DNA of 32,000 bases from Desulfotalea psychrophila LSv54. GTDB taxonomy: Bacteria; Desulfobacterota; Desulfobulbia; Desulfobulbales; Desulfocapsaceae. Under the pieces are notes generated by a model. The model made no database searches and was not told where the DNA came from. It was given only the letters and a program-made list of their open reading frames with translations. Both the position numbers and the translations under genes were made by a program. Location of the stretch: contig NC_006138.1 in NCBI RefSeq assembly GCF_000025945.1, positions 3,210,001-3,242,000 of the forward strand, read 5' to 3'. Positions within the stretch are counted from its first letter, which is position 1, and every line of letters begins with the position of its first letter. Positions 1 through 32,000 of this stretch are shown one piece after another.

Positions 1-986
1 AGTTGATGGTGCTCAACACCTCTACGGGAAAGGTCGAGCATAAAATTTTCAACAATGTTTTAGAGTACATAAACCCCGGAGACATGCTTATTGTCAACAA
101 CACCAAGGTCTTTCCTGCCCGCCTTACGGGACACAAGGAAAGCGGTGGAAAAGTAGAGGTTTTTCTCCTTGAACTGCCAACCTATATCCGCCCAGGTGTC
201 TCTGAAAGCATCGCTCTTATCAAATCTTCACGAAAGCCGAAGGTGGGAAGCACATTAACAATAAATGAGGCCCTGAGCTGCCGGGTAACGGAGCAACTTG
301 CCGGGGGCAAGGCACGGTTGCAGCTGCACTACGACAAAGATGTCGATGTTACAGAAATTTTGGCAGGGATCGGTGAAATCCCACTTCCTCCCTATATAAA
401 AAGAGAAGAGGGCACAACCCCTGAAGACGTGACAAGGTATCAAACCGTTTACGCCAATGTGCCGGGCGCCGTAGCAGCACCCACCGCAGGCCTCCACTTC
501 ACCGAGGAGCTTCTGCAAAGTCTGCGAGAAAATGGCATTCAATTTGGCGAAGTAACCCTCCATGTGGGCTATGGCACCTTCGCCCCTGTTCGAGCTGAAA
601 ATATCGTAGAACACAATATCCATGAGGAGTTTGTCTCCGTGGGCCAAGAGACCGTGGACAAAATCATTGCAACCCGGAAGGCTGGTGGCAAAATTTGGGC
701 CGTGGGCACCACAACAGTACGTTCACTGGAATTTGCCGCTGCCCAACACGGCGGGCAAATTGCCGCCACCGAAGGATGGTGTGCTCTCTATATCTATCCA
801 GGGTTCAAGTTTCAGGTCATTGACAACCTCATCACCAACTTTCATCTGCCTGACTCGTCTCTTATGTTCCTGGTATCCGCACTTTGTCGCCGGGAAAAGC
901 TACTGGAGTGCTATCAGATGGCAATCAAAGAAGATTATCGTTTTTTCTCCTATGGCGATGCCATGGCTGTTATCAGCGGCGAATAA
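1..986 (+). CDS. queA: S-adenosylmethionine:tRNA ribosyltransferase-isomerase (QueA); N-terminus cut by window edge (reading frame of position 3)
   Basis: The translation carries QueA hallmarks (NPGD..VNNTKVFPARL, YQTVYA..PGAVAAPTAGLHF, GTTxVRSLE, TNFHLPxSxL, YRFFSYGDAM). About 25 N-terminal residues are missing relative to E. coli QueA, and the frame is open to position 1. Confidence 0.93.
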   Translation, partial: LMVLNTSTGKVEHKIFNNVLEYINPGDMLIVNNTKVFPARLTGHKESGGKVEVFLLELPTYIRPGVSESIALIKSSRKPKVGSTLTINEALSCRVTEQLAGGKARLQLHYDKDVDVTEILAGIGEIPLPPYIKREEGTTPEDVTRYQTVYANVPGAVAAPTAGLHFTEELLQSLRENGIQFGEVTLHVGYGTFAPVRAENIVEHNIHEEFVSVGQETVDKIIATRKAGGKIWAVGTTTVRSLEFAAAQHGGQIAATEGWCALYIYPGFKFQVIDNLITNFHLPDSSLMFLVSALCRREKLLECYQMAIKEDYRFFSYGDAMAVISGE

Positions 987-1042
987 AAAAAATGCCCCCT
1001 GCAATCAATTTCTACTGCAGGGGGCATTAACATTTATTTTTT
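985..1042. terminator. Bidirectional rho-independent terminator between convergent queA and the zinc-ribbon gene
   Basis: Perfect 13-bp stem AATGCCCCCTGCA (991-1003) / TGCAGGGGGCATT (1016-1028). An A-run precedes it and a T-rich tract follows. Confidence 0.8.
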
Positions 1043-1057
1043 CCAACTACTCTATGC

Positions 1058-1288
1058 TCAAGAGGCCGACGAACATCCCTTACATTCGCCACCGCCCGAG
1101 GTACTGGTAGAGCTAGAATAACCATCGGCATACCAACCGCCGCCCTTGAGCTGAAAAGAGTTCACAGACATCAATTTCTTCACCGCGCCATGACATTCAG
1201 GACACTCGGTCAATGGATCATCACTCATACGTTGTTGTACCTCAAAGACCTTCTCACATTTACTACACTCATACTCATAAACTGGCAT
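1058..1288 (-). CDS. FmdB-family zinc-ribbon (CxxC..CxxC) putative regulatory protein
   Basis: MPVYEYECSKCEKVFEVQQRMSDDPLTECPECHG is the classic FmdB/CxxC_CxxC_SSSS N-terminus. I chose the internal ATG at 1288, which gives the canonical MPVYEY start, over the ORF-track start at 1327. Confidence 0.8.
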   Translation of the reverse strand: MPVYEYECSKCEKVFEVQQRMSDDPLTECPECHGAVKKLMSVNSFQLKGGGWYADGYSSSTSTSGGGECKGCSSAS

Positions 1289-1698
1289 TTTACTCACCTC
1301 AAAGACAAAACAATAGCAGAAGGACAACGGGGAACATGCCCTGCCCCTCGTGTTTGGTTGATTCCCGACTCAGGGAAATATATTTCTATACAGGTCTTTT
1401 ACCGAAAAGCTCCAGAAGCCTCTCGCAAAACTTATTGTAATTCCCATCATCGAATATGTCAACAAAGGCGCCAGTCTACAGTACAAAAATCATTATAAAA
1501 CATGATCGATTGCCCCTCCTGAAAAAAGCCCCTCTAGCTGCCTCCACCGAGCAGAGACTAACGACAGAGAGACAAAGAGGGACTCTCCCCCTCGCCCCCC
1601 TTGCACCTTAGTATAATTTAGACTATAGGCGGAGAGACAATATTTTTTACCATTTTTCATATAGCGCTCGCGCTATCCACCTAAGACTAAAAAACAAA

Positions 1699-2406
1699 AT
1701 GAATGAGCTCATGTGGGTAGTAATGCTACTTACCAATTTTTCTCTAATCCTCATATGCTACAAGATCTATGGCAGAATGGGCCTCTACCTGTGGATCCCC
1801 ATCTCCACCATTATTGCCAATATTCAGGTGCTCAAACTCGTTGAAATCATGGGCGTTGAGGCAACACTGGGTAATATTGTCTATGCATCCTCCTTTTTGG
1901 CCACGGATATTCTTTCGGAGAACCATGACAGAAAGGATGCCAAGAGGGCAATCGGGATAGGTTTTCTCTCCCTCTTATCCCTTACCCTCCTGATGCAAAT
2001 GGCCCTGAAATTCACTCCCTCAGCCAACGACTTCAGCCAGGAGAGCCTGCAAACAATCTTTGGCCTAATCCCCCGCATCGCCTTGGCAAGTATTGTGGCC
2101 TATATCATCTCTCAGTCCCATGATATATGGGCCTTTCACTGGATAAAGGAAAAGACCAAGGGCAAAAAACTCTGGCTGAGAAATTGTCTCAGCACCATGG
2201 TCAGTCAGGCAATTGACACCATAGTCTTTATCATTATCGCCTTTTGGGGGATGTATGAGTGGAGTGTCCTTGTTGAAATTTTCTGGACAACCTATCTGCT
2301 CAAATGGGTAGTGGCAGCCGCTGACACACCCTTTCTCTACCTTGCCCGTTGGATGAAGAAGGAGGGGCATGATTGCCCTGACCAAGCTCCGGGGCACGCT
2401 CTCTAA
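1699..2406 (+). CDS. yhhQ: Queuosine precursor transporter, YhhQ/DUF165 (Vut1) family, polytopic membrane protein
   Basis: About six hydrophobic segments and YhhQ-like motifs (GNIVYASSFLATDILSE, SQSHDIWAFHWIK, VSQAIDTIVF). It lies beside queA. Confidence 0.82.
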   Translation: MNELMWVVMLLTNFSLILICYKIYGRMGLYLWIPISTIIANIQVLKLVEIMGVEATLGNIVYASSFLATDILSENHDRKDAKRAIGIGFLSLLSLTLLMQMALKFTPSANDFSQESLQTIFGLIPRIALASIVAYIISQSHDIWAFHWIKEKTKGKKLWLRNCLSTMVSQAIDTIVFIIIAFWGMYEWSVLVEIFWTTYLLKWVVAAADTPFLYLARWMKKEGHDCPDQAPGHAL

Positions 2407-2451
2407 CCCCCCCTAAAAGCCTAGGTTTTTTCACCTAAATTCATTCTGTCG

Positions 2452-2490
2452 CAAGGCATGGGGGCAAAGAGACATCCCATGCCTTGTTGT
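2452..2490 (+). terminator. Hairpin downstream of yhhQ (candidate terminator, weak T tail)
   Basis: Perfect 11-bp stem CAAGGCATGGG (2452-2462) / CCCATGCCTTG (2476-2486) followed by TTGT. Confidence 0.55.
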
Positions 2491-2637
2491 AGGCCGGTAA
2501 GTCTGGTATAACAAAATCTACGTCAAATATATTTCAATTGGTTATTTGGCGCACTTATAATATTGTGTAGGTCTTCTCTGCTCTAATGAGTGGGGCAGCT
2601 TTACCCATTAACACAAAATGATGAGGGCGTAGATTCC

Positions 2638-3384
2638 ATGTTTAAAAATAGGCTGTTAGTCTCGCACCAGAAGGTACCGCGTCCGACATACTCCATCCCT
2701 CTCATCATCTTCGCATTTCTTTTCTCCCTCCTTTTCAGCACATATGCCTGCGCAGAAGAGATCGAGAACAAGACCGAGATGTTAGTGGCAAAACGGCTAC
2801 AGCAACGTTACGATAGCATGAAAAGCCTCTCCTTCAACTTCTATCAGCACACCACGGCAGGTGTGGGTGGACGACCTAAAGTGGGCGAAGGTCAGGCTAG
2901 ATTTCTTAAATCCACTCGAACAGCGTTTATGCGTTGGGACTACCTGGCTCCTGAAGAGCAGGTACTTACCAGCGATGGCGAATTTTTCAGCATGTATTTT
3001 AAAGAGCTGAGGCAGATGATTGTCACCCCTGCTAAAAACCTCGAATCAGATATCACCTACTCCTTTTTTACCGGCAAGGGCACCCTCAAGAAAGATTTTT
3101 TTCTCTACCCGGCAGACGCCAATATCGCAGCAGAGTTGGTGGAATCGGAGAAGAGACAAATCATCAAACTGGTACCTAAAAAAACACAATCTCAGGTACA
3201 GGATATCCATGTTTGGGTAAATACAAATTCGCTTATTACCAGAATGCAGATTCGTGATCACTTTGGAACAATCACCGTGCTCAGTCTCAGCGATATAGAA
3301 ATTGACAGTATTGCCGATACGATTGAATCTTTAAAAGATTTTAGCTTTACTCCCCCTGTGGGCACTGAAATAATCAAACAGTGA
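2638..3384 (+). CDS. lolA: LolA-like outer-membrane lipoprotein carrier / LolA-fold periplasmic protein
   Basis: Signal peptide (..LLFSTYACA/EE). LolA-like pattern: RYDSMKSLSFNFYQ...G.G.ARFLK....FMRWDY..PEEQVLTSDGEFFSMYF. ATG at 2638 is preferred over the upstream GTG at 2590. Confidence 0.7.
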   Translation: MFKNRLLVSHQKVPRPTYSIPLIIFAFLFSLLFSTYACAEEIENKTEMLVAKRLQQRYDSMKSLSFNFYQHTTAGVGGRPKVGEGQARFLKSTRTAFMRWDYLAPEEQVLTSDGEFFSMYFKELRQMIVTPAKNLESDITYSFFTGKGTLKKDFFLYPADANIAAELVESEKRQIIKLVPKKTQSQVQDIHVWVNTNSLITRMQIRDHFGTITVLSLSDIEIDSIADTIESLKDFSFTPPVGTEIIKQ

Positions 3385-3436
3385 AATGCCGTAGTAGCAA
3401 GAACAATTAACACATATACAAAAAACGGGAAAAACA

Positions 3437-4627
3437 ATGGAAGAAAGTTTCGCAGACCTCTTTAAAGCCGAAGAAACCAAAAAAATAGTCAAACTAGCTC
3501 CTGGCCAAAAACTCACAGCAACTGTTGTTGGAATCAGCCCTGATACCATTTTCCTTGATGTTGGCGGAAAAAGTGAAGGCGCTCTCAATAGCTCTGAAAT
3601 GATCGATGGCGAAGGTAATCTCACCGTTGAAATGGGTGACAAGGTTGAGGTCTATTTTCTACAGGGCAAGGGTTCCGGCCCACTGTTCACCACCAAGATA
3701 GGATCCGGCGCTGACATTAGCCACCTGGAAGAGGCGTGGCGCAGTGCGATTCCCGTCGAGGGAATTGTCAAGGCAGAGATCAAGGGCGGTTTTGAGATCA
3801 GCCTCGGCGGTAAGACTCGCGCGTTCTGTCCATTCTCCCAGATGTCGCTTCGACGTGTTGCCGATCCTGCTAAGGAGTACGTAGATACCACCATGTCCTT
3901 TTTGATCAGCAAAATCGAAGAGAGCGGTCGCAATATTGTGGTTTCAGCCCGCGCCCTTGAAGAGGCAAAACGCGCTGAAATGCGGGATGAGCTGGTGGCA
4001 ACCTTGGCTGAAGGCCAAACCGTGGAGGGTGTTATTACCTCTATTCGTGATTTTGGTGCCTTTGTTGATATCGGTGCCATCGACGGACTTATCCCCATCT
4101 CCGAGATTGGTTGGAGCCGGGTCGAGCGAGTTGAAGAGTATTTCGCCGTGGGCCAGAAAGTGCAGGCCGTGGTCAAGAGCATTGATTGGGAGAAGGATCG
4201 CATCTCCCTCAGCTATAAAGACACCCTCACCGATCCTTGGATAGAGGCAGCAAAAGAGCTTGTTCCCGGCACCATCCTCACTGGCAAGGTAGTTCGCCTT
4301 GCCCAATTTGGTGCCTTTGTCAATATCGCCGAAGGTATTGATGGCCTTATCCATATCTCCAGACTTGGCAGTGGCCGTCGCATCAACCACCCCCGAGAGG
4401 CTGTTGAAGAGGGTCAGGAGATCGAGGTGAAGGTAGAGAGCGTTGACAGCGATAGCAAAAGAATCAGTCTTGCTCCATCTGACTTTGTCTCTGCCGAAGG
4501 CGAAGCCGATAAGGAAGAGGCTACCTTCAAGGAGTACGCCAAGAAGAAAAAGTCATCCAAGGAGAGCAGCAATATGGGTTCCCTTGGCCAACTCCTCAAG
4601 GCTAAGATGCTGGCAAAGAAGAAGTAA
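3437..4627 (+). CDS. S1 RNA-binding domain protein (four S1 repeats, Lys-rich C-terminal tail); short ribosomal-protein-S1-like
   Basis: Four repeats of the S1 pattern G..V.G.V..I..FGAFVDIG..DGLIHISE.... ...G..V.VKV..ID....RISLS. The basic KKKKSSKE...KAKMLAKKK tail follows. Confidence 0.85.
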   Translation: MEESFADLFKAEETKKIVKLAPGQKLTATVVGISPDTIFLDVGGKSEGALNSSEMIDGEGNLTVEMGDKVEVYFLQGKGSGPLFTTKIGSGADISHLEEAWRSAIPVEGIVKAEIKGGFEISLGGKTRAFCPFSQMSLRRVADPAKEYVDTTMSFLISKIEESGRNIVVSARALEEAKRAEMRDELVATLAEGQTVEGVITSIRDFGAFVDIGAIDGLIPISEIGWSRVERVEEYFAVGQKVQAVVKSIDWEKDRISLSYKDTLTDPWIEAAKELVPGTILTGKVVRLAQFGAFVNIAEGIDGLIHISRLGSGRRINHPREAVEEGQEIEVKVESVDSDSKRISLAPSDFVSAEGEADKEEATFKEYAKKKKSSKESSNMGSLGQLLKAKMLAKKK

Positions 4628-4648
4628 TTCCAACTCTGCCCTGAACTA

Positions 4649-4720
4649 CCGCGCCGCTCTTCTCCCCTTTTGGGGTGGAGCGGCGTGGTAAGCTATCAGC
4701 TTACAGCTTACAGCTTCTTT
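4649..4720 (+). terminator. Two consecutive hairpins after the S1 gene (candidate terminator)
   Basis: Stem CCGCGCCGCTC (4649-4659) / GAGCGGCGTGG (4678-4688, one G-U pair). It is followed by GTAAGCT-atc-AGCTTAC and CTTTT. Confidence 0.55.
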
Positions 4721-4740
4721 TCGATCCACCTCCCACTCAC
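4688..4740 (+). repeat. Copy a of a dispersed intergenic element: AGCT-rich hairpin plus CTTTT-CGATCCACCTCCC tail
   Basis: GTAAGCTATCAGCTTACAGCTTACAGCTT followed by CTTTTCGATCCACCTCCCACTCAC. Related copies are at 9217-9277 and 9913-10005. Confidence 0.6.
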
Positions 4741-5024
4741 TGTTCAACGTTCAGCCTGTTCCAATTATTGTACTCATCCAGCCCGACATCCACCCCATAA
4801 TTGTTCTTGGCCAATACACACATCTCCAGATCACCTGCAACACTACCCCTGTTACGATCAGAAAAAATTGTTCCATGAAGAGATTAATAATGTGTCATTT
4901 TATCTACATTGATTCTTTATTTCATTAGACTTTAACAACCAAAAGCAGTTAAGCTAAACTTACTGCCTTGTTAGGGAGTTGTCCGTCAGGAAAAGACACC
5001 CATATCAAACCTGGAGGTTATTAA

Positions 5025-6995
5025 ATGTGCAGGGCTACAAAAAGACGATTTATTGTTGGCTCAATACTATTTGCCTGTTTGTCCAATTCGCCAGCCTGGG
5101 CAGAAAATGAGATCTCGACCCCATTATTGCCAACAGCCAACAATTTTCGAGATATCGCCGGAATATCAGAGACACATGGCGGAAACGGATTTGTAAATGA
5201 TACCAGATATAAAGGCCTTATGCGAACAGGGGTGTTTTATCGTTCCTCAAAGCTCCAGGAGCTCAACTCGAAAGATTTCAACACAATCTCTGCTCTTGGA
5301 ATCTCGCTGGTTATCGATCTACGGAGTCCTTATGAGATTTCGCTGGCTCCTGACCTACCTTTACCTGGAGCCAGCTTAGTAAATCATAATATATACGCCA
5401 TTAATCCTCCAGTCTCTCCGCCAATTCCTGGTGACTCCCCTCCGCTAATAGACTCCACAACAGAGATGACAAAATATTTCCACGATTTTTATCGGAAATT
5501 CATCACTGATTATAAGCAGCGTGCTGAATTTAAATTAGTTCTCCTGGATCTGATCAACACTCCAGGGGCCGGGCTATACCATTGTACCGGTGGCAAGGAT
5601 CGAACGGGTTGGGTGAGTGTCATCCTGCAAAGTATTGCCGGCGTCTCCGATTCGACTATTATGAAGGATTATCTGGCTACCAATCTATATAGTGAAAAAT
5701 ATATAAATGAATTCCTGGTTAAGATCACGGATCCTAATAAAAAGATTGCCTACAGGATACTTGCTGGAGTGCAAGAAGATTTTTTACAGGCGGCACTTGA
5801 TCAGGTGGTCACTTCCTATGGGTCGATGCAGGCGTATTTGACTCAGGGCTTGGGATTAAGCCAGGCTGATATTTATCTCCTCCGGGCCAAAATGGTTTAC
5901 TACCAGACCCTACCCGGCCAAGCTCAGTTTTCCGGTAATGCTGCCCGAGGCGCAACTTTTCTCAACGCTTTACAGAACTCACCTCTTTCAGGGCAATACT
6001 CAAACTACAACTATTATCTACAGGCAGCTATTGATGCTGGCACCTTGGCTGGCGTAGAAACCAGAGTAGGTGGTCAGGTACATGCTGATGCAGCTGCATA
6101 TCTCTTGCGCCAACCACAGTTAATCGATAATGCCTTAACAACCCTTGCCAGTGGCCAAAATCTCAAATTTGGTGAAGGCAAGGCATGGCTATCAGGTGTT
6201 ACAGAAAACCAGGAGGTGTCAAGCCGTTCTGGCATAGCTAGCAGTGATAGCCGCAGCTCTGGTTTGATTGTTGGCGGGACACATCGTTTTAATGAAAATG
6301 CGAGCGCCTATGTAGGTGCAAGCTATATTTCAAACAAGGTCGAAAGTGCCAGCGCCGACGCTGATATCGACAACTATCTTGTCGTCTTTGGTGGACGTTA
6401 TGCCTTAGCAAAACTTGAAACTGGTCCCTATATGGGGGTCAGGTTCAGTGCCGGCGCCCTTGATTATAAGAGCACCCGGCCCCTGGATTATGGCCTTGGC
6501 ACGGCAACTGGTAAAACCGATGGCAAAACTTATAGTGGCCGTATTGACCTTGGTAATATTTTTGACAGAGGTACCTTTACGATCACACCGCAGCTTGGCC
6601 TGCTCGTCGCCCATATCAACCTTGACAGATTCGATGAACAGGGCAGTGAACTGGGCCTTCACGTCAATGGTATTTCCGAAACAATACCCAGTTTATTAGC
6701 TGAACTGCGCGTCGATCTCAATGGACGACAATTTGGTAATTGGCTGTTCCAGCCTTCCGCAGTGGTAGGCTATGAACGGGCATTAGACACCTCGAATGTA
6801 ACTAGTACGGGTTCGCTTTACGGATATCCCATAAGCCAGGAGTCAGCCTATGACAGTCGTGATCTCGCCAAGCTTGGTCTTGGGGTAAGCGCACGGAATG
6901 GGAACTTCAGTCTACAAGTTGGGGCTAATGTCATGGCCGGAGAAAATATCAACAGCATCTTAGGTGCTAACATCAACTTTTCATATACCTTTTAG
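5025..6995 (+). CDS. Secreted protein-tyrosine/dual-specificity phosphatase (CX5R, Y_phosphatase3/IphP-like) fused to a C-terminal autotransporter beta-barrel, paralog 1
   Basis: GGAGG RBS about 8 nt upstream and a signal peptide (..SNSPAWA/EN). The P-loop HCTGGKDRTG is encoded at about 5580-5609. The C-terminal ~270 aa show alternating beta-strand patterning and end in ..ANINFSYTF, an OMP-type terminal aromatic. The GKAWLSG...GLIVGG...GGRY... pattern is typical of type Va translocators. Confidence 0.85.
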   Translation: MCRATKRRFIVGSILFACLSNSPAWAENEISTPLLPTANNFRDIAGISETHGGNGFVNDTRYKGLMRTGVFYRSSKLQELNSKDFNTISALGISLVIDLRSPYEISLAPDLPLPGASLVNHNIYAINPPVSPPIPGDSPPLIDSTTEMTKYFHDFYRKFITDYKQRAEFKLVLLDLINTPGAGLYHCTGGKDRTGWVSVILQSIAGVSDSTIMKDYLATNLYSEKYINEFLVKITDPNKKIAYRILAGVQEDFLQAALDQVVTSYGSMQAYLTQGLGLSQADIYLLRAKMVYYQTLPGQAQFSGNAARGATFLNALQNSPLSGQYSNYNYYLQAAIDAGTLAGVETRVGGQVHADAAAYLLRQPQLIDNALTTLASGQNLKFGEGKAWLSGVTENQEVSSRSGIASSDSRSSGLIVGGTHRFNENASAYVGASYISNKVESASADADIDNYLVVFGGRYALAKLETGPYMGVRFSAGALDYKSTRPLDYGLGTATGKTDGKTYSGRIDLGNIFDRGTFTITPQLGLLVAHINLDRFDEQGSELGLHVNGISETIPSLLAELRVDLNGRQFGNWLFQPSAVVGYERALDTSNVTSTGSLYGYPISQESAYDSRDLAKLGLGVSARNGNFSLQVGANVMAGENINSILGANINFSYTF

Positions 6996-7048
6996 ACGGT
7001 TGCATCAGGCCTTGGTGGTGAAACACAATAATAGATTCTTGATCTCAA

Positions 7049-7088
7049 ACACTCCCTCTTGGCAAATGCTGGAGACATGTGGGAGTGT
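7049..7088 (+). terminator. Hairpin between the two paralogs (possible terminator/attenuator, no T-run)
   Basis: Perfect 8-bp stem ACACTCCC (7049-7056) / GGGAGTGT (7081-7088) with a 24-nt loop. Confidence 0.35.
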
Positions 7089-7235
7089 AATTATCAAAAC
7101 CAAAAAATATAGCATGGTGGCAGAAGTGGCCCCGTTTCATAAGCCACTGCCCTGATTTATTAATGATCGCCTTGTTAGGGCATTGTTCATCAGTAAAAAA
7201 ACACCCATATCCATATTAAGCCAGGAGGTTGTTAG

Positions 7236-9176
7236 ATGTGCAGGGCTACAAAAAGACGATTTATTATTGGCTCAATACTATTTGCCTGTTTGTCCAATTC
7301 GCCAGCCTGGGCAGAAAATGAGATCTCGACGCCATACTTAACCAGTGCCAGTAACTTTCGAGACATTGCAGGAATATCAAAAAACTATGGTGGAACCGGT
7401 TTTGTAAATGATACCAGCCATGAAGGCATCATGAGAACAGGAGTATTTTATCGTTCTCCAAAGCTCTTTAACCTTAGCTCGGTCGATTTCAATACAATCT
7501 CTGGCCTTGGGCTTTCGCTCATTATCGATTTAAGAACTCCTAAAGAAATTCAAGACGCTCCAGACATGTCTTTTGGTATTAATGAAGTATATCATAATAT
7601 CTTTGGTACCCAAGATACTCCCCATCTGTCCTACATTACCCCAGAAGATGTTAGGGTGAGCTTCCACAACGCTTATCGGGAATACATAACCGAGGAAGGC
7701 CAGAGAAAGGTATTGAAAAATATTTTTCTCGACTTGGCCAAAACTCCTAAGGCAGCCCTATACCATTGCACTGGTGGCAAGGATAGAACAGGTTGGGTGA
7801 GTGCCGTCCTGCAAAGTATTGCCGGCGTCTCAGATGCGACTATCATGAATGATTATCTCGCGACCAATCTATATATGGAGACAGCTGTTAATAAATTTCT
7901 AAAAGATTATCCTGAATCAATGTGGCCTATTCTTAAATTGCGTTTGGGAGTAGAAGCGAGCTATCTGCAGGCGGCACTTGAGCAGGTGGTCACTTCCTAT
8001 GGGTCAATGCAAGCGTATTTGCTCCAGGGCTTGGATTTAACACCGGCTGATATCTATGTCCTCCGGGCCAAAATGGTTTACTACCAGAGCCTACCCGGCC
8101 AAGCTCAGTTTTCCGGTAATGCTGCTAGAGGCGCAACTTTTCTCAACAGTTTACAGAACTCACCTCTTTCAGGGCAATACTCAAACTACAACTATTATCT
8201 ACAGGCAGCTATTGATGCTGGCACCTTGAGTGGCGTAGAAACCAGAGTAGGTGGTCAGGTGCATGCCGATGCAGCTGCATATCTCTTGCGCCAACCACAA
8301 TTAATCGATAATGCCTTAACAACCCTTGCCAGTGGTCAAAATCTCAAATTCGGTGAAGGCAAGGCATGGCTATCAGGTCTTACAGAAAACCAGGAGGTGT
8401 CAAGCCGTTCTGGGATAGCAAGCAGTGATAGTCGCAGCTCTGGTTTGATTGTTGGCGGGACACATCGTTTTAATGAGAATGCGAGCGCCTATGCAGGTGC
8501 AAGCTATATTTCAAACAAGGTCGAAAGTGCCAGCGCCGACGCTGACATCGACAACTATCTTGTCGTCTTTGGTGGACGTTATGCCCTGTCAAAACTTGAA
8601 ACGGGACCCTATATGGGGGTCAGGTTCAGTGCCGGCGCCCTTGATTATAAGAGTACCCGGCCCCTGGATTATGGCCTTGGCACGGCAACGGGTAAAACCG
8701 ATGGCAAAACTTATAGTGGCCGTATTGACCTTGGTAATATTTTTGAGAGAGGTACCTTTACGATCACACCACAGCTTGGCCTGCTCGTCGCCCATATCGA
8801 CCTTGACAGATTCGATGAGCAGGGGAGCGAACTGGCTCTTAAGGTCAATGGTATTTCCGAAACAATACCCAGTTTATTAGCCGAACTGCGCGTCGATCTC
8901 AATGGACGACAACTTGGCAATTGGGTCTTCCAGCCTTCCGCAGTGATAGGCTATGAACGGGCATTAGATACCTCGAATGTAACGAGTACGGGTTCACTTT
9001 ACGGAATATCAGTAAGCCAGGAGTCAGCCTATGACAGTCGTGATCTCGCCAAGCTTGGTCTTGGAATAAGCGCACGAAATGGGAACTTCAGCCTACAAGT
9101 TGGTGCTAATCTAATGGCTGGAGAAAATATCAACAGCATCTTAGGTGCTAATATCAACTTTCTATATACCTTTTAG
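7236..9176 (+). CDS. Secreted CX5R phosphatase-autotransporter fusion, paralog 2
   Basis: Same architecture as 5025-6995: identical signal-peptide sequence apart from one residue, HCTGGKDRTG at about 7764-7793, and an autotransporter-like C-terminus ending ..ANINFLYTF. Confidence 0.85.
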   Translation: MCRATKRRFIIGSILFACLSNSPAWAENEISTPYLTSASNFRDIAGISKNYGGTGFVNDTSHEGIMRTGVFYRSPKLFNLSSVDFNTISGLGLSLIIDLRTPKEIQDAPDMSFGINEVYHNIFGTQDTPHLSYITPEDVRVSFHNAYREYITEEGQRKVLKNIFLDLAKTPKAALYHCTGGKDRTGWVSAVLQSIAGVSDATIMNDYLATNLYMETAVNKFLKDYPESMWPILKLRLGVEASYLQAALEQVVTSYGSMQAYLLQGLDLTPADIYVLRAKMVYYQSLPGQAQFSGNAARGATFLNSLQNSPLSGQYSNYNYYLQAAIDAGTLSGVETRVGGQVHADAAAYLLRQPQLIDNALTTLASGQNLKFGEGKAWLSGLTENQEVSSRSGIASSDSRSSGLIVGGTHRFNENASAYAGASYISNKVESASADADIDNYLVVFGGRYALSKLETGPYMGVRFSAGALDYKSTRPLDYGLGTATGKTDGKTYSGRIDLGNIFERGTFTITPQLGLLVAHIDLDRFDEQGSELALKVNGISETIPSLLAELRVDLNGRQLGNWVFQPSAVIGYERALDTSNVTSTGSLYGISVSQESAYDSRDLAKLGLGISARNGNFSLQVGANLMAGENINSILGANINFLYTF

Positions 9177-9216
9177 ACGGTTGCATCAGGCCTTGTTGGT
9201 GAAACAGAGAAAAAAG

Positions 9217-9251
9217 AGCAGCTGTAAGATCTCAGCTATCAGCTGCTTTTT
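9217..9251. terminator. Rho-independent terminator after paralog 2 (A-run / stem / T-run, potentially bidirectional)
   Basis: AAAAAAG-AGCAGCTG (9217-9224) ... CAGCTGCT (9240-9247)-TTTT. The stem is a perfect 8 bp. Confidence 0.75.
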
Positions 9252-9277
9252 AACCTAAGCTCCCGTGAGGGTTAAAC
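9217..9277 (+). repeat. Copy b of the AGCT-hairpin + tail element
   Basis: AGCAGCTGTAAGATCTCAGCTATCAGCTGCT followed by CTTTTTAACCTAAGCTCCCGTGAGGGTTAAAC. Confidence 0.6.
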
Positions 9278-9514
9278 CTTCGGTTTGAATTGTTTCGATT
9301 TTACTCATTCATTGGCCAATATTCATTTTCTTTTACTCAAAAGAAAGGAGCCCTGCCACTACGGTCTTCGGCAGTGCGCCTCAAGTCCCACGAGAGGTTA
9401 AGATGGCTCGCTCAAACAAGTCAAACTCCTCTCGCGCAAATTTTCCCGCTGCTCAGCTCCGGACCAATGGAGATCGCCCAACCAAATTCAGTGCCATTAG
9501 TACATGGGCTTCCC

Positions 9515-9934
9515 CTTGGTATGGATCTGAATTCACCATCTCCTCAAGGTTTTGCCCTGTCTACATCTGTATATTGTCCGCCAACTCGGGTTTTCAGGTC
9601 GTCTACATATGTATATTGTCTCTTTCTTCGGTGTTTCGGGCTTTATACATTTGTATATTGTCTCTTGCTTCGGTGTTTCAGCCTTTATACATTTGTATAT
9701 TGTCTCTTTCCTCGGAGTTTCAGGCTTTATACATCTGTATCTTGCTCGACTACTCAAGTTTTTGAGCTTTATACGTTTGTTCACGCCCCGCCCCCTCAAT
9801 GTTTTGCCCTTTGTCTCTCTATATATTGCTCGATTACTCAGGTTTTCAGGCCTTGCCCATCTGGATATTGTCCGTTTCAGCAAAATTCCGGGCCTTACCT
9901 CAACAGGTGCGAGGTTTCAATCCACGCTCCCGTA
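9515..9934 (+). repeat. Non-coding tandem array 1: about 9-10 units with an exact 42-bp period; best-conserved units 9599-9724
   Basis: I phased the units by hand at 9557, 9599, 9641, 9683, 9725, 9767, 9809, 9851 and 9893. The consensus of the central units is CTTTATACATTTGTATATTGTCTCTTTCTTCGGTGTTTCRGG. Similarity decays toward both ends. Each well-preserved unit contains the inverted repeat TATACA-TT-TGTATA, or TACATATGTA. Confidence 0.9.
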
Positions 9935-10005
9935 AAGGAGAGTACACCAAGCTGTAAGCTATAAGCTGTCAGCTTCTTTCCAATCCACCCTCCCGTGAAG
10001 GAGCG
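9913..10005 (+). repeat. Copies d and c of the tail motif flanking an AGCT hairpin
   Basis: GGTTTCAATCCACGCTCCCGTAAAGGAGAG (9913-9942), then AAGCTGTAAGCTATAAGCTGTCAGCTT (9949-9975), then CTTCTTTCCAATCCACCCTCCCGTGAAGGAGCG (9973-10005). Confidence 0.6.
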
Positions 10006-10197
10006 ATTCTCAGGCTTACTGAGAAGGAAATACTTCGCGGCCAGGGCGGGGCCATCATTGCTGTTTTAGGAAGTGGAGAAATCTGGTATCTTGTTCCCCG
10101 AGTAGGCTATCGATATTCCCCACTCACAACAAAACTGTTTGTTTTCAATGCATTATACTTATCCCCACCCAGAGCACCGGCAGGTTAGAAGAGAGTC

Positions 10198-12480
10198 ATG
10201 AAAAGAAAAATTGAATTATTGGCACCGGGCGGAGACATTGACTCCATCAAGGCGGCCATTATAGCCGGAGCAGATGCTATCTACTGTGGTCTGGACAAGT
10301 TTAACGCCAGAAACCGGGCAGAAAATATAGGCATTGAAGAGCTGAATGGAATCTTAAGGCTTGCCCATAAGAACAGCTGTGAGATCTTCCTCACCCTCAA
10401 TATCATCATCATCGAGAGTGAAATACCCACCCTGATAAACCTCCTGAACAAACTGGTTAACACCGGCTTAGATGGTATTATTGTCCAGGATTTTGGAGCC
10501 TTTTACCTGCTCGAAAAATATTTCCCCAGCCTGAAGATCCACGCCTCCACCCAACTGACAAGCCATAATGAGGGGCAGATAAAATTTCTAAAGCGGCTTA
10601 CGGCTACCCGAGTCAATCTCTGCCGCGAGTTGAACCTGAATGAGATAAAAAGCTTAGCCAGAACGGGACATGAGCACGACCTCTTAACAGAGGTATTTGT
10701 CCATGGAGCAAATTGCATCTGCTTTTCAGGTATCTGCTACCTCAGCTCCGTTCTAGGCGGCAACTCCGGCAATCGGGGCAGATGTAGTCAGCCATGCAGG
10801 GACCAATATCTAACTACCGTCAGGGCTAAAAACTTTCCCCTGAACCTTAAGGATAATTCAGCATATGCTGACCTGGCGGAGCTGGCAGAGGCCGGGGTGG
10901 ACTCCATAAAGATCGAGGGAAGAATAAAAAAGTTTCACTATGTGCACACGGTGGTCAACTCCTGGCGGCAACAGCTCCGGAGGCTGAGCAACAAGGAAGA
11001 ACTGCTAAAAGACGATGAAAATCTGCACAGGGTCTTTAATCGGGGCTTTTCCAATGCCTTTCTTAAAGGGGATATTAATAGGAATATGTTTATTGATAAC
11101 CCCAGAGATAACTCTGCCCTCCATCTTGCGGAGATATACGGCGGTGCCAGCGATGAGAATGTAACAAGGGCCAAGAAAGAACTCTATGATCTGAAAACAG
11201 AGATCATAAATGATGTCAGGACGAGAATAGATCAACTCAGCATTGAAAGGGCGCCCTTAACAATAAGCGTTTCCGGAAAGGTTGGAGCCCAATTAAAGGT
11301 ATCTGTCACGACTCCTGATACCAGTTTCACCCTCTACTCAACGACTGAGCTTGCCCAGACTGGCAGGGCCATCACGGCCATAGCCACAAAAAAGGGCAGG
11401 GCCAACCAGGTTCTTGATTACGAAATATTACTCTCCAGATTCAAGGCAGTAAACGATACGGAATATTTCATTGAAACCCTGGAACTGGACGCGCTTGAAG
11501 AGAATCTCTTTGTCCCCTTCAAGGAACTTACCTCCCTTAAGAGCCAGCTCCTCTTCAAACTCAATGGAGAACGGGCGCATCATGCTCCCATTGATCTGCC
11601 CCGCTTAAAAAAACATGATGACAAAACAGAGAGGCCCTGCCTCTCCCTCTTGATCTCCTCCGCAGAGGATATCCATCTCTGCCGGGAGACTTCGGCGGAT
11701 GTTTACTTTCAACTACCCAGTAATTTCAAAAACAGCTTGGTAAAATTTATTGATCTCTTTTGCCAAAACGATAAACTGATCCCCTGGTTCCCCTCCATCC
11801 TGATAGGAGATGACTACCGTACTGCGGTGGAATTTCTTGAGCGAGTCAAACCAAAGGGTATTGTCACGGATAATACAGGAATAGCCCTTGCCGCCTATGA
11901 GCGAGGGATTAAGTGGGTAGCAGGCCCCCATCTCAATACGGTGAACTCTTTTAGCCTCCTCTCTTTAAAGGAAAAGTTTAACTGTTCCGGGGCGTTTATC
12001 TCAAATGAGATTAACGGGAGACAGATAAAAGCCATAAAAAGGCCCGAGGGATTTGACCTCTACTACAGCATCTATCACCCCATCCTCCTCCTCACCAGCA
12101 GACAGTGCCTCTTTCAACAGATCACGGGCTGTGCAAAAAAGAGGATGGACGAGAGCTGCATAGAGGGCTGCGAAAAAACCGCCTCGATTTCCAATCTGAA
12201 AGATGGCACCATCTTCATTGAAAAATCAAAGGGCAACTACCACCATGCCTACCATGAGACTCATTTCCTCAATACGGATATAGCAACTGACACAGAGGGG
12301 CTCTTTACCAGTCTCTTTATTGATCTGCGGGACATAGAGACCAAAACAGAGAGGGCGGTGGATAAGATCGACCTGATAAGGCTTTTTGCAGATCATCTCA
12401 ATGATAAGGCCGATTCAGCAGAAATACTGAAAAGGAACATCTCCCCCACAACCTGTCACCAGTATACAAGGGGCCTTTAG
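10198..12480 (+). CDS. Peptidase U32 family protein, long (760 aa) form
   Basis: N-terminus MKRKIELLAPGGDIDSIKAAIIAGADAIYCGL..FNAR, then HASTQ, E..VHG, and the cysteine motif CICFSGICYLSSVLGGNSGNRGRCSQPC (CX6CX15CX3C) characteristic of U32 proteins. Confidence 0.9.
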   Translation: MKRKIELLAPGGDIDSIKAAIIAGADAIYCGLDKFNARNRAENIGIEELNGILRLAHKNSCEIFLTLNIIIIESEIPTLINLLNKLVNTGLDGIIVQDFGAFYLLEKYFPSLKIHASTQLTSHNEGQIKFLKRLTATRVNLCRELNLNEIKSLARTGHEHDLLTEVFVHGANCICFSGICYLSSVLGGNSGNRGRCSQPCRDQYLTTVRAKNFPLNLKDNSAYADLAELAEAGVDSIKIEGRIKKFHYVHTVVNSWRQQLRRLSNKEELLKDDENLHRVFNRGFSNAFLKGDINRNMFIDNPRDNSALHLAEIYGGASDENVTRAKKELYDLKTEIINDVRTRIDQLSIERAPLTISVSGKVGAQLKVSVTTPDTSFTLYSTTELAQTGRAITAIATKKGRANQVLDYEILLSRFKAVNDTEYFIETLELDALEENLFVPFKELTSLKSQLLFKLNGERAHHAPIDLPRLKKHDDKTERPCLSLLISSAEDIHLCRETSADVYFQLPSNFKNSLVKFIDLFCQNDKLIPWFPSILIGDDYRTAVEFLERVKPKGIVTDNTGIALAAYERGIKWVAGPHLNTVNSFSLLSLKEKFNCSGAFISNEINGRQIKAIKRPEGFDLYYSIYHPILLLTSRQCLFQQITGCAKKRMDESCIEGCEKTASISNLKDGTIFIEKSKGNYHHAYHETHFLNTDIATDTEGLFTSLFIDLRDIETKTERAVDKIDLIRLFADHLNDKADSAEILKRNISPTTCHQYTRGL

Positions 12481-12575
12481 GAAAGCTGAAGTAGCATCAG
12501 ACCAGGATTTCCAATCGATTTGCCCATTGCCAGCGCAAAAATCCAAAAAAATCTTTCGGCAAAACCTTGCTTGGC

Positions 12576-12611
12576 ATGATAGCTTAAAAGTAGCAGAATT
12601 TAAGCTATCAT
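12576..12611. other. Perfect 13-bp inverted repeat in the U32/DUF748 intergenic region
   Basis: ATGATAGCTTAAA (12576-12588), a 10-nt loop, then TTTAAGCTATCAT (12599-12611). No T-run follows. Confidence 0.7.
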
Positions 12612-12668
12612 AAACTTCAGAACCCTTATGTTTTCCGCTTATAAATATATTTTTCGAGTCAGGTGCTT

Positions 12669-15600
12669 ATGAATTTTTCTATTAAGAAGAGCAAGGAAAG
12701 GCTACTTACGGCATGGGGAAAACGGGGTGTCCGTGTAGGCGTTTCTATTGCCACTGTTTTTTTATTGTTTGTACTCCTATTGCCCTTTGCAGTGAAACAG
12801 GGCGTACAGTGGTGGCTGGTGAAAAATGGTGCAGCGGAGGCTGTCATCTCGTCACTTTCGCTTAATCTCTTCACCGGCACCTTACATGTTAAAGGCGTGG
12901 ACGTACAGGGTGCACAGAAGATGCTTTTTGCAACCGATGGTTCGGGGCTTAAATTTGACATTTTAGGCCTGTTTGGTAAAGAGATACATATCGAAAGGAC
13001 CTATTATGACCATGTCACCATTCAGGTAAAACAGGAGGAAGATGGGCAGTGGAAAATTGCCTCATACACAACCCCCGAACAAAAAGAGAATAAACCAATC
13101 GAGGAGAGTAAGGGGTCGGATTGGACCATCCTCGTCGATGATGTGCATATTACCAACTCCTCAGTTGAATTTATAAGCCCCACCTTTTCAACAGTAGTCA
13201 CCATTGATGATGCGCAACTGACAAATTTTTCAACAGCAGCGGCTGCTGCTCCCGCTGATTTTCATTTCAAGGGTAAAATTGATAAGACACCGCTTGTTCT
13301 CGAAGCTGGAAAGTTACGGGTTCTACCTGATCTGATGGTGGCGGGGCAGATTAATTTGCTGGATTTTGATACGGCAAGCTTATCACCCCTATTAGTAGGA
13401 CAGTTAGAAAAGATTGCAGGGCTGTTCTCCATGGCTGGTCAGTTTAAATTTGAGATGAAGAGTGATACGACAGCTTTTCGATACGATGGTGATGTTAATC
13501 TAGCCAAAACTCATCTGAAAATGAAGGATATAAACTACCTGTCTGATCATACCCATTGGTCAGGAACTGTGGATGCGAAAAACGAATGGAGCCAGTTTAT
13601 TATAGATGGCGCACTGCTTCTTGATGGCATTGCCCTGGATCTCACCCAACAATCACTTTCTGTGGATAATAAGCATCTCTCTTTTAAGGGTAAAACAAAA
13701 GTCCATCTCGTTGAGAAAGGTGTCGTTCTTACCAGCGATTCAACCCTGATCTCAGATGGTATAATAGTAAAACAGACAGGGACAATTTATGGACATAAAC
13801 ATTTAAAGTGGCAGGGTACACTGGGAAATAAGCAGGATGCGCAACATTATCTTATTGATGGCGATCTCACCCTTGGTGGAATGAATATTAAAATGGCTGA
13901 TTCTGGCTTGGCACTTACCAATCAAGATGTTCAGTTTGCTGGTTCCACCGATATTGATTTGAGTTCGGCCTTGCAGATTACTCATAGGGGAAGTTTTGTC
14001 AGTAAAGGGTTTAAGGTTCTTGTAGGTGAAATGGATTATGGCCATGACCAGCTCACCTGGAAGGGGAACATTAGCCATAAAAATGGCATCCTTACGACCA
14101 GTTCTAGCAAAGGCACACTTCAACTCGAAAATATTTCATACTCACAGGCAGGAGCTTCCCCGCTCAAGGTGCATCTCAAGAACACCAGTTGGGCTGGGAC
14201 CCTCTCCTATTCTCCAGTGCAAGATGATATCTTTGCCTCCCTGGCACTTGCCGGCAAGGTAAACGCCAAGGGTTTTGCATATGCTCTCCCTGGCACTATG
14301 CCTCTGGATATAGGCCTTGCAAGTATTGCCTGCAATGATTTATCGGTTGGACGTGATGGTGTGCATCTTGGCACCTCACTCATAGACGGCCTTAGCATCT
14401 ACTCTCCTATTGCCAAAAGGATGGCACTGGAACTGCAAAAGATTACACTCACTGAAAGTACTGTCACACCAAAATATATGGTCTCCTCAAGGGCGGGAAG
14501 CTTTGCCGGGTTCCAGCTGTTTCCTGTTGACAAAAAAGATCAGCATAATGGAGAGTTGGAAGCCTTAACCTTTACTGGTTTCTCCTGGTCTCCTCAATCC
14601 GGAGTTGAGCTAAAAGGGTTGGTTGCTCAGGCATTGTCTCTTGAACTGGAGAGGGATACAAAGGGAGATCTTAACTTAGCCAAGTTGATAGCAAGTCTGA
14701 AAGATATTGAGAGTAAAGTAGATGGAGGTCAGACTGGCGAAGAAGTTCATAGGGAAGTCCCTGCCCAAGGAATCCAGAAATCTACTCCAGGCGTTAAGGT
14801 CGATAAAATTGAGTTAGTGGGCGACAACAAGATCCTATTCACCGACCATACCTTACTTGTTCCCTATCGTAGTGAAACAGTCTTTAAGAAGTTCCTTATT
14901 GAAAATATCGATACCTTGAATGCAAAGCAGGATACCTTGATAACGGTGGAGGCACTCCTCGAAAAACGTGCCCCGTTCACCCTTTCAGGTAAAATACGAC
15001 CATTTACAAAAAAGCCTGAAGAGAGCGTATCTGCCCAGTTGCAATTCAAGTTACGAAATTATCCTTTACGTAACCTCTCTCCCTATCTGGTGCAGGCGGT
15101 AGGTACGGGACTGGAGAGTGGACAGTTGAAGTTGCAAGGTACCTTTAAATTGGAAAAGGGTGAGGTTGATATTGAAAATAAACTGCTCTTTAAAAAGTTG
15201 GTTACTAAAGCCGTGGCACCAGAACTGGCAAAGCAACTCGACAATAAACTTCCCGTACCCTTAAACACAGCTCTTGGTTTGTTGAGAGATAGTGATGACA
15301 ATATCGCGCTCAGTATTCCGATCAGTGGACCCATTGACAAACTGGATTTTAACCTCACTAACATCTTTATAACAGCCCTCAGTAAGGCTGTTGTGCCTGC
15401 CGCCAGTTCTTATCTGATGTATGCCCTTGGGCCCTACGGCGCTCTTGCCTATGTGGGGATGAAGATTGGGCAGAATATCTTAGAAGTACATTTGCCACCG
15501 GTAAACTTTGTTAAGGGTGAAGAGAAGCTGAGCGTGGATCAGAAAGATTATCTGCAGAGAATCGGTAAGATCGTTAAAGAGGGCAAGGCAAATTCTGACC

Positions 15601-15839
15601 TTCAGGTTGTTCCCGTGACTAATGTTGCCCTTGAGCTTGGCCGAGAAGGTCAATTGGTGGCCGATTTATCTCAAGAGCAGCGTCAAAAAATGCTTAAACT
15701 AGGCCAGCTCAGAGCACAGATTATCCAAAAGTATCTGGTGGAGAAACAAGGCGTTGCTGCAGGAAAGGTGCTACTTTCCGTCACCAGGTTAGAAGATGGT
15801 TCGGCTTCTTCTCGGGTTGAACTACAACCAGAAGAGTAG
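12669..15839 (+). CDS. Large envelope protein, DUF748 / AsmA-like family (N-terminal membrane anchor, long beta-rich body)
   Basis: One N-terminal TM segment (VGVSIATVFLLFVLLLPFAV). It is followed by the pattern I associate with DUF748/AsmA-like proteins (..WLVKNGAAEAVISSLSLNLFTGTLHVKGVDV..). The body is long, repetitive and low in hydrophobicity. ATG at 12669 (GTG at 12663 also possible). Confidence 0.68.
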   Translation: MNFSIKKSKERLLTAWGKRGVRVGVSIATVFLLFVLLLPFAVKQGVQWWLVKNGAAEAVISSLSLNLFTGTLHVKGVDVQGAQKMLFATDGSGLKFDILGLFGKEIHIERTYYDHVTIQVKQEEDGQWKIASYTTPEQKENKPIEESKGSDWTILVDDVHITNSSVEFISPTFSTVVTIDDAQLTNFSTAAAAAPADFHFKGKIDKTPLVLEAGKLRVLPDLMVAGQINLLDFDTASLSPLLVGQLEKIAGLFSMAGQFKFEMKSDTTAFRYDGDVNLAKTHLKMKDINYLSDHTHWSGTVDAKNEWSQFIIDGALLLDGIALDLTQQSLSVDNKHLSFKGKTKVHLVEKGVVLTSDSTLISDGIIVKQTGTIYGHKHLKWQGTLGNKQDAQHYLIDGDLTLGGMNIKMADSGLALTNQDVQFAGSTDIDLSSALQITHRGSFVSKGFKVLVGEMDYGHDQLTWKGNISHKNGILTTSSSKGTLQLENISYSQAGASPLKVHLKNTSWAGTLSYSPVQDDIFASLALAGKVNAKGFAYALPGTMPLDIGLASIACNDLSVGRDGVHLGTSLIDGLSIYSPIAKRMALELQKITLTESTVTPKYMVSSRAGSFAGFQLFPVDKKDQHNGELEALTFTGFSWSPQSGVELKGLVAQALSLELERDTKGDLNLAKLIASLKDIESKVDGGQTGEEVHREVPAQGIQKSTPGVKVDKIELVGDNKILFTDHTLLVPYRSETVFKKFLIENIDTLNAKQDTLITVEALLEKRAPFTLSGKIRPFTKKPEESVSAQLQFKLRNYPLRNLSPYLVQAVGTGLESGQLKLQGTFKLEKGEVDIENKLLFKKLVTKAVAPELAKQLDNKLPVPLNTALGLLRDSDDNIALSIPISGPIDKLDFNLTNIFITALSKAVVPAASSYLMYALGPYGALAYVGMKIGQNILEVHLPPVNFVKGEEKLSVDQKDYLQRIGKIVKEGKANSDLQVVPVTNVALELGREGQLVADLSQEQRQKMLKLGQLRAQIIQKYLVEKQGVAAGKVLLSVTRLEDGSASSRVELQPEE

Positions 15840-15851
15840 CGTGTCGGAGAA

Positions 15852-17252
15852 CTATTTTTGTAACTTTTCAAGCATGGTAAGAAGCAGTTCATTAAAGGCC
15901 TGTTGCGCTGCTTCACCTTGATCTATCTTCTGCTTTGTTGTGCAGTTAAAGAATTTCTTACAGAGTGTAAGCTCTGCCCTTGACCACTCTTGGGTGAAAT
16001 TATGCTTTGCCAGTTCTGGTAAATTGCTTTCAGATGACAGAGAGTCCCGTCTGCCATGGGCCCAGTTGACAATCTGTTGGTAAAAAAGAAAAGAACGATT
16101 GAGCAGAATAAAGAGAAGCCTAATGTCTTTAGCAGGACCTATTGAGATCGTTTCATTGGCTATCCGTATACCCTTTATGGTGGAACTTTTTTCTATTGCC
16201 TTTTGTCCGGTGAAGAGAGCAGCCACGGCCCCACCTGCACTAGCCGCTGCGGTAAAAATCCCAAAGGTGAGTCCGGCAAAGGCAAGGTCAATTCCAGCGC
16301 CTAAACCTGCACCGCTGAGACCACCCAGGAGCATACATTGCTTTTTGCTTAGCCCTAATAACTGCCAATTTTTCGCAGTGAAAAGATTATCGCTGAGTAA
16401 AGGGTTAGGCGGGAGAGTGTAGTTGTAAATATTATGCTTATAAAGATCACGCAATCTGCTCTGCGCAGTTTTCTCCATCTGCTCTAACTGCTTTTTATAT
16501 CGATCAAAGAGATGGCGACGCGCAACATCTTCTCCTTCGTTTCCTCCGATCTTACCTTCTAAAGAGAAGCTCAGAGATTCTCCAAGCATCGTACTGATAA
16601 GTTCAGCTGCGCGCTGGGTGCGATCCTGCCAGTTTTGCTTAAAGGCAAGGAGTGCTCGCTGTAGCGGTTCCTGCCAGTCCTGTTCAATGGACTTAAGTGC
16701 TTCAAAGAGATGAATCCGTTCTCTGTATCCGGCATGGTGTGCATTGAACACCCTGTATGAGTTGAAAGTTTTTCTGAACTCATCTTTCCATATTTCCAGG
16801 TACTGACGGTTATCTTTGCAGTTGATTACCGCCATTCGTGGTCTCCCTGTTAAGCGTAAAATTTCAATTTCGCTCAGATCAACATTTTTTATTGGTCTTG
16901 ATCCATCCACAACATAGATTATACCAGCACCCCGTAAAAGTGGCTTGAGCAACTCAATGTCATGTTTCAGTTCGGGAATATCCTGTAATGATCTTACCAG
17001 AGTTTTGAGGTTTGCGGCCGGCGAGCCAGTACACTGTTTGAGCTCATAAAGGATTCTATTAGGGTTTTGAAATCCCGGTGTATCAGTGAAACGAAGAATA
17101 TCCTGATCGTCAATATTGATGACAAATGATTGGCAGAGAGTCGTCTCTCCGGGGCTGCTACTAATGCGTACAGAATCATCTTCTGCCAGAGTTGATAGAA
17201 CCGATGACTTCCCCTCGTTGGGATGTCCCATGATGGCAAATTCAGGAATCAT
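15852..17252 (-). CDS. P-loop GTPase with C-terminal DUF3482-like domain containing a Gly/Ala-rich hydrophobic segment
   Basis: G1 GHPNEGKS (aa 9-16), G3 DTPG (aa 57-60) and a G4-like NCKD (aa 144-147). The hydrophobic stretch LLGGLSGAGLGAGIDLAFAGLTFGIFTAAASAGGAVAALFTG spans about aa 308-349. The start ATG overlaps the upstream stop (ATGA at 17249-17252). The DUF3482 name is from memory. Confidence 0.8.
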   Translation of the reverse strand: MIPEFAIMGHPNEGKSSVLSTLAEDDSVRISSSPGETTLCQSFVINIDDQDILRFTDTPGFQNPNRILYELKQCTGSPAANLKTLVRSLQDIPELKHDIELLKPLLRGAGIIYVVDGSRPIKNVDLSEIEILRLTGRPRMAVINCKDNRQYLEIWKDEFRKTFNSYRVFNAHHAGYRERIHLFEALKSIEQDWQEPLQRALLAFKQNWQDRTQRAAELISTMLGESLSFSLEGKIGGNEGEDVARRHLFDRYKKQLEQMEKTAQSRLRDLYKHNIYNYTLPPNPLLSDNLFTAKNWQLLGLSKKQCMLLGGLSGAGLGAGIDLAFAGLTFGIFTAAASAGGAVAALFTGQKAIEKSSTIKGIRIANETISIGPAKDIRLLFILLNRSFLFYQQIVNWAHGRRDSLSSESNLPELAKHNFTQEWSRAELTLCKKFFNCTTKQKIDQGEAAQQAFNELLLTMLEKLQK

Positions 17253-18796
17253 TGAATTTCACCTAATGTAATTGGGAAAAGTTGGATAAAACTATCACCA
17301 AGTCCGGCGATCTTTTGTTGCCAGAGCAGGGTCTCCGTCTCTTTTGGACTGACCAGTGAACCATCTGCCAAACTATTAACAAGTAGTACCTCAACTGTGG
17401 TTTGGGTTTTTTCTCTTATTGTTTGCACATAGGAGAGGAACTCGGTGAGGGGAACCATATTAGCCTCCATTACAATGAAGATAGGACAGTGCTGCTTGCT
17501 ATTCTGCAGAGCAAGTTGGTCGACAATCTCTTGGTCAGAAGCGTAGTCGGCCATAAAGGTGATCAACCGTTCGGCTCTATATCCATGCTGGAGGAGCAAT
17601 GTCTTGAGTATATTATCATGGCGGGCATTTCTGATGTCTGCTGCAATCAGTACTGTAACTGTTGCCTGGTGGCCAGTTTGCGATTGCTCGTCGCCTGTAT
17701 GAGAGAACCGACGATCCTTATCTGTTGCATCGGCACCGATGGTTTGTCCCGGCTCTTTCTCACTTTTTTGCTCATAGATGGGGGTGCGCATCCGGTGAAA
17801 GAGTTTTTGGTATTCTGCTCTTCGCGTGGTGGATGACTGAAGACTCTTTCTCTCTTGTAAGAGGGCAATTAAAAAGAGAAGTATCCGGGGCAGAAGACCA
17901 TAGGTCAAGAGACAGAGGATAAGAAACGGCCACCAGGATGAGAGGTTTTGATTTGCTAAGTGATAGATACCATCTTTTAGAATAATCCGACTACCGGCAA
18001 TTTGTTCAAGGGTTGGGTTGGCGTGGGCGAGAAGGCTGCTCCAGTTCCAGGGGGCAGAGACAATTTGCACCATGGTCTGGATATATTCAGTGCTCAGTCT
18101 CAAAGTAGATTGCCAGCCAAAAGCGATATCTGAGGTGATAATTTTATACAGAGCGCCAAAAAGAAGGCCGATGTTGAGGCTTATGCTAGCTGACTGATGT
18201 ATACGATTAAAGAGAGAGGAGAGGTCAACCGAATAGCCTTTATTTTGTTTGAGAATCCCCAGTGCATGTTCATAGTTTAATCGTTTCTCTGCCGGAAATT
18301 TTGCGATTAATGGCCCTGCCAAAAACGAGGTGAAGAGGGCAAGGCAATATCGTATCAGTGGCGGTGACAGTGACTTCTGCCCTTGGCCAAGCGAGCGAAT
18401 GAGCCTGACGAGAAGGGCAAGCGTTATGGTGCATAGCTGGCTGCCGATGAAGATAATTATAAATGAAAATATATTGATAGGTGTAGTGCCGGAATAATAT
18501 AAAAAAGTAGTAGTGGCAGAAATACCAACGAAGAAACTGATGACCAAGAGGATGAGATGGATGCGACTGAGAGCCTTTGAGACAATGGTACCGATGCTTT
18601 CTGTATCGATACATTGCTTGCCTCGTTGAGCGGCTAACCATATTGAGAGCAGTCTTGCTGAATCTTCTTGTCCATCTTTTGGCACATATTCCAGGAAAAG
18701 AGCTCGATCCCGCTTGTGGAGTTCCTGCCAGTTTTTTTGCCGGTCAAGATGGAAAAAAAAAGCAGCATCTATTATGTCTCGGTATTTGGGATTCAT
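17249..18796 (-). CDS. Polytopic membrane protein, probable DUF2868 family, partner of the downstream GTPase
   Basis: 515-aa ORF with a soluble N-terminal ~70 aa and several hydrophobic helices in the middle (LILLVISFFVGISATTTFLY, IFSFIIIFIGSQLCTITLALLV, WWPFLILCLLTYGLLPRILLFLIALL). The C-terminal ~160 aa are soluble. The family name is recalled, not verified. Confidence 0.7.
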   Translation of the reverse strand: MNPKYRDIIDAAFFFHLDRQKNWQELHKRDRALFLEYVPKDGQEDSARLLSIWLAAQRGKQCIDTESIGTIVSKALSRIHLILLVISFFVGISATTTFLYYSGTTPINIFSFIIIFIGSQLCTITLALLVRLIRSLGQGQKSLSPPLIRYCLALFTSFLAGPLIAKFPAEKRLNYEHALGILKQNKGYSVDLSSLFNRIHQSASISLNIGLLFGALYKIITSDIAFGWQSTLRLSTEYIQTMVQIVSAPWNWSSLLAHANPTLEQIAGSRIILKDGIYHLANQNLSSWWPFLILCLLTYGLLPRILLFLIALLQERKSLQSSTTRRAEYQKLFHRMRTPIYEQKSEKEPGQTIGADATDKDRRFSHTGDEQSQTGHQATVTVLIAADIRNARHDNILKTLLLQHGYRAERLITFMADYASDQEIVDQLALQNSKQHCPIFIVMEANMVPLTEFLSYVQTIREKTQTTVEVLLVNSLADGSLVSPKETETLLWQQKIAGLGDSFIQLFPITLGEIQ

Positions 18797-19003
18797 AGCC
18801 TATTTGTACCAGAAAAAGAACGAAGCTTCTATGCTGATTGTAGGAGTAGGACAGTATAATGCTTAAAGCTTCGGATAAAGTCGTTTTAGCCTTACTGGTA
18901 CATCATCAATTCAAAATGACAAAAGCAATTAAGCACTGACAAGCAAAGAGGAGATAGACAGTGTTGCAACGATTTTACAGCGGAATAGAGCTTCGTGCGG
19001 TCG

Positions 19004-19297
19004 CCCTCTTGCAGAAGCTCGCAAAGCCCTAAATCAATAAAATGACCCTTGCAGGGATCTGCAAAGACCATTTTATTGCTCCGACAGCCCTTGCATGAAC
19101 CCGCAAAGACCATTTTATTGCTCCGATAGCCCTTGCACGAACCTGCAAAGACTGTTTTCTTGAGTAGACAACCCTTGCACGAACCTGCAAAGACTGTTTT
19201 CTTGAGTAGACAGCTCTTGCACGAACCCGCAAAGGCTACTTTAGTGCTGAGATAGCGTTTGCAGAGACCTGTAAGGATAATTTTATATCTAGGTCAG
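19004..19297 (+). repeat. Non-coding tandem array 2: about 7 units with an exact 42-bp period
   Basis: Units phased at 19004, 19046, 19088, 19130, 19172, 19214 and 19256, with a degenerate unit from 19298. Units at 19130 and 19172 differ only at the last base (CCCTTGCACGAACCTGCAAAGACTGTTTTCTTGAGTAGACAR). Each unit carries TTGCA-N6-TGCAA or TTGC-N8-GCAA. Confidence 0.9.
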
Positions 19298-19513
19298 GCT
19301 TTGCACGCCTATCTGCTTGCTGTCGTGTCTGAGTTTTCTGCATAAAAACCTTCTATTTGCAGTGCAGTTCACAATACCTTGTAAGCATGAAACCAATGGC
19401 AGCCAACGGCTTAGACGATATTCCAAGGGATTAGGACTTCGTGCGGTCCCAATTATTAGTAACAGAATTTGAGCTATAAAATTTTACAGAAAACTTCAGA
19501 AGGAAAGCTGACA

Positions 19514-19996
19514 ATGCAATATGGTATTAAAGAAATTCAGGCCGAGCAGGACGAGGCAGTTTGTCGAATCATTAAAGCCGTCGGTGCTGAGCACGGAGCC
19601 ATCGGCGAAGGTTTTGGCCCCTCCGACCCAGAAGTAGAGAGAATGAGTCATTTCTATATGGGAGAGCAGAAGAGTATCTACCTTATTGCCACAGTTAATG
19701 GTCAAGTTGTCGGTGGTAGTGGTATTGCTGCCTTCAATGGCAGTGCTGAGATCTGTGAACTGCGAAAACTATTTTTACTGGCGGAGAGTCGTGGCCTGGG
19801 GCTGGGCAAAAAATTAACCGATGAATGTTTAACCTTTGCCCGCGAAAATGGCTACAGGCAGTGCTATCTGGATACCCTTGCCAATATGAAACCAGCAATA
19901 GCCCTCTATGAGAAGTTGGGATTCAGACATCTGCAGAGACCACTTGAGGGTACCATCCACAGCGGTTGCGATGTTTGGATGCTCAAGGATCTATAG
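19514..19996 (+). CDS. GNAT family N-acetyltransferase
   Basis: Acetyl-CoA binding motif region ..LRKLFLLAESRGLGLGKKL.. and a typical C-terminal YEKLGF. AGGAAAG lies 7 nt upstream of the ATG at 19514; the ORF-track start at 19469 is TTG. Confidence 0.85.
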   Translation: MQYGIKEIQAEQDEAVCRIIKAVGAEHGAIGEGFGPSDPEVERMSHFYMGEQKSIYLIATVNGQVVGGSGIAAFNGSAEICELRKLFLLAESRGLGLGKKLTDECLTFARENGYRQCYLDTLANMKPAIALYEKLGFRHLQRPLEGTIHSGCDVWMLKDL

Positions 19997-20084
19997 AGCA
20001 GGAAAAGAGTAACAGGACGTATGACCCGCCTGCTACTCGATGTAAGGCTCCTCCCTACTGAGAGGAGAGGAGCACTATCAATCA

Positions 20085-21398
20085 CTACAAATCAAGCTCA
20101 CACATGGCAAAGACAGCATTGGTGAGGAACTCTGCCGCAGGGGCAAGGGTCGCCTCGTTGAAGTCAAAGCGGTAGTTGTGATGACCTGCTACAAGTTCGG
20201 TGCCCGCCAGACAGTAGGAGGCAATGCCACCCTGCTCCTGAACTGCGGCCATGAACTCGGTCACATCATCACTGCCACCAAATTCCACATAGTCCTCGAT
20301 AAGTTCAGACTGAAAAAAGGAGACCTTCTCGGCAGACTGGCGCAGAAGGGCAATCATTTCAGCATCACTCTCACCACTCTTACAGCCACCCATCATCTTT
20401 ATCTGCCAGGCCTGATCATACATCCCGGCACTATGCTTAATAACCTTCTTGGCCTTTTCCAACATAAAGTCATTGAGTTCCGTAGTCTCCCCACGAGTCT
20501 CTGACACCAGAGTTGCCTGAGCCGGGATGATATTACGTCCCTCTCCCGCCTCCATGCGACCAACGGTTATACGGGTGGCCCCACCTGAATGACGAGGAAT
20601 GGCATGCATATTCAGCGAGGCAGTGGCCGCCGCCAAAAGAGAGTTCTGCCCCTCTTCCGGATAGGCCCCCGCATGGGAGGAGACACCGGTAAAGTGAGCA
20701 TCGAACTTACTGGTGGCCAAAAACTTACCAGCGCCAAGGATCAATCCGCCGGTATGAAATGCCTTAAAACCCATATGACAACCGACAAGGGCCTTTATAC
20801 CATCGACCACGCCCGCCCTGACCATGGGCAGGGCGCCACGCACCCCCTCTTCTGCCGGTTGAAAGATAAGGCGAATGTTTTGCGATACAGACTCCCGCAG
20901 CTGAGCAAGAGCCAAGGCAATACCAAGACCAATAGTGGCATTACCATCATGACCACAGGCATGACAGGAGCCATTGTTCCTGGAGGAAAATCCCTCATCA
21001 AAGGGGCGATGTCCCACCTCCTCACACTCCTGCAGGGTGTTTGAATCAATATCAAAACGCAGGGCAATCCTGGCGGCGGGGCCAGCCTTAAGATCGGCTA
21101 CCAGACCGGTAAATCCACCGCGCATTTTTTCTACGAGATCCGGATTTGCCCCCTGTGCTATTGCCCTCTCCGCTGCCGCATGCAGGGCCTCATCGTCGGG
21201 CAGTCCCATCCGGAAATCGGCATCAAGCACCTCACGCCCCATCTTGACATGATAACCTGCCTCAATGAGAATATCGGCAATAAAGGCAGTGGCCCAAAAT
21301 TCTGTCCAACCACTTTCTGCATGATTATGCAGTTTGCGACCAAACTCAACCAAACGTGATTCCAGTTCTTCTAGTATCCGATGAATTTTTTCAGACAT
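20085..21398 (-). CDS. M20-family amidohydrolase (AbgA / hippurate-hydrolase-like)
   Basis: Motifs ..ALRFDIDS.., ACGHDGN.., RLIFQPAEEG..GA and GCH are consistent with the M20D metal-binding pattern. Length is 437 aa. Confidence 0.82.
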   Translation of the reverse strand: MSEKIHRILEELESRLVEFGRKLHNHAESGWTEFWATAFIADILIEAGYHVKMGREVLDADFRMGLPDDEALHAAAERAIAQGANPDLVEKMRGGFTGLVADLKAGPAARIALRFDIDSNTLQECEEVGHRPFDEGFSSRNNGSCHACGHDGNATIGLGIALALAQLRESVSQNIRLIFQPAEEGVRGALPMVRAGVVDGIKALVGCHMGFKAFHTGGLILGAGKFLATSKFDAHFTGVSSHAGAYPEEGQNSLLAAATASLNMHAIPRHSGGATRITVGRMEAGEGRNIIPAQATLVSETRGETTELNDFMLEKAKKVIKHSAGMYDQAWQIKMMGGCKSGESDAEMIALLRQSAEKVSFFQSELIEDYVEFGGSDDVTEFMAAVQEQGGIASYCLAGTELVAGHHNYRFDFNEATLAPAAEFLTNAVFAMCELDL

Positions 21399-21744
21399 AA
21401 AACCTCCTAAAACATTTTATGGGGAGATAGAGCGCTCTCTGCTACCAGATGAAAAGCATACGATCACAAAAGAGAAAGGGAATAAGACCCTTAAATATTT
21501 CTTCAACCCGGACAACACCACCAAAGACAAAGGCATTAAGCCCCATCGGAGGAATATATCTAACAATCTTGTTGGATTTCAAATAGTTGATCGCAAAGGT
21601 ATAGTTTTGGGCCAAGCACTACATACAAAAAGCATATCTATATCAATGTTTTTCACACATTTCAAGGAAGTTTAGCCTTACATTAAGAGCAGCTTTTTGG
21701 GGAAAGATATAGAGGAGAGGAGGGGGCGAAGAAATAGGGGGCGT

Positions 21745-21783
21745 GAAAAACATTCACCCTGCACCGAGAGGAGCAGGATGAAT
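21745..21783 (-). terminator. Rho-independent terminator downstream of rlmB (minus strand)
   Basis: Stem ATTCACCCTGC (21752-21762) / GCAGGATGAAT (21773-21783) with one mismatch. The plus-strand A5 at 21746-21750 gives a T-run after the hairpin on the minus strand. Confidence 0.7.
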
Positions 21784-21800
21784 ATTTACTGGGTAAAAAA

Positions 21801-22688
21801 TTAGCTCACCAGTGACTGACGCATGGCCTCAAAGAGGATGACCGCGGCAGCGACAGAGCTGTTCAAAGAATCCAGCTCACCAACCATGGGAATTGAAAGT
21901 TGGATATCACATTCACGTCGAACAAGGGGACGAATACCTGTTCCCTCACTACCAACAACAATACAGGCTGGCACATTCAAATCGGCATCAAAGAGAGAAA
22001 CAGCATCGGCATCCTTGATGGCCCCGAAAACCCAGGCGCCAACCTTCTTCAACTCGGCAAGGGATTTCACCAGATTTGTTACCTGACAAATATCCATATG
22101 CGAAATAGCGCCAGCAGAGGACTTTGCCGCAGTACCACCAAGCGGGGCTGAACGCTCCCGGGTCAACAGCACCCCGATGGCCCCGGAGGCCAGGGCAGAG
22201 CGAACAATAGCGCCAAGATTATGTGGATCCTGCAAAGAGTCACAGACAATAATACGTGGTTTTTCGCCCCGATCTACGGCATCTTTAAATTTCTGCAAAA
22301 AATCTGCAAAATCCATCAGATCTGCCTGGGTAACCTTGGCGATAACACCCTGATGACGGGCACTGGCCGCCCCATCTCCCTGCAGTGAGATAGAATCAAT
22401 AAAGGTTACCTTCACCTTAGCAGCTCGGGCAAGCTCAACAATTTCATCAAACTTGGCGCCCCTTCTATCCTTTTGGGCAATAATCTCACTAATACGATTC
22501 GGCTCATACTTAAGTGCCTCTACAATGGGGTGAATGCCCCAGATAAGATCTTCACTAAAGCGAATGCGCCGATCTTGGGTCGCAGCTTTTTTATCCTGAC
22601 CGGCAGATTTATTATCTCGACGAGGAGCACCACGATCTGCCTTTGCCTGAACACCTGATCCAGCTTGGTTTGTTTTTTTATTTTTCAT
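21801..22688 (-). CDS. rlmB: 23S rRNA (guanosine-2'-O)-methyltransferase RlmB (SpoU/TrmH family) with basic N-terminal extension
   Basis: SpoU substrate-binding-like segment (IWGIHPIVEAL..) plus the TrmH motifs DPHNLGAIVRSA, VVGSEGTGI and IPM.G..DSLN.S.A. The N-terminal ~45 aa are Lys/Arg/Gln-rich. Confidence 0.85.
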   Translation of the reverse strand: MKNKKTNQAGSGVQAKADRGAPRRDNKSAGQDKKAATQDRRIRFSEDLIWGIHPIVEALKYEPNRISEIIAQKDRRGAKFDEIVELARAAKVKVTFIDSISLQGDGAASARHQGVIAKVTQADLMDFADFLQKFKDAVDRGEKPRIIVCDSLQDPHNLGAIVRSALASGAIGVLLTRERSAPLGGTAAKSSAGAISHMDICQVTNLVKSLAELKKVGAWVFGAIKDADAVSLFDADLNVPACIVVGSEGTGIRPLVRRECDIQLSIPMVGELDSLNSSVAAAVILFEAMRQSLVS

Positions 22689-22690
22689 TA

Positions 22691-23308
22691 TTACTCAACA
22701 ACTAATTTTATAGGTAAGCCTGCAGGAGTTCTGCGAGACTTTGCTCTTTCTGCCCAAATAATTGATTTAAGAAGTGTTGACGCCTGGGCAAGATCATCAT
22801 TTACAATCAAATAGTCATACTTACGAGACGACAGCATTTCTCCTGCGGCATTGCCCATACGCAACTTAATTGTCTCTTCACTGTCACTTCCCCTCTTACG
22901 CAGTCGCTCTTCCAGAACACTGAGATCAGGCGGAGCAATAAAGATATAGGTCGCAGGCAGGCTTGCTGACTCCATTAAGATAGTCGCACCCTGTACATCT
23001 ATATCAAGAACAACATCAACACCCTCAGAGAGTTGAGCCATCACGGCTTCACGGCTCGTACCATAGTAATTTTTATGCACATAGGCCGATTCAAGAAAAA
23101 TGCCCTTTTCCTGCATCTCTATAAAGTCTTCCTGCTCGACAAAATGGTAGTCCACCCCGTCCTGCTCTCCTGGGCGGGCAGTCCGAGTTGTGTGTGAGAT
23201 AGAAAAATTCAGCCTCCCCACATTTGCCATAACCCTTCCAAGTATTGTCGTTTTGCCAGCTCCTGACGGGGCAGAAATAACAAAAAGCTTCCCTTTATTC
23301 ATTTTCAT
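22691..23308 (-). CDS. gmk: Guanylate kinase
   Basis: [15 protein letters not shown]-loop, ISHTTR.PR.GE.DG.DY.F and YGT. I chose the ATG at 23308, which has AAAAGG 6 nt upstream, over the ORF-track start at 23344. Confidence 0.93.
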
Positions 23309-23594
23309 TATATACCTTTTTCCCCTGTTCCCTACACTCTCCAAGCTGTAAATCTATCCTCATAGCCTGTAACCTTTGACTTATTGTATCGGATTGAACC
23401 GACGAGAGAACAACATGGTTGGAGTCCATAACAAGCATAGACCTCGTCCGACGCCCCTCTGTTACATCAATAAGTTTACCATTTTTTTTGGCAATCTCTC
23501 GTATCTTGCGAGCGGGCGATGAACCTGTGTTAACAACCGCAACAACCCTACCCACCATCACCGTATTGCCAAAACCAACATTGAGAAGTTGCAT
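23295..23594 (-). CDS. remA: RemA/DUF370 family protein
   Basis: [19 protein letters not shown]...[38 protein letters not shown] matches the RemA signature. It lies in the conserved yicC-remA-gmk arrangement and its 3' end overlaps the gmk start by 14 nt. Confidence 0.85.
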
Positions 23595-23682
23595 ACAGCA
23601 CCCTTTGAAAAAATTCTTCCACTCGGTAACCACCTTCCCCAGAACCCCTTAAGGGTCTGGAGAAAATATTACCTGTAAAAAA

Positions 23683-24576
23683 TTATTCGATATTCTGTAT
23701 CTGCTCACGTATCTTTTCCAACTCACTCTTAAGGGCTACCGTAAGATGGGCTATATCTGCATCGTTGATCTTTGAGGCAATGGTATTCACCTCGCGCAGA
23801 AATTCCTGAATCAAAAAATCCAGTTTACGACCAACGGTCCCTTCCTCTTCCACAAAACGGGAAAACTGAGCGATATGGCTACGGAGACGAACAATTTCCT
23901 CTGTCACATCAGTCTTATCCGCCAAGAGAGCTATCTCTTGGGCAAGACGAAGAGGATCAAGCTGAACATTGTCGAGCAGCTTCTGCAGTCTCTCCTGAAG
24001 AGCCTGATGACGCTGAGCCACAAGCGCAGGAACATGGAGCTCTATCTCTTCAACGGTCTTTGAAAAAAATCTCAACCGGCCAAGCAGATCCTCCATTAAA
24101 ATTTCTCCCTCCTGAAGACGCATAAGATCGCAACCCGTAAGGGCAGCCTCTATGGCTCCAGAGAGGACAGGCCAGACAACCTCTTCAAGATCCTCACTCT
24201 TTTGCTCCCGAACCAAGACCTCAGGGAACGTTGCCAACTGGAGTGCTGTCAGCTCAGAAGCACAGCCACAGCTCTCTGCAATTCCACCAAGGGCATCCTG
24301 ATACTTTTGGGCAAGAGAGGTATTCACCGAGAGCTCTACCAAATCAGAAAAATCACCCTGAACATTAACCAGCAGATCCACACGTCCACGCTGAAAATGT
24401 TCTGATACGGCGTTGCGCACTCGATCTTCCAGACTTGCATAGCCCCTTGGCAATTTTATTTTCACATCCAGATAACGATTATTGACACTGCGAACCTCGA
24501 CATTCCAAGTGCGAGTACTGTTCTCCGCTTCCCCTCTGCCAAATCCCGTCATACTCTTAACTGACATAGTTTTCAC
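23683..24576 (-). CDS. yicC: YicC/YloC family (stress-induced, endoribonuclease) protein
   Basis: N-terminal SMTGFGRGE....W.VE.RSVN.RYLD and C-terminal REVNTI.SK......VE.K.E.EK.REQ.QN.E are both typical of YicC. The start could instead be the ATG 9 nt downstream. Confidence 0.9.
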   Translation of the reverse strand: MKTMSVKSMTGFGRGEAENSTRTWNVEVRSVNNRYLDVKIKLPRGYASLEDRVRNAVSEHFQRGRVDLLVNVQGDFSDLVELSVNTSLAQKYQDALGGIAESCGCASELTALQLATFPEVLVREQKSEDLEEVVWPVLSGAIEAALTGCDLMRLQEGEILMEDLLGRLRFFSKTVEEIELHVPALVAQRHQALQERLQKLLDNVQLDPLRLAQEIALLADKTDVTEEIVRLRSHIAQFSRFVEEEGTVGRKLDFLIQEFLREVNTIASKINDADIAHLTVALKSELEKIREQIQNIE

Positions 24577-24685
24577 TCTCTATGTTATTTTTTATTTCGC
24601 TCTGATTTTGAAGCTATGATCCCTTTAGGGGCGGCAAAAAAATGCCCTCAGGCTACCCTTTACAACAAAGATAGGCATAAAACAA

Positions 24686-24721
24686 CAAAACGATACAGAG
24701 GAAATCCTCTGTATCGTTTTT
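24686..24721. terminator. Bidirectional rho-independent terminator downstream of skp
   Basis: Perfect 12-bp stem ACGATACAGAGG (24690-24701) / CCTCTGTATCGT (24706-24717) with an AAAT loop. It is flanked by A-run and T-run tracts. Confidence 0.85.
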
Positions 24722-24762
24722 CAAGGCTAGCATAACGCTACCCAAAGTAATCTCAAATAAAA

Positions 24763-25287
24763 CTACTTAGCCATAGCTGCATCAAGCTTTTTGAGAATTG
24801 TAGAGGTAACCAGAATGCCGTCATCATAATACAAGACACCTGACTTCGCCTCTAGAATGGCAGCATAACCATTCTTTTCACCAAAGGCAGAAACCACCTT
24901 TTCAAGGGATCCCAAAATAGGTTGGAGTTCCTTGTCTTGAAATTTTTTCAAGATCATACGGCTGTTATTTTCCTTGACTTGAAAAGCACGTACCTTCACC
25001 TGAAAATCACGGATCTTTTCAGCAGCCTTCTTTTCGCTCCAAACACTGCTCTTCTTATCAATTTCTGTCTTTAAAGTATCAAGAGCGAGCCGATCAGCCT
25101 TGAGATCTCCCTGCACACTCTTTACCTTTGCCTCAACGCGAGCTGAAGCGGTCTTACCCGCCTTGCACTCAGTAATAATTTTCTGCACATCCATCACGCC
25201 AATTTTAGTTACGGCAGCGTAGGCAGATGAAACAAAAAGAGCACAAACGGATAGAACAACCACAAAGAGTGACTTTTTATAATTCAT
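24763..25287 (-). CDS. skp: OmpH/Skp family periplasmic chaperone
   Basis: Signal peptide MNYKKSLFVVVLSVCALFVSSAYA followed by KIGVMDVQKI and a long Lys/Glu-rich coiled-coil region. The size is typical of Skp. Confidence 0.78.
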   Translation of the reverse strand: MNYKKSLFVVVLSVCALFVSSAYAAVTKIGVMDVQKIITECKAGKTASARVEAKVKSVQGDLKADRLALDTLKTEIDKKSSVWSEKKAAEKIRDFQVKVRAFQVKENNSRMILKKFQDKELQPILGSLEKVVSAFGEKNGYAAILEAKSGVLYYDDGILVTSTILKKLDAAMAK

Positions 25288-25326
25288 ACCTTCCTCAAAA
25301 TAAATTTGTGCGTCAGTCAACTAATA

Positions 25327-25860
25327 TTATTTAGCAACAACGAAATCACAACGACGGTTTTGGCTCCAAGCATCTTCGCTTTGTCCATTGAGCAAGAGAC
25401 GCTCTTTACCATAACTTACGGTGGTCAATCGAGCCTCTTCAACACCTAAATCCATCAGGTATTGCTGGGCGCTAAGGGCACGACGTTCGCCAAGGGCCAT
25501 ATTATACTCATCGGTACCGCGAGAATCGGTATTACCTTCGATGCGTACCATATAATCAACATTTGCATCCATAAAGTCAGCATTTACCTGTACGCGTGGT
25601 TTTTGATCTTCGCCCACAGCAGATGAATCAAAGTTAAAATAAACAGGAAGCATTCCTTCAGTGGTACGCGCTTCACCGATACCCAAGGGAACAACAACGG
25701 TATCAAGGGGTTCTTCAATTACCACAACCTCTTCAACAACCTCTGTCATCAAAACAGGATCAGCACACTCCTCACCTGGTTTTACACAGGTACAACCAGC
25801 CAGAGTCAACACAGAAAGTCCAACAAGTGCAGGGAACAACAATTTCACATTTAAAGTCAT
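25327..25860 (-). CDS. pal: Peptidoglycan-associated lipoprotein (OmpA-C domain)
   Basis: Lipobox LTLAGC after the signal peptide. The OmpA-like C-terminus reads ..VYFNFDSS.........N........V.IEGNTDSRGT.EYN.ALGERRA......L...GV......VSYGKE. ATG at 25860 gives the MTLNVKLL.. start. Confidence 0.85.
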   Translation of the reverse strand: MTLNVKLLFPALVGLSVLTLAGCTCVKPGEECADPVLMTEVVEEVVVIEEPLDTVVVPLGIGEARTTEGMLPVYFNFDSSAVGEDQKPRVQVNADFMDANVDYMVRIEGNTDSRGTDEYNMALGERRALSAQQYLMDLGVEEARLTTVSYGKERLLLNGQSEDAWSQNRRCDFVVAK

Positions 25861-26282
25861 GACAGGAACCTCCTCAGGTATATACTGTTCGTCACCAAAC
25901 AGCTTATTAAGCAACACAAGCACGATAGGCAAAAGCATAAATCTGCAAACACAGAAAAATCAATCACCTTTGCAGGATGCTTTACCATTTAACAAATAAA
26001 GAGAACTATTTGCAACTGATACACAAATATACTTATTTATATCTGCCAGAGGACGCAAATTCAAGATTTTTTTAATCATCACTTTCTCTAAGAGTGATTT
26101 TGATGTTAAATTTAGGTTTAAAAACAGGGTTGCCAGCCACCTCCTGTGATTTTTTGATCAGAAAGCAACCTTGACACATTTTTCCTATAGTGCTATTTGA
26201 CTTTTCGGTTTATAAAATATGATACTCTAAAATTCACCTGCCCCTGACAAGGGGGGCATTTCATAATCGAGGCGAGAAAACC

Positions 26283-26708
26283 ATGGCAAAAGCACATATT
26301 AGTCCCAACAGAACGACAGACAAAACAATTCGAGCAATAGATAGAAAACGAGAAAAAGAGCGCAAACGTATGTTTCGTGCCGTTAAAGAATACGCCGATG
26401 ATTTTGCCGTAAAACTTACCCAACGTCTTATCGATCACAAGATCATTGAAGTTGATGCTGTTCAGGCTATTCAGGACACTTTTCGCGACCAGCTACAACT
26501 GCTTGAGCGTCTCGATGAATATGATATTACGCTCAAAGTTGCGCCAGTCCGTACCATTGCTCAAGACCCAAATATTGTGAGCCTCTACTTCACCCAGTAT
26601 ATCATTGAAGACCTCATCAAAAACCCTGCCGTCTTTGATGTTTACGGAGATGACCTCGATATTTACCGAGCAGTAGATTCAATTTTTCGGGTTTTGCGTG
26701 CATCATGA
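26283..26708 (+). CDS. Hypothetical small cytoplasmic protein (possibly DUF507-like), translationally coupled to the radical SAM gene
   Basis: 141-aa ORF with a basic N-terminus and an acidic helical remainder. Its stop overlaps the next start (ATGA at 26705-26708). The family assignment is only a weak recollection. Confidence 0.55.
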   Translation: MAKAHISPNRTTDKTIRAIDRKREKERKRMFRAVKEYADDFAVKLTQRLIDHKIIEVDAVQAIQDTFRDQLQLLERLDEYDITLKVAPVRTIAQDPNIVSLYFTQYIIEDLIKNPAVFDVYGDDLDIYRAVDSIFRVLRAS

Positions 26709-27994
26709 TACATCCACACACACTACCCAATTTAGTTTTTGCTGATGAGAATGGCGAGATTACTGACTTCGACGACCTGAAAATGGTTGGCATGAGTAAC
26801 GGTCAATTTTATAAACCAAGGCTTGAAGATATCATTCCACTCCCCGAAGGTAGTGAGCTCTTTGCCCTACCGGGAAGATTACCCATTGCCTGGGAGCCGG
26901 ATGAGGGCGAGCCTGTTCTCCTGGAAGCAAACCCATATACCCCTGAGGAGGGTTTACAGGCCGTTGCCGCCTTTATGTCACCTGCCCATACCTCCATCTA
27001 CACCAGTGCCTACCAAACCGAGGAGGGTGCGCCGACACTTCCCCTCTTTGCCTATACGGCGGTAGGTTGGCTCGATGATCGCTTTTGGGTAGCTGCCTTT
27101 CGAAGTGACCCCGACACTCGTCAAGATTTTGAAAATGTCAAGCAGGTTACTCTTGAGAAAAAAACCCAGAAAAAACTTCAGGAAAGCAGGGACAATAGGC
27201 TGATACAGCACATAGGAAAATGTTGTCTCACCTATGGATGTCCAGCTGCAAAAAATTATTTTCTGGGCAGATGGGAAGCGCCACTACCAACATCTCCTGT
27301 CTGTAATGCCCGTTGCCTTGGTTGCATATCCCTGCAAGAATCAGGTGAGTGCCCATCAACCCAAGACAGACTTTCTTTTGTCCCCACCCCTGCCGAGATA
27401 AGTGAGCTGGCCATTGCCCATATCATCGCAGCAGAGCGACCCATTGTCAGCTTTGGACAGGGATGCGAAGGTGAACCGTTGATGCAAGCAGATACCATCG
27501 GCAAGGCTATTAAACGTATCCGAGCAGCAACCCCCCTTGGTACCATTAATCTCAATAGCAACGCCAGTCTTCCCGACAGCATACAGCATTTGATAGAGTG
27601 TGGTCTTGACAGCCTGCGGGTGAGCATGAATTCAGCTCAGGAAAAATACTATAATAACTACTATCGCCCCAAGGGATACACTTTTAGCGATGTTAAACAG
27701 TCCATCGTTAATATGAAAAATGCTGGTCGATTTGTTTCGCTTAACTACTTCATATTACCTGGAATCACCGACTCAGAAGACGAGTTTAAGGCATTTTGCG
27801 CCTTCCTCCATGAAAAAGAGCCGGACTTTATTCAACTGCGAAATTTGAATATGGATCCTGAGTGGTATCTTTCTGAAATTGGCTTTGACAAAAATGCCAA
27901 AACAATGGGCATCCCAAATTGGTTAGCTGCCCTGAAAAAAGAATTCCCCAAACTTCGTTTTGGTTATTTCAACCCATTTTTGCCGGAATTTTAA
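26705..27994 (+). CDS. Radical SAM protein with about 190-aa N-terminal extension of unknown function
   Basis: CX3CX2C motif CNARCLGC, encoded at about 27302-27325, preceded by ..PLPTSPV. A GQGCEGEPL SAM-binding-like motif follows, then TIM-barrel-type strand patterning. Confidence 0.82.
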   Translation: MIHPHTLPNLVFADENGEITDFDDLKMVGMSNGQFYKPRLEDIIPLPEGSELFALPGRLPIAWEPDEGEPVLLEANPYTPEEGLQAVAAFMSPAHTSIYTSAYQTEEGAPTLPLFAYTAVGWLDDRFWVAAFRSDPDTRQDFENVKQVTLEKKTQKKLQESRDNRLIQHIGKCCLTYGCPAAKNYFLGRWEAPLPTSPVCNARCLGCISLQESGECPSTQDRLSFVPTPAEISELAIAHIIAAERPIVSFGQGCEGEPLMQADTIGKAIKRIRAATPLGTINLNSNASLPDSIQHLIECGLDSLRVSMNSAQEKYYNNYYRPKGYTFSDVKQSIVNMKNAGRFVSLNYFILPGITDSEDEFKAFCAFLHEKEPDFIQLRNLNMDPEWYLSEIGFDKNAKTMGIPNWLAALKKEFPKLRFGYFNPFLPEF

Positions 27995-28004
27995 AAAGGC
28001 CATT

Positions 28005-28081
28005 TGATAATTATTGATTTTTCGTCTGTTTTACTTTACCCTAAGTGATAATTTTTATTATTAACATGATAATACTATTAT
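28005..28081 (+). promoter_or_regulatory. AT-rich promoter region with Fur-box-like GATAAT repeats upstream of the Fur-family gene
   Basis: TGATAATTATTGAT (28005-28018) and GTGATAATTTTTATTATTAACATGATAATACTATTAT (28045-28081) resemble the GATAATGATAATCATTATC consensus as hexamer repeats. Confidence 0.5.
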
Positions 28082-28126
28082 TTTTAGTGTTATATAAAAC
28101 AGACAAAACAATAATTTGGTTTGATT

Positions 28127-28531
28127 ATGAATTCCCTGCCTAATATGCGCCTGACAACTCAGCGCCAGATAATCCTCGAAGAACTGGCGCGAGTTACATC
28201 TCACCCTACTGCAAACGAAGTCTATGATATGGTTAGAAAGAGGTTGCCACGCATTGGTCTTGGCACTGTCTATCGCAACCTTGAGCTGATGGCAGAAGGT
28301 GGCATCATATTAAAACTTGAGGTGGGCGGAACCCAAAAACGTTTTGACTCCACCACCACCCCCCACTACCATATTCGCTGCATCGGTTGTGGTAAGGTTG
28401 ACGATATTGATGTTCCCGTCCAGACAGAGATTAACGTCAAGGCTAACGCTGCCACAAACTACACTGTTTTGAGCCACCATATCGAGTTTAGTGGTATCTG
28501 CCAGGAGTGCCAGAAGAGAGAGGCAAATTAA
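28127..28531 (+). CDS. Fur family transcriptional regulator (Fur/Zur/PerR subtype not resolvable)
   Basis: R.T.QR..ILE.L......HPTA.EVY..V......IGLGTVYRNLE.L...G winged-helix region, plus two CxxC pairs (CIGCGK, CQEC) and an H-rich regulatory-site region. ATG at 28127 (TTG at 28121 possible). Confidence 0.85.
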   Translation: MNSLPNMRLTTQRQIILEELARVTSHPTANEVYDMVRKRLPRIGLGTVYRNLELMAEGGIILKLEVGGTQKRFDSTTTPHYHIRCIGCGKVDDIDVPVQTEINVKANAATNYTVLSHHIEFSGICQECQKREAN

Positions 28532-28579
28532 TCTCTCCCCTGAAAAACTTCTGTCAGCGCCAGAGCAACAGTCTGATAA

Positions 28580-28612
28580 GGCCATGGAGGGCTCCATGGC
28601 CATTTTTCTTTT
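28580..28612 (+). terminator. Rho-independent terminator after the Fur-family gene
   Basis: GGCCATGGAG / CTCCATGGCC inverted repeat (28580-28601) followed by ATTTTTCTTTT. Confidence 0.75.
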
Positions 28613-28633
28613 AACTACAATTCCCCAGATCTG

Positions 28634-29668
28634 TTAATGTGTGCTGTCGTAAAACCTCTTCAGCTGCAAGGAGAGGCCTGCCAGTTGCCGGGCAAGTTCA
28701 CGATTTATCCACAGATAACCAAACCAACTGATATCACTGCCCACATCTCCCCCCCCTTCCGCCTCCGGGACAACGTGCAGCAGGGCAATATCATCCCACT
28801 CAATGATCCGCACGCTCTTGCCCTCCACACCCTCGATAAGCCCATCTAAAAGGCCTGCCAGTTGATTTTTTGCATCAACAAGACCCTCCATTTCCTCTAT
28901 TTTCCTCCGCCCTTTCTGTCTACTCCAACGGGTTAAAACCAGTATCTCCACCATGGTCAAAATACGTCGTTCTATGACCAGGAGTTGCAGGAAGATCTCC
29001 TTTTGCTCAGGTCGCTCTTCTTTAACATGCTGTAACAACTTGCGCTGCTCGCCAAGACGCGCCGAGAGTGATTCAAGCAAGATGGGCTCTGCTGTACCAT
29101 CCTTCATCTGCTGATTATGTTCGCAGTAGACATCTAAACATGCAGAAAGAAAACTCTTTATAGAATCGAAATAGTGGTATATCGCCCGGGAAGGCAAAAG
29201 CCAAAAGGCACAGGCAAGAGAGATAAGCGCTGACCAAAATATATTAAATGTCCGCCACAAAGCTGAAGAGAGGTCATAGGGACCGGCACCGGCAATAATA
29301 ACTATTGTAAGGGCAACAATAACAGCCGCATGGGGATATTTTTTTTGGGCAAAATAGATGGCTCCGGCAACAGTGAACACAAAAGAAATATAGTGCAGCA
29401 GTTCAAATTTGACAGGTATAAGAAAAAGAGAGAGGCCCACAGCTGCACCAATGGCCGTACCCAATATTCTCTGTTTAGCAATAAAGAGTACCCCGCCGGT
29501 ATAGGGCACGGTCCCCATCAAGGTTATAGGAGTGATAAGAGCCCAGGTTCCATAGGGCACCTCAGCCAAAAGGACAATGGTAAGAATGGCTGTAAAGGCC
29601 ACCAGTACGCGAAATACTCGCAACCAATTATGATATTTTATGATGAAGTGTTCATAATGATTCGACAT
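28634..29668 (-). CDS. FUSC / aromatic-acid-exporter-like inner membrane protein
   Basis: The N-terminal half has about 5-6 TM helices (..RILGTAIGAAVGLSLF.. is typical of FUSC-like proteins). The C-terminal half is soluble and helical. Confidence 0.6.
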   Translation of the reverse strand: MSNHYEHFIIKYHNWLRVFRVLVAFTAILTIVLLAEVPYGTWALITPITLMGTVPYTGGVLFIAKQRILGTAIGAAVGLSLFLIPVKFELLHYISFVFTVAGAIYFAQKKYPHAAVIVALTIVIIAGAGPYDLSSALWRTFNIFWSALISLACAFWLLPSRAIYHYFDSIKSFLSACLDVYCEHNQQMKDGTAEPILLESLSARLGEQRKLLQHVKEERPEQKEIFLQLLVIERRILTMVEILVLTRWSRQKGRRKIEEMEGLVDAKNQLAGLLDGLIEGVEGKSVRIIEWDDIALLHVVPEAEGGGDVGSDISWFGYLWINRELARQLAGLSLQLKRFYDSTH

Positions 29669-29780
29669 AAGAGTCCTTTCCCATCACCCAGATCAATTTT
29701 CAGGAAAATGTACCCACCACTCTCCTGCAAAAAACATCGCCCTGTCAATTCTATCAGGGAGGGAACAAAAACGACAAGAC

Positions 29781-29821
29781 AAAAAAAGGGAGCATGGAAT
29801 GAATCCATGCCCCCTTTTTTA
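29781..29821. terminator. Bidirectional terminator downstream of tyrS
   Basis: A7, then GGGAGCATGGA (29788-29798), a 5-nt loop, TCCATGCCCCC (29804-29814, one mismatch), then T7. Confidence 0.8.
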
Positions 29822-29847
29822 ACTACCTGCCCTATGCTTACCAGTCT

Positions 29848-31065
29848 TTATGCAAAAATCACCTTAACAAAACGGCGCTTGCCAACCTTAATAAGCACCT
29901 CTCCTTCGGGAGAGATGAGCATGCTCTCATCAACGGCTTTCTCTCCGTCCAGGGAAACAGCACCCTGTTTAATCATACGGCGTCCCTCGGAGGTAGACTT
30001 CACCATCTCTGCATCGGCGAGCAACTTAGGCAACCAGATAGGCTCGTCCAAGCTCACCTGATACTCCGGCAAATCTTCCGGAATTCCACCTTTTTTAAAG
30101 ACATTCTCAAAATTCTGTTCGGCGGCAATAGCTGCCTCCTCACTATGATAACGAGCTGTAAGCTCCCGAGCCAACTGCTTCTTAACCTCTTTAGGATGCA
30201 GGGTCCCTGCTTCCATTTGAGCACGAAGATCCGCAATTTCAGCCGTCGTCAAATCACTTAAGAGCTCATAATAACGAAACATAAGATCATCGGATACCGA
30301 GAGGACCTTGCCATAAATAGAATCGGCGTCCTCGGTAATACCAATATAATTACCAAGAGATTTACTCATCTTGTTGACCCCGTCAAGACCTTCAAGCAGG
30401 GGTAGGGTGAGGACAACCTGTGGCGCTTGGCCCCTTGATCGTTGCAGGTCACGGCCCATGAGCACATTAAAGCGCTGATCGGTACCACCAATCTCAACAT
30501 CTGCCTCCAGGGCAACAGAGTCATATCCCTGAATAAGTGGGTACATGAACTCATGAATGGAAATCGGCTTACCTGATTCATAACGGTTTTTAAAATCTTC
30601 TCGCTCAAGCATTCTGGCAACAGTCAGCTCCGAGGCAAGTTGAATCATTTCATGGGCGGTCAACTTACTCAGCCAAGTACTGTTAAAAGCCACGGTGGTC
30701 TTTTCTGGATCAAGAATCTTAAAAACCTGCTTCTTGTAGGTCTCGGCGTTTTCAGCAACCTGTTCGACGGTCAGAGCCTTACGAGTCTCTGACTTGCCTG
30801 TGGGATCGCCAATCATACCGGTAAAGTCACCAATCAAAAAGATAACCTGATGCCCGAGATCCTGAAATTGCTTTAATTTCTGCAGGAGCACAGTATGACC
30901 AAGATGAAGATCCGGGGCAGTTGGATCAAAGCCGGCCTTTACCTTTAGGGGAATACCGGTCTCAGCTGATTTTTTGAGCTTTTTCACCAGTTCATCACGG
31001 GAAATACAGTCAACACATCCCCGTTCTATCAATTCTATCTGTTCTTCAAGAGAAGGCATATCCAC
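29848..31065 (-). CDS. tyrS: Tyrosine--tRNA ligase (with C-terminal S4-like domain)
   Basis: Class I signatures HLGH (..DLHLGHTV..) and KMSKS (..KMSKSLGN..), plus GGTDQ. 405 aa. Confidence 0.95.
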
Positions 31066-31123
31066 ACTCTACTTTTTTTTTATCTGTAAGCCAGGGAGGC
31101 GCAGGGTCTGCCCTCCCCATCCT

Positions 31124-32000
31124 TTATTTTGCGTACTCTACCGACCTTGTCTCACGAATAACTGTGACACGAATCTGACCTGGATAGGTAAGTTTTTCTT
31201 CAATACTTGCAGCAATATTCCTACTCAAAAGCGTCGCCTCGGCATCACTTATCTTTTGAGCATCTGCAATAATACGCAAATCACGACCCGCCTGAATTGC
31301 ATAGGATTTATCTACCCCAGGAAATTTATTAGCTATCGCCTCTAGGTCTTCTAAACGCTTAACATAACTTTGAAGCATCTCTTTACGAGCGCCGGGACGG
31401 GCGCCAGAAAGTGCATCCGCTGCCTGAACCAGGATATCCAAAACACTCTTGGGAGGTTGATCGGCATGGTGAGCACCAATTGCATAGACAATCTCATCAG
31501 GCTCGCCATATTTCTTAGCCAGATCCCGACCAATAACAGCATGGGACCCCTCAACCTCATGATCAACAGCCTTGCCGATATCATGCAACAGCCCAGCCCG
31601 CTTAGCCATTTTCACATCAATACCCAACTCGGCTGCCATGATGCCACAGAGAAAGGCCACCTCAAGAGAGTGTTGTAAGACGTTTTGCCCATAACTGGTA
31701 CGGTAACGCAAACGGCCAAGAAGTTTGATCAACTCTACGTGGACGCCATGAGCACCAACATCAAACGTTGCCTGCTCACCAGCCTCACACATAACTTCAT
31801 CAAGCTCTTTCGACACCTTCTCAACAACCTCTTCAATTCTACCTGGATGAATACGACCATCACTGATTAGTTGAATGAGAGCAAGACGGGCAACTTCACG
31901 ACGGACAGGATTGAAGCCGGAAAGAATAACAGCCTCCGGAGTATCATCAATAATAATATCAATCCCCGTTGCTGCTTCGATAGCACGAATATTGCGACCC
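31124..32000 (-). CDS. rny: Ribonuclease Y (KH + HD domains), N-terminal part lies beyond the window
   Basis: HD-domain motifs (..[15 protein letters not shown].., [15 protein letters not shown]) and a C-terminal ..[14 protein letters not shown]. The frame stays open upstream of the track's ATG and encodes KH-like ..[22 protein letters not shown]... Confidence 0.92.

Follow-up and report, generated by a model that had tools for sequence, protein, structure and literature searches.

The genome of the cold-loving sulfate reducer Desulfotalea psychrophila LSv54 contains two adjacent genes, here called A and B, whose ends are nearly identical and whose centres are not. A sequence-only reading of the window (the whole 32,000-nucleotide stretch analysed, NC_006138.1, positions 3,210,001 to 3,242,000) had described them as a tandem pair of phosphatase autotransporters with mosaic conservation, an observation that we confirmed. 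The locus raises the question of how such a mosaic arose and what the two proteins do. It is quite probable that A and B are intact, lineage-specific tandem paralogues of a widespread type Va autotransporter class; that their passenger is a globular cysteine phosphatase of the MptpB-like "atypical lipid phosphatase" (ALP) type (PF13350); and that an old duplication was followed by gene conversion of the ends, with the cores kept different.

The duplicated units

The features of the locus are listed in Table 1. Homology between the units extends beyond the coding regions. Upstream, 47 of 67 aligned columns are identical, with one 7-nt indel, and no similarity between the copies was seen by alignment 5′ of these blocks. 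Downstream, the homology stops after the short non-coding 3′ ends. Positions 4965 and 9207, previously proposed as the outer limits of the locus, match the boundaries of the duplication given by this flank homology. The spacer between the units likely carries copy B's own promoter-distal region.

Table 1. Features of the tandem phosphatase autotransporter locus (positions in the window).
Feature	Position	Strand	Basis or remarks
Copy A promoter-proximal region and RBS (GGAGG at 5013–5017); 5′ end of unit 1	4965–5024	+	Homologous to 7169–7235 (family D13)
Copy A: phosphatase autotransporter, 656 aa	5025–6995	+	ORF, Pfam, AF2
Predicted Sec signal peptide of A (MCRATKRRFIVGSILFACLSNSPAWA, cleavage after AWA)	5025–5102	+	By inspection
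Divergent passenger core of A, codons 33–255, not homogenised with B	5121–5789	+	dS 1.07, dN 0.32, 55% aa identity
Catalytic P-loop HCTGGKDRTG of A (Cys187, Lys191, Asp192, Arg193)	5580–5609	+	Matches ALP signature
Homogenised 3′ part of A	5790–6992	+	93.8% nt, 94% aa identity to B, dS 0.17
3′ end of unit 1, non-coding	6996–7024	+	28/29 nt identical to 9177–9205
Unique 144-nt spacer between units	7025–7168	+	Without similarity to region upstream of A
Copy B promoter-proximal region and RBS; 5′ end of unit 2	7169–7235	+	Homology to 4965–5024
Copy B: phosphatase autotransporter, 646 aa (P0002)	7236–9176	+	ORF, Pfam, AF2
Divergent passenger core of B, codons 33–245	7332–7970	+	Alignment, AF2 models compared
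Catalytic P-loop HCTGGKDRTG of B	7764–7793	+	Sequence
Homogenised 3′ part of B: phosphatase-domain end, junction, barrel	7971–9173	+	nt identity, dS
3′ end of unit 2	9177–9205	+	Homologous to 6996–7024

Domains and predicted structure

Copy A is identical to an annotated D. psychrophila "tyrosine-protein phosphatase" (P0001). In both proteins, a Sec-type leader is followed by a PF13350 phosphatase, then a helical junction and finally a PF03797 barrel whose last residue is F (both C-termini read ...YTF). PF13350 (Y_phosphatase3) matched residues 35–291 of A (E 4e-55) and 35–281 of B (E 1e-54), and PF03797 (Autotransporter) matched residues 387–634 of A (E 1e-34) and 377–624 of B (E 7e-35); all four matches far exceed the gathering scores. 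The earlier division into a leader, a CX5R phosphatase, a linker and an autotransporter barrel is thus borne out by profiles and predicted structure, including the assignment of the C-terminal region to the autotransporters. By inspection, the leader of A has a KRR n-region followed by a hydrophobic core and an AxA site; the AF2 model of A has a low-confidence helix at residues 7–19. Within the 3′ part of A, codons 256–291 encode the last phosphatase helices, 292–385 the helical junction and 386–656 the β-barrel.

The P-loop is identical in A and B and fits the ALP signature HCXXGKDR[TA]G (PMC3091653). Across 62 family members, no variation occurs at G190, K191, D192, R193 and G195, and at least 90% conserve H186, C187 and T194; the NFRD and DLR motifs, like the P-loop, are invariant or nearly so.

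The AF2 models were confident, with pLDDT 88.5 and pTM 0.80 for A, and pLDDT 90.0 and pTM 0.83 for B, and DSSP assigned 13 long β segments to the predicted structure. The best full-length Foldseek matches were the solved structures of EstA (3KVN, E 3e-19) and AaaA (9OQA, E 5e-14), so that a globular passenger, previously thought a non-classical cargo, has precedents. The barrel matched the NalP translocator (TM 0.85–0.86), and the passenger matched a C. difficile PTP (8dhi, TM 0.81) and MptpB (TM 0.75). Sequence matches in the PDB were to 8dhi (E 6e-21), MptpB (E 3e-13) and, marginally and in the barrel only, EstA (E 2e-3).

For surface display, activity and substrate we infer the following. 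The Sec system would export the protein, with the leader cut after AWA; the C-terminal NalP-like barrel would insert in the outer membrane, and the phosphatase of ~260 aa would be threaded to the cell surface together with the helical junction, which is conserved. There the enzyme most likely remains attached, as do the passengers of EstA and AaaA, and would cleave phosphomonoesters through the CX5R mechanism: Cys187 would be the nucleophile, phosphate would be bound by Arg193 and Lys191, and Asp192 in the P-loop would serve as general acid.

Mosaic divergence between A and B

Overall, A and B are 81% identical, but this identity is unevenly distributed. In the leader, 94 of 96 nt are identical (two differences over the first 97 nt, where one had been counted before), as are 1131 of 1206 nt in the C-terminal 401 codons plus stop; over the last 400 codons 25 residues differ, in agreement with the earlier estimate of roughly two dozen. 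The intervening passenger is more diverged and carries indels, except around the active site, as originally noted: amino acid identity over codons 33–255 is 55%, with 12 gapped columns in the BLASTP alignment, and rises to 83–87% in an island around the P-loop (alignment columns 181–225). The core of B is 10 aa shorter than that of A: the loop that precedes its first long helix is reduced, and the helix layout after the P-loop differs between the AF2 models. Variability is highest at codons ~91–165 and ~211–250. These two segments, in which the A/B differences concentrate, flank the active site and vary across the family as well; the second falls at the MptpB lid insertion site in a sequence alignment. 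On the basis of these positions, we expect the substrate range to differ between A and B.

The profile is not flat at silent sites either: dS is 0.05 for the leader, rises to 1.07 over passenger codons 33–255 and falls to 0.17 over the last 400 codons. A two-breakpoint maximum chi-square test, applied to silent changes at codons encoding the same amino acid in A and B, placed the breakpoints at codons ~32 and ~255. Inside them, 39% of such codons had silent changes (n = 123), compared to 8.6% outside (n = 407). The observed statistic was reached in 0 of 300 permutations, and chance is excluded as the origin of the mosaic.

Family-wide, conservation of the barrel and the passenger is the same (0.68 for both), and the barrel is the less similar part in 59% of family pairs. 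The difference between barrel and passenger identity is +0.39 for A and B, the most extreme of 1891 family pairs (mean −0.02, sd 0.09). In the C-terminal part, A and B are 94% identical to each other and at most 77% identical to any relative; in the passenger, they share 55% with each other compared to 59–60% for each copy with the relative P0003. Since the family as a whole does not conserve the barrel better than the passenger, the 94% identity of the two barrels reflects gene conversion rather than constraint.

Origin of the mosaic

Gene conversion, as proposed in the sequence-only reading, is the best explanation of a pair that tops all family comparisons and in which dS differs 6- to 20-fold between segments. 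On this reading, the duplication is an old event, since the passenger core is close to saturated at its silent sites. One or more later conversion events overwrote both ends of one copy with the other, over tracts extending from about −60 to codon 32 at the 5′ end and from codon 255 to +29 at the 3′ end, so that the secretion parts evolve in concert. Two different enzyme cores are maintained under purifying selection. The accompanying proposal of cargo diversification holds insofar as the cores are old and divergent, but their dN/dS of 0.30 (dN 0.32) indicates purifying rather than positive selection.

An alternative that we consider unlikely is a recent duplication, which would account for the near-identical ends, after which homologous recombination with a divergent relative's DNA replaced codons 33–255 of one copy, the crossovers lying in two conserved stretches, the leader and the end of the phosphatase domain. 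Such a swap would leave the same signature as conversion, with sharp breakpoints and a dS that varies between segments, and the source of the core could be an unsampled close relative, as the lineage sample for this question consists of two sequences, A and B. Furthermore, passenger/barrel swaps do occur elsewhere in the family: the passengers of P0006, P0007, P0009 and P0011 are 77–83% identical to those of P0070, P0077 and P0092, while their barrels are only 36–42% identical to those proteins and 76–82% identical to P0003. Bootstrap support for placing these four with the Desulfotalea-like proteins (A, B and P0003–5) was 0% for the passenger, compared to 90% for the C-terminal part. Against a swap at the present locus, no passenger donor was found among the family relatives compared. 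A and B are sisters in the neighbour-joining passenger tree (92% bootstrap), a grouping that could be due to long-branch attraction, and each is about equidistant from every other sequence. Neither core looks foreign, since GC3 is low in both (0.41 and 0.39), and the unequal dS of the 5′ and 3′ tracts (0.05 vs 0.17) is more readily reconciled with separate conversion events than with one date of duplication.

Divergence through selection alone, with one duplication, a passenger evolving under relaxed or positive selection and secretion parts held under strong purifying selection, is very improbable: amino acid differences do sit at family-variable sites (within the passenger, family conservation is 0.54 at A/B differing sites and 0.82 at agreeing sites), and a relative-rate comparison suggests faster passenger evolution in this lineage (53–54% identity of A and B to P0013, compared to 69% for P0003), but the barrel is not the more constrained part across the family and the silent sites carry the same mosaic, which is therefore not a product of selection on the protein, and we count this explanation as refuted insofar as silent sites are neutral.

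Physiological role

The role of the pair is the least certain part of our interpretation. Most likely, the enzymes would release phosphate from extracellular organic phosphoesters in cold marine sediment, with inositol phosphates, phospholipid head groups and phosphoproteins among the candidate substrates. The gene neighbourhood is housekeeping (QueA, YhhQ-like, LolA, S1, U32 peptidase), and no conserved neighbourhood was found among the relatives' loci; phosphate scavenging thus receives no contextual support here. No Pho box was found within the window, and in a weak test, Pho-box scores of at least 11/14 occurred in 6 of 85 orthologue upstream regions, compared to 16 of 850 random windows. 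The sole contextual hint of scavenging elsewhere is one relative's locus (L087), which adjoins PF04185 phosphoesterase genes.

It is rather improbable, though conceivable, that the surface phosphatases act on eukaryotic cells instead of dissolved nutrients, removing phosphate from PI3P, PI(3,5)P2 or phosphotyrosine on the phagosome membrane of protist grazers and thereby blocking digestion of the bacterium. MptpB, to which the passenger is related by structure and sequence, is a tuberculosis virulence enzyme that acts in this way inside macrophages. The group-2 P-loop is shared with MptpB-type enzymes, and its Thr at position 2 recurs in Lmo1800 and LM1; a phosphatase tethered to the cell surface would be exposed to the phagosomal membrane; and the family is common in heavily grazed soil and rhizosphere Pseudomonas and Enterobacterales. 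D. psychrophila, however, is a free-living anaerobe whose habitat is permanently cold sediment, Pho16B, the environmental relative that has been characterised, acts promiscuously as phosphomonoesterase and phytase, and ALPs have no lipid-binding modules (PMC3091653).

Distribution and comparison with known systems

The fused architecture, whose rarity had been implied, is common: PF13350 and PF03797 occur together in hundreds of species, including Pseudomonas, Klebsiella, Rhodopseudomonas, Desulfovibrionaceae and Planctomycetota. At least 583 matched stretches in species-representative genomes encode relatives, the best 80 of them full length; both domains are present in 120 of 120 relatives among the matches listed, and relatives are annotated "tyrosine-protein phosphatase". 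Tyrosine-phosphatase passengers were listed in 2018 among the "PHATs" (phosphatase/hydrolase autotransporters), whose passengers were described as α-helical and without autochaperone (Rojas-Lopez et al. 2018, Front Microbiol 8:2607; PMC5767081). This subclass has the same T5aSS barrel and PTP-like passenger as A and B, the passengers, in the AF2 models of A and B, being likewise α-helical and globular, without autochaperone or β-helix. The listing is bioinformatic only, without paralogy, conversion or function, and "Desulfotalea" is absent from the accessible part of its supplements (PMC5767081). In a literature search, no experimental study of any member of the phosphatase-autotransporter family was found. 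The architecture is known and catalogued.

EstA of P. aeruginosa and AaaA resemble A and B in carrying a globular enzyme, without β-helix, on a helix through the barrel, which is 12-stranded in both. The passengers differ in fold and chemistry: EstA is a GDSL esterase and AaaA an M28 aminopeptidase, whereas A and B are CX5R phosphatases. The NCBIfam EstP profile scored 28 bits, below its cut-off of 1000. Outside the phosphatases, the translocation unit is most closely related to that of the subtilase autotransporters (NalP, Ssp type; Peptidase_S8, PATR and PF03797), with 24–35% identity over the whole 350-aa junction and barrel, but the subtilase passenger is a protease of ~600 aa that carries PATR repeats. 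NalP undergoes autoproteolytic release; nothing in A or B points to such a step.

The passenger is shared with the ALPs: MptpB of M. tuberculosis, Lmo1800/LipA and Lmo1935 of Listeria, LM1 of Leishmania and Pho16B from a soil metagenome. Common features are PF13350, the signature P-loop with the catalytic Asp in the loop, and its group-2 character with two basic residues. MptpB, Lmo1800 and LM1 dephosphorylate phosphotyrosine peptides and mono- and di-phosphoinositides (PMC3091653), and the secreted Pho16B, which carries a signal peptide, is promiscuous, with phytase activity (PMC6409689). In contrast to the ALPs, A and B, known here from sequence and models, have the enzyme fused to its own outer-membrane translocator. 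In a HMMER alignment, the window protein had a 12-residue gap inside the MptpB lid insertion, part of which it probably lacks, and no alignment was obtained around insertion 1.

MapA of Moraxella catarrhalis is an acid-phosphatase autotransporter and the only phosphatase autotransporter reported to be experimentally characterised (Hoopman et al. 2008). It sets a precedent for surface display of a phosphomonoesterase by T5aSS, but belongs to another family than the CX5R enzymes and has a predicted β-helical C-terminal passenger part. Its passenger is not homologous to that of A and B.

A close parallel to the mosaic itself is provided by outer-membrane-protein paralogues with concerted ends and a divergent centre. 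In babA and babB of Helicobacter pylori, gene conversion maintains near-identical 5′ and 3′ segments, and the central, surface-exposed segment that determines function is divergent. The bab genes serve host adhesion in a pathogen and evolve under immune selection, whereas A and B are adjacent genes for enzymes of a free-living sediment anaerobe, with a centre under purifying selection (dN/dS 0.30).

Architecture of the Two Autotransporters

ORFs A and B lie in tandem on the same strand, and their products had been read from sequence alone as a signal peptide, a phosphatase domain with the P-loop HCTGGKDRTG, a linker and a barrel ending in F. The product of A is 100% identical to a D. psychrophila protein at NCBI. 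The Pfam search bore this out, with PF13350 (Y_phosphatase3; 187.8 bits, E = 4e-55 for A and 186.3 bits, E = 1e-54 for B; cut-off 22.2) and PF03797 (120.8 bits, E = 1e-34 and 121.4 bits, E = 7e-35; gathering cut-off 26) in both proteins, the latter profile being covered nearly end to end (1-254 of 255). The Sec signal peptide was read by inspection only (MCRATKRRFIVGSILFACLSNSPAWA/ENE); the leaders of both copies end AWA/E, and the consensus leader in the alignment of 62 family members likewise ends PASAQ. Both proteins terminate in YTF, an aromatic end that constitutes the β-signal for BAM, and F656 and Y654 are conserved in at least 90% of the 62 relatives. By the PF03797 match, the leader and the C-terminal F, A and B classify as classical (type Va) autotransporters, and are predicted to be exported to the surface.

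AlphaFold2 models based on the 62-sequence alignment were confident (pLDDT 88.5 and pTM 0.80 for A; pLDDT 90.0 and pTM 0.83 for B), and both consist of an α/β globular passenger, ≈80 residues of helices and an all-β C-terminal domain. When the full-length models were compared with the PDB using Foldseek, they matched EstA (3KVN, E = 3e-19) and AaaA (9OQA, E = 5e-14), solved autotransporters with globular passengers. The barrels matched NalP (1uyn/1uyo, TM = 0.85-0.86), BrkA (0.79) and EspP (0.72), with further matches to Hbp and AIDA-I. DSSP delineated 13 long β segments, and the barrel assignment therefore rests on superposition. The passenger was closest to a Clostridioides difficile tyrosine phosphatase (8DHI, TM = 0.81), for which our literature search found no paper, and to Mycobacterium tuberculosis PtpB (1YWF, TM = 0.75), in agreement with a phmmer search of the PDB (E = 3e-13 to 1ywf).

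The linker (residues 292-385 of A, window positions 5898-6179, and the corresponding part of B) has no Pfam model and includes helices 351-371, immediately before the first barrel strand in the model of A. It is the best-conserved part of the family, with a mean column conservation of 0.83, compared to 0.68 for the passenger and the barrel. When 1.84 billion representatives were searched exhaustively with junction plus barrel, only 30 clusters were returned at E ≤ 1e-30, and the closest non-phosphatase relatives were Peptidase_S8 + PATR autotransporters, matched over all 350 residues, linker included. This kinship fits the top structural match of the barrel, since NalP is itself a subtilase autotransporter. 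We considered the possibility that the linker is a separate enzyme domain, which is ruled out because subtilase autotransporters have it in common along with the barrel. By its sequence, the conserved helical junction is thus assigned to a translocation unit common to two passenger classes; it may be, more speculatively, the globular-passenger counterpart of the autochaperone of β-helical passengers. Six PF13350-only relatives (P0173, P0175 and P0177-P0180) that looked like natural barrel-less forms retaining the linker were rejected as truncated or frameshifted autotransporters, because their alignment enters the first barrel strands and then stops or diverges.

The Phosphatase Passenger

The P-loop conforms to HCXXGKDR[TA]G, the signature defined around MptpB for the atypical lipid phosphatases, whose loop provides a catalytic Asp and a substrate-binding Lys (PMC3091653). 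Its Thr at position 2 and its two basic residues place the A/B loop by sequence in group 2, together with Lmo1800 and LM1, which hydrolyze phosphotyrosine peptides and mono- and di-phosphoinositides, not PIP3 (PMC3091653). Pho16B, a secreted soil member, acts promiscuously on phosphomonoesters and also has phytase activity (PMC6409689). In an anaerobe living free in sediment, the most economical role would be hydrolysis of extracellular phosphoesters. Conservation of the catalytic and core motifs extends over the 62 family members. Judging from the passenger dN/dS of 0.30, both copies are probably functional.

The differences between A and B cluster at codons ≈91-165 and ≈211-250, which are the variable stretches of the family as well, and the two models differ there in the length of one loop and in the helix layout past the P-loop. 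In a HMMER alignment to MptpB, the second stretch is the site of the MptpB lid insertion. Since the differing segments occupy variable and lid positions, A and B probably differ in substrate access.

Gene Neighborhood

The pair is flanked by an S1-domain gene and a U32 peptidase gene, in surroundings of housekeeping genes, and there are no mobile-element genes near it in the window. Homology between the copies begins ≈60 nt 5' of each start codon, including the ribosome-binding site, continues for 29 nt beyond each stop codon (28 of 29 identical) and stops abruptly on both sides, leaving a unique spacer of 144 nt between the duplicated units.

Features of the tandem pair and divergence between its copies (dS and dN according to Nei-Gojobori on the codon alignment)
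Feature	Position	Strand	Length or extent	dS	dN
ORF A	5025-6995	+	656 aa		
ORF B	7236-9176	+	646 aa		
Duplicated unit 1	roughly 4965-7024	+	extent of A/B homology		
Duplicated unit 2	roughly 7169-9205	+	extent of A/B homology		
5' segment	codons 1-32			0.05	
Passenger core	codons 33-260			1.07	0.32
Segment past the core	codons 261-300			0.20	
Linker plus barrel				0.17	0.03

No conserved partner gene was found at nine loci of eight relatives and in the window, and gene context was uninformative about function at every locus inspected. The sole hint of a phosphoester theme comes from the surroundings of two loci. In L087 (2378-7843, 10105-11055), the phosphatase autotransporter adjoins a PF04185 phosphoesterase gene, an OEP gene and a 316-aa barrel-only autotransporter ORF, near a large protein with a faint PF04185 match only. 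In L005 (3514-7044), it adjoins a 1176-aa PATR autotransporter. Promoter and terminator scans of the window stayed at background level, and Rfam gave no match anywhere in it. A scan for the Pho-box consensus reached at least 11/14 in 6 of 85 orthologue upstream regions, compared to 16 of 850 random windows, and five of these six sites lie ≈60-130 nt upstream of the start; the best score inside the window was 9/14. This signal is at best suggestive, and Pho-box regulation was dropped as too weakly indicated.

Several other features were apparent in the window. A direct-orientation element of ≈41-55 nt, located at 4690-4730, 9219-9271 and 9949-10003, brackets a 5.2-kb segment with both autotransporter genes, the weaker third copy lying 43 nt past the stop codon of B. 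It consists of a quasi-palindrome, AAGCT.T.AGCT...AGCT.TCAGCTT, followed by CTTT.C.ATCCACC(C)TCCC, and across the 32 kb its core pattern, CAGCTTCTTTYCRATCCACC, is confined to 4711 and 9970 (chance expectation, 0.01). A dispersed element resembling a terminator or a REP sequence is one possibility, the trace of an insertion of the segment another. Copy B is separated from the U32 peptidase gene by 1 kb of non-coding DNA, in which a 42-bp unit is repeated in tandem about eight times, the copies becoming progressively degenerate (9542-9897; TRF 9604-9744, period 42, 89% matches). The array had no match in Rfam; a 224-aa ORF spanning the array (9290-9964) had no Pfam match. Further downstream (12663-18796), a gene encodes a DUF748 protein of 1058 aa, and a DUF3482 GTPase/DUF2868 gene pair runs on the opposite strand; all encode conserved proteins without assigned function and seem to have no relation to the autotransporters.

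Mosaic Divergence of the Two Copies

Overall, A and B are 81% identical. The mosaic profile proposed in the sequence-only reading was recovered, dS being low at both ends and high in the passenger core, with some corrections of detail: there are two differing bases, not one, in the first ≈97 nt, and the 3' border does not coincide with a domain boundary. A two-breakpoint maximum chi-square test, restricted to silent changes in codons with an identical amino acid, placed the breakpoints at codons 32 and 255, the latter within the phosphatase domain, among its conserved last helices. Between the breakpoints, 39% of these codons carried silent changes, compared to 8.6% beyond them, and none of 300 permutations reached the observed statistic. 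Around the P-loop, dS drops to 0.30-0.47 over ≈45 codons (alignment columns 181-225; ≈5565-5700 and ≈7749-7880), from at least 0.96 on both sides. A short conversion tract of older date could account for the drop, as could sampling noise of 30-codon windows.

The proposal that the secretion parts had undergone gene conversion also held up. Among the 62 family members, the barrel is no better conserved than the passenger core (mean column conservation 0.68 for both) and is the less similar part in 59% of the 1891 family pairs, so that constraint does not explain the mosaic. A and B are the most extreme pair in the opposite direction, with a barrel-minus-passenger difference of +0.39 (family mean -0.02, s.d. 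0.09). Their passengers are 55% identical, compared to 57-60% to P0003-P0005, their closest relatives, which are metagenomic and of unproven orthology; their C-terminal parts are 94% identical, compared to at most 77% to any relative. Homogenization of the ends by gene conversion, not constraint, is therefore well supported by these comparisons. Presumably, an old duplication of a phosphatase autotransporter gene would have been followed by later homogenization of both ends of the two copies, and the difference in dS between the 5' and 3' tracts suggests at least two conversion events.

The main rival is that the duplicate is young and that one core was imported into it from an unsampled close relative. 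Judged on two sequences, this is a less likely alternative, although it would leave a signature identical to that of conversion. However, no foreign donor of either core is visible in neighbor-joining trees, which group A and B as sisters in the passenger (92% bootstrap) as well as in the C-terminal part (100%), although long-branch attraction could underlie the former grouping. Base composition, by which a foreign passenger might have been recognized, does not tell the cores apart (GC3 values of 0.41 and 0.39). Selection acting on the protein does not explain a mosaic that is also seen in silent changes within codons for identical amino acids.

Among 5.8 billion proteins, the closest relative is 70% identical and is a single copy on its contig. 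Among 87 loci of relatives searched with tblastn, the only other tandem was L029, from an Acetobacteraceae MAG, in which one copy is truncated: a 222-aa passenger-only ORF (1333-2001) lies directly upstream of a 696-aa phosphatase autotransporter (2169-4259).

Distribution and Chimeras

Both Pfam domains were present in 120 of 120 listed relatives of A, the named sources including Fundidesulfovibrio, Desulfovibrionaceae, Desulfobulbus, Syntrophobacteraceae and Acetobacteraceae. When one genome per species was scanned, at least 583 matched stretches encoding relatives were obtained, of which the best 80 are full length. Among the matches listed are many Pseudomonas (fluorescens, putida, koreensis and chlororaphis groups), Klebsiella, Enterobacter, Citrobacter and Raoultella, as well as Rhodopseudomonas, Paracoccus, Commensalibacter, Thermoguttaceae, Pirellulales and one Acidobacteriota MAG. 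NCBI names these proteins "tyrosine-protein phosphatase". Since the architecture is frequent, annotated and was listed in 2018, the suggestion that it is unusual finds no support. The sequence-only reading was to be refuted by an architecture both common and already characterized; it is common, but our literature search turned up no experiments with any PF13350 autotransporter.

In four relatives, P0006, P0007, P0009 and P0011 (from loci L001, L087 and L005), the passengers are 77-83% identical to those of P0070, P0077 and P0092, while the barrels are only 36-42% identical to theirs and 76-82% identical to that of P0003. Bootstrap support for grouping the four with A, B and P0003-P0005 was 0% for the passengers and 90% for the C-terminal parts. 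By sequence, these proteins are passenger/translocator chimeras, in which the two parts have separate histories, and cassette-like exchange therefore also occurs in the family outside the window.

Comparison with Known Systems

By itself, the locus represents an ordinary member of a family already annotated in databases and adds no new category. Its interest lies partly in the class, found in hundreds of species, the well-studied Pseudomonas and Klebsiella among them, with a passenger related to a validated tuberculosis drug target and no published experiment that we could find. The pair itself combines two natural variants with an export chassis that is nearly identical, a convenient system for studying the function of the variable loops, and is a clean bacterial case of partial concerted evolution, with homogenized ends, a retained divergent core and sharp breakpoints. 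A bolder reading, which we hold to be improbable, is that PF13350 autotransporters are unrecognized, widespread surface phosphoinositide/inositol-phosphate phosphatases of environmental Gram-negatives, and that D. psychrophila keeps two versions of the substrate-access loops on one interchangeable chassis maintained by conversion. In that case, the virulence factor MptpB would have a free-living counterpart in this family, whose role would lie in mineralizing organic phosphorus in sediment and soil or in defense against digestion in protist phagosomes, and the chimeras would mean that enzyme cores are swapped between lineages as cassettes.

In a 2022 review of characterized autotransporters, the sole phosphatase is MapA, an acid phosphatase. 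A and B correspond to the tyrosine-phosphatase subclass of the PHATs, described by Rojas-Lopez et al. in 2018 as having α-helical passengers without an autochaperone (PMC5767081): in the AlphaFold2 models, the passenger is an α/β globule followed by helices, with no β-solenoid between residues 27 and 384. By P-loop, PF13350 match and fold, they are predicted to be active as atypical lipid phosphatases of the MptpB type. These enzymes were described as single-domain proteins (Beresford 2010), whereas A and B carry a junction plus barrel of 360 aa, a difference in delivery and not in the catalytic domain.

Follow-up and report, generated by a model that had tools for sequence, protein, structure and literature searches.

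Genomic setting of Array 1

The window, by which we mean the whole 32,000-nucleotide stretch of Desulfotalea psychrophila LSv54 analysed here, is ordinary chromosomal DNA. Pfam scans of its long ORFs revealed housekeeping genes: queA, genes for an S1-domain protein, two tandem Tyr-phosphatase autotransporter paralogues, a U32 peptidase and a DUF748 protein; genes for a DUF3482 GTPase, a DUF2868 protein, a GNAT acetyltransferase and an M20 peptidase, and gmk; and a remA-like gene, yicC, genes for a radical SAM protein and a Fur-family protein, and tyrS. The same scans detected no partition, replication, integrase, transposase or cas gene in the 32-kb window and no ParA/ParB/SopB-type domain among its long ORFs; neither rep nor dnaA is present in the window, so this is not an iteron setting. 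The two autotransporter paralogues (5025-6995 and 7236-9176) each fuse a Tyr-phosphatase (Y_phosphatase3) passenger to an autotransporter beta-domain and encode proteins that are 81% identical, and the ~27 nt after each stop codon are duplicated as well (6999-7025 and 9180-9206).

Between the end of the second autotransporter gene (9176) and the start of the U32 gene (10198) lies a 1-kb gap that holds Array 1. The distance to the U32 start is 264-683 bp, in agreement with the 260-680 bp given in a preliminary description of this DNA. Array 1 and its parts are as follows, none of them assigned to a strand.

Array 1, 9515-9892: nine in-register 42-bp units (Tandem Repeats Finder (TRF), lag-42 autocorrelation, identity matrix, ungapped alignment).
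Left edge unit, 9515-9556: type C, degenerate, palindrome lost (identity matrix).
Array 1 core, 9557-9766: five units with a 14-bp palindrome at no more than one mismatch (identity matrix, site scan).
Right-hand units, 9767-9892: three degenerate units of types C, B and A' (identity matrix, repeat family D1).

Array 1 is a strictly in-register 42-bp tandem repeat

TRF, the check proposed in the preliminary description, reported a period-42 array at 9604-9744 (3.4 copies, 89% matches, 0% indels, score 226) and, in a second row, a period of 84 at 9562-9780; its scores for Array 1 span 226-231. Self-identity in 126-bp windows peaked at 0.82 at lag 42 over 9481-9917 and exceeded 0.5 solely at lag 42 and its multiples, lags 40, 41, 43 and 44 all staying at or below 0.5. 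The in-register identity matrix resolves nine related units at 42-bp steps, the first beginning at 9515, the second at 9557 and the last at 9851, and their ungapped alignment (A1) has a mean column identity of 74%. The majority consensus of the nine units is CTTTATACATCTGTATATTGTCCGTTTCCTCAGGGTTTCGGG, and that of the well-kept central units (from TRF, rotated into the same register) is CTTTATACATTTGTATATTGTCTCTTTCTTCGGTGTTTCAGG.

Nine to ten 42-bp units had been proposed; nine stand, free of indels, but the putative tenth, at 9893, has only 10-15 of 42 positions in common with the units, which is chance level, and Array 1 therefore stops at 9892 and not at 9934. The conserved centre and decaying edges described earlier were borne out. 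Units 9599, 9641 and 9683 have 34-38 of 42 positions in common (81-90%) and are probably the youngest, while the outer units have 18-31 of 42 in common and identity falls to ~50% at the edges, the left edge unit at 9515 being closest to unit 9767 (27/42). Unit subtypes run C-B-A-A-A-B-C-B-A' along the array. Block 9767-9892 matches 9515-9640 at an offset of 252 bp, and a 104-nt segment (9542-9645) recurs at the same offset at 9794-9897 with 71% identity; this block copy suggests that Array 1 grew over several rounds, some of them multi-unit.

No in-register indel is present, and the minimum spanning tree of the units needs at least 92 substitutions; the probability of seeing no indel ranges from 0.06 to 0.0001 at an indel/substitution ratio of 0.03-0.1. 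Other bacterial 41-48-bp arrays (L052, L057, L041 and L054 among them), a sample drawn in by the two-unit pattern search described below, likewise have 0% indels at 72-90% matches, so the strict register of Array 1 is not exceptional. The + strand of the array is pyrimidine-rich (AT skew -0.30 to -0.33, GC skew -0.19), and its GC content of 0.44-0.45 is near that of its surroundings.

The unit palindrome is lost from four of the nine units

The palindromic core of the unit is TATACATTTGTATA. The site TATACANNTGTATA is perfect at 9644 and 9686 and carries one mismatch at 9560, 9602 and 9728; at up to two mismatches it occurs six times in the window against 0.75 expected, and a site scan found no single palindrome sites outside Array 1 within the 32 kb. 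The preliminary description placed a TATACA-NN-TGTATA palindrome in each good unit, which holds for five of the nine at no more than one mismatch; from the other four the palindrome is gone. For a 42-mer, such a 6+6 palindrome is only mildly unusual: with loops of at most 8 nt allowed, perfect 6+6 inverted repeats turned up in 1.7% of shuffled units (P 0.017) and in 8.7% of 42-mers drawn at random from the window (P 0.087).

Four columns, T12, C31, T36 and T37, are invariant in all nine units. The palindrome columns are conserved no better than the non-palindromic ones (C31, T36-T38; the 'CTC...GTTT' part), and the most variable columns form a block of ~9 nt (columns 21-29). Two compensatory double changes occur in the palindrome arms against 0.9 expected, a count reached in 110 of 500 shuffles. 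AA/TT power peaks at the 8.4-bp harmonic rather than at 10.5 bp, and intrinsically curved DNA was rejected on this result.

CRISPR-repeat-like modules flank Array 1

The gap is bracketed by a 52-nt direct repeat (9220-9271 and 9950-10001) that is part of a four-copy module (4681-4754, 9210-9283, 9892-9949 and 9948-10012) recovered by nhmmer at E-values of 1e-11 to 3e-17, copy 9210-9283 having E 2.9e-17. The boundary features are the following.

Left boundary module, 9210-9283, minus strand: degenerate CRISPR-repeat-like sequence plus AGCTG/CAGCT hairpin (families D2 and D3, nhmmer).
Right boundary, I-C-like repeat Rb, 9945 to 9914, minus strand: GTACTCTCCTTTACGGGAGCGTGGATTGAAAC (Smith-Waterman, score 41-45).
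I-C-like repeat Ra, 10008 to 9977, minus strand: AATCGCTCCTTCACGGGAGGGTGGATTGGAAA (Smith-Waterman).

Read on the minus strand, each module begins with a sequence like a type I-C CRISPR repeat. Smith-Waterman scores against real I-C repeats were 33-45, with a shuffle mean of 10 and none of 2000 shuffles reaching the observed score, and a blastn search of plasmids with the module hit CRISPR arrays on Lysinibacillus sphaericus pBsph and a Brevibacillus laterosporus plasmid, in both cases immediately downstream of cas5c-cas8c-cas7c. Spaced at 63 bp, Ra and Rb form a two-repeat mini-array (9914-10008), in a window that holds no cas genes. The spacer-like sequence between them (9946-9976) is a hairpin of AGCT heptads with an energy of -12.3 kcal/mol on the + strand, and TRF reported a 7-bp repeat, AAGCTGT, in the 9946-10008 region. 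This hairpin type is joined to three of the four module copies, and Rb adjoins a different, weak hairpin at 9893-9913, 3' of Rb in the minus-strand direction (boundary 9893-9945).

On the + strand, three of the four modules present a hairpin and a T-run right after a gene or Array 1, and they therefore look like terminators. The left module, whose hairpin of -17.2 kcal/mol runs into TTTTT, resembles a terminator for the autotransporter gene upstream. CRISPR-derived repeats thus seem to have been reused as terminators; alternatively, the modules might be crRNA-like RNA genes or solitary repeat units. Whatever their role, they set terminator-like hairpins between Array 1 and the U32 gene, and the gap appears to tolerate repeats, because three CRISPR-repeat-like hairpin modules have also collected there.

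Derivation of the Array 1 unit from the adjacent CRISPR-like repeat was not supported: only a TGAAAC hexamer matches between the unit and the I-C-like repeats (P 0.2-0.97), so we treat the modules as neighbours of the array and not as its relatives.

A second array shares the 42-bp period

The lag-42 signal appears at just two places in the 32 kb, over 9481-9917 (0.82) and over 18968-19347 (0.88), and a scan of periods from 12 to 130 bp found only these two minisatellites in the window.

Array 2, 19004-19297, no strand assigned: six to seven 42-bp units, each with TTGCA-N6-TGCAA (TRF, lag scan).

Array 2 lies 9 kb from Array 1, in the gap from which the DUF2868/DUF3482 operon and the GNAT gene diverge. 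A 34-nt direct repeat brackets it (18969-19002 and 19415-19448, 79% identical) and contains an exact CTTCGTGCGGTC; at its left edge there is a 20+4+20 inverted repeat (19035-19078). Its TTGCA-N6-TGCAA arms are among its best-conserved columns, and it too is free of in-register indels, with a minimum spanning tree of 37 substitutions. Homology between the two arrays was rejected (best circular match 18/42, P 0.34; blastn without a hit).

One reading that accommodates both arrays is a phased protein scaffold. A dimeric DNA-binding protein would occupy the TATACA-NN-TGTATA sites, which are set 42 bp, or four helical turns, apart and would thus lie on one face of the helix, a reading that we regard as rather unlikely; to much the same degree, the bound dimers might polymerise or bridge, with Array 2 serving as the same device for a second, paralogous protein. 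The model is the F-plasmid centromere sopC, a tandem array of twelve 43-bp repeats in which SopB binds the 7+2+7 inverted repeat of each unit and polymerises or bridges. Array 1 resembles sopC in its period (42 versus 43 bp), in that each unit has a single short inverted repeat around a 2-bp centre, and in its run of about ten direct units. The strict register without indels points the same way, as do the five phased palindromes where 0.75 matches would be expected in the whole window, the identical period of Array 2 and its seven phased sites with well-conserved arms, and the fact that the only two minisatellites in the window both have period 42.

Other observations argue against such a scaffold. 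In Array 1 the palindrome has decayed in four of nine units and is conserved no better than the columns around it, no isolated sites occur elsewhere in the window, and the AA/TT harmonic is strongest at 8.4 bp, not 10.5 bp. The 32 kb contain no sopA/sopB or parA/parB gene, no Rep gene and no nearby regulator gene, and the context, unlike that of sopC, is chromosomal and housekeeping. Compared with sopC, the units of Array 1 are far more diverged, four lack the palindrome altogether, and blastn against PLSDB revealed no sequence similarity to any plasmid. Nor is Array 1 in an operator position, because terminator-like hairpins precede the U32 gene, and a homologous array was absent from every collection searched.

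The window also holds a RemA-like gene (PF04025; 23295-23633, minus strand) that adjoins gmk and for which no link to the arrays was found. Proteins of the RemA type assemble into rings able to bind multiple phased sites on DNA, and the RemA-like protein is at most a candidate binder for Arrays 1 and 2.

Array 1 is unique in the collections searched

We scanned the GTDB species representatives with a two-unit pattern (TACATNTGTAT, gap 29-33, TACATNTGTAT), which returned 74 loci, none like the Array 1 unit. With a stricter pattern, the JGI metagenomes gave 13 loci, all of them TA/CA-rich low-complexity sequence, and IMG/VR gave TA/CA-rich low-complexity DNA alone and nothing relevant. Searches of PLSDB and phage records with blastn found no match to Array 1. 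The nearest U32 and autotransporter homologues have 66-69% protein identity, the next-best U32 matches (66% identical) belonging to Desulfobulbaceae and Electrothrix-type bacteria; the closest homologues sit at non-syntenic loci that carry no minisatellite in 75 kb. As far as the searched collections reach, the 42-mer is thus found only here, an outcome that the preliminary description had itself named as counting against its reading of the array as protein-binding sites. That it did not recognise the array as any described repeat family agrees with Rfam, which returned no match, and with the literature, in which we found no description of such arrays.

The pattern search brought up two other kinds of array. 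The first is present in many Bacteroidota genomes and consists of intergenic arrays in which 5-7 tandem units repeat every 41-43 bp; as the search pattern favoured such arrays, their frequency is not interpretable. Within each unit is an ATACA(A/T)ATGTAT palindrome containing a TAnnTTTG motif, and the arrays, often at several loci per genome, are usually followed after 15-400 bp by a long open reading stretch; tandem duplication of promoters or operators could account for them. One Mangrovibacterium MAG has them at L032 (2194-2446), L046 (1095-1364) and L071 (3314-3563), Saccharicrinis at L007, L041, L025 and L033, and further Bacteroidota at L047, L050, L053 and L054. The second kind comes from one 'Stappiaceae' MAG (OZ2199xx-OZ2200xx), in which kilobase-long TG/CA-rich satellite arrays occupy many small 'chromosomes' (L003, L005, L010, L015, L019, L022, L059, L060, L062 and others), with periods of 38-48 bp, up to ~150 copies and 7-20% indels. 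Their likeness to eukaryotic satellite DNA makes contamination or mis-binning possible.

RNA, CRISPR and protein readings of Array 1

The gap could also encode a repeat-bearing non-coding RNA, which would run on the + strand from ~9290 to the hairpins at 9893-9985 and measure ~600-700 nt; we think this quite unlikely. Its eight to nine U/C-rich 42-nt modules might then titrate an RNA-binding protein in the manner of the CsrB/RsmZ sponges, which we find similarly improbable. Such RNAs resemble the gap in carrying many short repeated modules between terminator-like hairpins, and the proposed RNA would be bracketed by the terminator of the upstream gene and two downstream terminator-like + strand hairpins. 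The strong pyrimidine skew of the + strand also fits, as does the folding of the whole gap, which is better than that of shuffles on the two strands (z -3.9 and -3.0, n=20 shuffles). Better-than-shuffle folding is, however, expected, because the gap holds palindromes and terminator hairpins, and the z-scores are alike on both strands, as for any palindrome or repeat DNA. The hairpins themselves are copies of the dispersed module and may be present for unrelated reasons.

Further tests disfavoured the RNA reading. A scan of 9000-10400 found no promoter-like (sigma-70-like) site, and tandem sigma-70 promoters were rejected on the same scan. Rfam returned nothing for Array 1 at gathering thresholds and just noise inside the array at permissive ones; RNAalifold predicted 0 pairs on the unit alignment, leaving no consensus structure; and covariation was not significant. 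The palindrome folds as an RNA hairpin of only -1.3 kcal/mol, so that the earlier view of an RNA hairpin as unlikely is upheld, and a hairpin or structured RNA was rejected on Rfam, RNAalifold, pair counts and this energy. Set against CsrB/RsmZ, Array 1 has no GGA-type motifs in hairpin loops, no promoter, no conserved structure and no homologues.

The genuine type I-C-like repeats that abut Array 1 invite a CRISPR-related reading, in which minus-strand transcription downstream of Ra-spacer-Rb would yield a degenerate or derived repeat array, a proposal that we consider very unlikely; equally remote is the variant in which the array would be the partner RNA of a crRNA-like regulator (CreTA- or crlRNA-like). 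Regular spacing apart, the likeness lies in the minus-strand unit, which has a 5-bp stem, a 4-nt loop and 11 nt ending in TGAAAC, the layout of a class-1 repeat with a palindromic core, and in the ~9-nt block (21-29) formed by the most variable columns. These 'variable' blocks are, though, kin by descent according to the identity matrix and not independent, unique spacers as in type I-C CRISPR arrays, and the period is 42 bp, against 63 bp in the adjacent mini-array and ~63-67 bp in type I-C arrays. Moreover, similarity between the unit and the I-C-like repeats does not reach significance (P 0.2-0.97), no CRISPR-DR model matches Array 1, zero cas genes lie in the 32 kb, and Array 2 has no CRISPR-like neighbour module. 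The features of a CRISPR repeat family are found in Ra and Rb but are missing from the Array 1 unit, which is not homologous to the repeat.

Since no + frame of the unit contains a stop, long ORFs run across the array, and a coding repeat (ORF 9403-9765 of 120 aa, or ORF 9290-9964 of 224 aa, with 14-residue repeats such as LYICILSLSSVFQA) would fit the three + frames that are stop-free across most of Array 1, a period that is a multiple of 3, a Shine-Dalgarno-like GAGAGG 5 nt upstream of the ATG of ORF 9403 and the lowest pN/pS (0.47-0.66, within a six-frame range of 0.47-1.46 among units) in the frame of that ORF; yet it is extremely unlikely and was rejected, as the complementary, stop-filled frame has an equally low pN/pS, the codon log-odds score, trained on genes of the window, is -0.07 (-0.26 to +0.07 over Array 1) against +0.34 for real in-frame genes, Pfam has no match for the ORFs over Array 1, HMMER with the 120-aa ORF against 1.84 billion proteins returned just nine unrelated repeat proteins (20-37% identity), and Array 2, whose register is also 42 bp, is closed in all + frames. 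The array thus looks non-coding, as had been proposed.

Discussion

We favour, with about even confidence, a reading of Array 1 as a decaying non-coding minisatellite that arose through several rounds of tandem duplication and has no demonstrated sequence-specific function. Minisatellites are built of head-to-tail units of 10-100 bp, and Array 1 has nine such units of 42 bp, with lag-42 identity of up to 0.82; by Pfam, pN/pS, codon score and protein search it is not constrained as protein. The reading draws on the homogeneous centre, the degenerate edges and the arrangement of subtypes in higher-order blocks; on a palindrome that is gone from four of nine units, is no better conserved than other columns and, as a 6+6 repeat, is only mildly unusual (P 0.017-0.087); and on the lack of a coding signal, an RNA signal, a sigma-70-like promoter and any copy in the searched collections. 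The housekeeping context, with its lack of partition, replication and mobile-element genes, and the strict register of other bacterial 41-48-bp arrays argue for it as well.

Under this minisatellite reading, a 42-bp segment that held a 14-bp palindrome, by chance or as a seed, would have been duplicated head to tail by slipped-strand events or unequal recombination. Multi-unit blocks would then have been duplicated again, as the recurrence of the C-B-A types at a 252-bp offset suggests, and in the latest step the central A-type units may have been expanded or homogenised. Afterwards the outer units would have drifted to ~50% identity and lost the palindrome. Today the array most likely has no sequence-specific function, we infer from these patterns, and would at most serve as spacer DNA that separates the autotransporter terminator from the terminator-like modules before the U32 promoter region.

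Among known bacterial repeats, intergenic minisatellites (VNTRs), such as the mycobacterial MIRUs and BrickBuilt, likewise consist of head-to-tail non-coding units of tens of bp, with homogeneous centres, degenerate edges, higher-order blocks and few indels. MIRUs overlap the stop and start codons of flanking genes, which Array 1 does not. The unit also differs from dispersed minisatellite families in being confined to a single locus, with no second copy in the searched collections. The Porphyromonas gingivalis 'BrickBuilt' is a MITE that contains a minisatellite (PMC4596501), whereas Array 1 lacks the terminal inverted repeats of a MITE. Enterobacterial REP/BIME elements share with Array 1 extragenic palindromes clustered after genes, regular spacing and a position beside terminators. 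BIMEs, however, occur as hundreds of dispersed copies with REPs in alternating orientation (PMC2817692), while the units of Array 1 are all direct repeats of one unique sequence, with a short, AT-rich palindrome that is restricted to this locus within the window and was missing from the other collections searched.

Four observations weigh against a mere minisatellite. Two unrelated arrays in one window share one period and carry a palindrome each, and none is found in 75 kb of relatives' DNA; zero indels accompany at least 92 substitutions in Array 1 and 37 in Array 2; two terminator-like + strand hairpins follow Array 1, as they would a transcription unit; and the pyrimidine skew of the + strand is strong. 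The coincidence of period, in particular, stays unexplained and keeps alive a more novel reading, even if that reading is an unlikely one. By analogy with sopC, and at the same low level of confidence, Arrays 1 and 2 might represent a class of chromosomal '42-bp phased-palindrome arrays', so far undescribed, that act as protein scaffolds in this lineage. If this were true, a different dimeric protein would polymerise on one helix face of each array, which would account for the shared period, for the lack of indels and for the absence of such arrays from 75 kb of relatives' DNA.

If Array 1 is a mere decaying minisatellite, as we prefer to read it, it may serve as a VNTR marker and as a caution in annotation, the long ORFs that cross it being artefacts. 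The CRISPR-like terminator modules offer a separate and possibly more interesting lead, that of CRISPR repeats dispersed outside a cas locus. Should a 42-bp rule be found genome-wide, it would point to a four-helical-turn protein scaffold or to a mechanism that duplicates DNA by a fixed ruler; neither is known to have been described for the chromosomes of this group.

Follow-up and report, generated by a model that had tools for sequence, protein, structure and literature searches.

Bacterial dynamin-like proteins, among them BDLP1 from Nostoc, LeoA and LeoBC from E. coli, IniA from Mycobacterium and DynA from B. subtilis, follow one order of elements, in which a G domain is succeeded by a helical bundle, a glycine-rich hydrophobic membrane element and return helices (PMC4159319, PMC6715688). 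The paddle of BDLP is a helix hairpin between the trunk helices, and that of LeoA is glycine-rich (PMC6715688, PMC4159319). The proteins measure 600–750 aa, with a G domain of about 300 aa, and are encoded in small operons that also encode an obligate partner, in these systems a second dynamin. Mitofusin/Fzo1 and atlastin/Sey1 consist of a G domain, a helical region, two close hydrophobic helices that form a hairpin, whose flanks both face one side of the membrane, and a C-terminal helical tail. In FeoB, a G domain of the HAS type with a GxxNxGKS P-loop is fused to a large permease. Small G domains with a helical extension are also found in the membrane-associated GIMAP/AIG1 and IRG (Irga6) proteins, which are eukaryotic immunity families without an internal glycine zipper.

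A gene pair of Desulfotalea psychrophila LSv54 shares elements with each of these systems. It is encoded on the minus strand of a stretch of 32,000 nucleotides (contig NC_006138.1, positions 3,210,001 to 3,242,000), referred to here as the window; all coordinates below are those of the window, and all features of the pair lie on this minus strand. Both open reading frames start with ATG and are located exactly where the initial annotation had placed them. The first (17249..18796, 515 aa) encodes an inner-membrane protein that passes Pfam DUF2868 (PF11067) with 254.3 bits against a gathering threshold of 26.8, covering positions 7–315 of the 315 in the model. The second (15852..17252, 466 aa) encodes a P-loop GTPase that passes MMR_HSR1 (PF01926; 46 against 21.9 bits, aa 5–144) and, C-terminal to it, DUF3482 (PF11981; 262.2 against 29.2 bits, aa 161–458). 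AlphaFold2 models were obtained for the DUF2868 protein (pLDDT 83.7, pTM 0.78) and for the GTPase (pLDDT 75.9, pTM 0.75). The family names given in the initial annotation are correct, and full-text searches of the published literature by DUF name, Pfam accession and related terms returned no function assigned to the pair, as that annotation had also stated. Our tentative reading, which we give somewhat less than an even chance, is that the pair encodes a complex of the inner membrane in which a compact GTPase of dynamin/mitofusin-like build is joined by DUF2868 as its dedicated partner.

In the window, as in all 46 related loci with enough upstream sequence, the gene immediately 5′ of the GTPase gene encodes DUF2868 on the same strand; these loci come from four named lineages (Desulfobulbales, Desulfobacterales, Chitinispirillia and Thiodictyon). 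This arrangement holds for 35 of the 36 genome loci, the 36th being truncated, and is repeated in L037–L040, in Chitinispirillia L105, in Desulfonema L106, L107, in Thiodictyon L108, and in L109 and L110. In these loci the two families are hence adjacent and co-inherited, the point on which their pairing had been staked beforehand. About 320 clusters (50% identity) match the window GTPase at E ≤ 1e-30, and the pair is present in Desulfobacterota, Fibrobacterota (Chitinispirillia) and Gammaproteobacteria, so that it is conserved over distant lineages, which include sulfate reducers as well as a purple sulfur bacterium. GTPase identity to the window protein is ~45–58% in Desulfobulbales, ~43–48% in Desulfobacterales, ~42% in Chitinispirillia and ~36–37% in Gammaproteobacteria; this drop with taxonomic distance would be consistent with mostly vertical inheritance. 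A published gene list additionally puts the pair in P. aeruginosa, with consecutive IMG gene numbers (PMC12864544). A homologue search with a diverse profile returned mostly Desulfobacterota, and the proteobacterial contexts therefore consist of one annotated Thiodictyon replicon and the P. aeruginosa IMG numbers. A metagenome scan with G1-type patterns yielded mostly generic Era/Der-like GTPases, the family members being L037–L040 only.

At the junction, which reads ...gaaattcaATGAttcct, the ATG of the GTPase gene and the TGA of the upstream DUF2868 gene share 4 nt (ATGA, 17249..17252), and a Shine–Dalgarno-like AGGTGA (17259..17264) is situated within the DUF2868 coding sequence, 6 nt before the GTPase ATG. 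The overlap had been recognized in the initial annotation, but the stoichiometric co-production deduced from it is not implied by 4 shared nucleotides: among 40 junctions in relatives, 26 overlap, by 1–14 nt, and 14 do so not at all. An Rfam scan of the window gave no match. One 984-aa protein, P0356, which combines DUF2868, MMR_HSR1 and DUF3482, was considered as a Rosetta-stone fusion and rejected. Its residues 386–490 are 31% Arg and replace most of the C-terminal (βα)5 domain of DUF2868 past the first ~40 residues, and the Arg-rich stretch continues into the GTPase frame. P0356 results from a frameshift by which two overlapping genes in GC-rich DNA are read as one, and it is therefore no evidence for a fusion.

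There is no recurrent third gene, as no other real neighbour occurs in more than 10 of 45 loci; apparent neighbour clusters at 26, 22 and 12 loci were discarded as shadow ORFs antisense to the pair. An envelope role had earlier been proposed from the giant AsmA-like protein encoded beside the pair. This 1058-aa neighbour is a Pfam DUF748 protein (159 bits), whose gene is convergent with the pair (DUF748 stop at 15839, GTPase stop at 15852) and is therefore not co-transcribed with it. It recurs in 5 of 47 loci, all from close relatives. Because of this orientation and this narrow recurrence, the argument is weak, and an envelope role by DUF748 association was rejected as a general explanation. 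Annotated neighbours are mostly of a housekeeping type (guanylate kinase, SpoU methylase, suf genes, PPDK, puf genes). One exception is Desulfonema L106, where a Y1 transposase and a CHAT/NB-ARC-type protein are also encoded no more than 4 kb away.

The G domain of the GTPase (aa 1–175, 16728..17252; AlphaFold2 and alignment) contains the G1 motif GHPNEGKS, T37 as G2, the G3 motif DTPGF and an atypical G4, N144-C-K-D; the initial annotation had read G1, DTPG and NCKD correctly. The residue after G3, where a catalytic Gln would be expected, is Phe (F61) in 133 of 135 representatives. By this hydrophobic replacement the protein belongs to the HAS-GTPases of the TrmE-Era-EngA-YihA-septin-like superfamily. 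K+-activated GTPases have a first Asn in G1, GxxNxGK[ST] (PMC3466195). A second Asn, at +5 from the G1 Lys and stabilizing the K-loop, was taken as the other part of the K+ signature. The first is present in the family (N12 in 131/135), while the second is missing, position 20 being Ala in 72 representatives, Ser in 62 and Asn in none. Nor does N-C-K-D in the window protein agree with the canonical G4, [NT]KxD: in the family N144 does not vary, but K is found at position 146 in 54 and I in 46 of 135 representatives, and D at position 147 in only 19. Given this lack of a conserved guanine-specificity motif (NKxD), calling the protein a GTPase is a presumption.

In PDB sequence and fold searches, the best matches of the G domain are the ribosome-associated Der, EngB and Era, with MnmE also among the closest, and relatives of the protein carry the source annotations ‘GTPase Era’ or ‘EngB’. 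These similarities would suit a membrane-tethered assembly GTPase of the Era/Der/EngB type, by which the pair would link ribosomes, another RNP or an assembly process to the membrane, and any dynamin resemblance would be superficial. We regard this as improbable, as the similarity is limited to the G domain, with F61 for Gln and the first P-loop Asn, and all NCBIfam equivalog scores lie far under their cut-offs (38 against 124 bits, others lower). Unlike Era, EngA (Der), EngB (YihA) and MnmE, the protein has Ala or Ser at K+5, lacks a conserved NKxD and has no KH or other RNA-binding domain, whereas its DUF3482 region is helical and contains a hydrophobic segment, and its obligate partner is a membrane protein.

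In the AlphaFold2 model, the G domain is followed by a helical stalk (aa 176–305, 16338..16727) with long helices at aa 194–227 and 241–270, which falls within the stretch aligned to the LeoBC profile. Next comes the hydrophobic glycine-zipper segment (aa 306–349, 16206..16337), defined by conservation and periodicity, and then the C-terminal return helices (aa 366–466, 15855..16157; AlphaFold2 and alignment), in which R386, H399 and R402 are conserved. The Gly/Ala-rich hydrophobic segment of the initial annotation is borne out, Gly and Ala accounting for 11 residues each out of 45. G314, G318, D322, G327, G337 and G341 reach a conservation of 85% or more in 135 representatives of 30–45% identity, the conservation shows helical periodicity (p = 0.003), and basic K/R flanks on either side enclose a run free of K, R and E with a median of 46 aa. 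AlphaFold2 does not place the segment in the core (pLDDT 24–39) while modelling the flanks on both sides with confidence, so the segment is, as expected earlier, not modelled as buried core. The isolated segment matches none of the glycine-zipper Pfam families tested.

These features suggest that the segment enters the membrane, but it may instead stay outside, as a flexible linker or an interface that folds only on the cytoplasmic domains of DUF2868, with the GTPase as a peripheral switch regulating its partner. Published DeepTMHMM and CCTOP runs on the P. aeruginosa orthologue predict no TM helix (PMC12864544), hydropathy is borderline (Kyte–Doolittle 19-residue maximum ~1.6), a near-invariant Asp (D322) lies mid-segment, the very low pLDDT could reflect disorder, and DUF2868 offers two cytoplasmic domains for docking. 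However, the long K/R/E-free run, the basic brackets, the helical periodicity and the GxxxG-type pattern are much more characteristic of helices in membranes than of linkers in solution, and the DUF2868 partner has a matching invariant intramembrane Arg, which makes a non-membrane segment distinctly unlikely.

The initial annotation had likened the segment to the paddle of membrane-remodelling GTPases. The comparison has gained from weak but independent LeoA/LeoBC profile and IniA/Irga6 fold matches, and it has to accommodate the DeepTMHMM and CCTOP results. The window GTPase weakly matches both the LeoA and the LeoBC model of PADLOC (E = 3.4e-7 and 5.5e-4), and the two profiles are matched by 66 and 57 of 70 family members, respectively. 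LeoA matches are limited to G1–G3. In the window GTPase, P0323, P0307 and P0334, LeoBC and LeoB align collinearly to the region behind the G domain, and these matches span the glycine-zipper segment, which has the position expected of a paddle, although several LeoBC stretches are below threshold on their own. Neither a helical-only nor a Gly/Ala-only piece of the GTPase matches LeoBC in PADLOC; therefore the match is not purely compositional, though not strong. Foldseek aligns the GTPase over its full length to IniA (E = 5e-5), Irga6 and GIMAP2, and also finds GM4951. TM-scores to IniA and Irga6 are low (0.22–0.27). The secondary-structure order in the AlphaFold2 model would fit a neck/trunk bundle with returning C-terminal helices, but the Foldseek alignment to IniA has a TM-score of 0.22.

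The element order, with the glycine-zipper segment as a putative membrane element and the last helices as predicted return helices, and the small operon with an obligate partner are shared with bacterial dynamin-like proteins. In contrast to their sizes, the GTPase has about 466 aa and a G domain of about 175 aa instead of about 300, ending at ~aa 175 in the model, with only a ~45-aa helical insert past switch II. Its G4 is not T/NKxD, and in place of a second dynamin it is accompanied by a protein with four TM helices and a flavodoxin-like domain. Dynamin_N (Pfam) gives no match on the window GTPase and is below threshold in 41 of 70 relatives (best E-value 2.3e-6; P0323 with 24.7 against 27 bits). 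The small G domain and the subthreshold Dynamin_N place the family outside the dynamins as such, the LeoA/LeoBC and IniA/Irga6 matches being weak and consistent. Compared to mitofusin/Fzo1 and atlastin/Sey1, the likeness would be one of architecture only, there being no detectable sequence relationship; the GTPase is much smaller and dependent on a separate membrane partner. GIMAP/AIG1 and IRG proteins, which have no DUF2868 partner, are matched with TM-scores of about 0.25, and 3 of 70 members show a subthreshold AIG1 match.

As LeoA and LeoBC are the sole PADLOC matches, the pair could be an anti-phage defence module akin to the dynamin-based Eleos (LeoABC), and a possibly related Pseudomonas gene, a putative family member, adjoins a phage integrase (PMC6344628). 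Eleos is defined by co-located LeoA and LeoBC genes, whereas a single GTPase gene matches both models here and no second dynamin-like gene is present. PADLOC has no DUF2868 model and gave no match for the partner. The identity pattern consistent with mostly vertical inheritance and the mostly housekeeping-type neighbours, L106 excepted, also speak against defence, which we consider very improbable.

The partner was described initially as a polytopic membrane protein. This agrees with four TM helices conserved in the family (aa 79–100, 108–129, 201–221 and 288–313; hydropathy, 60 sequences), but a cytoplasmic C-terminal domain had been missed. Family-averaged hydropathy and positive-inside counts over the 60 sequences predict four TM helices with both termini in the cytoplasm; a further helix at aa 149–165 is basic in relatives and falls outside the conserved set. 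By the same counts, TM1 and TM2 form a hairpin (aa 79–129, 18410..18562) around an uncharged 7-aa periplasmic turn. TM4 (aa 201–221, 18134..18196), assigned from hydropathy and distant partners, closes with the invariant D223 at the periplasmic boundary. It leads into a Trp-rich periplasmic loop (aa 222–287, 17936..18133), delimited by alignment A2 and charge counts, with the motifs AFGWQST, PW.W and GSRIILKDG. Most columns that do not vary in alignment A2 fall in this loop, which is low in K+R (0.05 per residue) with a negative net charge, and is also kept in the most distant partners. TM5 (aa 288–313, 17858..17935; alignment, hydropathy and distant partners) carries the invariant WWPF...YGLLPR motif including the intramembrane R304, which is found in 11 of the 11 distant partners examined. 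A strongly basic juxtamembrane segment follows, and the protein ends in a cytoplasmic (βα)5 flavodoxin-like domain (aa 376–507, 17276..17671; AlphaFold2, pLDDT ~87–94) with an E-x-W-x-P-P motif. Matches of this domain to flavodoxin-like folds are weak (E ≥ 0.03); PDB searches with the DUF2868 protein gave no sequence match and no fold match below E = 0.03, and DUF2868 itself was the sole Pfam match of its sub-domains. The predicted four-TM topology, the Trp-rich loop, the invariant R304 and the (βα)5 domain, together with the putative glycine zipper with D322 in the GTPase, would be new features of these families.

The putative functional tie to a polytopic membrane protein, the HAS-type G domain and the P-loop Asn, as in FeoB and MnmE, also recall FeoB. 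By a similar logic, DUF2868, possibly together with the glycine-zipper hairpin, would be a channel or transporter gated or powered by the GTPase, with the zipper and the buried Asp and Arg lining a pore and no lipid remodelling. Glycine zippers are frequent in homo-oligomeric channels, conserved charged residues occur within hydrophobic segments of both proteins, and 58 of 70 family members give a FeoB_N match that stays under the threshold. On the other hand, FeoB_N remains under its cut-off in the window GTPase (19.1 against 27 bits), and no FeoB_C or Gate domain is found by Pfam in either protein. The separate DUF2868 protein is limited to four TM helices, and Pfam, NCBIfam, PDB profiles and Foldseek return no transporter family. 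Substrate-related genes are not recurrent near the pair, and the long stalk, hairpin and return helices of the DUF3482 protein have no counterpart in FeoB. A FeoB-like function is accordingly judged unlikely.

Linkage of the two genes, their domain anatomy, the conserved residues and a weak resemblance to dynamins are established by the data above; for the preferred inner-membrane complex, including its physical assembly and membrane insertion, we infer the following mechanism. The two genes would constitute a self-contained operon in which DUF2868 provides a four-TM scaffold, with cytoplasmic termini, the Trp-rich periplasmic loop, R304 in TM5 and the flavodoxin-like domain. The DUF3482 protein would be a compact member of the TRAFAC GTPases, of the Era/EngA/FeoB type, in which the catalytic Gln is replaced by a hydrophobic residue. 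It would be laid out as a miniature bacterial dynamin- or mitofusin-like protein, a ~44-residue glycine-zipper helical hairpin serving as paddle between stalk and return helices. The hairpin would dip into or cross the cytoplasmic membrane and dock on the DUF2868 helices, possibly by an intramembrane D322–R304 ion pair, a pairing suggested by the conservation of both residues. Nucleotide binding and hydrolysis, probably via dimerization of the G domains, would shift the stalk relative to the embedded hairpin, and as a result the inner membrane would be deformed or stabilized, or a conformational change passed to the periplasmic loop. A bolder and rather doubtful version holds that the pair represents an unrecognized class of minimal membrane-embedded dynamin/mitofusin-like machines, an obligate hetero-complex with the hairpin locked in its four-TM partner by the Asp–Arg pair, which would relay the nucleotide state to the Trp-rich loop for envelope remodelling, repair or signalling.

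If the dynamin/mitofusin-like reading is true, no smaller membrane GTPase of this kind would be known, and the protein would be the first with a dedicated non-GTPase integral-membrane partner, offering a tractable system for the coupling of nucleotide hydrolysis to membrane mechanics in bacteria. Were the pair a gated channel or a regulatory switch, two widespread DUFs would still be retired. The analysis singles out D322, R304, the E-x-W-x-P-P motif, the non-canonical G4 and the incomplete K+ signature. As a minor observation, a gene of Pseudomonas pseudoalcaligenes GAM2 described as ‘LeoA-like DLP’ (KX863700) overlaps an upstream hypothetical gene by 1 bp, and may be a member of the DUF3482 GTPase family.

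The DUF2868 and DUF3482 genes form an obligate pair, in which a membrane protein with four transmembrane (TM) helices and conserved cytoplasmic and periplasmic modules is partnered by a P-loop GTPase of the HAS type that has a stalk and a conserved glycine-zipper segment. Both genes lie on the minus strand of the window, and ORF calls confirm the positions read in the initial annotation: 17249..18796 for the DUF2868 protein (515 aa) and 15852..17252 for the GTPase (466 aa). The families named there were also right, as the Pfam profiles give 254.3 bits for DUF2868 (PF11067) in the 515-aa protein and 262.2 bits for DUF3482 (PF11981) in the GTPase, where an MMR_HSR1 G domain (46 bits) precedes it. 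NCBIfam yields no match to the membrane protein and, for the GTPase, far sub-threshold Era/Der/EngB-type matches to the G domain alone. The junction reads gaaattcaATGAttcct, so that four bases (17249-17252) are common to the stop codon of the DUF2868 gene and the start of the GTPase gene; AGGTGA, a ribosome-binding-like hexamer, is located 6 nt ahead of the GTPase ATG. Long antisense 'shadow' ORFs are present within the two genes (16099-16422 and 17402-17836, both on the plus strand), and 12-26 related loci have equivalents. Conservation of the sense genes is the sole cause of this recurrence, and the ORFs are not to be taken for genes.

Co-inheritance of the two families, on which the initial annotation had made its reading depend, is borne out beyond the window, in genome loci as well as in distant lineages. 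The relatives of the window are Desulfobulbales, the top non-self GTPase being 65% identical. Of 36 species-level genome loci, 35 have a DUF2868 gene as the immediate upstream neighbour of the GTPase gene, on the same strand; in the 36th, only 180 nt of contig precede the GTPase gene. The same arrangement occurs in four metagenome loci, three of which encode a GTPase that is just 30-40% identical, and is kept in the closest relative (L109), in a Chitinispirillia contig, in Desulfonema ishimotonii, in two further distant contigs and, with a one-base overlap of the genes, in the gammaproteobacterium Thiodictyon syntrophicum, on an annotated replicon of 485 kb. Apart from its four loci, the metagenome scan gave mostly generic Era/Der-like GTPases. 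In P. aeruginosa, the two proteins carry consecutive IMG gene numbers (PMC12864544). Among 40 scored junctions, 26 overlap by 1-14 nt, seven have gaps of 1-14 nt and seven are separated by 33-102 nt. These figures make translational coupling plausible and frequent, though not universal, and the 'stoichiometric co-production' proposed initially goes beyond them. When all flanking ORFs were clustered, any genuine third gene was confined to at most 10 of 45 loci. The two genes are an autonomous module. The DUF2868 partner evolves more quickly, its identities at matched loci being 48%, 26% and 30% against 65%, 42% and 37% for the GTPase.

Some loci deviate in detail. Two ORFs take the place of a single intact gene in L010 (DUF2868, 6313-7970), L032 (GTPase, 7973-9417) and the Desulfonema locus L106 (DUF2868, 6365-7999), reflecting either MAG assembly indels or occasional pseudogenisation. 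The single apparent DUF2868-GTPase fusion, of 984 aa (P0356, on a 10,282-bp ENA metagenome contig) was rejected as a natural fusion because its residues 386-490 are 31% Arg, the mark of out-of-frame read-through; it is an assembly frameshift or a pseudogene. In Thiodictyon syntrophicum (pTs485; L108, 4878-6989), the DUF2868 protein has 703 aa compared to ~520 elsewhere, and the pair adjoins light-harvesting puf genes on the 485-kb replicon. This protein, AUB85354.1, appears in a table of differentially expressed proteins (PMC6413534). In locus L110, suf genes directly follow the pair, and genes for an Arf-family small GTPase and a Roadblock/LC7 protein (1-621), an MglA/MglB-like pair, lie ~4 kb upstream of it, probably by coincidence.

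The DUF2868 protein was modeled confidently with AlphaFold2 from 60 homologues (pLDDT 83.7, pTM 0.78). From hydropathy and K+R counts averaged over the family, the protein has four TM helices (aa 79-100, 108-129, 201-221 and 288-313), with its helical N-terminal domain and its entire C-terminal part in the cytoplasm. A further candidate TM helix, aa 149-165, was rejected, being hydrophobic in the window protein only and carrying ~3.4 basic residues on family average; it is part of a basic cytoplasmic loop. Most of the invariant residues belong either to the periplasmic loop (66 aa) or to the beginning of TM5, namely D223, F226, W228, W250, P261, W288, Y299 and R304, the latter being an Arg within TM5 (motif YGLLPR). 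All are kept in the most distant partners. The pair could instead be a gated channel or transporter resembling FeoB, a reading that we consider unlikely. Sequence and profile searches of the PDB with DUF2868 gave no match. A disordered linker leads to a (beta-alpha)5 domain (aa 378-507), overlooked initially, that has a conserved E-x-W-x-P-P motif and no P-loop. A fold search with this domain returned generic flavodoxin-like domains alone (E >= 0.03).

In the model of the GTPase (pLDDT 75.9, pTM 0.75), a G domain of ~175 aa at the start of the protein is followed by long helices (194-227 and 241-270) and then by short ones as far as residue 308. Residues 312-365 are unmodelled (pLDDT 24-39), and confident C-terminal helices (378-398, 425-439 and 446-465) come last. 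Conservation was assessed in an alignment of 135 representatives (30-45% identity); clustered at 50% identity, the family from which they come has ~320 clusters with E <= 1e-30. G1 (GxxNxGKS), T37 and DTPGF are essentially invariant, and F61 occupies the place of the catalytic Gln, making this a HAS-type GTPase. Two Asn residues are marks of K+-activated GTPases (PMC3466195); in this family the P-loop Asn is present and the K+5 position is always Ala or Ser. G4 is not conserved: N144 is invariant, and the Lys of NKxD is found in 54 of 135 representatives and the Asp in 19. Guanine specificity is therefore only assumed. By sequence and fold, the G domain is nearest to Der/EngA, EngB, Era and MnmE. 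That the protein is an Era/Der-type assembly GTPase tethered to the membrane is improbable in our estimation.

The most distinctive feature of the GTPase is its Gly/Ala-rich hydrophobic segment (aa ~306-349), claimed initially and confirmed by composition and hydropathy: its 45 residues include 11 Gly and 11 Ala, and Kyte-Doolittle hydropathy peaks at ~1.6. G314, A315, G318, D322, G327, G337 and G341 are conserved in at least 85% of members with a spacing of roughly four residues. The K/R/E-free run has a median of 46 residues, and basic residues stand on both sides (303-304 and 350-351). Conservation is periodic as in an alpha-helix (period 3.8-4.0, permutation p = 0.003). As judged from the alignment, the pattern is the signature of a putative glycine-zipper helical hairpin of sufficient length to pass into the membrane and back, which fits the cytoplasmic position of both flanks. 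AlphaFold leaves the segment outside the fold, so that the buried core that would have counted against the initial reading is not predicted. The pattern falls short of proof of membrane insertion, hydropathy being borderline, and for the P. aeruginosa orthologue DeepTMHMM and CCTOP give no TM helix (PMC12864544). The segment might instead bind the partner outside the membrane, which seems rather unlikely to us.

Past the G domain, a dynamin-like signal is weak but repeated. The only PADLOC matches of the GTPase are LeoA and LeoBC, profiles of the dynamin-based Eleos system, found in 66 and 57 of 70 diverse members, respectively. LeoA matches are restricted to G1-G3, and in 4 of 11 members checked singly (the window protein and its relatives P0323, P0307 and P0334) LeoBC/LeoB matches are collinear on the stalk and hydrophobic region (protein ~173-395, profile ~328-521). 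Foldseek aligns the GTPase model over its full length to IniA (E = 5e-5), Irga6, GIMAP2 and GM4951, with TM-scores of just 0.22-0.27. Dynamin_N adds sub-threshold matches in 41 of 70 members. The paddle of bacterial dynamin-like proteins (BDLP) is a helix hairpin between trunk helices, LeoB runs from a middle domain via a membrane-binding domain to a GED, and the paddle of LeoA is rich in glycine (PMC6715688, PMC4159319). The elements of the GTPase are predicted to follow one another in this order. With a small G domain and Dynamin_N matches that stay below threshold, dynamin membership is nevertheless not established. The protein is thus predicted to be built like a miniature BDLP or mitofusin, without a claim of being one. 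An Eleos-like defence module, to which the PADLOC matches might point, is a very improbable identity for the pair.

The conserved acidic residue in the GTPase segment, D322, is matched by the conserved basic R304 in TM5 of the partner. We tentatively favor, at somewhat less than even confidence, a mechanism in which both proteins would assemble as an inner-membrane complex and the GTPase hairpin would insert next to TM4/TM5, where D322 and R304 might pair. The stalk would then be shifted by nucleotide-dependent dimerisation of the G domains, and this movement could remodel or stabilise the membrane, or be passed on to the periplasmic loop. Set against systems whose mechanism is established, the pair would be of a familiar kind, a GTPase acting on membranes together with a partner, and its mechanism is inferred.

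The full-text literature, searched by DUF name, Pfam accession and related terms, holds incidental listings alone and no functional study, in agreement with the earlier statement that neither family was known to have an assigned function. Disruption of a 'LeoA-like' gene of Pseudomonas pseudoalcaligenes, which overlaps an upstream hypothetical gene by 1 bp, lowers survival in fungal exudate (PMC6344628). This candidate member may represent the sole recorded phenotype of the DUF3482 GTPase family. Both families are catalogued and NCBI already uses the product name 'GTPase/DUF3482 domain-containing protein'; the existence of the pair is therefore known. What the analysis adds is, for DUF2868, the family-level topology, the cytoplasmic (beta-alpha)5 domain and the TM5-Arg signature; for the GTPase, the glycine-zipper/Asp signature, a non-canonical G4, a K+ signature that is only partial and a consistent though weak tie to bacterial dynamin-like proteins; and, for the pair, the quantified linkage. 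The pair is a well-defined, testable and widely distributed unknown that will not surprise a specialist.

Within the window, a DUF748 gene (12663..15839, plus strand; 1058 aa, Pfam 159 bits) converges on the GTPase gene with 12 bp between the stop codons, and therefore cannot be co-transcribed with the pair. It recurs nearby only in L109 (59% identity) and three Desulforhopalus loci. On the other side, the DUF2868 start is separated from a divergent GNAT gene by 672 bp of intergenic DNA containing a 42-bp tandem repeat (19046-19248; 4.8 copies, 83% matches, TRF score 217). Each unit holds the short palindrome CTTGCA-N6-TGCAAG, which is found five times in the repeat and is absent from the rest of the window (chance expectation 0); lying ahead of the operon, the repeat may be regulatory or REP-like. 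Farther away, two tandem paralogues (5025-6995 and 7236-9176) each fuse a Y_phosphatase3 (tyrosine-phosphatase-like) passenger to an autotransporter beta-domain, and are predicted to be a surface-displayed or secreted phosphatase pair that is unusual for a Desulfobulbales genome.

Follow-up and report, generated by a model that had tools for sequence, protein, structure and literature searches.

A 42-bp-period tandem array of Desulfotalea psychrophila LSv54 as a candidate copy of a small modular interspersed repeat

Introduction

In the chromosome of Desulfotalea psychrophila LSv54, a gap of 718 bp between two divergent genes contains a tandem array of palindromic units with a period of 42 bp, bracketed by a direct repeat. 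This locus raises the question of what such an array is: a platform for a DNA-binding protein, a non-coding RNA gene, a minisatellite that arose in place, a coding sequence, or one copy of an element that is dispersed in the genome. The window referred to below is the whole stretch of DNA that was analysed, namely 32,000 nucleotides of contig NC_006138.1 (positions 3,210,001 to 3,242,000); positions are those of the window unless they are preceded by C1. An earlier note, made from the letters of the window alone, had described this array (array 2) together with another one of the same period (array 1). The gap is delimited by the following genes:

17249-18796, minus strand: DUF2868 membrane-protein gene, the first of a DUF2868-GTPase pair
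19514 (ATG), plus strand: start of a GNAT acetyltransferase gene

Structure of the array in the window

The TRF program reported a 42-bp period at 19046-19248, with 4.8 copies, 83% matches and 0% indels, and a repeat search gave start-to-start unit spacings of 42, 42, 42 and 42. Six units are in exact 42-bp register (19046, 19088, 19130, 19172, 19214 and 19256). The earlier note had assigned a seventh unit, at 19004, to the same strict register, but the palindrome of that unit lies 2 nt later, so that the first palindrome-to-palindrome spacing is 40 and not 42. Likewise, the motif TTGCA-N6-TGCAA or TTGC-N8-GCAA, which had been attributed to every unit, is present in six of these seven units, whereas the unit at 19256 is degenerate (TTGC-N8-GTAA). 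Two adjacent units (19130 and 19172) do differ by a single nucleotide, as had been noticed. The array and its surroundings comprise the following features:

18842-18907, plus strand: fragment of another small dispersed repeat, with five other genomic matches at 75-85% identity
18989-19322, minus strand: copy B3 of an interspersed element (family B), homologous over its full length to copies B1 and B2, with ends set by three-way alignments; the order on the minus strand is head (19322), 42-bp modules, tail (18989)
19003-19045, minus strand: tail unit, offset by 2 nt, with a linker inverted relative to the internal modules (unit table)
19035-19078, no strand: large palindrome with 20-nt arms, 85% complementary, a 4-nt loop, and an A tract and a T tract flanking it (repeat search)
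19046-19297, minus strand: six 42-bp modules in exact register (TRF, repeat search, unit table and hairpin energies)
19130-19213, minus strand: pair of modules 1 nt apart, which represents the extra module of B3 relative to B1 and B2 (unit comparison and alignments)
19256-19322, minus strand: degenerate head units, which pair with the tail in RNAalifold on the three copies
19323-19414, no strand: sequence of 92-93 bp that separates the head from the right direct-repeat copy, with no other match in the genome
19452-19480, minus strand: sigma-70-like promoter match (TTTATA-17-AATAAT) aimed into the array, by consensus match only

On the minus strand, each module consists of a hairpin with a 10-bp stem (CUUUGC-N8-GCAAGG core) followed by an A-rich linker (..GCAAUAAAAUGG..). 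The near identity of the module pair at 19130-19213 indicates, as far as sequence comparison can tell, a recent local duplication, and the palindrome at 19035-19078 has the shape of a putative bidirectional terminator. The gap is also a repeat cluster, since it holds the dispersed-repeat fragment at 18842-18907. The fragment is akin to the sequence found ahead of the 'X' repeat that adjoins array 1.

Three collinear copies in the genome

The complete genome (3.66 Mb in total, i.e. a chromosome of 3.52 Mb and two plasmids) was searched. Genome-wide, TRF gave 42-, 84- or 126-bp rows at eleven chromosomal loci, which fall into two sequence families, A and B. Family B, with the core CTTTGC-N8-GCAAGG, is represented by three chromosomal copies of ~300-330 bp each, namely B3 in the window and the following two, which lie 2.7 and 0.7 Mb from it:

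C1:500747-501044, plus strand: copy B1, homologous to B3 over its whole length
C1:2482016-2482320, plus strand: copy B2, homologous to B3 over its whole length

Other genomic occurrences, the absence of which would have spoken against the importance that the earlier note gave to the array, therefore exist in the form of two more copies of the element. The three copies are ~78% identical and collinear, with common head units, a common order of unit subtypes and a common tail; they align from head to tail with 5-7 units, of which B3 has one extra. In the tails of B1 and B2 the last-unit spacings are shortened, to 32 and 38 bp, and the linker is inverted. Neither BLAST nor nhmmer detected any further copy, and nhmmer with a unit profile found no solo unit elsewhere in the genome. 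A CRISPR array was considered and rejected, the linkers of ~22 nt being conserved between units and between loci.

The collinearity of the three copies implies that the element spread as a whole piece of ~300 bp and did not grow site by site. The number of modules changed locally afterwards, slippage having added the extra unit of B3. The reading that we prefer, with a probability of roughly 0.55, is that array 2 is one copy of a small interspersed repeat of the BOX/MIRU kind, which does not code and is restricted to one species.

An ordinary local minisatellite (VNTR), produced by slippage in place and devoid of relatives or further structure, would explain a tandem, degenerate and non-coding array with decaying end units, and the recent duplication with a 1-nt difference shows that slippage does occur. 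However, the same order of head, subtypes and tail is found at two other loci, family A is present at eight loci, and collinear copies cannot result from independent origins in place; this explanation is thus very improbable.

As 42 bp correspond to 14 codons, a protein with 14-residue repeats (frame K-M/V-x-F-A-G-S-C-K-G-C-x-x-N, minus strand) was also considered. One frame is indeed open through the array in B1, B2 and B3, and GGAG stands 7 nt ahead of an ATG within the unit. However, further reading frames are likewise open, which is natural where the unit is free of stop codons, B3 has no start codon at its head, replacements such as Cys-to-Arg occur freely between units, and substitutions between copies counted by codon phase (7/9/6, 8/13/17 and 10/13/16) display no third-position excess that is consistent in all pairs. 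A coding function is scarcely credible.

Predicted hairpins and strand asymmetry

An internal unit of family B is predicted to fold, on the minus strand of the window (the plus strand in B1 and B2), into a 10-bp stem closed by a 6-nt GGUUCA/G loop, with unit hairpin energies of -8 to -20 kcal/mol on the minus strand versus -3 to -10 kcal/mol on the plus strand. When 13 core units with 10 stem pairs each were tabulated, the 130 cells comprised 94 Watson-Crick pairs, 31 G·T, 1 A·C and 4 others, an excess of G·T that was counted on units related by descent and consequently stands for few independent events. All but one of the polymorphic stem positions alternate between Watson-Crick and G·T, and the remaining one shows G-C, G·T and A-T. 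The loop bases are conserved about as much as the stems. This pattern of the stems fits a constraint on a single-stranded hairpin of that strand, or alternatively deamination of the non-template strand; either cause would point to transcription of the hairpin strand.

The whole element also folds asymmetrically, with -131 kcal/mol (z -5.9) for the hairpin strand versus -106 kcal/mol (z -3.4) for the opposite strand. In the consensus fold of the three copies (RNAalifold), columns 26-78 pair with columns 271-321, that is, head with tail over ~50 nt. The head and the tail of family B may then be regarded as an imperfect terminal inverted repeat of ~50 nt, and the pairing of end modules that characterizes BOX-type repeats is found, imperfectly, in this family. 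Furthermore, the tails of B1, B2 and B3 have terminator-like sites on the hairpin strand (minus strand 19059-19044 in B3), and the head of B2 has such a site on the other strand.

Some of these predictions would also suit a stand-alone structured non-coding RNA gene, transcribed from the minus strand between the promoter-like match at ~19452-19480 and the tail terminators at ~19040. Such a transcript would be 'beads on a string', with repeated GGUUCA-loop hairpins that would titrate an RNA-binding protein as a CsrB/RsmZ-type sponge does. The hairpins are strand-specific and vary by wobble only, each copy has terminator-like hairpins at the 3' end of that strand, forward-strand fold z-scores reach -5.6 to -5.9, and a promoter-like match lies upstream in B3 and in B1. 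These matches, however, occur at chance frequency (near B3, 1 sigma-70-like site was found versus 1.6 expected, which taken by itself is no evidence). The three heads are preceded by unrelated sequences, and the element owns no conserved promoter. Conserved GGA-type motifs are absent from the loops and linkers, and the element was not found in the relatives searched, which is unusual for a regulatory RNA. In addition, Rfam 15 gave no match at gathering score in the window or at five other array loci, and in E-value mode no family appeared even at E<=5, apart from chance matches to generic, miRNA-type hairpins. An RNA sponge is therefore distinctly improbable.

Genomic context of the arrays

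Seven of the eleven arrays of both families (two of three for family B alone, namely B1 and B2) are located in gaps between convergent genes, versus 15% of all intergenic gaps of the chromosome, both the gene contexts and this baseline being derived from crude ORF calls and not from annotation. The array neighbours are housekeeping genes or apparent gene fragments, and no gene family recurs beside the arrays at the 11 loci. In brief, B1 adjoins a short ORF for a HydF-like GTPase and B2 an ORF resembling the C-terminal part of adenosine deaminase, both named from their translations alone. The gaps that hold the arrays are mosaics of other small dispersed repeats.

The origin of replication is near 0.70 Mb and the terminus near 2.25 Mb; nine of the 11 arrays are in one orientation, which is not significant. 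An apparent co-orientation of the arrays with the upstream gene (9/11) was dropped, as it is automatic in convergent gaps.

The flanking direct repeat

The array was described in the earlier note as bracketed by a direct repeat of ~21 nt. The repeat is real and longer, and its two copies are as follows:

18969-19002, plus strand: left copy of the direct repeat, 34 nt long, of which the final 14 nt (18989-19002) are part of the element's tail and the other 20 nt are flank
19415-19448, plus strand: right copy, with the exact 12-mer at its end, 93 bp past the head

The two copies share 27 of 34 positions at a spacing of 446, a score that was reached in none of 300 shuffles of the region (shuffle maximum 23). 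Within them, the exact 12-mer CTTCGTGCGGTC (at 18991 and 19437) has no third occurrence in the genome of 3.66 Mb. It is thus not a common genomic word, and none of 100 shuffles of the window gave two matches to it, in line with the suggestion that its recurrence is unlikely by chance. Nevertheless, the left copy is in part the tail of the element, and this tail end is kept in B2 (12 of 15 bases). Because the left copy overlaps the tail and the right copy is placed 93 bp past the head, the repeat is not a classical target-site duplication. The unique sequence enclosed along with the array, put at ~130 bp in the earlier note, is reduced to 93 bp once the degenerate head units (to 19322) are counted.

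The flanks of all 11 arrays were screened for direct repeats. In B2 a match of 13 of 15 is at chance level, and B1 is truncated. Just one other array has a unique flanking repeat: this family-A array (C1:748318-748499) is flanked by copies that are spaced 474 bp apart and identical at 40 of 42 positions, and that can be extended to ~70 nt if indels are allowed. The 3' end of the adjoining formate-dehydrogenase-like gene forms the right copy. Two more arrays, array 1 among them, have copies of multi-copy repeats on both sides. Of each of the two unique repeats, one copy abuts the tail and the other is 50-93 nt from the head. Possible causes of such direct repeats are insertion with a long target duplication, recombination at a 12-bp core, and local duplication.

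Distribution outside this genome

No interspecies occurrence of the element was found. Indeed, (i) DNA searches of 40 relatives, one of them from the same genus, matched neither family A nor family B, (ii) none of the 35 loci with the two-unit pattern in GTDB species genomes was a relative of family B, (iii) the family-B pattern gave 0 matches in IMG/VR, and (iv) it gave 2 matches in JGI metagenomes, both of which are plain bidirectional terminators beside a tRNA gene. About half of the 35 GTDB loci are unrelated arrays of 21/42 bp (in Bacteroidota, Planctomycetota and others), a proportion that is silent on how common such periods are because the pattern favours them. The same-genus genome lacks the repeat and the DUF2868 gene, has an M20 homologue that is only 47% identical, and shows no synteny; an exact-protein look-up of the GNAT neighbour gave no match on record. 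Both families look, by these sequence searches, private to Desulfotalea psychrophila, and a patchy occurrence such as that of family B is what selfish repeats typically show. For the Desulfobulbales, no earlier account of small interspersed repeats was found.

Comparison with known repeat systems

The BOX element of Streptococcus pneumoniae is built as boxA - boxB(n) - boxC and is accompanied by RUP and SPRITE repeats (Croucher et al. 2011, PMC3049150). Family B shows the same succession of head, variable tandem modules and tail, with paired end modules that enclose tandem modules of ~45 bp in BOX and 42 bp here. Both are non-coding (67-637 bp), predicted to form hairpins if transcribed, clustered and nested with small repeats, and confined to one species group; over-representation between convergent genes is also common to BOX and to the arrays (PMC3049150). 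The terminator-resembling end units of family B are SPRITE-like. The likeness is one of architecture, no sequence kinship being expected with a different phylum. Unlike BOX, family B displays no clear short target-site duplication and has no insertion sequence (IS) with matching ends, and its internal module is the palindrome itself. Copies of BOX number more than 100, versus 3 for family B and 8 for its sister family A, and the three copies of family B fall short of the tens to hundreds that are seen in BOX-type repeats.

MIRUs are tandem repeats of 46-101 bp found at 41 loci of M. tuberculosis H37Rv (PMC3914561). Here too, related intergenic minisatellite arrays are scattered over the chromosome, with units in the 40-100-bp range (3 loci for family B, 8 for family A) and a unit number that varies from locus to locus, whereas the inverted-repeat frame of head and tail that distinguishes family B is lacking in MIRU. 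MIRUs have been described as located within operons and as having small reading frames that overlap. Unlike in that setting, the arrays of D. psychrophila are mostly between convergent genes, and coding is not favoured.

With REP/BIME (PMC3733652, PMC3116915), family B shares imperfect extragenic palindromes of ~20-35 bp that contain G·T positions and are often arrayed, and both are believed to function as RNA hairpins or terminators. However, the units of family B are in direct tandem and not alternating, never occur solo, and belong to an element with very few copies. The GTAG or CGTC tag at the palindrome was looked for: GTAG precedes 4 of 18 units, the others having ATGG, ACGG, ACAG or TTAG. 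No RAYT gene (Y1 transposase, PF01797) was matched in the complete genome, in contrast to the control genomes, which were matched. A REP element was therefore rejected, in view of the missing RAYT gene, conserved GTAG tag and solo copies. Similarly, the search for an IS with ends matching family B returned chance 13-14-mers only.

A period of 42 bp in two unrelated families

Family A, to which array 1 of the window belongs, has the core TATACA-N2-TGTATA and occurs at eight loci. Base-pair covariation within its units was looked for and rejected, since mutual information is dominated by unit subtypes and a compensatory look is limited to the pair 25-32. The best circular match between the consensus units of A and B is 18 of 42, a value reached by 34% of shuffles, and profile searches gave no cross-hits; homology between the two families was rejected on these two grounds. 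The 9 kb that separate arrays 1 and 2 had been taken in the earlier note as an argument for a common mechanism or binding factor. This distance is unremarkable, as a gap no larger arises in 27% of trials when eleven loci are placed at random. What stands of the proposal is the period of 42 bp common to unrelated families (8 loci for A, 3 for B), whereas the low match of their units and the want of a conserved neighbour gene do not favour it.

A common factor is the essence of the main rival to the interspersed repeat, in which a putative dimeric protein binds the 16-bp palindrome TTGC-N8-GCAA. Sites repeated every 42 bp (four helical turns) would be displayed on one face of the DNA, where the protein would polymerise into a nucleoprotein platform; a paralogue or the same scaffold could occupy the TATACA-N2-TGTATA arrays, and the whole could serve as a centromere-like site, a silencer or a nucleoid landmark. 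In favour of this explanation, exactly the same period of 42 bp is found at the 3 loci of one family and at the 8 loci of another with no sequence relationship to it, most units stay in register free of indels, and both cores are palindromes of the kind that dimeric regulators bind. Moreover, the palindrome of family A makes a poor RNA hairpin and has no strand asymmetry (9 G·T versus 6 A·C cells). The architecture also recalls sopC of plasmid F, which consists of twelve 43-bp units with an inverted repeat in each, the arrays having likewise tandem units of ~42-43 bp with a short inverted repeat. The arrays differ from sopC in being chromosomal and dispersed (3 + 8 loci), with no adjacent partition or replication gene.

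Several observations weigh against a phased array of binding sites. Neither an adjacent cognate Rep/Par gene nor a conserved partner gene of any kind was found at the 11 loci, and the contexts are varied and mostly between gene ends, not at promoters. Some units are off phase (40 bp in family A; 32 and 38 bp in the tails of family B; 40 bp for the first spacing of B3). The systematic G·T positions in the stems of family B would create unequal half-sites in duplex DNA, and its loop bases are about as conserved as the stems. Finally, the palindrome has no match among the known regulator motifs of D. psychrophila (PMC545781). We hold this explanation to be unlikely, though least so among the alternatives.

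Apart from any one explanation for family B, it can be asked whether the same period of four helical turns in unrelated families reflects a constraint at the level of DNA and not a coincidence, which we regard as somewhat more doubtful again. Under such a constraint, a predicted host protein or pair of paralogues could polymerise on one face of the DNA, so that the 11 arrays would be nucleoprotein landmarks. Alternatively, and more speculatively, an integration or repair machinery with widely staggered cuts could set the length of the duplications; this would also account for the long unique repeats at B3 (34 nt) and at C1:748318-748499 (42 nt or more).

Proposed model and significance

In the preferred reading, a non-autonomous or fossil mobile or duplicative element would have been copied as a unit, its head and tail, as imperfect inverted copies, being arranged around four to six tandem 42-bp modules, the number of which would have been resized by slippage after copying. 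The element would persist where the harm is small, i.e. mostly in gaps between convergent genes, in repeat-rich gaps and downstream of genes. If transcribed, the hairpin strand would yield an RNA of successive hairpins, closed off by terminator-like ones, and this RNA could halt transcription arriving from either side or shield the 3' ends of upstream mRNAs; we infer this role from the way in which REP and BOX-type repeats are thought to act. No dedicated host function is needed to explain family B. Against a mobile repeat, three copies are very few, no target-site duplication is consistent across B1, B2 and B3, and neither a RAYT gene nor an IS with matching ends is available as transposase partner. 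The model also leaves unexplained why an unrelated family has the same period of 42 bp.

In summary, the element is best read as a BOX/MIRU-like modular interspersed repeat, a kind that is already known. If the main reading is true, a repeat of this kind would be added to the Desulfobulbales, and the 11 arrays would be natural VNTR markers for isolates of D. psychrophila, although of modest practical value. The arrays mark intergenic gaps at which the genome was rearranged, in some cases next to truncated genes. Of greater interest is why a unit of 42 bp is maintained in two families that are unrelated.

Dispersed repeats next to the 42-bp arrays

Array 1 of the window, which belongs to family A (42-bp arrays with a TATACA-N2-TGTATA core), immediately adjoins a copy of a dispersed repeat of ~180-230 bp, named X, which occurs at about 12 further loci in the genome and is also found close to two other family-A arrays. 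The conserved blocks of X are, in order, TATTCATTTTCTTTTACTCAAAAGAAA ... GGAGCCCTGCCACTACGG ... CCCACGAGAGTTTAAGA ... GCTGCTCAGCTCCGTGCCAATGGGGAT, and the repeat has no match in Rfam. Array 1 and its X repeat are together enclosed by two copies of another dispersed element, composed of an AGCT-rich hairpin and CTCCCGTGAGGG.

X repeat and hairpin element (C1, chromosome)
Window 9320-9498: X repeat adjoining array 1
C1:259319-259505, 942578-942738, 1310207-1310381, 1959386-1959604 and 2712741-2712908: example copies of X
Window 9220-9271 and 9950-10001: hairpin element, 40/52 identity

Another family-A array (C1:748318-748499) is enclosed by a unique direct repeat (C1:748137-748178 and C1:748611-748652) of 40/42 identity, which lengthens to ~70 nt if indels are allowed. 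The right copy corresponds to the final ~25 codons of a formate-dehydrogenase-like gene (748590-750203, minus strand); therefore, a duplicate of this gene's 3' end is present beyond the array. The intergenic stretch of ~2 kb that separates an ATP-synthase-epsilon-like gene from mutS (C1:941000-943000) is pieced together from six or more families of dispersed repeats, and it contains a 250-bp internal duplication and a further family-A array.

An additional dispersed tandem family, with a CGCCATTCCGCTACGCTTCACTGC-like unit of 24 bp, is present at C1:28267, 1448245, 1689781 and 2161074 and in the flanks of B2 (positions 1399-1474 of L002, the stretch around B2), a family-B array (42-bp period, CTTTGC-N8-GCAAGG core). 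It adjoins B2 and two family-A arrays, and AGCTGTCAGCT hairpins are often adjacent to its arrays. Two ORFs adjoin B2 and B1, the latter being another family-B array.

C1:501129-501728, minus strand: 199-aa ORF adjoining B1 (stretch L003)
C1:2481143-2481892, plus strand: 249-aa ORF adjoining B2 (stretch L002)

Judging their translations by eye, both look like gene fragments, the former a piece of a HydF-like GTPase and the latter resembling the C-terminal part of adenosine deaminase.

Other repeat arrays

Long 21-bp or 42-bp palindrome arrays, without sequence relation to family B, were observed in GTDB genomes on several contigs of Bacteroidota, Planctomycetota and Oscillospiraceae (L012, L017, L023, L028, L029, L032, L036 and L040), sometimes several per 8 kb and with at most 14 copies, the search pattern being biased toward the 21/42-bp periods of the arrays found. 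The beginning of the large plasmid (C2:565-687, 849-899, 1031-1156 and 1178-2005) carries dense iteron-like arrays of 21 bp and 24 bp and a 160-bp repeat, all unrelated to families A and B; this repeat-dense region is probably the replication or partition region of the plasmid.
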